Both the position numbers and the translations under genes were made by a program. 64,000 nucleotides of DNA from Chrysomallon squamiferum (Eukaryota > Animalia > Mollusca): the NCBI GenBank assembly GCA_012295275.1, contig CM022670.1, positions 38,378,001-38,442,000 on the forward strand, read 5' to 3'. The notes beneath the pieces are model-generated. The model saw nothing but the letters and a program-made list of their open reading frames with translations. It was not told the origin of the DNA and ran no database searches. Below, in pieces: positions 1 to 64,000 of this stretch. The number at the start of each line of letters is the position of its first letter. Positions within the stretch are counted from its first letter, which is position 1.

Positions 1-1201
1 AAGTCTCTGAGATGAAGAGCTATCCGAAACCAAACTTACGAGTACAGGTTACCATGGCAGCAACGCTGGTTCTTCTGGGCACCCCTCAGCATGAAGTCAA
101 CGTTAGTAATGATTGATTTACTGTTTCATTAAGAAGTCAAATTCTCTCTTGATGATTACATGTTTGTGTATCATCTATAAAACAAATATGTACGTGCACA
201 CGCCTGTTCACCTTTTGAACCCACAAACCACACTGTAGATAAGCTGTTCTGCATATTAACATGGCCGTTATATTTGTGCAGTAAGAGTTTTTGAGAAATA
301 TCTTTTACAGAATGTTTATTATGTTGGTTTTTTTTTTTTTTTTTTTTTTATATTTAATGTGTATGAAGGAATGGATGTTTGTGGCATTCATGCAAAGGAA
401 GTTTTGTGTGAAATTTTTATGCATGGTTATATAAATAAGCAGAATATTTGTATTGTTATGTGACTGACTACATCTTGATATTGATGTGGTAATATATTTG
501 AAGGAGTGGGTATATATGAAATGTCATCCAATAAGGGACTATTGATTACAAGTGGATATTAACTGGTTGCTTTTCTTACAGAACTGGCATCATTTGTAGG
601 AACTGATTTAATGCTGTGGATATTAAATATAAATGCTTATGTTTCTTACAGAACTGGCATCATTTGTAGGAACTGATTTAATGCTGTGGATATTAAATAT
701 AAATGCTTATGTTTCTTACAGAACTGGCATCATTTGTAGGAACTGATTTAATGCTGTGGATATTAAATATAAATGTTTCTTACAGAACTGGCATAATACA
801 GTTACGCTGGTGTGGAAGATTGGAAAGGATGGGCTCCTTAAAAAAATGATGACTTTTAATCCAGCTGATATGCCTTTATCACTTGCCAAAACAGCCAGGA
901 GCATCCTTGGAGGTCTCACACTGAAAGAAATCAGAAGTGCCAGTTCTAGTGCAGCTTCTTTTTTTGAATGGGTAAGTCATAAATCAAGATCATATGACTT
1001 GCACGCTCTCTCTCTCTCTCTCTAAGGATATTTCAAAACAAACGTGACTCATATCACTGGTGCCGTTTGACTTTCAAACTAATTCTCTTGTCAAAAGAGG
1101 TGTGTTTAAACCATCATTCATTTCTTTACAGACAGATCATATGATAAAAGAAATACAGGATGTCAAAGGAGAAGGTGACACTGACTTGAACAAATTAAGA
1201 G
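1..1201 (+). CDS. Paralog A (3' part only) of hillarin/KY-like family; encodes the dynein-MTBD-like C-terminal domain; terminal exon unresolved
   Basis: Exons <1-101 (VSEMKSYPKPNLRVQVTMAATLVLLGTPQHEVN), 786-971 (186 nt, NWHNTVTLVWKIGKDGLLKKM...SSAASFFEW) and 1132-1201 (70 nt, TDHMIKEIQDV...), all GT-AG. Exon sizes and phases match paralogs B and C (186 nt; 70/73 nt). Confidence 0.85.
572..794 (+). repeat. 70-bp tandem repeat (about 3.2 copies) containing the splice acceptor and first 9 nt of the 186-nt exon of paralog A
   Basis: TTTCTTACAG|AACTGGCAT recurs with AG ending at 581, 651, 721 and 785; units are near-identical. Confidence 0.95.
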
Positions 1202-3516
1202 GTAAGTACTGTTGTTCCAACTCTTATCAAGTAATATTTAGCAGTAGCAGGATTTCAGAAAAAAATATCATACATGGACCCACCATGGAGGATGGGGATC
1301 AGGATATGCAACTCTATTTTATGCTAACCAGTGTTTTAGTTTGTAATTCAGTATTTTTCATTATGATGGTGTGAGAAATCCTTACACTTCTGTCATTTTC
1401 TGTCAAGATAATTATAATTATTATCTAACTTTATTTTCTCATGACTAGAAATTCATATATTTACTTACAGTATTATTTTACCTAATCAAATCTGGGTCAT
1501 TTCTGTTATGGATGCTGTAAACCATATAAGAAACTATCTCTTCAGCTCATGCTTTTTTTTTTTTTTTTTCCTTAATTTTTAAACTAATAACCGAATAGAA
1601 TAATTAAAAATAATATTATTTATAGACTTACAAGTAAGTAACTTTTATTTCAACCGATTTGTTTTTCAGTTATTATTGATAAATTTAAATCACTTTTAAA
1701 ATGCAAGAATTTAATTTTTATTTATTTTTGTTTTTTAAATGTTTTAATGACAGTTTTGAATGAGGTGAAATCATCAGAAAATCTATAAAGCATGGAAGAA
1801 GACAATCTGTCAAGCGGAGTGGGCAGTGAAGAAAAAACACCACCATTGCAATCAACACATTATCAACCACTTGATTTTTTTTTTTTTTATGTGCCTGCAA
1901 GCTGACGTCATTGTGCAAATGATTTCCTGATTTATGTAGCATCGTCTTTAGGATTCTGTGACACAGCAATGGATGTTAACAGTTCACCAGTCTGAGTTAA
2001 CGAGATCTTAATCTTTCTTGTTTCACATAATAAGTCAATTCCACAATTTAACCTAAAAATATAAGATATTAATGTTGTTGTTTTTTTTTTTTTTTTTTTT
2101 TTTTTTTATCTCAGCCAGTTTTTTTATTTCACTTAAAAATACATGATGTTAATACTTCTTATTTCATAACTTTACTTAACAGCTTTTTTTATGTTTAAAC
2201 CTATTAATACCATGTCTAGATGTTTCTTATTTCAAGATTCAGCAATACTTCAATTTAACCTATTGATTTAGAATCTGTTGACACTTTTTCATGAACTATT
2301 TTAAAACCAGCTTTTACTAGGTAAATACTTTGTGGTTGACATTGTGCCATTTTTTTCTTTTTAGTGTGTCGCAGTAATGGTACATTGCAGTATTTTATTA
2401 AATAAAATAAATATTTATTCAACTTGCTGCAACTAGTAAAACAAAAATAGATAACTATTGTTTTATGTTGTTTAACATTTTTCTTTTCTTTACTGATAAA
2501 TAATTTTTAGCAAAATGTTATAAAAGCACTAACAAAATAAATAAAAAAATGGTGATTTTATTTTATAGCACACCATAATTTTTTATATTTATTTTTAATG
2601 TTTTTATGCATAATAAAGTTAATATTATTTATACATGTATAAAAAAAAAAAATTACCACTGTTTATATAATTTATATAAAAGAATTAAAAAAAAACAAAA
2701 AACTTTAGAGGCAACATTTTTATTTTAAAAAAAAAAAGTTATTTGTTTTTTAAAACATTAACAATCATAGTTCTTGATACCTTTGTATCACGAATGAACA
2801 GTTTTATTTTTACATGAACAATTTTTTGTACATTAGAAAACCATCATGTGGTTAATAATGCATGTCTATATATTTTTTTTTATATATGTATTTATTGTAA
2901 TAAATTAACACATTAACAGTTCAACAGCATAATAAAATGTCCTCACTAAAATAAACAAATCTTGTTTGTTTTGAACTGTTTCACACTCCAGGCTCTTTTC
3001 AGAGCTGAATCTTGTCTTACTTCCACCAAAACCTATACAGCTAATTATTTTGTAGTGTCCCTCAGGTTTCAAGGATGGAATTAAGAACATGCAAAATCTC
3101 AGGTAATATAATATTACTATTTTCACCATCTAAGATCTGAACAAATATCTGTAACTCATAGAGATGGGAAGATGTGCGAATGTTCTTCCATCATGAAAAA
3201 AAATAAAAAATCAATAAAAAAAATTAAATTTGTCATTTGAAGTTTGACTGAAAGCTGATCTTTGAAACTCCATTTCATAATATGAAATAGTTAGATTTAA
3301 CCAGACTTCAATACATTGTGTAATGTTCTCTTCATCAATAATGTAAGCTCAGTCCTAATCATGATCTTATTTTTCTTCAGAAATTATCCCCTGCACACTT
3401 GCTGAAATCTTAAGATGCAGCCATCTGTTTTTAATATTTTGCACATTTTTTTTCTGTGCCCTCCTTGAATACACTATATCTGAGCAGTTAATATCATGAA
3501 CAAATTACTGATCTTG

Positions 3517-9593
<6,077 letters not shown>

Positions 9594-10326
9594 TTTGTCT
9601 AACTTAAAAACAAATTGTGAATCATAACATTACAACGTGTTCAGAAACTTCCGGTTTGATGTTAGTTCATTTATTATCTCCCTCTAATAGTGCGGAACCT
9701 TTTTAAAACTAACAGTTTCAAAGGGATCAGGAACTGTTGTGCTACATAGTTATACTTTTTGTTTTCATTTGTTTTCTTTCTTCTTTTTCTTTTTCAAAAA
9801 TAAATAATTTTAAAATGTTTTTGTCTGTATTACTGAAAATATAACATTAATCATAAACAAAACAAAATCATTTCTTTTCATTTATATAGCAAACGTCTGC
9901 ATATATAAAATATAACGTTTTTGTCAACCTTTCAAGATAAAAAAACTTCAAGCATTTATTAAATAGTACCAAGTAAAAATAAAAATAATAAATAAAATAG
10001 TTAAGTTTTTCATTTTAAAATAAATATAATGCTAGAGGTAAATAATTTTGTTTTTGCTAATAGCTATTTAATCGACAACAACTGGCATATACGTCATATT
10101 CTCATATCTGACGTAATTGAATTTATCAGAATTATTATTATATTAAACCAATAATTGAAAATACCGGAATATTTTGCTACACATAATGAAATATGTATTT
10201 GTTTTGGGTTTTTTGCGACATTCAACGGGATATTTAAAAATCGGTAGTGGTTTAGATGCTTCATTCCGTTGTATATTGACACTATACATTTTAAAAAACA
10301 TTTCTAGATGGAACTTGAATTGAAGA
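9594..10326. promoter_or_regulatory. Probable bidirectional promoter between DIMT1 and paralog B, with ETS motif ACTTCCGG at 9647-9654
   Basis: Head-to-head start codons about 730 bp apart; local rise in CpG; the ETS/GABP-type motif lies 54 bp upstream of the DIMT1 ATG. Confidence 0.6.
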
Positions 10327-11314
10327 ATGGGAATGATTATTTCAATCTTTTTCGTAGAAAAACCACCAAAGGTATTAAGTTATGAAACACGTATTATTTA
10401 GTTTAAAACCATAGTCTATATATTTGGTTCAGGCGTGAATGCTAGTATAAATCTCATATCTTCGGCTTGTACGACTTTCGGAGAGGTAAAAACATTCGCA
10501 CGCATAGACAAACAGCGCACTTCGTAACTGTAGAATAACTTGTTTCTTTGGAGGTCAGAGAAATGTGATGTTTCTTGAATATGTTAAGTAAATAAATTTG
10601 TTGCTCGATAACACTATATTATTTTTAATTCCTATTAATAAATAAAAGGAAAAATATAAATAATAACAATAACAAAAACTAACTAACTTAATAAATAAAT
10701 ACAGAAAGAAAGAAAGAAGATTCTGAGTTTTCAAAAAAGTGTCACATCCATATATTTAAAGATTTACAGGATCTACGTTTGTACACCTATTTTAAAATCG
10801 TATGAACTCAACTGATTCATTGGCTAAATAGAAAATTAAGAACTTTAAATAATCTATTGAAAGTAAATAGGCTATACCATTCCGAATCTATAATATAAGT
10901 ATATCTTGTAATTTGCTCTACTGAAATTGTTATACACAAATGAGAAGGAATACAGGTGCAAACACACACGCACAAGCATTCAATATAATATATAATTGTT
11001 TAATTTCTTTTTTTTACCGTTTAATGGTGACAGAAAAGAAGAGACCCTAGACTTAAAGGAACCATTGTAAGAAGAAAGGTAAATATATATATTTTAATAA
11101 AATAATATTGTAAGTTTGACCATTGTTTATTACACGGACCATGGTTAATACCTTTCCATATTAACTGATGCTATTAATGAAAATGTTCAAGAAAGCATAT
11201 AGTATACGGTACACAGCTGATTGTTATTTTCTTCTTCATTTTATTATTATTATTATATTGGTTGTAAACGTTTTTATTAATATGTTTATTTAAATATTTA
11301 TTTATTTATTTATT

Positions 11315-11371
<57 letters not shown>

Positions 11372-11445
11372 TCACTTTTTTAATATAACTCAATACAAAC
11401 CAATACTAAGTGATACAACCACAACCTTACCACCACCACTACTGT

Positions 11446-11492
<47 letters not shown>

Positions 11493-14400
11493 TACTGTTA
11501 TTATTATTCAAGATAAATCATATTTCAGATTAATTAGCATAGTCTTTACTTTTGTTGTTCAGGTGAAAGGTCCGCTAACGCTTGATGATATTATCGATGA
11601 AGGTCCTGATCCATTTCCTCAAATCAGATTAAAGCAAGACATATTCCTAAATGAGAATTTTGAGCATGTAGAAAAGCATGTGGCTGAGGTAGATATCTTG
11701 CGCTAAGTAACTGACATTTATAATAACAGAAACTCTAAAGCTGTATATATGTATGTATGTATGTAACGAATGTATGTACAGAAATACGAATGTTTATATG
11801 TTTGTATGTATTTATGTGTGTGTGTCCAAAGACATGTATGAATGTATTATGTACGTGTGCATATACATACATAATTATCCTGAAATTACAGTATTTAGTA
11901 GGCAAGATATGATGACTAGATACATTTCTATACTTTTGGGATGGAACTATATTTACTTGAATAAGTTACTTGTTATTTGCATATATAGATAATGTTTAAT
12001 TGCTCATCTAAATCTTAAAAGATGATTTTGAAGATAGTTTTTGTTTAAAAAATAACAAATAAATTCTTGTTTGAGAACCGTTTTCTTTTGATGTATAGTT
12101 TTTGTAGTGACAATAAAACGAAGAGCAGTGAGTTGGGAAATAAAATAGTTAATTTGATTTAATTTATTTTTATATTTAGGTCTGCAGGATAAAAAAAAAA
12201 AAATTGTTATCATGTTAATTATCAGCTTTACTCTGTTGAGACTGAATTTACAAATGAGAATATGTATTTATTTGTTTTTATGTATGTATGTGTCTGTGTA
12301 TGTATGCATGCATATATATATATATATATAAATTCTTGGCTGCTACATAAAATAACTTTCATATTTTCATAGTGTACTGAAGATATTCTGACAGGAACTT
12401 ATGATGAACTGGTGAATTTCTTGACTGGCAATACCAAATGGGGTATCGTAGAAAAAGTGAGAGCGATATTTCTGTGGGTGACCTCCCATGACATCTATAA
12501 CCTGAAGGTGAAGGCAGCGCCACCAAAAAACTCTCCTCTGGAATACTTGGTGAAGATAAAGTCACAACAAGGCACTCATGCACACCTGTTTTATGCACTG
12601 TGCCAGTAAGTAAAAAATCCAATGACTGATGATTACGCTGCTAATACAATGGTCGATCATCACTGACACAGAAATCACTGGTTCCATCTGCCTGACATTA
12701 TTCCAGATTTCCCAGGTTGCCTCACAGACTTACTGCCGATCCTTAATGACACTTATTGTTTGAAAATACTGTCCAATCCAGTTTGTTTTATACTCCATTC
12801 ACAGTTATGATCTGCTAGCTTTTAGCCTAATTATTCGTTTCATTCAGTAAGGAAATGCTTCCTGTTGTTTGTAAAGCACAAACGTCATTGTACGTAAAAG
12901 TAAAGGCTAGACTTGTTAAAAAAAAAAAAAAAAAAACCTCAGTAGAAGTATTTAGTGGTGTTTCGCATAGAAAGAGGTGGTGAAATGTTGAAGTATTCAC
13001 ATCTAACCACTCTGGCAAAATTCAATAATCTGACATCTTGCATGCAGGTCCTAGTGATGCCAAATTAGTTTTGGTTGAATGCTTTTATTGCTTTGTTTGA
13101 TTATTTATTTATTCATTTATTCATTCATTCATTACTTATTTATTCATTCTTTCATTCATTCATTCATTCATTCATTCAACAACTGAACATCAGTACTAAA
13201 TAAACAGTGTGCTAGTAAACAAAAACTAAACTTGAAACTGTCTTCCCGCAGATTGGCCAGAGTGCCGTGTGTCATTATAAACGGGATGACGAAGAACTCC
13301 ATGTACCGAGTTGGCAAGAAAGTGGACAGGAAGAAGATGAGCTCGCAGTGGAACGCCGTGTACATGAAAGACCACTGGTGGTTCGTCGACACACTGTGGG
13401 GCTCCAGCCACGTCGTGTCCAAGAAAGACGACTGGAATGCCGACGATCGGAACGTGACTGAGGTGCACAAGCTGAACGAGTTTTTTTTTTTGCCAGAGGC
13501 AGACAAGTTAGTCTACACCCACTTCCCGGACAAAAGCGAATGGCAGCTGCTGAAGAACCCCGTTTCACTCACCGAGTTTGACGAATGCGTCTACGTGCGA
13601 GAAATGTTTCACCTGCTTGGGATGAAGATTACGCCCGAAAGCGAAGGCAATGTGACTCTGTTTACTGAAGATGGAACTATTAAATTATTTTTTTCTTTAA
13701 TCTTCCAGGATTACAGCGAACATTATCAGTTCAAATATCTTCTGAAGAAAAAACAAACCTCTGGTTATGCAGTAGACCAAAGCCTCAAAATGAATGTTTT
13801 CTATGAGCAGTCATTTGACATGGTTAATTATAAACTGCGACTGCCAAAAGAAGGCACATTCAGAATGGAGATTTATGGTCTTGATTTAAGGATCAAGGAT
13901 AGCTTCAGACTAACGTGCTGTTATTTGATAAACTGTACTAAGGATAATAAAACTCTCCTACACTTTCCAGACAATCCACAAATAGGATGGGGCCCGTTTA
14001 AGCCTTTGAAAGATGCTGGATACGTTCCTGTTTCACATCCATTTTCGACTACTTATACAAGTGATGGTGTAGTGCAGATAGTCGTTGCCAGAACACAAGG
14101 TGTTGAAATGTTCCACACCTTGAAGCATGCTGTGATGGAAGACACTAATCTTTTCTGCTATGCACTCTTAGAGAAGCAGCCAAAAGAAATCATTGTGACC
14201 TTGAGACTTCCCGAGCCTGGCGAGTATGGACTGGAACTGTTTAGTCAGAGGAAAGATGAGAAAGAGAAAGCAACCAATGTATGCAACTATTTCATTGTGT
14301 TTGATGGAATCACCGTCCAACACAACCTCTTCCCTAATATTAATAATCAAACTATTGGCATCCATCATATGGGAGAAGAATTAGGTGTTGAACCCGTCAG

Positions 14401-16662
14401 TCATCCTGAAGGCATGATTGAATCACGGACTGGAAAAGAAGTCCTGACATTTAAAGCCCCAGAAGATACGGATTTGGTTTGTGAATTACAAACAAACGAC
14501 GACGAAGCTGAAAAGACGATGAGTGTTAAGAAAACCTACAAACATGGAGAGTGGGCATTTGAAGTGGACCTTCCTGATAGTGGAGAATATGCTCTTAACA
14601 TATATGCTAGGAAAAAAACTGATCCCCAGGTCCTTGACTGCGTGCAGGCCTATTTGATAATGTCCGGTGACAAAGAATCTACGGTGAAAAAGGAACATCA
14701 GAATACACCTATGTCGGGGCTAGTGGAAACCATTGACACCAGTGAAAAAACAGTAATAGTCGAGTTTCCCGAAGATGTGACCAGGCCCGCAGTGGAAATG
14801 CGCAGGAAAGGCTCAATTGTGCCAGCAGAAGAAGTTAAAATCATCACCAAAGGCAACCGACACTTTGCTGAAATGAGCGTGGAAGACTGTGATGGTTACG
14901 TCCTGACCCTTTTCGACCAGACTACTGATGACACGGTCAAATCAAAGGCGATCTATCAGGTCAATATAAGAAGCCCCGATGAAAAGTTTGAGAGCAACTA
15001 CGTGCCACCTAACATGGATGAAAGAATTGATGACATAGAGCCATCCGACGATGAAGAAATTAGTAAGAATTGAAACGTTTCTTAGTTTTTTTTACTGTTA
15101 TTTAGTAAGTGCTTCTGATGCTCCAAATCATAGGTTTTCAACCTGGGGGTCGCGAGATCGTTCTTGAGCGAGAGTATGTTTTAGGTTTTTTTCAACTAGA
15201 CTTGGAAGGAGGAATAAATAAAAACGTGTAGATAGGTTTGGGACCCGTCGTAGTGAGTATAGATTCCTTTTGTACTGTCTTTGGTTGATGAAAATACGGT
15301 AATCCTAGATATTACTGAATCAAATTTTTTAAAGGGGGTCATAAACATATTGAGTTCCTCGTAAGGGAACGCGGTATGAAAATGTTGAAAACCAGTGGTC
15401 TAAATTCTTGCCTTTGGGTTTCATCATAATGTTTATTAAATAATTAAGGAATTAATAACTATTCAAAATTTTCTTTTTTGTTTTCGTCTTTATCATTATG
15501 TGGACTAATCCTATCTGAATTATAATTATACATTTAATTCTACACCTGATGTTGACATCGCTTTTATTATTTGTCTCTTTTCCAGTACAACATTAAACAT
15601 TTTTAAGGGAAACATCCAAATTCAGTTTTTACTTTTGGAAAATTACTGACATATTAACAATATATAAATATATAGATTGATGAAGTTAGCTTTATGAATG
15701 TAAATTGTTGTTCTTTATTCCTCTGTCCTGCTGTATTGGCATAACAAATCAGTAGAAAATAAATAAGTTCAGTCAAATGTTCTTTCTTCTTCCTTGAACT
15801 CTGTTTTTTTCTTTCTTTATCATTTTGAGCCATATTGTTTGAATATGTACATTGCTTTCCCTTTTGCTTAAAACTGGTTCTATTCAATCAACAGTGGCAA
15901 AACGTAGGGAGGCAAGAGAAATGATGAAGAAGGGAATAAACTTGGGAATAGAGTCATTACTTGAGAAGGGAATCGCTCTATTCGAAGAGACGAATCCACA
16001 GAAGGAGGACCGTGTTGTCGTGAGAGCTAAAGAAGAACTGGAAATGTTGAAGGTTAAAAAAGGTATTTTATAAATAATTCAGTTTTCATTCAGTCTATGG
16101 AGAGAGACTGTTCAAAATAAAGAATTTAAAAAATAATAATAATAAAATGATAAAAAAAAAAAAAAAATAATAATAATAATAATAATAATAATTGTTATAA
16201 TTTTATTTTTCACATCAGAACTAATCTGTGCTATACAGGAACGTAAGATTGAGCCCCTCGAGAGAGCCATTAAGAAAGCTCACAAAGTGAACAAAAAAAA
16301 TAAGCTCACTCCTATGATTAACATGGCACAGAAACTCGTTGACCATCTCAGTAAACTGGAGAAACTGAAGCTTTTGATTCTCTCCATGGACCAGAAAACC
16401 ATTTCTGAACTGAGGAGTTACCAGAAGCCACCGAAAGAGGTATTCACCGTCATGTCCGCCACGTTTATCCTTTTGGGCCAAAAGCCAAAAGACGTTCAGG
16501 TGAGTGAATATTTCTTTTTATTTACATGTCTTTCATTTCTTCTTCGTTCTATTCTCTGTCCTCTGTGGGTGTGTTTAGTTTGTTTCTCTGTTACCCTTCT
16601 GTCTTTATCATTAGCTCGGTCTGTGTTTATCTGTGTGTGTTTGTGTGTCTGTGTGTCTGCAT

Positions 16663-16698
<36 letters not shown>

Positions 16699-18507
16699 TT
16701 CATGTGTGACCTCTTTACAAATTAAAGTGTTAACTTATTTTTTACAAACCACTGCAGAGTTCTATATCATCATCACACCTCGTTTCAGCAATGTCGCACT
16801 GTTGGAAAACAAAAAAAAGTAGCGGTTGTATTGTCAACATTCACTGTTACAGAAGATAAAACAATTTGAAACAACAATCTGCAGGCTTCCTGGCAATACG
16901 CTGAAAACTGACCAAATTCATTTGTCTTTTCAGAAACAGAACAGTATTGTCATGTTCTCTGCGTCTGTGAAATGACGATCTCTTTTGATACAAAGCAGTC
17001 AGTCGTGATGACGTGTTAATCAGTACCATTTGTCTTTCAGAAATGGAGCTTTCTTGTCGTGTTGATGACCAAACTTGGAAAAGAATCTCTGATGAGGAAG
17101 GTGAAAACGTTTGAACCTGTTGCTACACCAGTGAATGCTGCCAAAGCTGCGAAGAAACAGCTTGGTGATCTGACTTTGACCCACGTGACATTAGTAAGCG
17201 CAGGAGCGGCCACATTCCACCAGTGGGTAGGTTGAATTCAGTTTATGCATAATGTTTATGCTTGTACAAGTGTGTGTTTTTTGTACAAAACAGGATGTAA
17301 TTTGTTTGTGTGATTGTACAAGTGTATGTATGTATGTGTATGTGTGTGTATATTTGTGTTTATATGTTTGTATGTGTATGTATATGTGTGAGTATATGTA
17401 TACGTGTGTGTGTGTATGATATATATATATATATATATATATACAGATACCGGATCAATTATCCGGACTCCTTGGAGCCTGAGGCTTTCCGGTTTTCTGC
17501 TACCAAGTCATCTAAATACGTAAATAATTAGGCATAAACATTTTAAAATTAAATAAATATAAAGAAAACTGACGATAGACAATTGTGGCGACTCGACACG
17601 TAAACAATGCGGCGAGTGAAAGAACGCCACGCGGCTTGCTAGAGTAGTTCCAGTTTGGTGAGGACAACACCGCTTGCGCGAACTACGAAAATAGCGTCGG
17701 GGAAAAAACCTTCCAGTTTTCTGATCTTTCTGGATTTCAGGATGCTGGATAATTGGTCAGGTACCTATGTATGTGTATACATACATGTGTGTGTGTGTGT
17801 GTGTTTATGTGTGTGCCAAATTGATCTTGTTTTCTGTATTGCAGACAACAAATATGATAGACGAAGTAGAGGAAGTACATGGAGTTAAACAGGAAAGGAG
17901 AGAACAGCTCAGCAAATGTAAGAACAACCCACCTTCATTTATATCTGTTTATTTAGTCATTTATTCACAGTTCATATCCAGTTAAAAAAAAAAAATCAAT
18001 AATATTTTATTCACTGATTAATTCTTTATTTTATTCACTTTTTAATTCTTTATTTTATTCACTTTTTAATTCTTTATTTGATTCATTTATTTATTCATTA
18101 TTTGATTCATTTATTTATTCATTATTTTATTCATCTATTACATTTATTTGTTTTAATATTTCATCCATTTATTTACTTCTCAGATCGTATGTTAATTTTT
18201 TTTTTTTTTTTCAGTTTTATTTTTTTTTTTTTTCCATCTATTCATTTATTTGTCTCTTTATTTTTATATTTTTTTTTTTTTTTTTTTTTTTTATTTTTTA
18301 TTCGACAATCTGTTTTGTATTTACAGTCCGCAGAATGGTTCACCAGGTGAAGCTGCTGAACTGGTTCAAACAACACCAACTGTAAGACAGTTCTACAGTG
18401 CAAATCCTTTCCCACACTCAGGTGATTTTAAAATTTACCTGCTTTATTTTGCTTTGTTTTTTTAAAGATATTTGTCTAATTTGTGTGTGTGTGTACATAT
18501 ATACATG

Positions 18508-18555
<48 letters not shown>

Positions 18556-18804
18556 GTGTATATATATATATACACACACAACATATATATACTTATTTAG
18601 AATATATATTAGTTAAAAAATTAATTTATGAAATATATATCAGTTATAAGATAAAACTAATAAATACGGAAGAAAAAAAAACATGCATAACTATATCTGT
18701 ATATATACACAAGTATGTATATGTGTGTGTATTTTATATTTCTCTTTTTTTTTCTTTTTTTTTTATAAAGAAAGAATGATGACACATTTGATGACAAGAA
18801 TTGA
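10327..18804 (+). CDS. Paralog B: hillarin/KY-like protein (myristoylation motif, inactive transglutaminase-like domain, 4 Ig-like repeats, dynein-MTBD-like C-terminus), about 1018 aa
   Basis: Exons 10327-10371 (MGMIISIFFVEKPPK), 11034-11078, 11563-11688, 12373-12605, 13252-15062, 15895-16062, 16219-16499, 17041-17226, 17845-17917, 18327-18381 and 18771-18804 join in frame with GT-AG. Motifs EKVRAIFLWVT, QWNAVY...WWFVDTLWG, NEFFFLPEADKLVYTHFPD and repeated LPxxGxYxLxIY are typical of KY/hillarin/LTD-1. The first two and last two exons are less certain (alternative stop at 18383-18385). Confidence 0.85.
15129..15397. mobile_element. Non-autonomous hAT/Charlie-like MITE in an intron of paralog B
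   Basis: TIRs CATAGGTTTTCAAC...GTTGAAAACCAGTG with internal GGGGTCGCG. Flanking 8-mers CTCCAAAT/GTCTAAAT match at 6 of 8 positions, consistent with a degenerate 8-bp TSD. Confidence 0.75.
17444..17767. mobile_element. Tigger/pogo-like MITE (about 324 bp) in an intron of paralog B
   Basis: 23-bp imperfect TIRs CAGATACCGGATCAATTATCCGG and CTGGATAATTGGTCAGGTACCTA; preceded by TA and inserted in a TA/TG microsatellite. Confidence 0.7.
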
Positions 18805-19007
18805 ACTGTGTGTGAAAAGGATTTTGCAGCTAAGTATAACCTGAAGGAAGAAAACAAAAACAGAAATTCTGCAAATTTTAAATGACAAATTAACATACTG
18901 TTTGATCAAAAATGATTTTTGTTTCAGTAATAATATAAAAAATTAAAAAATAAATAAATAAATAAATAGAGTGAGACCTTGTTAATCCAGACACTACAGT
19001 AATGACA

Positions 19008-19055
<48 letters not shown>

Positions 19056-19101
19056 TTACAAAACAGTAAGAAATAAAAACAGAAAAAGACAAATATCTTT
19101 C

Positions 19102-19132
<31 letters not shown>

Positions 19133-19873
19133 ATTGGATAGAAATTACTATTAAGCGGTACATACTTGTTTGAATGTTGTACAGAATATTTTGTTATGAG
19201 TATTCATATTAACGACAATCTTCAGCTTACTTCCAAAAAAATTAAAAACAAATATTTCATATAATTATGAGGTGAATGTTTAGCAAATGCTGCTGTCACA
19301 TTATATATTAAAAAAAAGTAAAAACAACCCCAATTTTGATGTTATATGACACAATGTCTTTGCATCATCAGCATGAATGATTTGATGACCAAGTGACTTC
19401 AGATCAGTGATTAATAATCATTCAGATAATCATTCAGATGTCAGCCATACCTAGATATTTCTGTGCTTCTGTACATGATTATACAAGTGATAAAATTTGT
19501 TCTGAAAATGGAACTCAACATTTCACCCTCTCAACATGCATGATTAAAAATATTAATTAATATGGATGACTTAATACTGAAAGGAAATGATTACTGTAGA
19601 TAATAAATAAATATAAACAGCCATGCTTTAAACACACACACAGATATATACACATTGGTATGGTATACTGTGATGGTTTTTTGACATGGTTCAGGGACTT
19701 CATGAAATAACTTCTCTTTATTTACCATCAAACAGTTTGTAGGTTTAGAAGGAAATAGTTATTAAATTTTTAAAATTTGTTTTGGAAAAATCACCATCTG
19801 ATTCTGGAAGGTGAATATCTGGTTTATTATTATTCAACAAATTAATTTTGCAATTCTTCTCTTTTTTTTTTAA

Positions 19874-19904
<31 letters not shown>

Positions 19905-20662
19905 TTATTAAATTGAATTTCTGCATAGCTCGAGTCTGGATTATCAAGTTGTCACAGAATGTGAGTGTGTACGTGTGTGTGTGTATTTGTGTGAGTGTAT
20001 GTGTTTATTTGTGTGTGTATTTGTGAGTTTGGTTGTGTATATTTATATGTGTGCATGAGTGTTAGTGAGTGTTTGTACACGTATATATAGTTGTAAGTAA
20101 ATTTTTTTTTTTTAGCAAATTTAATGAAAGATTGAAATGTTCATTTCAGTTGTTATATCTGTTTATTTCGATAATAATACTCTTAATTTATTTATTAATT
20201 CAGTAAAAAAGTGCAAATGTGCACACATGCATACCGACAACCATCAGACATGTACACATGTATGCATATATTCAGATCTGTATGTTGTTAAATTGACATA
20301 ATAAAATAAAAATTTCTTAATCTCTACTCAAGTGCTTTCTTTGATATTGTGTCTCTTTCACATCCTTAAGATGATTTGTTATTTTGTTGTTGTTGTTGTT
20401 GTTATTTTGGAGCTTGCTTCATAATGATGTTGTATTCTGTTTTCTGACATTGTTTTGATGTACATTGCTGTTTTTAAATAATCAAAAAATTTGTTTTTAA
20501 AACATGAAACATTCTGGTGTTGTCTTTTCTTTCTCATATTTTATCAAGGAAGAAACATACATATGCACACAAACACACATTCACATGCACACACACATAC
20601 ACACACATTCACATACACATACATACATACATATACACAAACACATACATATACACACAAAG

Positions 20663-20702
<40 letters not shown>

Positions 20703-20922
20703 TTTTACAAGATATATATTTATAACTACAGACACACCCTGGGGTAAAATCATTAGTTAATTCACATTGATAATTCAGTGATATGATTTTTATACAAGAA
20801 TTCCCAATTTTATTTTCTTCACCTAAATATGACTGCATGCACCTAGGTAACATATCAGCAGCAGTAATTTAAACAGCATTATTATAATAAATATTGTTAC
20901 ACAATTTAAAAAAAGAATAATA

Positions 20923-20962
<40 letters not shown>

Positions 20963-22920
20963 TAAAATATTTATTATATTATTGATTTCTGTTTAATTAT
21001 CTGCCTTGCCATAGCAGTAATAAAAATAAAAATAACATCGACAATAATAATACTAACTGCATAAATAGTAATAACAGCAGTGACAGTTGTAGTAATAATA
21101 ATATAAATAACCAGGAAAATAATCAAACTGAAAATAACCACCACCATTATAATAGTAATTGCAAAACAGTAATAAATATCTAACTATGACAATAATAAAA
21201 ATTTTAAAAAAATTAAATAAAAATTATAACAATATTAATATTAATAATGAAGATGTTTACGATGATGATAATAACTGTCATAAAAAAAGAAAATAATAAT
21301 AATAACAAGAATAATAATAATAAATGTAGTAAATGATAAACAACATGAACAGCAATAATAATGTATATAATAATGATAAATAAATGAACATACCAACACA
21401 GCAGAGTGTAATGAGAACATAAAAAGGGTTTTAGTGTAATGGGCTGTTTGCTGACTACTGTCTGCATTTGTGTAGTGAGACTATACAAAATCACAGACCA
21501 CAGTTCCTGAATATCAGTGTGACATTGCTATCTTGTCCTCACGGTTTGGTGAATTCACTGTGTTTATAAGCGTGTCTGCTGTATTTTGTGCATGCATATA
21601 GGTAAATATATGCACTTACATGTGTGTGTGTGTGTATGTGTGTATTTGTGCCTCCATGTGTATCTGTGTGTGTGTCTCTAAGTGTATGTGTCCATATGTG
21701 TATGTATTTGTGAATACTTGTACATGCATGTTTGAGTTGTGAGTGTGTATATAGCATGTGTGTTTTTGCATGCACATCTATGTACATGCTGCATGTGCAA
21801 TGCCTGCATGTGTCTGTACTATGTATGTGTTTGCATGTATATGTTCAATGTAATGTTTACGTTCAATGTATGTCTGTGTATGTGTGTTTGTGTATATCTT
21901 GTTATGTAGTTTTGTAGTACATATATATTTATGTATATAAGACAAATGTGTGTTTTTGTGTGTATGCCTGTTTTCGTTATAGAAGGATGTGTGTGTGTGT
22001 GTGTCTGTGTGTGAGTGTATATATATGTGTGTGTATGCACACAGATATATTTAAGTCAACATGCAAATATAAAATTATTACTTTACTAAAATGAACTCGT
22101 ATATTGTTATACATTTAAATTTTAATATATATATACACGTACAGTGGGAACACGTAAATACAAATTACTTGTAATACTATATACTGATCTATATATCTTC
22201 ATAAAAAAAAAAAAAATAAAAAAAACAAAACATTTTTAGCCTGCTACAACTGATAATGCTGATTTGACAATAAATTTTTTTTTTGTCAACACTGATTGAT
22301 TAAATTTCAGCGAGTTAAATTTCTTTGATTTTCTTTGTTATTCTTTTAAAAAATGTTTGCTTTTCTTATTGTATTTATTTATTTTTATTTTTATTCTTTT
22401 TCTAAAATGTATTGTTTTCTTCTCAAGGTATGTATTTTTTCTTCTTCTTCTTTTTTCTTCTTCAGGAAGTCGTGGTTGCTACGGTCTCACAGCAGTTTTA
22501 TTATTTCTTGTTTTACCGTTAATATATTTTAAATTATCTTATTCATTTAATATCATTTTCTAAATTAGACTTAGCTTTAATAGCAATCCTACTGTGCTTC
22601 AGCTTATCAATTTTGTTAAATAAGAGCCTTTAAAATTTATTTTATGGTATTAAACTCCCCAAGGACTGTATGAACGTGCTTATGTAGTCCAGCATACATT
22701 TGTGTGATTTCTTTATTTGCTGCATGAAATCAAGTTTTGCTACTAATAAAGCGTTCAGAGATTTGGAGTTATTCATGACATTATGTCTGACATTAAAACA
22801 AATAAATAAATAAATTAATTAATTAATTAATTAAAAATGAAATGAAATAAATAAATGTTTTCGTCGATTATCACTACTGATGCTAACAATCACAAAACTG
22901 TAAATTACTAAATGTGTCTG

Positions 22921-23001
<81 letters not shown>

Positions 23002-23005
23002 AAAG

Positions 23006-23053
<48 letters not shown>

Positions 23054-23411
23054 TAGAAGATTAGAGTCAAATTCAATTTATATTCTGTATCTGTAAATAA
23101 TGTGCAATACAGATTAGGCAAACACAGAATAGTTATCGATTACTTTGAGGAATATAAATTTTGTAATATCAAACACTGACGCATTATGCATGCATTTGAA
23201 TAGACATTTAAATATAGCTGGGATTGTCTTCTGTTTTTAATCACGTGTGATCAATTTAATTTTATAAGCTACCTCCCTGAATTAGATCGTCATTATTATT
23301 TATGGTTTCGATAGAATGTTAGATTACAAAGCAGTTTATATCAATATATACAATGTTAATGATATAAATTATTATTATTGTTTAAACACTGCTTTAGACA
23401 ATAATAATATT

Positions 23412-23445
<34 letters not shown>

Positions 23446-24299
23446 TAAATAATAATAATAATAATAAATAAATAAATAAATAAATAAAAATTAATAAAAG
23501 CAAATAAATAAGTAAATATATAAATAGTTATAGCCATATCTACTTTTTCTCTTTTTTTGTATACTTAAAGTTCATGTAAATGAGCATATCACATAACGAT
23601 TCATCGTAAAATATATGGGTTTTTTTTTTTTGTTTTTTATTGTTTATTTTATTATTTTTACATCCTTATTTCTATTAAAAAGCACATCAGTTATCCTGTG
23701 AAATATCCGCCACTTCAGTCATTTGATATTTATTGATTTAAAAAAAAAAAAAAATACTAATAAAATTAAGGATAATAAGAATAAAACAAATTTGTTGTTT
23801 GAAAAATCGGAATGTTCATACTTACATTTTTTTCAGAAGTACATTTCAAATTTAAAAAAAAAATAAAAATAATAATAATAATAATAATAATATCTATTTG
23901 CTGTTGTCATTTCGCCATTTTTAATCCTTAGAAATTTTTGTTTATGACAGTTTTGACAAATGTTTAGTTATGACATCAGGACGAGACGAAATCGTTTTAT
24001 TTAAAATTTTATTATTATGATAACAGTTCCCCGTATTTTATACTCCTCAAAAAATGTTTTGTATCCGCTGGGATTCCAGTCCATTTACAATCTCTGATGT
24101 CTGCATTTCTTCTTTTTTTTTTTTTTTTTTTTTTTTCAAAACTAGCGAAAGCGTAGATACAAGATTATTCTTTAACATGACTGTATGATTTATTAATAGA
24201 ATTAACTATATTAAATAACAAAATAACGGGGAAAATATTATTATGTGTTTAAAACGTTATATGAATGAGAATCATTATTCCTATACTTATATCGGATTG

Positions 24300-24412
24300 A
24301 GATGTAGTGCGCAGGGCCTGGGCGAAGTAGTAATCCTATTCAGAGTCCCATGTTGAGCTGTTTATCCCGTTCCAGTCAGATATTCATTACTGGCTTATTT
24401 TAGACTGTGATA
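24300..24412 (+). mobile_element. Degenerate SINE-like fragment (resembles molluscan tRNA-derived Meta-type SINE core)
   Basis: GC-richer island; TTGAGCTGTTTATCCCGTTCCAGTCAG...ACTGG resembles gastropod SINE cores as recalled from memory and the fragment at 31775-31860. Not aligned. Confidence 0.35.
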
Positions 24413-24779
24413 TATATATATATATATATATATGAAAATATTTCACGATCCCTAACTTTGTTTGTTCAGTATAAATCAAAACCTCTTTTATAACACGTGT
24501 TTTGTGCGGTAACAAAAAAAAAAAAAAAAAAAAAAAACAATCAAAAAGAAAGAAAGAAAAAGAAAAAAGGAATTGACAAAAATAAACAGAAAGAAAAAGA
24601 AGAAGACAAAAAAAAAAAAAAAATATCGAAGTTCAGAATTTTACAATGCCAAAGGTTCACAGCCAGCAAGAAAAAGGAAAAATGATCTCAGAAACAGGTG
24701 TTTGCCAAAGGTGAGTGTTTCTGCGTTGTACAAGTATTCCCTTGGTGAGATTTAAAAATCTGCGAGCACTAACATCGAG

Positions 24780-25385
24780 AAAATGCACTGGTTTTCTGGT
24801 AATACTACGGGAATGTTTTATTCTTACCAGGCGAGTTTACCGTTCGTAAGATAGAACTATTCCGTTCATACTAGACGAGTTCGATGTTGTTTATGCTAAA
24901 ATAAATGTCCTGTACATTCTAGAAGAAAAAAAAAAGTGCGGTTCATACTAAAAATATACCGTTTCGTTCTACAAAAGTTTACTGTTGATTCTGCAAAAGT
25001 ATACTGTTCATTCTACAAAAGTTTACTTTTCGTATTAGGATGCGTAATGTGTCTGACAGCAGAAGGTATCGTTCATTCCAGAAAAACGCTATTTTCATTC
25101 AAAACAGCATTGTTTATTCTAGAAAAGTGTTGATACGACTAAAAAACGTTTTTTTTTTTTTTTTATTATTAAAAAAAACTGGTCAGATCGTTCTAGGAAA
25201 GCTCACGCCAGGAAGATGCTGTTCTGCTAGAAAAGTACTGATCATTCCGGAAAAGCGTTCTCTTCGTTTTACAGAAGCGTGCTTGCTCGTTCTAGAAAAC
25301 CACTGTTCACGTTTGCTGGAAGAGTGTTCTGTTCATGTTAAAGAAAATGTTTGCACGTGCCGAAACTGTGCCCTGTTCAAAAGAA
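24780..25385. repeat. Highly degenerate minisatellite, unit about 21-23 bp (approx. CTGTTCATTCTAGAAAAGTTTA)
   Basis: Recurrent GTTCATTCTA / CGTTCTAGAAAA / TTCTACAAAAGT at roughly 22-bp spacing. Confidence 0.65.
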
Positions 25386-25816
25386 AAACTTTATTAAAAC
25401 GAAGTCGTCTGGGCGTAAATGTGTAAGTCACGACATTTTGTGTTACTTCTATTAGATTTCCGTTAGAGATCTTAATAACTGTAAAGTCTGTTTAAATGCT
25501 TGAAAATTATGATACATTTAACACTGGCAAGTGGTGTCTTATAAAACTAAGTTTTTTTCATGTACACTGGTTATACGTTATTGCAGCTTTAAAAAAAGAA
25601 GAAATTATATATATATAATCGGTCGGATATAAATTTAATTACCGTATACGTATTTGTGTATACGGTTTCCAGTTGTTTTTGTTCTCTTAATACCTAAATT
25701 CAATACAAAAATTGACATGCTTATTACACAAAGGACCAACAACCCCGGAACCTATTTCGTCAAGTTTATATTATATCCTGACCAATATGCTTATATGTTT
25801 ATCAATCTTTGGTGAC

Positions 25817-25930
<114 letters not shown>

Positions 25931-26232
25931 AAAATAGAAAACATTTATATATTTTTTGTAGCAATATTTAGCCTATACACGAGTAAGTACAGTATGATAT
26001 TCCAAACAGACAGGAGTTCAATGATAATTGGTATTATATAAACGCAAATATTAAATAACAAAAACCATTCATCTTGAACGTATAAACTATTTTAATGTCA
26101 TTACATATCATTTATCACTTCTCAGCCAAACCACAACTCACAAAAAAAAAAAAAAAAAAAAAAAAATGAAAATCAACACATGTAAAATTAACGTAGAATA
26201 TTAATAGGTGTATTGATAATAAAACAAGATAT

Positions 26233-26272
<40 letters not shown>

Positions 26273-26567
26273 GCAACAACTACTACTACTACTAATAAAG
26301 CAAAGCAGATATATAATATAACATAATATAACATAACATAAACATAACATAATATAATATATCTACATCTATATCTATATCTATATATTAGCAAAGAGAG
26401 AAATACTAAACAAACATTTATTTATAACGAAGGTTAAGACTTCCACTCTTACGTGGCAATAATAAAAATGACTTAGTGGCGTCATCTTGACTATTTATCT
26501 ACGTAAGAGAAAATATTTTATATAAATCAATGTTTCTTTGTTTACTGTATCTGACAAACATAACAAA

Positions 26568-26660
<93 letters not shown>

Positions 26661-26918
26661 TATTCTCTTATTGCCTGTGTCTCTCTTCTTCCCACTAAAT
26701 CACTTACTTACCTCTTCCGCGTTGTACATTCGTTTATTTCTTCAAGTGAAATAATTTCGGAGTTTAGGTTTTTGTTGAAGGATGCTTCCAGCCTAAATGT
26801 GGGCGTTCGCTGAACTAAAATAGTCTGATATTTTTATTGCATCAGCACTTGAGACGCTCGTTTCCGACTTTAATAACAGCCATATATCTTAACTTTGCTG
26901 CAGTCTAGACTGAAATAA

Positions 26919-27029
<111 letters not shown>

Positions 27030-27088
27030 GACACATATACATACATACACACATACATACATACATACAAAACAATCACTGAACTTAA

Positions 27089-27545
27089 CACTACAGCTGA
27101 AGGTTAAACAAGATGGCTGCTCGACAAGGAAGCAGCCAATCAGAAACATTAAAAGAACCAAGTCCCCAACTCTTAGAAAAGAAGAAAGGAGTTTGTCAGT
27201 GACAAATTTGTACGTAGAGGCAGCAAAGATTTCGTCCACTGATATAAGACTCATGTTGCTACCCATTAAAGGAACGCGACAAAACGACCTGGGGACCAGC
27301 GGTTCCTTATGTACCCAAAGAAGTTATAATTAAGCGAAAGAGAATAAATTCGTTATCACCATTCTACGAAAAACTCTGATTGTGAAACACAGGAAGGGAC
27401 ATTTTTTATTTGTTTTCAAGTACATCGATAACACGAACACCTGAGGGCGCATGACCAAATCTATTTATCAAGTAAAATCCGGTTTAGATAAAGTGCATTG
27501 TGTGCGTCCGTGTGTATGTTTGTATGAGGGAGACAAAGAATAGAG
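27089..27545 (+). pseudogene. Inverted, internally deleted pseudogene copy of the 56490-57299 gene
   Basis: 27113-27320 (ATGGCTGCTCGACAAGGA...GGTTCCTTATGTACCCAAAG) matches the reverse complement of about 57299-57072 with indels. About 27325-27545 matches the reverse complement of about 55945-55695 (TAAGCGAAAGAGAA, GGGACATTTTTTATTTGT, ATCGATAAC, GAGACAAAG). Confidence 0.88.
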
Positions 27546-27815
27546 AGAGGGTGAGGGAGGGGGGTGTTTACAGAAGGAGATTGCAAAAGAGGGAGGGGAG
27601 AGGGAGGGAGAGAGAGAGATCCACAGATATACTTACTCAAAATCAATATATAAATATATATATATATACACACACACATATATATGTCATTTTTATTTTA
27701 TTTTTTTTTTTTTTTTTTCTTTCTTAAGTTACACTGAGTCACTGACTAATTTTAGTAAAAAAGATCAGCGTTAATTATGTATGGGTTGAAATTCAAGCCG
27801 GCATCCTCGCCCGAC

Positions 27816-27829
27816 GTTGTCATGGCAAC
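27816..27829. promoter_or_regulatory. RFX X-box (GTTGTCATGGCAAC)
   Basis: Perfect match to RTHNYYWTRRNRAC in a CpG-rich island, followed by a donor CAG|GTAAGA after 28152. Confidence 0.65.
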
Positions 27830-27859
27830 GACAACACACACACACACATACACATACAT

Positions 27860-28152
27860 ACGGGGTAGACGCAGTTCTCCGAGTCGTTTGCCCCGTGGTG
27901 CGTTGCATGACGGAACTTGTTGTTGTCGGTGGCTGACTACGTCACCGGACTAATAGTCACTGAAGTCACGGTCGGCTTCGAACAAACATCTCAATCAATT
28001 ACGCTTCGAGAGCGTTTACAAACACACGCATACAATTCAGCCTGTCTGTGCGGAGCACAGATCCTCGCTGTTTGTTTGATCGGCATTTACTGGAGAAAGC
28101 AGGAGTTTCAACAGAAAGTGAATAAGACATTTTGGGTTTAATATAGTTTCAG
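27860..28152 (+). other. Candidate non-coding first exon (probably of paralog C); start approximate
   Basis: CpG-rich unique sequence after the X-box, ending in a strong donor. The ATG exon of C begins at an acceptor (TTTCAG|38390), so an upstream exon is needed. Confidence 0.45.
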
Positions 28153-28308
28153 GTAAGAGACTGTTTTTATGTTATGGTCATTTTATTACTACTGGTATTA
28201 GTCTTGTTGTTGTTGATGTTGTTATTGTTTTTATGTTTCTTTCTCGCTCTCTCTCCGCTCTCTCCGTGTCTGTCTGTCTGTCTGTTTGTTTGTCTGTCTG
28301 TCTGTCTC

Positions 28309-28354
<46 letters not shown>

Positions 28355-29089
28355 CCTCCCTCCCTCTCTCTCTCTCTCTCTCCCTCTCGCTCTCTCACAG
28401 ATATTATTATTATTATTATTGTTGTTGTTATTGTTGTTATTATTATTATTATTATTTATAGTTTTCTTTCTTTCGTTCATGTTGTTTCAAGTTTAATTAT
28501 TTTCTTCGATTTTTAAGTGTATTTTTTTCTGTGATGTTTGTCTGTCTGTCTGACTGTCTGTCTCACATTCATTATTTAGTTTTTTTACATATTTCTTTCT
28601 CTACCAGTCTTTTGTTTCTTTCCATTTTTCTCCTTTTGTATCTTTTTTTTCTCTTTGTATTTCTCTCGATTTTCTCTTTCTGTCTTTTTCTGTCTGTCAC
28701 GCATCTATCACACACACACCACACACACACACACACACACATTACAGCTTAGGGTGGAGTAATATCTCTGTCATTTTAACTACATTTAAACTGTCTGCTA
28801 AAGAATTTGTTTTTATGACCAGGTTAAATCGTTCTTACATAACACAAGTCCTTTCTTCTGAGGCGGATACGAGCTTTAATGCTATTATAATCAAAATATT
28901 GTATATATTTTTATTTATAGTTCGAATTAATATAACAAAATGAATTGAATCACCGCTTATATTTTTTATTTAGTGGCGAAATTTTCTGATGAAAGGTGCA
29001 TCCACACGTATTTTAAGTATGCATGTATTTTAAGTATGTATGTGTTTATGTATATATATGTAGCTTAGGATTTTGAATATTCTCTGTCG

Positions 29090-29210
29090 TTTGAACTCAC
29101 TGGCGCAGGAGGACAAAGTCCAATCACGAGCTCACAAACCCCGTCAGATGCCGCTGACGAGACTCGAACGTATGACACCCATTCGCCCGCACCCCGACGG
29201 CGGACGACCG
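29090..29210 (-). mobile_element. tRNA-derived SINE head-like fragment
   Basis: Minus strand shows B-box GTTCGAGTC (29169-29161) followed by TCGTCAGCGGCA; no complete cloverleaf seen. Confidence 0.35.
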
Positions 29211-29216
29211 TTATTT

Positions 29217-29289
29217 ATGTATGTATGTATGTATGTATGTATGTATGTATGTATGTATGTATGTATGTATGTATGTATGTATGTATGTA

Positions 29290-29324
<35 letters not shown>

Positions 29325-29630
29325 ATGTGCATTGTGTGTATGTATGTATATATGTGTGTGCATATGTATGTATGTATATATGTATGTGTGTGTGTATGTA
29401 TGTGTGTATGTATGTATATATGTATGTGCATATGTATGTATGTATATATGTATGTATGTATGTATATGTGTGTATGTATGTATATATGTGTTTGTATGTA
29501 TGTATATGTGTGTATGTATGTATATGTGTGTGTGTATGTATGCATGCATGTATGTATGTATGTATGTGTGTGTATGTATGTATGTATGTGTGTGTGTGTA
29601 TGTATGTATGTGTGTATGTATGTATGTATT
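29217..29630. repeat. (TATG)n/(TG)n compound microsatellite, representative of dozens of (CT)n, (CA)n, (AAT)n, (ACT)n, (AAAT)n and poly-A/T tracts in the window
   Basis: Seen directly; other long tracts lie near 25820-25926, 26570-26657, 26921-27025, 30797-30860, 36159-36261, 58566-58632 and 59515-59594. Confidence 0.97.
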
Positions 29631-30793
29631 CATGAATCTACACATTAATCTATGTATTTCCCTCTTCTCTCTCCTCTATGTTTGTATTTGTGTTTATATA
29701 ATTATACACACAAAAAAATTACACACACACACACATACCACTCATATTGCTATTTATTGTGCATACACCTATATCATGAGTCCAAATATATATATATATG
29801 TGTATTTATTTTATTATTATTATTAATTTATTCTATTTTACCCACATATACTTTACTTAACGGGCTGATACTAATATCACCGTCATTCTCAGAAATAATG
29901 TATCTTAATATTATCTCTCGTATTCAAATAATAAATATCCACATATGCGTACAATACATTTGATACCGATTCTTTTAACTTATCGCATGCCAGCATATGT
30001 ACAAATAAAAAGATTTAACCTACAGCAAGCCCACACAATGCAGTTATCATAACTTCTTATCTAACGTTTGCTAACATTTGATTCTTTGCCAGTAAGAGTG
30101 TGGTTGTGTTTCGTGGTTTGTAAACAATGGGTCAGTGGTTTTGTCGTGGTCACGTGTTACACAGGTAACTGTAACCGACTGATTAGAATATACTGGCAAG
30201 AAGATTAATGCTTCTCTGTGCGACCATTTTTTTTTTTTTTTTTGTTCTGTTTTCCCAATCCAACTACTGAACTTTTATTGGTTTAACCAAAAAAAAAAAA
30301 ATTATAATGAAAAAACAATACAGACCAAAAAATAAATAAAATAATAAAATAAATAAATAAATATATATATATATATATATATATAATATAATAATAATAA
30401 TAATAATAATAATATTAAATTAAATAAAAATTTTTTAAAAAGCCATGGTGTTTGGTTTAATACATACTGTTATGTATATTCATAATAACCTTTGCTGCAT
30501 ATCTACTGGCGATCTATGAAATGGCGTTCGAAACTTGTTTCTTTTTTTTTAACCTTAAAACTGACGTTTAACTGTTAATATTAGACTTTCATTCACTTAC
30601 GAAAGTTAATGATAAACCTAATCGTGCAGTGTTTAATAATTTAAATGAATGCTTAGAGATCAAAAAGTGAAAATAAAATAAAAAATAAAAAAAAAAAAAT
30701 CATCCACGTTGTAGTTGAATCAGAAGATTAATAAGAGTTTACTACCCAAGGAATAAAAACGCAGAATATTTCCAGAATATGAGAAACACATAA

Positions 30794-30863
<70 letters not shown>

Positions 30864-31774
30864 GTTTTTTAATGCGTTTAGGCGTCTTCAGCAAATATTA
30901 GTCAATGTTTTCTCACACACGTATGAGATCTTAATCTGACATTGTTAATCCCCTGTGTGTTTTTGTCTGGCGATATCTGCAGGTCTGTGTTTGCGATCAG
31001 GATACTCTACTCTACCGTAGAGATTCGTGTGTTACCTTTCCTATTTGTTTTATTTTAATTTTAATTTTAATTTTTTTTTTTTTTTATTTTTTTTTTTTAC
31101 TTTAATTTACTTTACTTTTATTTTTTTTTTTTTTTATTTTTTTTATTTTTTTTTATTTATTTTTTTTTTTATAATATTTTATTTTATTTTCATTTTATTT
31201 TATTTTATTTTATTTTATTTTATTTTTTTTTTTTTTTTTATTTTTTTTTTTTTTTTTTTTTTTTTATTATATATATATATTTTTTTTTTAGGGTGACACT
31301 TATAAGTTTTATTTATCGCTGCTTGGGAACTATCGAAAAACAAAACGTACGAAAAACGGGCAAAAAAAAAAAATAAATAAAAAAAAAAAAAAAACAAACG
31401 AACGAAAAAAAAAAAATAATGTATACCCAAGACAGGGGTAAAAAAAAAAACACAACAACAACAGAACGAAAGAATACGAATTAGTGTTTTTATTACCCAG
31501 TGTGTAATATCCCATTGTTACGTCGACTCGATTAATAATACCTCTGACTTTACATTTGCTGGAACCGTTCCAGCTTTGGAACACAAAACCAACATTTCGT
31601 ACCCGATTACGACAACATTTCACCACACGTAGGCTCTTTAATCTTCCTCCTAAACCCTCCTATAGTGGGTCATTTCCTGGTCAAAATCAGATTAACACGC
31701 TATTTTGTAGGACTGGTCTAAGGGAAGACAGTATTTATAAAACTGTAAAATAACACTCAAATACAAACACGAAG

Positions 31775-31860
31775 CACGTTATAGTTTAGTGGTTAGAACA
31801 TTCACTAGCACTCCTCGGTGAGTCATTTTGGGAGTAGTACTTCTTGTTCTATCCAGCTGC
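31775..31860 (+). mobile_element. Degenerate tRNA-derived SINE fragment
   Basis: A-box-like TAGTTTAGTGGTTAGAACATTCAC followed by a TTCTTGTTCTATCCAG core-like segment. Confidence 0.4.
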
Positions 31861-31874
31861 AGATATTTTATATA

Positions 31875-31916
<42 letters not shown>

Positions 31917-32091
31917 ATAGTTATTTAAATCATAACTAAATAGTAAAAATGTAGGCATATAAAATAAATAAATGAATAATTCAAAACAAAATACATATCA
32001 TGTTTATAATAATAATAATAATAATAATAATAATTACAATAAATAAATAAGCGAACGAACACACTCACGAACAAAAGTTCAAATAAATTAA

Positions 32092-32130
<39 letters not shown>

Positions 32131-32429
32131 AATAGAACAAAGTTAATAATTTTCAAAAGAGATTCAATTACATTTGCGATAGATACCAGATGAAAGAGTA
32201 AGAGGTTTATCATCAGTTTCATTTCATAATTGTTATCACAACAAGTTTAACGATCAAAAGAGAAACATTTTTAATTTTTTATGACGACGACTCTAACGGT
32301 TGATGAAATATAACATAAACAAAAAGCTGTCGATAAATAGCGTTTCTTTGCGGTGCTTTACGGTTGGTCTGGTTTCTTTTTCTTCCATATTAATTATTGA
32401 CAATCGCAATGGCCTGTGACCGTGTTAAT

Positions 32430-32443
32430 ATCTCTATGGCAAC
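32430..32443. promoter_or_regulatory. RFX X-box-like motif (ATCTCTATGGCAAC)
   Basis: Matches RTHNYYWTRRNRAC; TATATAAA lies about 15 bp downstream and a donor-like AAG|GTAAAT near 32563. Confidence 0.45.
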
Positions 32444-32802
32444 AAAGAGCACGCAGTTATATAAACACCAATTATTAAATCGACATATACGCACTTATCC
32501 TTTCAATTATTAAAATAAACAAATTTACCTCCTATTATTGTCCGTATAGGTTGATGTAACAAGGTAAATAAATATCTGTTACGTAACTGCACTGCGTGTG
32601 CGTGTGTGCGTGTCAGTGTGTGTGTGTGTGTGTGTGGCGCCTTTAATGGGACATATTTGACTTGCTATTGATATGTCTGCAGTATTTGTTTATTTATATT
32701 TTCATTAAGTACAAATAACGTGTTTGTATATGTGTGTGTGGATATAGATATACATATATAAGTTAACTTTAAACCTGTAAGGTGTAAAAAAAAATAAGTC
32801 CA

Positions 32803-32833
<31 letters not shown>

Positions 32834-33071
32834 CGATCGTCTCCTAATAAGTTAACAGAAAATGTACAAGTGAAAACCCTGTTTTACTTTATTTTTTTTT
32901 TTTATTTATTTATTTATTTATTTATGAGGTGTTTGTTATATGTCACATTTGTTTGCATTTCAAATATCAGAATAATTGAACTGCACAATATAAACGTGTA
33001 TTTTTTAACCTACATCTCTATTCCACTACTTTAGGTTTATTTTTTATGGAAACGGCTATTTTTTTTTTTTT

Positions 33072-33103
<32 letters not shown>

Positions 33104-33704
33104 TTTTTTTTATTTTTTTTTTCACTTTTAGTATTATTCTTTTTCTATAAAGTTAATATTATTACTGTGAATTAATTTGGTTCGGGATTAGTACATTGTG
33201 AAAGATAATCTTTAATTGCTTGCAAATGCTGTCATTAAATCTTAAAACTGTTGTCACACTAATAGTATTTTCTAACCTTCATTTCTGTTTGTTACAAAAA
33301 TATGCTTGCGCCAGTATCACGGACAGATAAGGTTTATTACAAATAAATAAATAAATAAGTAACTGAGTAAGTACGTAAATAAACATTGTTTTTGCTACTA
33401 TAACAGCTTCCATTGCTGCTACTACGTCTTTTGTTTGCTACAACTACAACTACTAGTAGTTTACTACTAACAACGATTATTCCAGAATTACTGTGACCAC
33501 TACTATTTATTTATTTATTAGCGTGTCTTTCCTATAAAGAATAAAAAGTTAGTTTAAAACATGATGTTTTTTTTCTCTCTTTCTTTCTGTATCACTAAGT
33601 ACAAATGAAAATGGTCTGAAAGAAATGATTAGTACAACATTAGCGCGGCTTTGACGATTAATAAATAATTTCTGGAATGTAAATAATGCACTGTGCTCTT
33701 TTCA

Positions 33705-34000
33705 TTCCAGTGATCTAAGATGTGTTTTTTTTTTTTTTTTTTTTTTTTTTTTGTTCACACAAGAGACGTCTTTGCAAACGATTCTTTTTCTCTTTTTTTT
33801 TTTCCATTTTTTTTTTTTTTTTTTTTTTTATTTCCTGTTCAAATGCCAGACATATCTAAGAATTGCCGAGTCGGTGAAACTGCTTTAGTATTTACGTACA
33901 TATTTTATCAAACAGAATTTTAAAAACAAAAACACACCCTGAAAGTCTTTAAATGAAATAGAAAGAGAAAAAAAGGGGAAAAATGGGTGAGAGAGAGAGA
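33705..34000 (+). repeat. Copy 1 of a dispersed direct repeat of about 290 bp (copy 2 at 58289-58570)
   Basis: TTCCAGTGATCTAA...GTTCACACAAGAGACGTCTTTGCAAACGATTC...GCCGAGTCGGTGAAACTGC...AAATGGGTGAGAGAG is shared nearly verbatim. Confidence 0.92.
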
Positions 34001-34004
34001 TGAC

Positions 34005-34049
<45 letters not shown>

Positions 34050-34079
34050 GTAGAGACAGAGAGATCGATAGATAAATGC

Positions 34080-34130
<51 letters not shown>

Positions 34131-34440
34131 AAAAAAGAGAGGTACATTTCAGTACAAAAGTTGTCTTACGATCAATGTCAACTTTTTAAATTGACGTTTC
34201 ATTAATATTTCATATTGTGCAAAGTATGAAAGAAAATATTTCAAAAGATACGGTGTATTTATTTACGTATTTAACTCATTAAATATATACATAATTTATA
34301 TTTAAAACTACAGTCAGTTGCGGCTTTCCTGGTTTCGGAAGATCATGTTACAGAAACGTTTATAAAGGATATTTAATTTTGGTCAATAACCAAAACTTCA
34401 AAATCACGATAATCTGCTTGTTTCTGACATTGTGTTTCAA

Positions 34441-34592
34441 AGTCGCCATTTTTTTTTTTTTTTTTTTTTGTCCTATGCTTTCTCTTTTATCAGTAAAATC
34501 TGAAAACAAATACACTGTTCATTCGTGTCCATGACAACGTGAAACTCGCGAAACAGCAGCACGGGTTTTCGTTATCGAGTCCGCCATTTGTT
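34441..34592. promoter_or_regulatory. Candidate promoter: X-box-like GTGTCCATGACAAC (34525-34538) flanked by two YY1-like CGCCATTT motifs
   Basis: One mismatch to the X-box consensus; CpG-rich; donor-like TTC|GTAAGT at 34920. Confidence 0.45.
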
Positions 34593-34711
34593 GATTTACA
34601 ATGACCGTGTTCGATTAATAACGTGTTATTTACACCGGATTTGACTTCCATGTTTGCTTATACAAACAAACTGCTGAAGCAAATGAAGCAACAAGATTCG
34701 TCCTTTCTCTG

Positions 34712-34754
<43 letters not shown>

Positions 34755-35159
34755 CGTTGAACAACAAATGAGAGCGAAGAGCCTCGTTCGAGATTTAGAG
34801 GGCGTGAAAAGAAAATTTACTTTATTGTAACTGATCGAACTTTTCACGGATGAATATTTCGTTTAGATACTTAATGTACATTTATTTTGTTAAGTAATTA
34901 TTCTTGTTCGTGCACGTTCGTAAGTCAGTGGAGCTTTTTAATTGTGATTTTGGAAGTTTGGTGTGTGTAAAGTTAAAAATTGTTGTTGGGGTATATAGTC
35001 GTTCTTACTGTTAAAATAGCAAAAACTTGTTTTGGTATTCTTAATAAATTAAACTGAAACTTTTAAATTCAGTAATTTAATTTTTATTGAAGAATGTAGA
35101 CTCTGAATTACTGAGCCGTACTCATATTTTGTACTTAAAAATAATCGGTCTACTTTGAA

Positions 35160-35219
<60 letters not shown>

Positions 35220-35872
35220 ACTCTCACTTTTTCTCTCTCTCTTTATCTGTATGTTTGTCATTCTGTCTTTACGTCCGTTTGTATTGCCCATCTGATTCTC
35301 TTTAATCTGAATTTTTTTTGTATTTCCTTTTATTTATTAATATCAAAATATTATTTTTTATTTTTGTATTGGTCATATATGTAGGGACAGACATTAAATA
35401 GACTGCACTGTTGGCCGATTCCAAACCGATATAAAAATATCTGTAGATACTAAATGCTTCATAAAACGCAAGATTCGACAAGCGAGACATGACAACACCG
35501 ATAACAATTCAGGAAGTAACTCTATCAAAAAGCCTTACAATAATATCCCAATTTATCTCGCTTCGGTGCTTTTCGTATGTACATACTTGACACGGTCCTG
35601 TCCTTTTAAAGTCGATTCACTTGAAGAGACGAGCCTGGTAAATCGTGGATCGGTGACTGATAAGATCAGGCCTGTTTAAATACTGGGCATTGAAAGAATT
35701 TGTCTGCCGATCAGAGTACGTCTCAGTGTGTGTTCTTTTAGGCACGCAGTCACAAATATTGAAATGTAGACTTATACATGTAGATTCGGGTATTCAGATT
35801 CACAGGCAAAAGACAAACGTGTTAAATACAGACAGCAGGTAAAACGTCTTTAACGGTGTAGAAGTGAATAAT

Positions 35873-35934
<62 letters not shown>

Positions 35935-36156
35935 CTCTCTCTCTCTCTCTCTCTGATCCTTTCTCTCTTTTCTCTCTCTCTCTCTCTCTCTGTCAGTCTT
36001 ATGTCGCTCTCTTTCTTTCTGTCTGTCTGTCTGTCTGTCTCTTATACACACACACGTTTTCTAATGCTGTCTTACATTATCTGTCTCTTCGTCTGTATAT
36101 CTGTCTCTCTCACACCCGCACATTCATTCACTCTCTCTTTCTTTCTGTTCTAATTC

Positions 36157-36264
<108 letters not shown>

Positions 36265-36645
36265 TCCCTCCGTCTCTCTCTCTCTGTGTGGGTATCCACT
36301 CTTTCTTCAAAGATCTGTGACCAAATGGATCAGTACTGTTTGAAACCCGCCTTTGCTTTTGAACTGTTTGTAAACTGTATGTGTCAGTAATGAAAAAACG
36401 TGCACCGTACTCTGGGCGTAAAACCCCAGCATGTTTTTCATTATCACATTTTTCTTTATCTAAGTCGTGCATTGATCAGAACGCGTTCAGTGAATATAGG
36501 TTTATCGGTTCTTTACAACATAATACTGAATAGAGCACAGAACAGAGTGATATAACACAAAACATCTTACTTGTTTTGGAACAGAACGACAGTAATAAAC
36601 AAAAAAAAAACGTTTACCCCATTCTGTCTTACCACACCACATACA

Positions 36646-36683
<38 letters not shown>

Positions 36684-37246
36684 AAACAACTCTCTTAGAA
36701 TAATTAGTACACCTACCTGAGGAATGTCATATTTTGGTTCTGAAGCATTCTACAAATTCTAAACACAAAGCAAACGAAACGTGCCCAAGTTTAATAGAAT
36801 ATTCAGTTTTACAGGTTAAATCAGTCATAATGTTTTTTTTTTTTTTTATTACATTTACCACGTAACAAAATATTTTACAATAATACCTTTATCAGTGCGC
36901 ACGTATGTTCGTATGTAAGTATTCACAATTAAATTCCTTATATGTATGTGTGTTTATTTATTTATTTATTTATTATATGTGTTTGTGTGTGTATTTATTT
37001 ATTTATTTATTATATGTGTTTGTGTGTGTGTATTTATTTATTTATTGTATGTGTTTGTGTGTACGTTTATTTATTTGTTATATATAATAAATAAATAAAC
37101 ACACACATCAAACACACATACAGATATCTAATATATATCTTTCTATCTATAATCGCTGTGGTTTTTATATAATAAATAAACACACACACACAACACACAA
37201 ACACAAAACACATACGCACTAACAGATATCTATCTATCTATCTGCA

Positions 37247-37280
<34 letters not shown>

Positions 37281-37314
37281 TCTATCTATATATATATATA
37301 TATATATTTACTAT

Positions 37315-37382
<68 letters not shown>

Positions 37383-37887
37383 CATGTATTCATGCATATT
37401 TAAGAAAAAAAAAAAAAAAAATTCTGAACAGTATTTGGTTAGGAAAAGAAAACAGTTATTTATTTCAGGAGACATCCAGAATATTTATTTTTAATTTTTT
37501 TATAACCAATCCAAGAATGAATAATTTAAACAAATTAGTCTACCAGAAACCAGTTTCGGTTGTCGCAGGTGACATGAAAAGGTTCGGGGTATCGTGTTTC
37601 CAGTGGTTGTGGTATTAAATGACATCCTTTATTCAGAGGGATTAGCAGTAAGCTCACTTGGCATAGTATATCTCGCCAGCTCTTTACTGGTTGTGGAAAG
37701 TTCATTTATAGTACACAAGTATACTAAATAAAAAAAAAAAAAAAAAAATAAATAATTAAAAAAAAATACCATTCATTCTTGCTGTGTTTACAGATAATTA
37801 ATATCTTTTCATGGCTTTTTTTTTTATACAGTGGTAAGGAGTGACTCATATATGAAGTGATTATTTACCGTTAGTACAAACAATTAA

Positions 37888-37919
<32 letters not shown>

Positions 37920-38085
37920 GAAAACCCCTGTTCAAAACAAAGCGTTAAGGAATAAAAAAAAACCAAAAAAAAACCGGATAATTAAAAACAGTTAAATTGT
38001 AAACCATTAAAAAAGTAATTGATATGAAGACCAGTTAAATTAGAATTAAAAAAAAAAAACGATAAAAAAGAAAAAATTAAAACAG

Positions 38086-38138
<53 letters not shown>

Positions 38139-38447
38139 AAAGAAAAAAGAAAAACAAGAAAGAAAGAATGAAAACGAAACCGAATAATAAAATATAACAG
38201 TAAAATTGGAAACCGTTAACACACACACGGCCATTTAAAAAAATATATACTTATGGCGATCATTTATAGCCCGATTATTTAGTAACACAGAGCACGCTGA
38301 ACTCTCTTGCAAGTCTTCTGTGCGTTTCTTATACAAGAAAATAATTAAAATAGAGTTTTATATTTTACAATTGTTTCTCTTTCTTTCAGGAATCCTGTTT
38401 GTTGAGGTTATAGCATGCTTGCTACGGACGAAGACTAAGACAGAAAA

Positions 38448-39588
38448 ATGGGGGTCACAGTATCCAAGGGTAACCCGTCAACGGATAGCACGGACAGCAC
38501 GACGTCATCGTCCAAGGTAAGCTGCCAACGTTTGAGTTTAATCTCTGACAAATTTGAGATAATTTTATTTGCCGGGGAAATGTTATTGTGTATATATATA
38601 TACTTGTTGAAACATATTAAGATTCGTTCTGTTTTGGCGACGAAGATAAAGGATCGATATGCCCAATTTAATTTGTGTTTCTGATCAAATCAGATTGCGT
38701 CGGATTCAAAGATATGAGAAATTTCTGCACGCAAGAGGAACATACGATCTGTTTTCGTTATCAGCTCTTTTCCGTTGTACAGAATTCAGTTTTACTGCCT
38801 ATTTTAGGAAATTCTTGTACATTTTTTAAAAGAAATTTTAATATTTTTTATTTTTTATTTTTATTTTATTTTTATTTTTTTTAAATATAATATTTTATAT
38901 AGAGTTACTGTAACCCTCTCTCCATCAATAAAATTATTATTATTAATTAATTATAATTCTTATAATTCTTATAATTCTTCAGTTACGTTATGAAAAGGTC
39001 AGATTCCGGATACGATTTCCATAACTATTAACAGACTTACGATTTAACCTCGACTGGTTTTACCTTTGATTTGGAAAAAGACGAGTGATTCATGGTTCCG
39101 TGTTGACGTATACGTATAAAGAGTAACACTGTAGTCATTAGTGTAGATCAGTTTAAAAGACTATGGTATGTGATGCTCTGTTTATGTGACACTGTTTGGA
39201 TATCAGTTAATTTTGATATTTATTTCTTATTATTTTATATCTTAATGTGCTGGCAGCTAAAACTTATTAATGGAATTATTTAGAATTTTTTAAAATATGA
39301 ATATATATATATGTATATATATATATATAATGTATATATATATATATATATAAATAAACTGTGTTTTTGCATCATAATTAGAATGATTTTAAATAAATCA
39401 TTATAATTATATTGGGTCATATATGTTTTAACTTTTTATGGTCACTATACATACCCAATACTCTACACAGACTCATAAACCATGAATTTTGTTTCGTCCA
39501 AAAAAACAACAACAACAACACAACAACAACAACAACAAAATTAATTAAATTAAAAAAATATATATATATATTAATAAATAAATTAAAA

Positions 39589-39619
<31 letters not shown>

Positions 39620-40602
39620 ATGAATGAATAAAAATAAAAAACGAAAAAAAAAACAACAACACGTAAACCAAGAAAACAACAAAGGAGCAAATTAATAGGT
39701 GCGTTCAGCACGAAGGAGGAAATTACAACCCAATTTAATTGTTGGTTTGCTGATTTCCCAGCGATAAACCTCTGTTCGGTCAGAAATGAAGTCAACAACA
39801 TTAAAGCAGTTGAGATGATTTATAATTTAAGAATATAATTTAAAGAAATGAGGTATTAAAGGTGAGAGTTAAAAGAAGGACAAAAGGAAAAACAATCTAT
39901 TTAACAAAATAAATAAATAAATAAATAGTTAAATAAATAAATGTAAATAATTAAATAAATAGTTAAATAAATAAATATAAATAATTAAATAAATATTAAA
40001 ATTAATAAATGTAAATAATTAAATAAATATTAAAATAAATAAATGTAAATAATTAAATAAATATTGAAATAAATAAATGTAAATAATTAAATAAATATTA
40101 AAATAAATAAATGTAAATAATTAAATAAATATTAAAATAAAAATTTACAATAAAATAAAATAAAATATAAATATAAATAAATAAATGCAGTAGTAGCAGT
40201 AATGGTAGTAGTGGTAGCATTAGCACTTACTTACAGATATGAATTATTTTCAATTTTCAGTCAGATGCACAGTCAAATGGAAAAACACCAACAAATCAGA
40301 AAGAGCTCCCCCTCCCATCCCGCCAAAGAAGAAAAAACAAGAAATCTTCAATGAAAAAGACTACAAACATGTAGCCACACACGTTTCCAAGGTAACTGTG
40401 ATGTAGCTTCAGCCCATGGCTATGTAAATAAATACATAATGAGACGAACGTACACAAATATAAACTACTTATAGGACACAGTCTTTGTGAAACTAAAGTT
40501 CATTAGCTCTCTTTCTTTCCATCTCTGTTCTTTATTTCTCTCTATCTCTCTTTTTTTGTCCATCTCTCTTCCTTATATATATTTATAGCTTGACAGATAA
40601 AG

Positions 40603-40658
<56 letters not shown>

Positions 40659-40708
40659 TCATAAATACATACAACGTACACATATACATACATAAATACA
40701 TACATACA

Positions 40709-40740
<32 letters not shown>

Positions 40741-41483
40741 CACACACATACATACACACACACATGTATATCTGTGTATATATAAACTGTAAATGCACAC
40801 ATGTAAAAGACTCTAATCATTCTGAAGATAGATATTTATTTATAAAATTCTCGGAAAATCAGGCACAAACTAACCACAACGAAATACTACGTTATAATTA
40901 CACACGCGTTCATTAATCTTGCATGTCTCCAAGCCAGCGTGGCCCAGTTTACACGATCCCACACTTTCCAATATTAATAAATAAATAATCAGACGACTTT
41001 CTGCTTTGCAAATGTTCGAGCTCTTTTGCGTAAGAGATAGAACGTTTACCTATAGTGTATACGTGCGTTTGTGTATGTTTGTCTGTGAAAAGTTCTCCGA
41101 TAATAATTAACACAGACACACATACGCACGCACGCACGCACACACACACACAAACAGAGCCGTAAATAATGGTCAAAATAACATTATAATTCAGATGAGC
41201 CAGCAACCTGGTTTAATGATGGCATAAACGATATTATACTCTTTGTTTCCCCAGTCTGTGTTATTACTGTTGTTACGAATGACTCTTCACGTTAAACAGT
41301 CTGCTAAAAATAATAAGAATCCTTCTGACAGATGACTCGGTTAATCCTATTGACACGATTTCTCTTCATTAGAACCAACAGCGATATCAGTTTTGATCTA
41401 GTTGACGTTAATTTTTTTTTTTTTTCTTCTTTATTATTGTTATGTCTCGTTGGTTGTTGATAAAATAGGCCAAGGTTGAGTAA

Positions 41484-41541
<58 letters not shown>

Positions 41542-44500
41542 TTTCTTTTTTTTTCTCTCTTTTTTTCCCCTCTTCTTCACGCTTTCAACATGGCCACATG
41601 CGCGGGGAAATGATCAATAAATAAATTATACGTAAAATCGTGCGTGAATTGAAATAGATTTAATATTATATGACGTACTTGCTGCAGAGATCTAAATAAA
41701 CCATGGACACCAAGCATTGATGATGATGATGACATAATAATAATAATAATATATAGTACAACAGTAGTAGTAGTAGTCGTAGTAGTGATAATAATAATAA
41801 TGATGATAATAGCCCAACAACGACGACAACAATGACAACAATAATAATATTATAATAATAAAAAAATAATAATTACAGTAAAAACAATAACAACATCGAC
41901 TGCAATAATAATAGTAGTAGTGGTGTTAGAAGAAGTAAAAAGTAATAACCACAACAACCAAAACGACAACAACAGTCACAATAATAATAATAAGAAGAAG
42001 AAAACGAAGAAGACGAACAACAACAACAACAACAACAATAATAATAAGAAAAGAAGACGAAGAAGAACAACAACAATAACAACAATAAAAGTAAATATTT
42101 TTTTCTTTATATGTTTTTGTATTAGGCTCCCGAAGGTCTGGCTAAAGGAACGTTCAGGGAACTTGTGGATTATCTCACAGGAACCCCTGGATGGGATGAC
42201 CTGGCTAAAGTGAGGGCCATCTTCCTTTGGCTGACGTCAGTGGACATCTACAATATGAAGATTGACACGGAGCCCCCGAAATATTCTCCAATGGAATATT
42301 TTAAAAAGATTCAGAACAATCAAGGAAATCACGCTCATCTGTTTTCAGGACTTTGCCAGTAAGTGTCGTCAGTTTCTAGAACTTGGTCAGTAAGTGCTGA
42401 AATATTTCTGGGATACTGTCTGTAAGTGTCGTTAATTTCTAGGATTTTGTCAGTAAGAATCGTCAGTTTCTAGAACTTGATCAGTAAGTACTGAAATATT
42501 TCTAGGATTTGTCAGTAAATATCGTTAATTTCTAGGATTTTGTCAGTAAATATTGTTCACTTCTAGGACTCTGTCAGTAAGTAGCGTTAATTTCTAGGAT
42601 TTTGTCAGTAAATATCGTCAGTTTCTAGAACTTGATCAGTAAGTACTGAACTATTTCTAGGATTTTGTCAGTAAGTATCGTTAACTTCTAGGACATTGTC
42701 AGTAAGTATCGTTAATTTCTAGGATTTTGTCAGTAAATATTGTTAACTTCTAGGATTTTGTCAGTAAGTATCGTTCACTTCTAGGACTGTGTCAGCAAGT
42801 AGCGTTAATGTATTTTACAAGACTTGGTAGGTTAATGTGTAGTACAAAATTTAAAAGACGTTTACAACAAATGTTCGTTCATTTATTCAGTATGAATCGT
42901 TTAATTTAATTTAATTTTTTAAAAGGTTATTATTGATTTTTGTTTAATTTTATTCGTATATGATTAAATTTATATTAAATGTATTATATTTTTTAACACA
43001 ATTTTATTTTAATCTGTTATATTTTTCAATTTGTATTTTTGTTTTATTTATCTTTTGTTCCATACTTCTGATTTGTTTCTAATTTAATTCCAAAATAACA
43101 AATTCAAAACGTTCAATAAATGAGTGAATGAATAATAATAACAATAATAATTAAAAAAAAAAGAAAATGGATACCTTATTCTGACTATTAATATCTCATA
43201 TTTTCAATTTATCTTTGATCTTTTAAAAATTCAGTAGCTTATTTTTTTAAAAATATTGCTATTTGTACCAAATAATTTTAAACAAATGGTTTAATTTTCT
43301 ATGTAATCATTTTTACATATTTCTTTCTTTCTTTCTTTCTTTATTTCTTTATTTATTTTTTAAATTTTTTTTTTTTTTTTAAATTGTTTTAGGATGGCTA
43401 ACATCCACTGTATGATTGTGAGCGGAATGAACAAAAGTGCTGCGTACCAGATCGGAAAGAAAGTGGACAGAAAGAAGATGGGAGCCCAGTGGAACGCGGT
43501 CTACGTTCAGAACACCTGGCGCTTCGTCGACTCGTTCTGGGCGTCTGCGTGCGTCGTGGGGCGTCGTTCGGGCGAGTGGGAGCTCGTCGACTCCGAGGGA
43601 AACGTCAACGACTCCGAGGGAAACGTCCACGACGAGGTCGAGGTTCAGGAAGGAAAGACGGAGCACAGAGTGAACGAGTTTTACTTCCTGCCGGACCCGG
43701 ACCAGCTCATTTACACCCACTTTCCAGACGAAAAGCAGTGGCAGCTTCTGGAGAAGCCGCTGACCGTCGCAGAATTTGAAAAACACTTCTACGTTCGAGA
43801 GAGGTTCCACATCCTGGGAATGAAAACGACCAATGAGAGTCACAAAGAGGCCGTGATAAAGGCCGCCGACGGAGAAGTCAATATCTGTTTCGCTCTAGCG
43901 AACAAAGACAGCGAGCACTACAGGTTCAAAAACATGCTGTACAAATCGAGAAAAAACGAAGATTCCGGCAGCAAGATAGACATGTTCCTCGACCGATTCG
44001 TCTTCTTTGAACATTCCCCCACCATGGTCAACTTCATTCTGCGCTTTCCCATGAAAGGCGTCTTCAAGATGGACATCTACGGCTTGGACGTGAGAGAATC
44101 CGACATATTTGACCTGGCCTGTACGTACCTCATCGAGTGCCCGCAACCGAGGAAGAACTGCCTGCCTCTGCCGGACTGTCCGCAGATAGGCTGGGGGCCT
44201 GGGGCAGCGGCTGCGAAGGCCGGACTCAAACCTCTGTCCCACGACACGGCTACCATCGTCACGAAAGACGGCAAAGTGAACATCGAGCTCGCCACGACGA
44301 CCGGCTTGAAGGTGGAACTTCACCAGGGCCTGAAGCACACGGCCATTGACGAGGCGACGCTCAGCAAGTACGCGGTCACCGAGCAGGACAAAGACAAGAC
44401 GACCGTCAGGCTCCGTCTTCCGCAGACCGGAGAGTACGCGCTGAAGCTGTTCGCGCAGGAATCGGGCAAGAAGGGCGAAGCGCCCAACGTGTGCAACTAT

Positions 44501-45504
44501 CTCATCAAGTGCGAAGGAGTCGATTCCAACGGGGAACAGTTCCCGCACATCGCTGGAGGCGTGCTGGGCAAGCATCACCTCGCGGACAAGTTCGGGGTCA
44601 AGGCTTTGAGTCACCCGGGCGGGACCTTGGAGGCTAAAGACGGAAAACTGTCGGTCAACTTCGCTGCCAAGGACGGCGTTGAGCTCATCTGCGAACTGTA
44701 CACGAACAACTCCTCGGCGGCGAAAACCATGGCCGTGGCCACGAAGAACGAGAACGGCGAGTGGGTGTTCGACGTGGACGTTCCGAAGTCCGGGGAGTAC
44801 TCGCTGAACGTGTTCGCGAGGGACAAGAACGAGCCGACTCGCATCCACAGCGTTCACTCCTACCTGCTGACGTCCGCCGGGAAACCCGGCTTCCAAGAAG
44901 AAGACGACGACGGCGAAGGCAGCAGAAAGACGCTCAACATACCGACGGAGACGGTGGAGACGTCCGAAAACGAAGCCGTCGTGCCCATACCTCCAGGATG
45001 CAACAACCCCAGGGCAGAAATATACAGACGCAACGCCAACGAGTCCCAGGACTCCAACAAGATCGGCATCATCCAGGACGACGACATGCAGCTGGTGTCC
45101 GTCAAGATGAAGGACTACGGCGACTACATGCTCGATATATACGACACCGACGACGACGGAAACGTCAGCATCGTCGCGCGGTATCAGCTGAACAGGAAAA
45201 GGCCGGGAGAGCTGTACACGAACAATCTGAAGACGATCATGGAAACTCTTCAGGAGGAAGGCGTGAAACCCAGTAGCGAGCTTGAAGAAAACGACGACAA
45301 CAGAGCCCAACAGACTGACGGTAAATCTACAAGTCTTAAAATAATCGCTTCATGATGACTATATAATAGTTATATATAGCTTAAAACAGGAATATGGATC
45401 ATTGCAGTTTGAAAAAAGGAGAAGAAAAAATAAAAGGAAGAAACATAAAATAAAATATAATAAATAAAATTAAATATTATAATAATAATAATAATAATAA
45501 TAAT

Positions 45505-45547
<43 letters not shown>

Positions 45548-46402
45548 AAATAAATAAGTAGGTTAGTAAATAAATAAATAAACGAATAAATAAAATACAA
45601 TAAAATAAATAAATAAAAAATAAAAATAAATTAAAATGGTAAACACATTTAAAAGATAATAGTAAAAAGTTGAATCCATAGAAAAATGAAAACTCGATAG
45701 GTAGTTTCCATTTATATAATGTACAAAATAAACTAAAGAAAAAAGAAGGAAAACAAAATATAAAGAAAAAGGAGAAAGAAAGACATTTACTGAAATAATT
45801 AACAAATTTGTGCTTAAGTAAGCATTGTTAGAGCAATCTTAAAAGTGTAAAGATGTCTGTTTTGTGTTTCGTCACAAAAAAATGTTCTAATGCCAATGGT
45901 TCTTTAAAAAATAAATACCAGTATTTCATAGTTTGCTACTTAAGACAGAAAAACATATCTATTTAAATTTAAATATGAAATCGTAGATTATAATATATAA
46001 ATATATATATAATCGTATATTCACATTAAGCCAAATTGACTGGCATACCGCCATGTTATTTCAGAATTTGATAATATTAATGATATGAATGCAGATAAAT
46101 ATGTTTTTTTCTAAGGTGTCAGAAAAAGGCAGATTGCCCGGGGTATTCAGTTATCTAAAGGTATTTATTTATAAACTAACAAAGGCTGCATGAAACCCCT
46201 TTTAGTTCTAATCAGTTCCATAGAAAACAGCATGTGTAGACAGTTTCCTGTTAAAACGCGTAACAACCCGTAGAGTCGTCACTAACATGTACAGCATAAT
46301 AGAGGTACCTTTTGTGAACACACAGCAGAAATATATAATAATTTTCTTTAAAACCCCAACCAAACCAACAATATATATTAAAAAGACACCCACACAAACA
46401 GA

Positions 46403-46444
<42 letters not shown>

Positions 46445-48167
46445 GACGCACACTCACACACATGCATTCATACGTGCTTGCGTACATACCTCTATATATA
46501 CATAACCATACAAACTTACATACGTATATATACACAAATACATACGTATGTACGTACATATTTTCCTACAGACATACAGATAGTCAGACGCACATACATG
46601 CTAAGACATGCACATGCAGGTCTAGTAGAACAGTTCATAAACCAAAGACAGGATCGTGACTAATCATCAAATAGCCGAGTATAATAGTATATAGATATAC
46701 CGCCTTGATGAAATGAATACCATTACGCCGTACTATACTATCATGATTTATTACTAACCTGAACGAGCAAACATAGTTTATGTTAAATAATATACAGTAG
46801 GATATAGTTACTAACCTCTGTCTGCACTTAGATACATACACATACACAGTACACAGACAAATATCTACAAATATATGTATATATATATAGAGATAGATAT
46901 ATACACACACACACATACACACACAACCATACATACACAAATATAAATATATAGATAGATTAGATAGATAGACAGATAGATAGAGAGATAGACGTACATA
47001 AATTGATACACAAATATTTATGTATGTATGTATGTTGTATGTATGTATGTATGTATGTATGTATGTATGTATGTATGTATGTATGTATGTATGTATGTAT
47101 GTATATGTATGTATGTCTGTATGTATGTATTATATATATATATTGCCTAGGACGGTAAAGTAACGTGGGCGGGGCAACAGGGGCGTTAGCCTTGGGCGCA
47201 AAATTATTAGGTTCTCCACTGGACTGGTGCAAGGAACTCGTTGTGGACTAAGCTCCTCGGGTTAGGGGGACGCGATTCTAGCCTTGTCCCGGGCGCTGTT
47301 TGTGCATTCGTGTCATATGGAAGACATTTTAGATGTTATGGTTTGTATTTTTGAAGAGATATGCAAGCATGTTTGAATTTTGCATTGGATTATTCATATT
47401 GTCCGATTCGTCTGTTTCGTTTCATCTTGTGATTTTTTTTTCAGATTATTTTATTAACTGAAAATATAATTTGATTAGTTAAAAGACATATAATGTTATG
47501 TAACATAATGCACCGTAACATAAGCTAGTAATATAACGTAATGAAGTATATTGTAATATAATATAATATAATATAATATAATATAATATTAATGCAAAAA
47601 TGTCACAGAAGACTATTTCATTACTCAAAACTATAAAAAAAAAAAAAAAATTAAGCTGATAATTAATATAATGAACGCGTTGGAAAATTGAAAATATTAC
47701 TTTATTTATTTATTTATTTATTTATTTCAGAGGAGAAACGGATAATTGCCAATCGACACTTAGAGCGTGCCTTGAATTTAAAAGATGAACAGCAACTGGA
47801 GAGAGCGATCGCTCGATACCTCGAAACCAATCCACCGGAAGATGATCCTCTGCTGAAAAAGGCGAGAAATCAAATGACAGTGCTTAAAGCGAAATACGGT
47901 AATTATTGGATCGGTTTGAAATTACACCATCCCGATTTGTAAAGTGGCTGACCCGGAGCATAATGTTTTATATAGACCTGGTTTTAATAATAATAAATCT
48001 TTTAACAACTACTACTACTACAACTACTACTACTATTAATACTGATTTTATAGTTTCAGTGAATTATTTTCCCTGCTATTACCTGGCCCGAAGATCGCAC
48101 TCAAATGACCTTGAGCTTGTGTCGTCTGGGCCACATTTATGTGTTAGCTGGGCTTGTGTTATTTCTA

Positions 48168-48212
<45 letters not shown>

Positions 48213-48302
48213 TTTTTCTCGCCTTTGCTAATAAATAAGTTTTCTAAATAACAAACGTGGTATTTTATTGTCAAAGTCATTTTAGTAAAGACTGAGTCAA
48301 GC

Positions 48303-48334
<32 letters not shown>

Positions 48335-51334
48335 TGATGATGATGATATAAAATTACAGTATGGAATAAATTCAATTGTTTTGATACTGATTATGATGAT
48401 GATGATAATAATAATAATAATAATGACGACAACAACATAAATAATTATTAAAAAATGTAAGCCATTAATTTAGATTCTTTCTGCTAATAATAAACTATAA
48501 ATATATATATAAATGTTATTTTTGTTTCTTTCTTCAGTTTTACAATGCTTTTTATTTATTTATTTATTATATTTATTTATTCTGGGTTTAAAACTACAAA
48601 CGAAAATGTCTGCGATGGGTTTTTTCACTTCTTTTCGTAGCCTTGCAAGAAGCTTCTCAGAAACGGGATGCGAAGGCTCTGGAAGCCGCCATTAAAGAAG
48701 CCAAATCCGTGAACAAGAACCGGGAACTCAACCTACAGATCGCCTTGGCTGTCAAACTGAAGGAACATTTAGCCCGGATCGAGAAACTCAGACACGCCGT
48801 TCTGCACATGGAGCAGACGACGATCTCGGAACTGAAGAGTTATTCGCAGCCACCAGAAGGTTTACCTCCTGTAATGGCGGCCACTTTCATTCTGCTGGGA
48901 AGTAAGCCTTCAGAGGTGAAGGTTAGTGGCGTACGAATATTAATAACATAAATAAAATAAAATACTTAAACAGGTAAAATAAATAAGTAAATAAGATAAG
49001 ATAAGATAAGATAAAATAAATAAATAAAATAAAATAAATAAATAAAAAGAATTACATTAAGTAAATATATATAAATAAATAAATAGATAATTAGATAAAA
49101 TAATTATAAATAAAAAAATAAATAAAAAAATAAATAAATAAATAAATCAATCAATAACTGCATTAACCTGTATTGTATGCATTCTTTTGTCTTTTTTAAA
49201 TATAAATTTCTCTTTCCTTTAAACATAAGCTGTAAATTGTAGTCTGAGTGATTAATTAAATAGTTTTCAGTTATTCTAGATTTCTGTCAGTTAATTAATA
49301 AAATAAAATAAATAATATAATAAAATAAAATAAAATTAATAATATACATCAAGTTAAATAAAAACGCTCATGTAATAATACTACTGACTGACAGAAATCT
49401 AGAATAACCGATAACTATTTAATTAAACACCCAGACTACAGTTTAACGCTTATGTTTAAAGGAAAGAGAAATTTATATTTACAAAAAGACAAAAGAATGC
49501 ATACAATACAGCTTATTGCAGTGAATACACACCATCAGTTCTCGTAACACATTCACATATAAAATACATAAACCTAGAAGAAGAGCCTAAACTTACAAGA
49601 CAGATCGGTACAGACTTCTAAAATTACAATTCTCAGAAATGGCGAAACGTTTTGGTTCTGATGGGGAAGACTGGAAAGGAGTCGCTCATGAGGAAAGTGT
49701 CGCTGTTTAATGCGCAGAACGTGCCGCTGTCGTCTGCCAAGTCCGCTAAGAAGGCTCTCGGCGACATCACGATGGACCAGGTGCATTCAGTCAGTTCCGG
49801 AGCGGCCACGTTTTTTCAATGGGTAAGTCAGCCGTCAATGTCGGAAGTAAAAACGTTTAGGTTCACTGACCCGTGAAATTTTATTTTAAAAAAAAAAAAA
49901 AAAAATAAAAAAAATTATGTTTCTGTTCTTGTTTTTAAACACAGACACAAAGATATCAGTTTTTGTTTTAAATGCTGGTGGTTTTTTTTTTTGTTTTTGT
50001 TTTTTTGTGGGGGGTTATTATAAAGATTCAGCGACATAAATAAAATTTCAGTTTTTCAATACTGTTAAAAAATAAAATTTTAGAGAATCAATGGTAAAAA
50101 TTTAATTTTTCTAAAAAGAATCGACGTTTTACAAGAGATTTAAAGACTTTTTTTGTGGCTGTGTTTTTTTTTGTTTTTTTTTTTAAATAAAATAAAATTT
50201 GTTTAAAAAGCTCAGTAAACCCTAACCAAAAATTCGTCGAATAAAAATCTTTATAGTTTGTGGTTTTATTTATTATTATTATTATAATTATTATTATTAT
50301 TATTACTATTATTATTTAATGTGTTCTCTATTTTTGTTTTTGTTATTATTCATTTTTTTCGTCGTATTTTTAAATTGTCTTTTTGTTTTGGGTTTTTTTT
50401 TTTTAATCAGTAAATGTTTTATGTTAAAGACATAAAATTTCTGGAATAACCTTCAGGTGTTTTTTTTGTGCGTGTTCTTTAGTTTTGTTATTATTATTAT
50501 TCATTTTTTTCTTCGTATTTTTAATTTTTTTTTTTTTGGGTTTTTTTTTTTTTTATCAGTAAAATGATTTATGTTAAAGATATTTTTTTTTTTTTTTTTT
50601 TATTCATTTTTTTAAAATTGTTTTTTTGTTTTGGTTTTTTTTTTTTTTTTAATCAGTAAAATGATTTATGTTAAAGATATAAAATTTCTGGAATAACCTT
50701 CAGGTTTTTTTTTTTTCTTTCTTATTTTATTTTATTTCAGGCTACCAGTATGATAGAAGAAGTAGAATCATTCGGCGGAGCAGAAGCTGCCGATTCGAAA
50801 CGTTTGAAACGTTAGTGGAGAAAAACAGATTTATTTTTATCAAGTTTTTACATAATTATATCATACTCTTAGAGTCACGTTTTAACATAATTATATTATA
50901 CTCTTAGAGTCACGTTTTAACATAATTATATCATACTCTTAGTGTCAAGTTGTTGGGGTTTTTTTAATTAAAATTTAGAATTGGCAATTTGTTAATGAGT
51001 AAAACGATATTCTGTTTTGTTTCTTTTTTTTTTTTTAGTCGCGATTCTTTTTATCGTTTATTTATTTTATTTTATTTTATTTTATTTTATTTTAAGTTTC
51101 ATTTTATTTTATTTTATTTATTATTGTTATTATTTTTTTTTTAACTTTTTTATGTTTATGTTTATTTTTATTATTTATTTATTTTTTTTTGTATAGCTTT
51201 TTAAGAAAGGTTTTTATTTTTTTTTTTTTACTTTTTGTAAATTTTTTTTTTTTTTTTTTTTTTTTTGCGTAGACTTTTGTCTTCGTGCCAGTTTTTATAT
51301 CGGATTAGCTCATGTGTACATGGGGATATACTGA

Positions 51335-51365
<31 letters not shown>

Positions 51366-51595
51366 ATATGTATATATACAGAGATACAAGTACTGAAGTT
51401 GCAGACAACAACCCTTATCATCAAATACAATAAACATAAGCATCGTTCATTCCACAGATAACAGATTACAATTTTTCACTTATCTCTTAACACTGATATT
51501 TTAACTTACTTATTTATTAAACTGTCTTTAATTATTATTTACTTCAGAAATATATATTTTATTTTTTTATTTTGATTATCATTGCAGAGAAGTAA
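38448..51595 (+). CDS. Paralog C: hillarin/KY-like protein (myristoylation motif, inactive transglutaminase-like domain, 4 Ig-like repeats, dynein-MTBD-like C-terminus); apparent 1-nt frameshift in coding exon 2
   Basis: Exons 38448-38516 (MGVTVSKG...), 40261-40391, 42126-42358, 43393-45320, 47731-47898, 48641-48921, 49637-49822, 50741-50810 and 51588-51595 (...KRLKQK*). Exon sizes 233, 168, 281 and 186 are identical to paralog B, and the protein similarity is clear by eye. Confidence 0.88.
39905..40140. repeat. AT-rich tandem repeat, unit about 33 bp
   Basis: AAATAAATAAATGTAAATAATTAAATAAATATT repeated about 6-7 times. Confidence 0.8.
42355..42809 (+). repeat. 31-32-bp minisatellite (about 14.5 copies) derived from the exon/intron junction of paralog C
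   Basis: Unit GTCAGTAAGTATCGTTAATTTCTAGGATTTT; the first unit overlaps the true donor GCCA|GTAAGT at 42358. Confidence 0.93.
49157..49522. repeat. Long intronic inverted repeat (arms 49157-49291 and 49387-49522, AT-rich spacer about 95 nt)
   Basis: CTGTATTGTATGCATTCTTTTGTCTTTTT...GTTATTCTAGATTTCTGTCAGT is reverse-complemented in the right arm with scattered mismatches. Confidence 0.93.
50840..50951. repeat. 35-bp tandem repeat, 3 copies
   Basis: TCACGTTTTAACATAATTATATCATACTCTTAGAG occurs three times. Confidence 0.9.
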
Positions 51596-51856
51596 CATGC
51601 ACGAAGAAGCAGATTCATTCGCACCTTTACCTGTTAATCATGAACGTTAGTCTGAGAATGAATCAGTTTGTAACATCACAGTTGTCAGAGGAGATGTCCT
51701 AGTCTCTTTTATCTGTATGTGCGTACGTATGTATGTACACACAGTGATCGTTATTCATGTGTTTGTATATGTGTATGTGTGTGTATGTACATGTCTGTGT
51801 GTCTGTGTGTATATATATATAAAATATGTGTATATGTGTATGTGCGTGTGTGTATG

Positions 51857-51893
<37 letters not shown>

Positions 51894-52663
51894 GTATGTG
51901 TATGTATGTATATATGTATATGCGTGTATATAAATATATATATGTGTGTGTATGTCTGTGTGTGTGCAAATGGTTTAATTAAATTTTTAATGAAATTTGT
52001 ATTTGATTTCATTTTCCTGCATACCTGTGTTAACACGAACATATCGATTTCAATGACGTTCATGTAATTAAATTTCAATTGAAAAAAAAAAAAAGATTAA
52101 TTATACGCAGACTGCTGCCTTATTTAAATATAATTTATTTCCCGGTAGAACGGCGTGGAAAATAATTATCCACATTTATGTTGGTTTATTAAGACTGTCT
52201 GTATACGTTATGTATAAACGTGTTTAAGGATTGTGCGTGCGTGCGTGCGTGTTTATGTGTGTGTGTGTGTGTGTGTTGTGTGTGTGTGTGTGTGACCATT
52301 CATTATTTTCTTAACAATGACATGTTGTATCACTACAGACTTGATTTTAAAACGAGAGAAGGCAAATTTGATAATTTTACGAAAGAAACAATTTGTCCAC
52401 AGAGTTTTTCTAACTGGGAAAACTGTATTTTCTTGCCATCCCTTTATTCTTATATGTTCATGGATCTTAATTTGCAATATTTGTAGAAATTAAATAACAA
52501 ATTGATAACACTTTATTCATTTAATTTTCATATATATAGCCAACACTAAACCTAAACACACACGCACGCACACGTACACACACGCACACACACGCACACC
52601 TGCCTGCTTATAAACGCATTTATCTACACGCATACATTTATGCACTGATTCATTTCTTCACTC

Positions 52664-52694
<31 letters not shown>

Positions 52695-54171
52695 TATGCA
52701 TACGTACATACATACATACATACATACACAGACTGCTATAATATTGACGAGACAATCAAATTTTGATATATAAATATATTTATAAAATTGTTTTATTTTA
52801 TTAAAATGTATTCAGTTTTTATAAGTGTTATCCTTATCTAAATATTTATATTCTTATAATAAAAAAAAGGAGGCTGATAAAAATTCAGTTGAAAGTGTAT
52901 TAACAAATATAAAATATAATTTGTACAGAACAATACTTGTGCACAGATGTATTTACTGATTTAAAAAAAAGAAAAAGAAATGTGAATATTTATATTATTT
53001 TTTTTATTTCATGAAAAAAATGTCATGATTTGTAATATAATTAAATATAAAAATAATAAACCAGCAAAGTGTTACTTATGAACAAATAAATAAATAAATA
53101 AACGTATAACAACCTTATAAATTATCATAATTTATTTATTTATTTATTTATTTATTTAATTTAATTTAATTTAATTTAATTTAATTTAATTTAATTTAAT
53201 TTAAATTTAAATTTCTACCACGTAAAATTCTTAATGAATATATTTTCACGTTAAGAACGTTACGTGTTTTAGTACTTAATTAATAATTTAATAAACGTAA
53301 ACATCGCGTGGGGAAAATTTAAAGATTAAAACACCCTGATATAAGTAACAAATATCTGTGATTTATATTATTCAAATATGCTGACAAAGAACTGTTATTC
53401 CCTGTGAGTTATTTTTTTAATTGTTTCTGTTACGGTTGTGATAATTGTTACTACGAATGTCTTAATTACTGCTGTAATTTAATAACTACGAAATGTATTT
53501 ATATTGTAATAAATAAATTGTAATAATGATCTACCTTTATATTATTGTTTTTATTATTACTTCTACTACTACTACTACTGGTGCTGCTACTACTACTACT
53601 ACATTATATTATTTTTATTATTAATTCTTAATTTCTTTATGTTTCAATATTGCTTTTAAAAATGTTCAGAGGACAAAATTCCTAGTTACAGTATAGCTTC
53701 AGTGTTTTGTATCAGGTGTGGAATACAAGTCTCACTTTTAACGCACAGATAAAAATAAAAAATTAAAAAAACGAACAGATAAACTATGGGAAATAACCGC
53801 TGAAAAAGTGAAACGCTCAGAATTATTTTCTCTCTTTGCGATTACTTTAAAGCAGACGCAATTATTGCTTTATCCGTATGGTCGTTTTAACCATAAAGCA
53901 CGAAGATACGCAATCTTAGATAAAACAAAAATAATTTTATACCGAATTCGTCAATCTGTAGAACTAGACATTACAGTAAATAAAAAATACAATCAGAGAA
54001 AGAGAAATTATAACATCTTATACCATGATAAAATAAAATGTAAAGATGAAATATGCGGGCTAGAAGATTGTGAACGCTTGTTTAGAGAACATTCACTTAC
54101 AGCTAGAACGAGACCGAGATTGAGAACGATACGACATGCATGACGTTGGTGACACCGTGTTGCCGTTTTTC

Positions 54172-54290
54172 AGGACCAACGTTCTTCTTCAGCTTTAACT
54201 GTTATGGGGGGGGCCTTTGAAAGGACCAAAGTTCTTGTACAGCTTTAACTGTTATGGGGGGGGGCCCTTTGGAAGCAGCAAAAGTTCTTC
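54172..54290. repeat. 50-bp tandem repeat, about 2.3 copies
   Basis: AGGACCAA.GTTCTT...CAGCTTTAACTGTTATGGGGGGGGCC at 54172 and 54222. Confidence 0.85.
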
Positions 54291-55560
54291 GTAACCACCG
54301 TTATTTTCTTCAGTAGGCTTGTTTCATGACAGACCACTCTTATAAATGTTATGAATATTTCAGCATGGCATCTCAGATTTTAAGGAAAATTTTGAATCAT
54401 TGTGGTGGACTAAAGTTTGCTTCTGGGTGCCTTTCCAGGATTTGTGGTAATGAATTTTAAGTTTGATTAGTTTCATAACAGATTCGCGACTGATACAGCG
54501 TTCAACAGGTCAACCGACTTGTAGCAGAGTTCGTCTACGTCCGCGCGTAAATCGTTAAGTGAGGAGTATCTTGTATTAAACTGTTGAGATGTTATTAAAA
54601 TTCTAGAACGTAAAAAAATCGTAAAAAAACCAGGTGAAACTTTTGTACGTGTAGATAAAATGTGGTAATAAAAAAAAAAAAATGTTTTTCTTCCGTTTTA
54701 ATTTACCAGTCCAAAATAAAACAGTAATAAAATATATACTGAATATAAAAATATGATATCTATTTTATATAGTACTCGAGAATATTTATAGAGAATTTTA
54801 TTGATAAATTAACAGTTTCGTACAGCTATAAAAAGGATTAATAACACCGCCTCTATTTTTCAAACAACAATATCCATTAGGAAAAGATTATTTTTCCAAA
54901 CAACAGAACGTTTATATTGGAGAAACGCTTCTATTTTCATAGAACAGGTTTTTGTTGTGGCTGCTTTCTTTATAGTAAGATACAAGACTTGTTATTTATA
55001 TCAAACAACTGAGCTTATTCGGTATATTTATAAAAATATATATAGATAACAGATATCTGTGTCATTTTACATTATAACTGGCTGTATATTTTTTGTCGTT
55101 TATAAACAAGAAAACTAGATATGTTTGTAAAGGTTTATACTTGTGTACATATAATAGGCATCGTAGTGTTGCGTAAAGATATTTTTGTTACAGGTAATAG
55201 ATCACTGTATTATTGTCTGTGCTTATTTAGGTGTAATTAATTATTCATAGGTAAAAGATAACGGTAAGTTTAGATTTTCTTTGTTTATAAAACAAGTCTT
55301 GGGGTGTCGTTGTGGACGTTGTAAAAATAGAATTGAAAAAACAAACACTGCTGTAGTGACAACACCGTGTCTTGATCGGCTTGTTGAATTACTCAGTCGC
55401 CGTGAGAAACGTTAATCCGGATTATCCCTTCATGACAACAAACCAACTCAGTGCTGAATGGTTTTTTCCCCGTGATTTTTTGTTTTGTGATATTGTTTTA
55501 AGACAAAAAAAAAATAAATCTTGAGGCTTTTCTTTTTCTCTTATTTGCTTTGACGTTGTT

Positions 55561-55637
<77 letters not shown>

Positions 55638-56229
55638 CGTCCATGGATCTCTTTCTCTTTTTTCTCTCGTTTTCTCTCTGTCTGTCTGACTGTCCTTTGT
55701 CTCTCTCATACTCACAGATACACGCATAAAATACTCATTGTCTAAACTGGATTTACTGATAATGAGCAGTAACTTAGTGAGTAAAGTCTTGATGTGTCAC
55801 GTGATAAGTAGACCGGATCAGTTCTCCACAGGTATTCGCGTTATCGATCTACTTCAAGACAAATAAAAAATGTCCCTTGCTGTTTTTCACAGTGAGAGTT
55901 ATTCATAAAACGACGATAAAGAAATTTCTCTTTCGCTTATAAGTTCAATATAAATATAAAATATCAGTATTAAAATGGGCTGAGATCGTTAAACAAATGT
56001 TTAATGTTATTCATTAATTTATTCATTCGGTCTTACAATAAATTTATGACATAATCAAAAATGTATGTACATGAGTAAAAATTAACCAGCAGATATTACA
56101 TTTTCTACAAGTGTAACAACTATAAAAAAAACACATCAATAATAACAACAGTGACAGTAAAAATAATAGTAATAACGGCAGCAGTAACAAATAATAATAA
56201 CAGCGACAACAATAATATCAAATAAATAA

Positions 56230-56270
<41 letters not shown>

Positions 56271-56489
56271 AACAACAATAGCACTTCCGACACTTAGGTA
56301 CCAATTTCAGTTTTCCTCCTTGTGTTTCTTTTAGTTATTACATCTTTGTAAATTGAAAAACAAGTTTCCTGAATCAAAACATAGAATGAAAAGCAAAACA
56401 GCCAACTGCTTTGTCTTCTTCTTCATCCTCCTAAACACGTTATAACTTCTTTCTTCTTCACACAGTTTTAGCCATTGTCGCTGAACTCA

Positions 56490-57299
56490 CTATGAAAACG
56501 GGTCGACCTCTTTCTCCAGCTCGTTCTCGTACCGCTTGGAAAACCTGAGGTAGCGACACGCCTTCAGTTTGTCCCATTCCACCTGCTGCTTCTCCGTCCA
56601 CCTCTTCTCCGGCTCCTCTTCCTGCAGCTCCGCGTGCTGGATCCCGTGCGACAGATCTCGAAGCAGACGATCCGTCGATATGTTGATGGAGCCCCTCCTC
56701 TGCACAGAGCGGTTACCGCCCGGGGAGAGGCTGTTCTGGGCGGTCGACGCCTCTTCCAGTCCGCCGGACGAGTCCTCGAGAATTGGGACTTGGACTTGGA
56801 CTTGGACCTGGACCTGGACGTTCGGCACTGATCGCGATCGATCGCGCATCTGCGGGAGATGAAGCGCGCGCCTCGCTTCAGAGCGGCTGTCGTCTGCTTG
56901 TTCCCCGCCGAAATCCGCTCCTTTCGCAGCAGTCTCCGGCGTTGGCGTGTCCGCTCGGTTTGGACCGAAGTTCGGACTGCTTCGCGTCATGGACGGTCTT
57001 CTCATCTTGTTTCCAGACGTTGCTGGACGCTGAACGACGACGGTGTTTTCGCTCAGATCGCTGACCAGAATCTTTGGCACGTAAGGAACCGATGGCCCGC
57101 AGGTCTTCGGTCGCGTTCCTTTATTGGGCAGCAGCAGCATGTGTCCTCTCGCGATGGCCGAAGTTTTGCTGCTGCCTCTACGTACAAATTTGTCAGGTTC
57201 CGTGAATCTCACTGACAGACTCCTCTCTTCTTTTCTGAGAGTTGGGGACATGATTCTTCGAGTGTTTGCCGATCTGCTGCCTCCTTGTCGAGCAGCCAT
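56490..57299 (-). CDS. Uncharacterised single-coding-exon Ser/Arg-rich protein (269 aa) with C-terminal WDKLKACRYLR motif
   Basis: GC-rich open frame with an acceptor about 30 nt upstream of the ATG. Its C-terminal ~55 aa are clearly homologous to the 333-aa ORF (RRGSINIS...LRDL.HGI.H.EL...WT..+Q.EWDKLK.CRYLR). Confidence 0.8.
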   Translation of the reverse strand: MAARQGGSRSANTRRIMSPTLRKEERSLSVRFTEPDKFVRRGSSKTSAIARGHMLLLPNKGTRPKTCGPSVPYVPKILVSDLSENTVVVQRPATSGNKMRRPSMTRSSPNFGPNRADTPTPETAAKGADFGGEQADDSRSEARRALHLPQMRDRSRSVPNVQVQVQVQVQVPILEDSSGGLEEASTAQNSLSPGGNRSVQRRGSINISTDRLLRDLSHGIQHAELQEEEPEKRWTEKQQVEWDKLKACRYLRFSKRYENELEKEVDPFS

Positions 57300-57733
57300 C
57301 TTGCATAACTTACAGCACAGTGCGTGGCTGGGAGAAAAACAACGGTTCAGGCCACAAGTAAATCTGCACCACGTCGCGATAAAGCCGCAAGATAATGTAT
57401 ATATCGTTGTACTTATATCGATTGTACGAGTGGATTATTTCTGGATTATAAAAGCCATGCCAAGCTTTGATTAGGGACACGTGCAAGGAATTCTTTTTTT
57501 TTTTTTTTTTTTTTTTTGGCAGTAGCATTCTGTGTTAGTGGAACGGGAACGTGAACCGTGTTAAGATGAAATAACAGAAAAACGATCAGTTAAATGTTAA
57601 AATGAAAAAACCCTCCCGTAAACAGAAATTATCTGTTTGTATATACAGGAGATTTACCAACAATAGCATCAATAAGATTAATGGTGGCAGCAGAAGCAAA
57701 AACAACAACCAATACTAGTATAACTACTACTAT

Positions 57734-57770
<37 letters not shown>

Positions 57771-58288
57771 GCATACAATAATAATAATAATAATAAAAAT
57801 AATAATAATAAAGATAATAATAATAATATAACTATAATAATAACAAAAACAACGATAATGATGATGATAACAATTATGTTGATGTTGATAATAATATTAA
57901 TAATAATAATAATAATAAACAGGACACCAGTGATGGTAATTTTAATAGTAGTAGCAGAAATAGAAGTAGTAATAGTAATGTTAATGTTATGTAACAGTCA
58001 TAAATGAAAATAACTGATAACACGCTTTAATCTATATCATCTACATTTTCACAAATTCATTATGTTATGTCCATTTCGTAATACAATAATAAAAACCTTT
58101 GAAGGAATTTTTGATATAAAGAAAAAAGTCCCAGCGGTAACAGACAAATATTTAACAGCAATCTTCCGTTTTTTAAATTTCTTGTTGTCCAAAGTAATAA
58201 ATAAATAATAATAAATAATATAACTTTAAATAATTTAAATAAAACTGTAACACAAAGACACAACAGGTGGGCGTCTAATATGTGATCG

Positions 58289-58561
58289 TTCCAGTGATCT
58301 AATATGTGTGTTGTTGATGTTTTTTTTTGTTGTTTTTTTTTTGTTCACACAAGAGACGTCTTTGCAAACGATTCTTTTTCTCTTCTTTTTTTTTCCATTT
58401 TTTTTTTTTGTTTGTTCAAATGCCAGAAATATCTAAAAATTGCCGAGTCGGTGAAACTGCTTCAGTATTTACGTACATATTTTATCAAACAGAATTTTAA
58501 AAACGAAAACACACCCTGAAAGTCTTTAAATGAAATAGAAAGAGAAAAAAAGGGGAGAAAT

Positions 58562-58570
<9 letters not shown>
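58289..58570 (+). repeat. Copy 2 of the dispersed direct repeat of about 290 bp
   Basis: Near-identical to 33705-34000; both copies run into (GA)n. Confidence 0.92.
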
Positions 58571-58640
<70 letters not shown>

Positions 58641-58970
58641 TGAATTATGGCTTACCACGTCTCTAACTAATGTTTCTCAATGAACTAACGGCCTAACCTA
58701 GGTCAAACAAAATTCTGACTGGATTAATAATAAACAGTAACATGATTCACTCGCAGTCATTTATATTACATTCAAATGTAATGTTTTGAGGTGAGAAAAG
58801 TAAGTACACTGCGATAATGACATTTACTGAAATTGTTGTGATCTTTGGCTCATGTCAGTTAAATTTAATAATCCCAATCTGTTAATAAATGAAATACAAA
58901 TTAATTTATAATAAACGTCTCAGCTTTTTAGAAAATAATTTTTATTCTAGTTTATAATAATAATTGTAAC

Positions 58971-59019
<49 letters not shown>

Positions 59020-59057
59020 TAATAATAATGATAATGATAACAACAATAATAATAATA

Positions 59058-59253
59058 TTTAGAAGATGAAGAAAATGAATGAAATTTCTGTCTTCAGCAT
59101 AATTATTTGGTTTGCTACAAGATTAGCTGAATAATAATAATAATAATAATAATATATAATAACGATAATAATAATAATAATTAGAAGAAAAAGAAGATGT
59201 AGAAATATCTGTCTCGAGCTTAATTATTTAGTTTGTTACAAGATTAGCTGAAT
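59058..59253. repeat. Diverged tandem duplication (about 75-bp core separated by AAT repeats)
   Basis: TTAGAAGA...GAAAT.TCTGTCT..AGC.TAATTATTT.GTTTG.TACAAGATTAGCTGAATAA occurs twice. Confidence 0.75.
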
Positions 59254-59510
59254 AAAGCAATTTGTGTTTCGGAGTATTAGCCACTCTGATTGCTGAACTG
59301 GTCCAGTACCTGCTTGTAACTTTGAATGATGCTTACCAAGTATTACATTCAATACTGAAACATAGCGTCACTCAAACAGTTGTATTGTTCATAGACTATA
59401 GGTACTAAATTAATCTTCTACACTTGAAGTCTAGACGATAATGCTATACATAATATAATATAAATGATATATAATATTAGTAAAAGTCGTTATTACAATA
59501 GGGAAGTACT

Positions 59511-59597
<87 letters not shown>

Positions 59598-59752
59598 CTT
59601 AATTAATTAATTCTTACATATTTCACATTGTTTCTGTTCTGTTAGGACAATAAGAAAATGCTTATTGTTTAATTACAAATTTGTTGCATACAAAACTAAG
59701 TATTTATTAAACAGAATTTAAAATCCACAAAATACCCCACAAAACAAGAACA

Positions 59753-59844
<92 letters not shown>

Positions 59845-60324
59845 AATAAAATAAAATAAAATAATAATAATAATAAAGACAAGAAAACTTACATACGAAG
59901 TATGAAAAACAGTTCCTTTATTAATCCTAAGAATAACAATCACAAGGCAGTCATGGTAACAATTAATTAAAAATACTTGAATAATTTAATGTCTTTCTTC
60001 ATTTCACAGGCAAAACATTCTCTTTTTCTTTTTAAATAAACATTTTATTTCCTTAAAATATTCATTTATTCTCTTGACAACTGTTTGTACCAAATTTCAT
60101 CGAAATGCATGAGCCATAACTATTGAATAAATGCTGTCAGTATAAAAAATGTATCACCTTCTGATGTTTTTAATAACGTAATGAAAATGTTACATATTTT
60201 ACAATAAATTCTGAAAAAAAAAACAAAAGTTCTTTACATACCCAATAAAAAAAATCACACCAGACTTAGTACACACCTGAATAACAATTATAAAAATTTA
60301 TCCCCAAAAAAAAAAAAATTAACA

Positions 60325-61326
60325 TCAAGAAAGGACGTCCGACACATTCTCTTCGTTATCCGCACGAATCCTCAAGTATCGGCATGACTTCAGTTTATCC
60401 CATTCCGACTGCTTCTCGGCGGTCCAGCTGCTGCTGTCGTTGCCGTCTCCCAGCTCGATGTGAGAGATGCCGTGCCACAGGTCTCTGATGAGGAGGTTGA
60501 CGGAGATGTTGATGGAACGTCGTCTCTGCGGAACAAGGCTTCCGCTTCTAGACCTTGGAGTCTGATCGAGACTCGAGCTGCTGGAACTTCTGGACAAGCT
60601 CCTCGGTTCCTGCGCGTCGCCCGGTTCGGTTTTCTGTTCTCTCGCTCCGCAGACGACCTCGTCGTCGGCAACGTCGAGCACGGAGTTCCACCGCGTGGAC
60701 AAGGCCAGCGAGTTAGAAGAATAAGAGTTCCTCTCTTCGGAAAGATGTTCGGAACACTCCGTGACCTCCGGCACTCCGTCCACGACGATCGAAGGAAGGC
60801 AGGTGAAACGCGACAACGTTGACAACGACGACGACGCTTGTCTTTGATTTGACAACGACGAAGCAGACCTGTCGTCGTCGTAAAACGACGCCTGGGAAGA
60901 TGCCGACTGACAAACCGCGGCGAGTTGAGCATTTTCTGTTTCTCTTTCGGAACTGTTCGTTTTCTTAGCTCGGCTCGAAGAGCAGCGAGCAGATTTCGAA
61001 GTCACGTGACTTTCCGGCAAGCCAGCGCTGCAAGACTTGGGACGTTGTTGTTGTTGGTGGTAGTGGTGGTGGTAGTTGTTCACGGGACTCAGATTCTGTC
61101 TTTCTGCTGCTCTCCTTGGAGTCGATGGAGACGTGATTCCTTTGTTTCGCCTCAGCACTTCTGGGCTGCATTTCTTTCTCAGCTGTTTCTGCTGCTGATT
61201 CATGTCCTGTATGACAGTCTCCGCGTTCACTTTCAACTTTCTGATCTCTCTGTTCAGCTGTCTGGTCGCCAGTAAGTTCTTCTGAATGAGATCCGTCTCC
61301 GTCTGCTTCTTATAAAACACTTCCAT
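60325..61326 (-). CDS. Uncharacterised single-coding-exon protein (333 aa): N-terminal coiled coil, Ser-rich middle, C-terminal WDKLKSCRYLR motif (possibly CCDC190-like)
   Basis: Long GC-rich ORF with ACAATGG start context, heptad-like N-terminus and a C-terminal motif shared with 56490-57299. The CCDC190 resemblance is from memory only. Confidence 0.82.
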   Translation of the reverse strand: MEVFYKKQTETDLIQKNLLATRQLNREIRKLKVNAETVIQDMNQQQKQLRKKCSPEVLRRNKGITSPSTPRRAAERQNLSPVNNYHHHYHQQQQRPKSCSAGLPESHVTSKSARCSSSRAKKTNSSERETENAQLAAVCQSASSQASFYDDDRSASSLSNQRQASSSLSTLSRFTCLPSIVVDGVPEVTECSEHLSEERNSYSSNSLALSTRWNSVLDVADDEVVCGAREQKTEPGDAQEPRSLSRSSSSSSLDQTPRSRSGSLVPQRRRSINISVNLLIRDLWHGISHIELGDGNDSSSWTAEKQSEWDKLKSCRYLRIRADNEENVSDVLS

Positions 61327-61468
61327 TGTTAGGTACAGTATTTATAACTGTTCGTTGATTCTAAAGTGTTTGGTCTCACGCTTCCTTTTTTTTTTTTTTT
61401 ATCTTTGTTCTCTCTGTTTTCTTTCGAACGTTTTTTCTTTACTGTTTTCTTCTGTTTTGTACTCACTG

Positions 61469-61512
<44 letters not shown>

Positions 61513-62476
61513 CTGTCTCGCGTTGCTATTGGTTTTTTCTTCCTGTTACTCTTTGGCTTCGATCTTCTTTTCCTTCTTCTTTTCCGTCTACTAAAAACAC
61601 ACAAACACTTTTTTTTTTAACTCCAGCTTCTAAATACACGAACAGTTATTTCTCAGATGAACGTACTTCATTCCCAAATCAGTGGGGAAAAAAATAAATA
61701 AAAAGAATGTTTTTTAAAAAAAAAGTATATATATGTTCCCCTATAAACTCCACATTCTCTGCTCCTGTTGCTGAAAGCAGTTTTTGTTAACAGTCTGTTT
61801 TGGAAACGGTTTAAAACGGTTCTCGCTCACGTCAATAGAAGAAATACTAATGAAGGAGAAAGAAAAAAAAAATCCCGTACTGGCGACAGAGGCCGTGAGA
61901 GGATTACCACAGGTAAGCGGATTATACAGATAACAGTTTTAAGATTTTTCATGCATGAGGTGTGTTTTGACAACTGTCCGATAAAATGCTCTGACAACAA
62001 GTCACGAAGATCAATTGTTAAAAAAAAAAAAAAATAACCGGTAATTGTTAATAATGAGTTACGTGTTTGAATAAACAAGAAGAAGAAGAAAGAAAAAAAA
62101 AAAATAGAAAAAAGACAGAAAGACAGTATGACAATGATGATTTATTTTTGTAAACTAATTGGACAATGTCACGCTTTGTCTCTTTGTTGTAAAGCAAATG
62201 TTCGTTTATTATTATAATTATTGTTGTTGTTGTTGTTGTTTTTATTGCTGTTGATGCACTGTTGTTGATGTTGTTGTTATAGTTAATCTATTGTTCGTGT
62301 ATTTTCTGTTCTCGCAAGTTCTTTTTATAAATAATTTTCATCACTACGGTTTTTTATTTGTTATTCTTTATTTTAATTTCTTCCTTTCTCTCTCTCCGCT
62401 CTATTTAATTTCTACTTTGTTTTTCTTTTTTTACTTTTCTTTTCTGTTTCTCATTTTATTTATTTTTAAATTTTAA

Positions 62477-62530
<54 letters not shown>

Positions 62531-62788
62531 CTGTGAAAAGAGGCTAATCCGATTTTGAGATAATAATAAAACACGGTGTGACGTTGCCCATTGACGACTG
62601 CAATTTTTCCATCAGACTTAAAAACAGCCGTCATTATTCATTAACTCAGACACAGTAACACACAAATAGCTGCTAGCAGGGGTTATTTGCTTCTCTTTCT
62701 TTATGACTGTTTAACTGAGCAATCAGCGAGACACAATTATTTCTTCGTATTTTTTTTCTGTTTTTGTTTGCGTGAGTGTGTGTGTGTG

Positions 62789-62833
<45 letters not shown>

Positions 62834-62944
62834 ATAATGATAGAACGAAATATACAGCATATGGAACTGAGATTACACTTATGTGAAATTCTTTATATGC
62901 AAAAACTGTTAATTGTTTAAGCAATGAATTCGTATACAATATAA

Positions 62945-62980
<36 letters not shown>

Positions 62981-63455
62981 CATAAAAAAATAATAATAAT
63001 AATAATAAGTTAGCTGTTATTAGGGCTCACGTTATGATTTTGTGAGAGTGCAAAACTTCTTTTTAACTATTGTTTTAATTGGAGTAATATTGATAACCAG
63101 GGAGATGTTTAGCACGCCTGTCATGGGCACGGCTACAGACCTCTACGTAGGTGTGTTGAAGACTGATCTTTGTTCGCTGTGTAATTTTATAACATAAATC
63201 TGTTCAGGTTTTAACTGTTCAGACGTGCGTCTGTATCTCATTTAGTGTTCTGATTAAAAACTGTTTGCTCATTAGCATCAAGGGCACTTTTATTTTCAAT
63301 TAGTCGCGAATAGTAAAGTGCACACCTTATCTTTTAATCCAGAGCACAGGCTGAAACATTTATCCTGCTCAACGCTTCTCAGCGAGTGATTTAACCTACC
63401 TGTCACAGGTAAATGTGATTATAAACTCAATAACCTTAACTACTTACAAAAAAAA

Positions 63456-63486
<31 letters not shown>

Positions 63487-64000
63487 AAAGAGAAAGAAAA
63501 GCACTAATAATTAGTACGATTGTTATAATACGTTATGGTGTCGGGAGTTTAATCTGCCTTTAAATCGTTTTAATCACTAATCCGTGACAATCCGATTAAC
63601 TTCTATCCTTTCTTTAATCCATCAAGTGTCGACTTTTTTTCTCTCCCCCAAGCACACGAGTTACTTAATAATACTTATTATCATTTCATTAATCCATTTA
63701 ACTCTTTATCTTTCTTTTCTTTTCTTTTTTTTTTCCATATTAATCGCTTAATGGCGAGTATTTCTGTGCTTTCACAACTTCTTTCTTGCATAAAAAACGC
63801 TTAAATTATATCATAATACACAATCGTAGATAACAAGATTTTTTTTTTTTTTTTTTCTGGAAGCTAAAACAAAACAATGAAAAAAAAAAAAGACCAGCAG
63901 TAAAGCAAAAGCGATTTAAATATATTTTCATAACTCAGTAACTGCCTTCTCGGTAAGTGTGTTTGTTTGAGAACTAACGCATTGAGAGTCAGTGGATGTG

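Follow-up and report, generated by a model that had tools for sequence, protein, structure and literature searches.

We found that a gene of Chrysomallon squamiferum, here called gene C, encodes a predicted protein ending in a dynein-type stalk head without a motor, an assignment that profile matches and a predicted fold confirm. The gene lies in a 64,000-nucleotide stretch of contig CM022670.1 (assembly GCA_012295275.1, positions 38,378,001 to 38,442,000), hereafter the window. In order, its product comprises a pseudo-transglutaminase of KY type, four Ig-like domains, a pair of helical hairpins and the stalk head, and it lacks an AAA ring (Table 1). The case is real: an already known domain appears in a non-motor setting that is new and widespread. 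We found no description of the architecture or of the module family in the literature covered, which comprised main texts from mostly non-subscription sources.

Table 1. Paralogs in the window and exons of gene C, in window coordinates.
Feature	Coordinates	Strand	Description
Paralog A	1..1201	+	3' end only; exons 1-101, 786-971, 1132-1201
Paralog B	11563..17985	+	Architecture as in C; head on exons 16219-16499 and 17041-17226
Gene C	38448..50815	+	Eight GT-AG exons
Gene C exon 1	38448..38516	+	Starts MGVTVSK, predicted N-myristoylation signal
Gene C exon 2	40261..40391	+	131 nt; linker rich in proline and lysine
Gene C exon 3	42126..42358	+	First half of transglutaminase-like core; Gln replaces catalytic Cys
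Gene C exon 4	43393..45320	+	Remaining core and four Ig-like domains
Gene C exon 5	47731..47898	+	First helical hairpin of the C-terminal module; placed by RNA loose end and model
Gene C exon 6	48641..48921	+	Second hairpin, CC1-like helix, H1-H2 including invariant Glu
Gene C exon 7	49637..49822	+	H3-H6, basic GKTGK loop, start of CC2-like helix
Gene C exon 8	50741..50815	+	End of short CC2-like helix and stop

Exon placement on GT-AG boundaries gave three plus-strand tandem paralogs in the window, A, B and C. The motifs that the original prediction had quoted for C, B and A are all present and fall into a single frame once GT-AG introns are removed. The frame of gene C is open over 956 codons from exon 3 (42126) to the stop, and that of paralog B over 981 codons, with B's first exon not located and the end of its last exon approximate. 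For B, no MGxxx[S/T] first exon was identified, a start upstream at 10327 being the one putative candidate. B and A do end like C: B is identical to C at 408 of 958 columns and at 59 of 102 in the head, A at 42 of 95 head columns, and head intron positions and phases match among all three. The Gigantopelta aegis ortholog, P0002, shares 72% identity with gene C over 958 columns and 81% over the 148 residues of the head region (48 of 62 residues in exon 7), and the first seven residues are common to both. Relative to the ortholog, exon 2 of gene C shifts out of frame close to a C-rich stretch (about 40305-40322), through an assembly slip, an alternative acceptor or a real lesion.

Exon 6 of gene C scores weakly by itself against Pfam MT (PF12777; E 0.043) because the head is split across exons. 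Since it is spread over three of them, profile and structure tests were run on P0002, which passed Pfam MT with 33.5 bits (cut-off 24, E 3.1e-8, profile positions 94-213). It was the only one of the 29 proteins scanned to pass this cut-off, and E<=0.1 was reached by six. All 11 best PDB sequence matches of P0002 were dyneins or chains labelled AAA+ ATPase in 8GLV, a Chlamydomonas axoneme entry, the best match being DNAH17 (E 1.5e-8). A profile built only from EF-hand-type relatives (see below) found C, B and A in a three-sequence database with E values of 4e-45, 5e-41 and 7e-28, respectively. The closest sequence matches are axonemal dyneins for P0002 and cytoplasmic dyneins for the EF-hand-type members. 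That automated pipelines might already flag the head had been anticipated, and PF12777 is indeed precomputed on 1 of the 120 listed homologs.

The predicted structure points the same way. For the model of the last 238 residues of P0002 (pLDDT 89.7), every Foldseek row listed to rank 19 is a dynein. Against 48,161 representative chains, the top matches of the head model are mouse dynein-1 heads, with Z 16.5, rmsd 1.6 Å and 119 aligned residues for 5AYH (mouse dynein-1 3284-3405), while the hairpin part alone gives structural matches of Z <=8.1. The full P0002 model (pLDDT 87.6, pTM 0.80) comprises a disordered N-terminus, an enzyme-like core, four beta-sandwiches, two helical hairpins and then the head unit, a six-helix head between a 25-residue CC1-like and a 20-residue CC2-like helix. 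The HMMER/Pfam and Foldseek routes suggested in the original prediction, taken on the ortholog, both lead to the dynein stalk head. The accompanying claim of an absent motor also stands: neither the Pfam scan nor the full model of P0002 contains an AAA domain, and C, B and 320 proteins with the module, up to 1902 aa long, are all devoid of a dynein-type Walker A motif. The AAA+ ring with Walker A and long antiparallel stalk that define a dynein heavy chain are not found.

Set beside the dynein stalk head (the middle of PF12777; 5AYH, 3ERR, 6RZB, 6KIO, 8I3J), the module has the same six-helix head with CC1-like and CC2-like flanks, at 16-21% identity to the best-aligned dynein heads. It keeps the H1 Glu and next basic residue, the Pro-Pro turn, the H3 Trp, the H6 Ser and the CC2 Trp. 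Unlike dynein, the gene C protein has no long stalk, its CC2 stopping at about 20 residues, and gene C-type proteins carry two helical hairpins before CC1. The GKTGK insertion between H3 and H4 is family-specific and missing in the aligned dyneins.

The "hillarin/KY" label given earlier to the upstream half fits on its KY side and fails on its hillarin side. P0002 matches Transglut_core with 27.9 bits (cut-off 23) and then Ig-like_KY with 215 bits; exon 4 of gene C matches PF23265 (E 4.5e-67), and three of its four Ig-like domains score as Ig-like_KY. Hillarin carries an N-terminal LIM domain, whereas Pfam found no LIM match in 29 of 29 homologs, and the model shows disorder over residues 1-35 of P0002. 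No SH3 domain was found in the gene C-type fusion. With the triad positions set by human KY spacing (Cys225, Cys236, Cys243, His267, Asp282) rather than by aligning KY, gene C reads Gln, Ala and Asp, with the Ala in place of the catalytic His and the retained Asp both in exon 4. Among relatives the Cys is present in 0 of 47 rows, the His in 0 of 49 and the Asp in 43 of 49; in a wider set the Cys and His are present in 0 of 91 and 0 of 97 rows. Judged from these residues, the enzyme-like domain is dead through loss of its catalytic Cys and His, in agreement with the pseudo-transglutaminase originally proposed.

KY, hillarin, LTD-1 and Cyk3 have the same order of Transglut_core then Ig-like_KY. 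According to excerpts of the papers cited here and below, human KY retains Cys225-His267-Asp282 (PMC13434911), in contrast to the gene C family, and Cyk3 is inactive like the gene C domain (PMC10848947, PMC3718969). A dynein-type head goes unmentioned in the excerpted literature on KY, hillarin and Cyk3, and by these descriptions sets gene C apart. Among solved structures, the enzyme-like half best matches Chlamydomonas FAP246 of the central-pair C1b projection (7N6G, 7SQC), both by sequence (E 1.7e-10) and by fold (Foldseek E 5.8e-14). The sequence match is confined to the transglutaminase-like region and leaves the head unmatched; the FAP246 domains listed in the excerpt are LRR, TGC and EF-hand (PMC6548120). 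Inactive domains of this fold, several of which are ciliary, have been described, again in excerpts, as adaptors that bind peptides (PMC3495828, PMC3623635).

The original prediction had overlooked a feature of the other end of the protein. Of the fusions with an N-terminal lead, 64 of 84 begin with Met-Gly, and Ser or Thr occupies position 6 in every one of these 64. An MGxxx[S/T] start is the N-myristoylation pattern; it occurs in 28 of 42 fusions among 50%-cluster representatives, against a background of 8 in 2053 internal Met. Gene C fits this pattern, and in 12 fusions a Cys lies close by as well. All six amphioxus CLCA/VWA proteins and all four CD20-like proteins that we checked have hydrophobic segments ahead of the module, which would place the module of these proteins in the cytoplasm. 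Carriers lacking the enzyme domain (EF-hand-type and others) show the myristoylation pattern in 9 of 130 cases, so membrane attachment is not universal.

The head had been read as a one-off fusion, a view that gives way to that of a mobile, animal-wide C-terminal module found in 548 protein clusters at E<=1e-10. At E<=1e-3, a five-sequence module profile reached 1182 clusters, 150 of them listed, with weaker matches that may include dyneins. Of 122 complete cases, 99 have the module <=40 residues from the C-terminus. In a Pfam scan of 87 listed proteins, the longer ones among 136 new, Ig-like_KY was found in 38; EF-hand, CLCA/VWA, laminin-EGF, ephrin-receptor-like and CD20-like proteins were the other carriers, with CARD added in two. 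Only 4 of these 87 representatives passed the Pfam MT cut-off. Pfam therefore misses most members, and databases name them "trichohyalin-like", "KY" or "uncharacterized".

The survey across animals that had been suggested returned the KY fusion in molluscs, annelids, a brachiopod and amphioxus. Because amphioxus has it too, the KY fusion is probably older than the divergence of protostomes and deuterostomes, barring two separate origins. The EF-hand/charged-rod form occurs in cnidarians, spiralians, echinoderms, hemichordates, amphioxus and tunicates; two sponge proteins bear the module, and the EF-hand fusion is the form in sponges and cnidarians. No vertebrate, arthropod or nematode names appeared among 120 rows or the 24 named of 30 clusters looked up; the listing covered 150 of 1182 matches. 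A module tree, made by a quick method from those 88 of 150 rows to which an architecture was assigned, has poor resolution and leaves the order of fusions unfixed. It groups A, B and C with P0002 (support 94) within a group of 11 rows (99), the named ones being from molluscs.

Several members of the wider family deserve mention in their own right. P0122, P0157, P0222, P0201 and relatives form a conserved EF-hand, charged-rod and dynein-head family, mostly named "trichohyalin-like", which is a candidate calcium-regulated microtubule binder. P0206, P0235, P0260, P0261, P0246 and P0218 are CLCA/VWA, laminin-EGF and CD20-like membrane proteins that end in the module and come from amphioxus, a tunicate and a hemichordate. 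P0228, a KY-type protein of 1437 aa, has three near-identical head copies, which are either a genuine repeat or the product of a fused gene model. In the ESM Atlas, clusters 136-180 aa long take automated names from PF12777; Atlas scores of 0.90 and 0.81 serve as leads only.

We then compared the head with the tubulin-contact surface of dynein. In yeast dynein, excerpts give the contact residues as K3117, E3122, R3124, R3152, R3159 and R3201, with each basic contact mutation cutting affinity more than twofold (PMC7042235); the Glu pairs with alpha-tubulin Arg402/403 (PMC7042235, PMC4298687), and the interface consists of H1, H3 and H6 (PMC6629372). Mapped by sequence alignment rather than docking, gene C retains three of the six yeast salt-bridge positions, E3122, R3124 (as Lys) and R3152, and loses K3117 (Gln), R3159 (Gly) and R3201 (Ser). 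Across 50%-cluster representatives, the H1 Glu is invariant (141 of 141 rows) and the R3124 position, two residues after it, is Lys or Arg in 114 of 141. The K3117 position is Gln in 90 of 140 and the R3159 position Gly in 90 of 141, the next residue, at the H3 end, being Lys or Arg in 113 of 141; the R3152 position is basic in only 56 of 145. Where dynein has the H6 Arg (R3201), the family frequently has an acidic residue (Asp or Glu in 73 of 141), and the residue before is Arg or Lys in 87 of 141. Gene C is also without this shifted Arg. Bovine DNAH17 has Ser at the H6 position and Arg one residue earlier, so dyneins vary there too. The gene C head carries a net charge of +5, while a few others have no net positive charge (-2 in 3 of 68 rows). 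This conserved but altered surface, as far as aligned residues can tell, would make binding likely, though weaker or re-geared. The Z scores of the head model (5AYH 16.5, 3ERR 16.1-16.5, 6RZB 13.6, 6KJO 13.3, 6KJN 12.9) are no lower for heads that are unbound or of low affinity than for bound heads, a comparison that map quality confounds and from which the binding registry is not readable.

Similar folds occur in other chains from motor-free complexes, at scores (Z <13 for a helical model) that are suggestive only. Residues 440-587 of chain C in the Chlamydomonas radial-spoke entry 7JTK, presumably RSP2, match the head model with Z 11.1, and residues 1207-1457 of Toxoplasma 9YA2 chain L with Z 9.9 (rmsd 3.1 Å, 125 aligned). 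Like the module, both stand in complexes free of a motor; they differ from it in their flanking domains, and neither appears among the sequence matches listed. By its size, 9YA2 chain L would be ICMAP2. In the excerpt available, ICMAP2 sits on the microtubule with an 8-nm repeat and dynein is not mentioned (PMC12819142), and 9YA2 chain L may be a solved motor-less head on a microtubule. These precedents would cut both ways, with an ICMAP2-size chain on a microtubule and the other chain in a spoke. Two further radial-spoke or axonemal chains have a similar head fold, 7JRJ chain I 461-534 (Z 7.1) and 9E5C chain 2e (Z 6.9).

Taken together, the reading that we favor, at what we judge to be even chances, is that gene C encodes a predicted lipid-anchored, ATP-independent tether from membrane to microtubule. 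Its predicted myristoylated N-terminus would sit at the membrane, the dead enzyme domain could bind peptides as an adaptor, and the Ig domains would serve as a spacer between membrane and lattice. The head would grip the tubulin lattice at dynein's site without ATP. The two helical hairpins would stand in for the stalk, so that no ATPase cycle would shift the CC1/CC2 registry; in an excerpted study, the act of binding a microtubule itself brought a short-stalk yeast head into the high-affinity registry (PMC7042235). The grounds for such a tether are the fold, the conserved Glu face, the +5 charge, the myristoylation pattern, the hydrophobic segments in CLCA/VWA and CD20-like carriers and the ICMAP2-size Toxoplasma chain. 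Against it we count the loss of three of six contacts, the acidic R3201 position, the few neutral or acidic heads, the same fold in a radial-spoke chain, the scarcity of the myristoylation pattern in non-transglutaminase carriers and the out-of-frame exon 2. As to the cellular site, we lean towards ciliated cells (ciliary or apical membrane) over the cleavage furrow or muscle, because the best solved match of the enzyme half is the central-pair FAP246.

Because gene C keeps three of six contacts and the H6 Arg is often acidic, the head may instead keep the dynein fold for a non-tubulin partner, or for self or helix pairing, in a membrane-anchored adaptor like Cyk3, hillarin and KY. The lost or charge-reversed contact positions, the GKTGK insertion and the radial-spoke chain of the same fold suit this idea, as do relatives that work, in excerpted reports, at the cleavage furrow or the Z-disc (PMC3718969, PMC13434911). 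However, the invariant Glu and following basic residue are dynein's tubulin contacts and persist from sponges to chordates, and the Ser at the H6 position is shared by bovine DNAH17; we regard a non-tubulin partner as less likely than the tether, though it is the strongest competitor. Less probable still is a weak or diffusive microtubule binder, which would compete or exert drag where dynein binds, or would serve as a regulated sensor (e.g. through calcium in EF-hand carriers), instead of anchoring under load. A reduced contact set, the Z scores that favor unbound or low-affinity heads at least equally, with their map-quality confound, and the EF-hand fusion of sponges and cnidarians would fit such a binder, but Z differences cannot call the registry, and membrane anchoring and clustering would raise avidity. 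A candidate "MTBD-like" motif in TTLL11 was set aside, as the term refers to TTLL6/7 and not to dynein.

Extending the tether to the whole family is more tentative, and we hold the following joint claim with somewhat less than even confidence. The family may be an unrecognised group of non-motor microtubule-binding proteins, from sponges to invertebrate chordates, in which a detached dynein head became attached time and again to membrane anchors (myristoylated pseudo-transglutaminases, single-pass receptors and four-pass proteins) and a calcium-sensing rod, giving membrane-to-microtubule links, perhaps ciliary, at dynein's site. The dynein head is usually treated as part of a motor, in which the ATPase controls affinity by way of the stalk. 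An ancient family that naturally lacks the motor would reveal how the head behaves without ATPase control and would supply ready variants to probe its contacts. If the head does bind, the family would add a class of microtubule-associated protein in most invertebrate phyla and provide candidates for membrane-to-microtubule links.

These readings presuppose that the transcript of gene C is one piece. RNA contigs cover exon 4, and one contig (depth 2.5) exits this exon at 45320 and reads the first 24 bases at 47731, which bears out, at junction 4-5, the predicted splicing of the transglutaminase/Ig exon to the first helical exon. Of the RNA runs, X4 is without cover and X1 and X2 give short pieces, and they are uninformative on expression level. 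The module is present in all 11 long Logan homologs chosen from the homolog list; their contigs, 3.2-5.3 kb in length, barely exceed the coding sequence and are probably transcripts. Annotated gene models with the same fusion exist in molluscs, annelids and a brachiopod. Junctions 5-6, 6-7 and 7-8 are supported indirectly by intron phases, Logan contigs and the models of relatives. Read support in this species reaches junction 4-5 only, and single window exons score weakly, yet an artefact in which broken-dynein exons or a chance helical likeness were joined in silico to a KY-like gene is hardly credible given three paralogs with an open frame and matching phases, the RNA at junction 4-5, the Logan contigs and the recurrence of the fusion from molluscs to amphioxus.

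Three further features of the window were observed. Just upstream of the head exon of paralog A, positions 572-775 hold 2.9 exact copies of a 70-bp unit that includes the splice acceptor and first bases of this exon; the copies are either decoy acceptors or an assembly duplication. The head-splitting intron of gene C contains a long inverted repeat (49157-49522; arms of 40 and 100 nt, 92-95% complementary) that looks like a miniature inverted-repeat element. Two single-exon, largely low-complexity open reading frames on the minus strand (56493-57299 and 60328-61323) match no Pfam family above cut-off and have in common a C-terminal motif of 61 residues (57% identical, E 1e-17); a frameshifted remnant of the N-terminus of the first lies near 27145-27330 on the plus strand.
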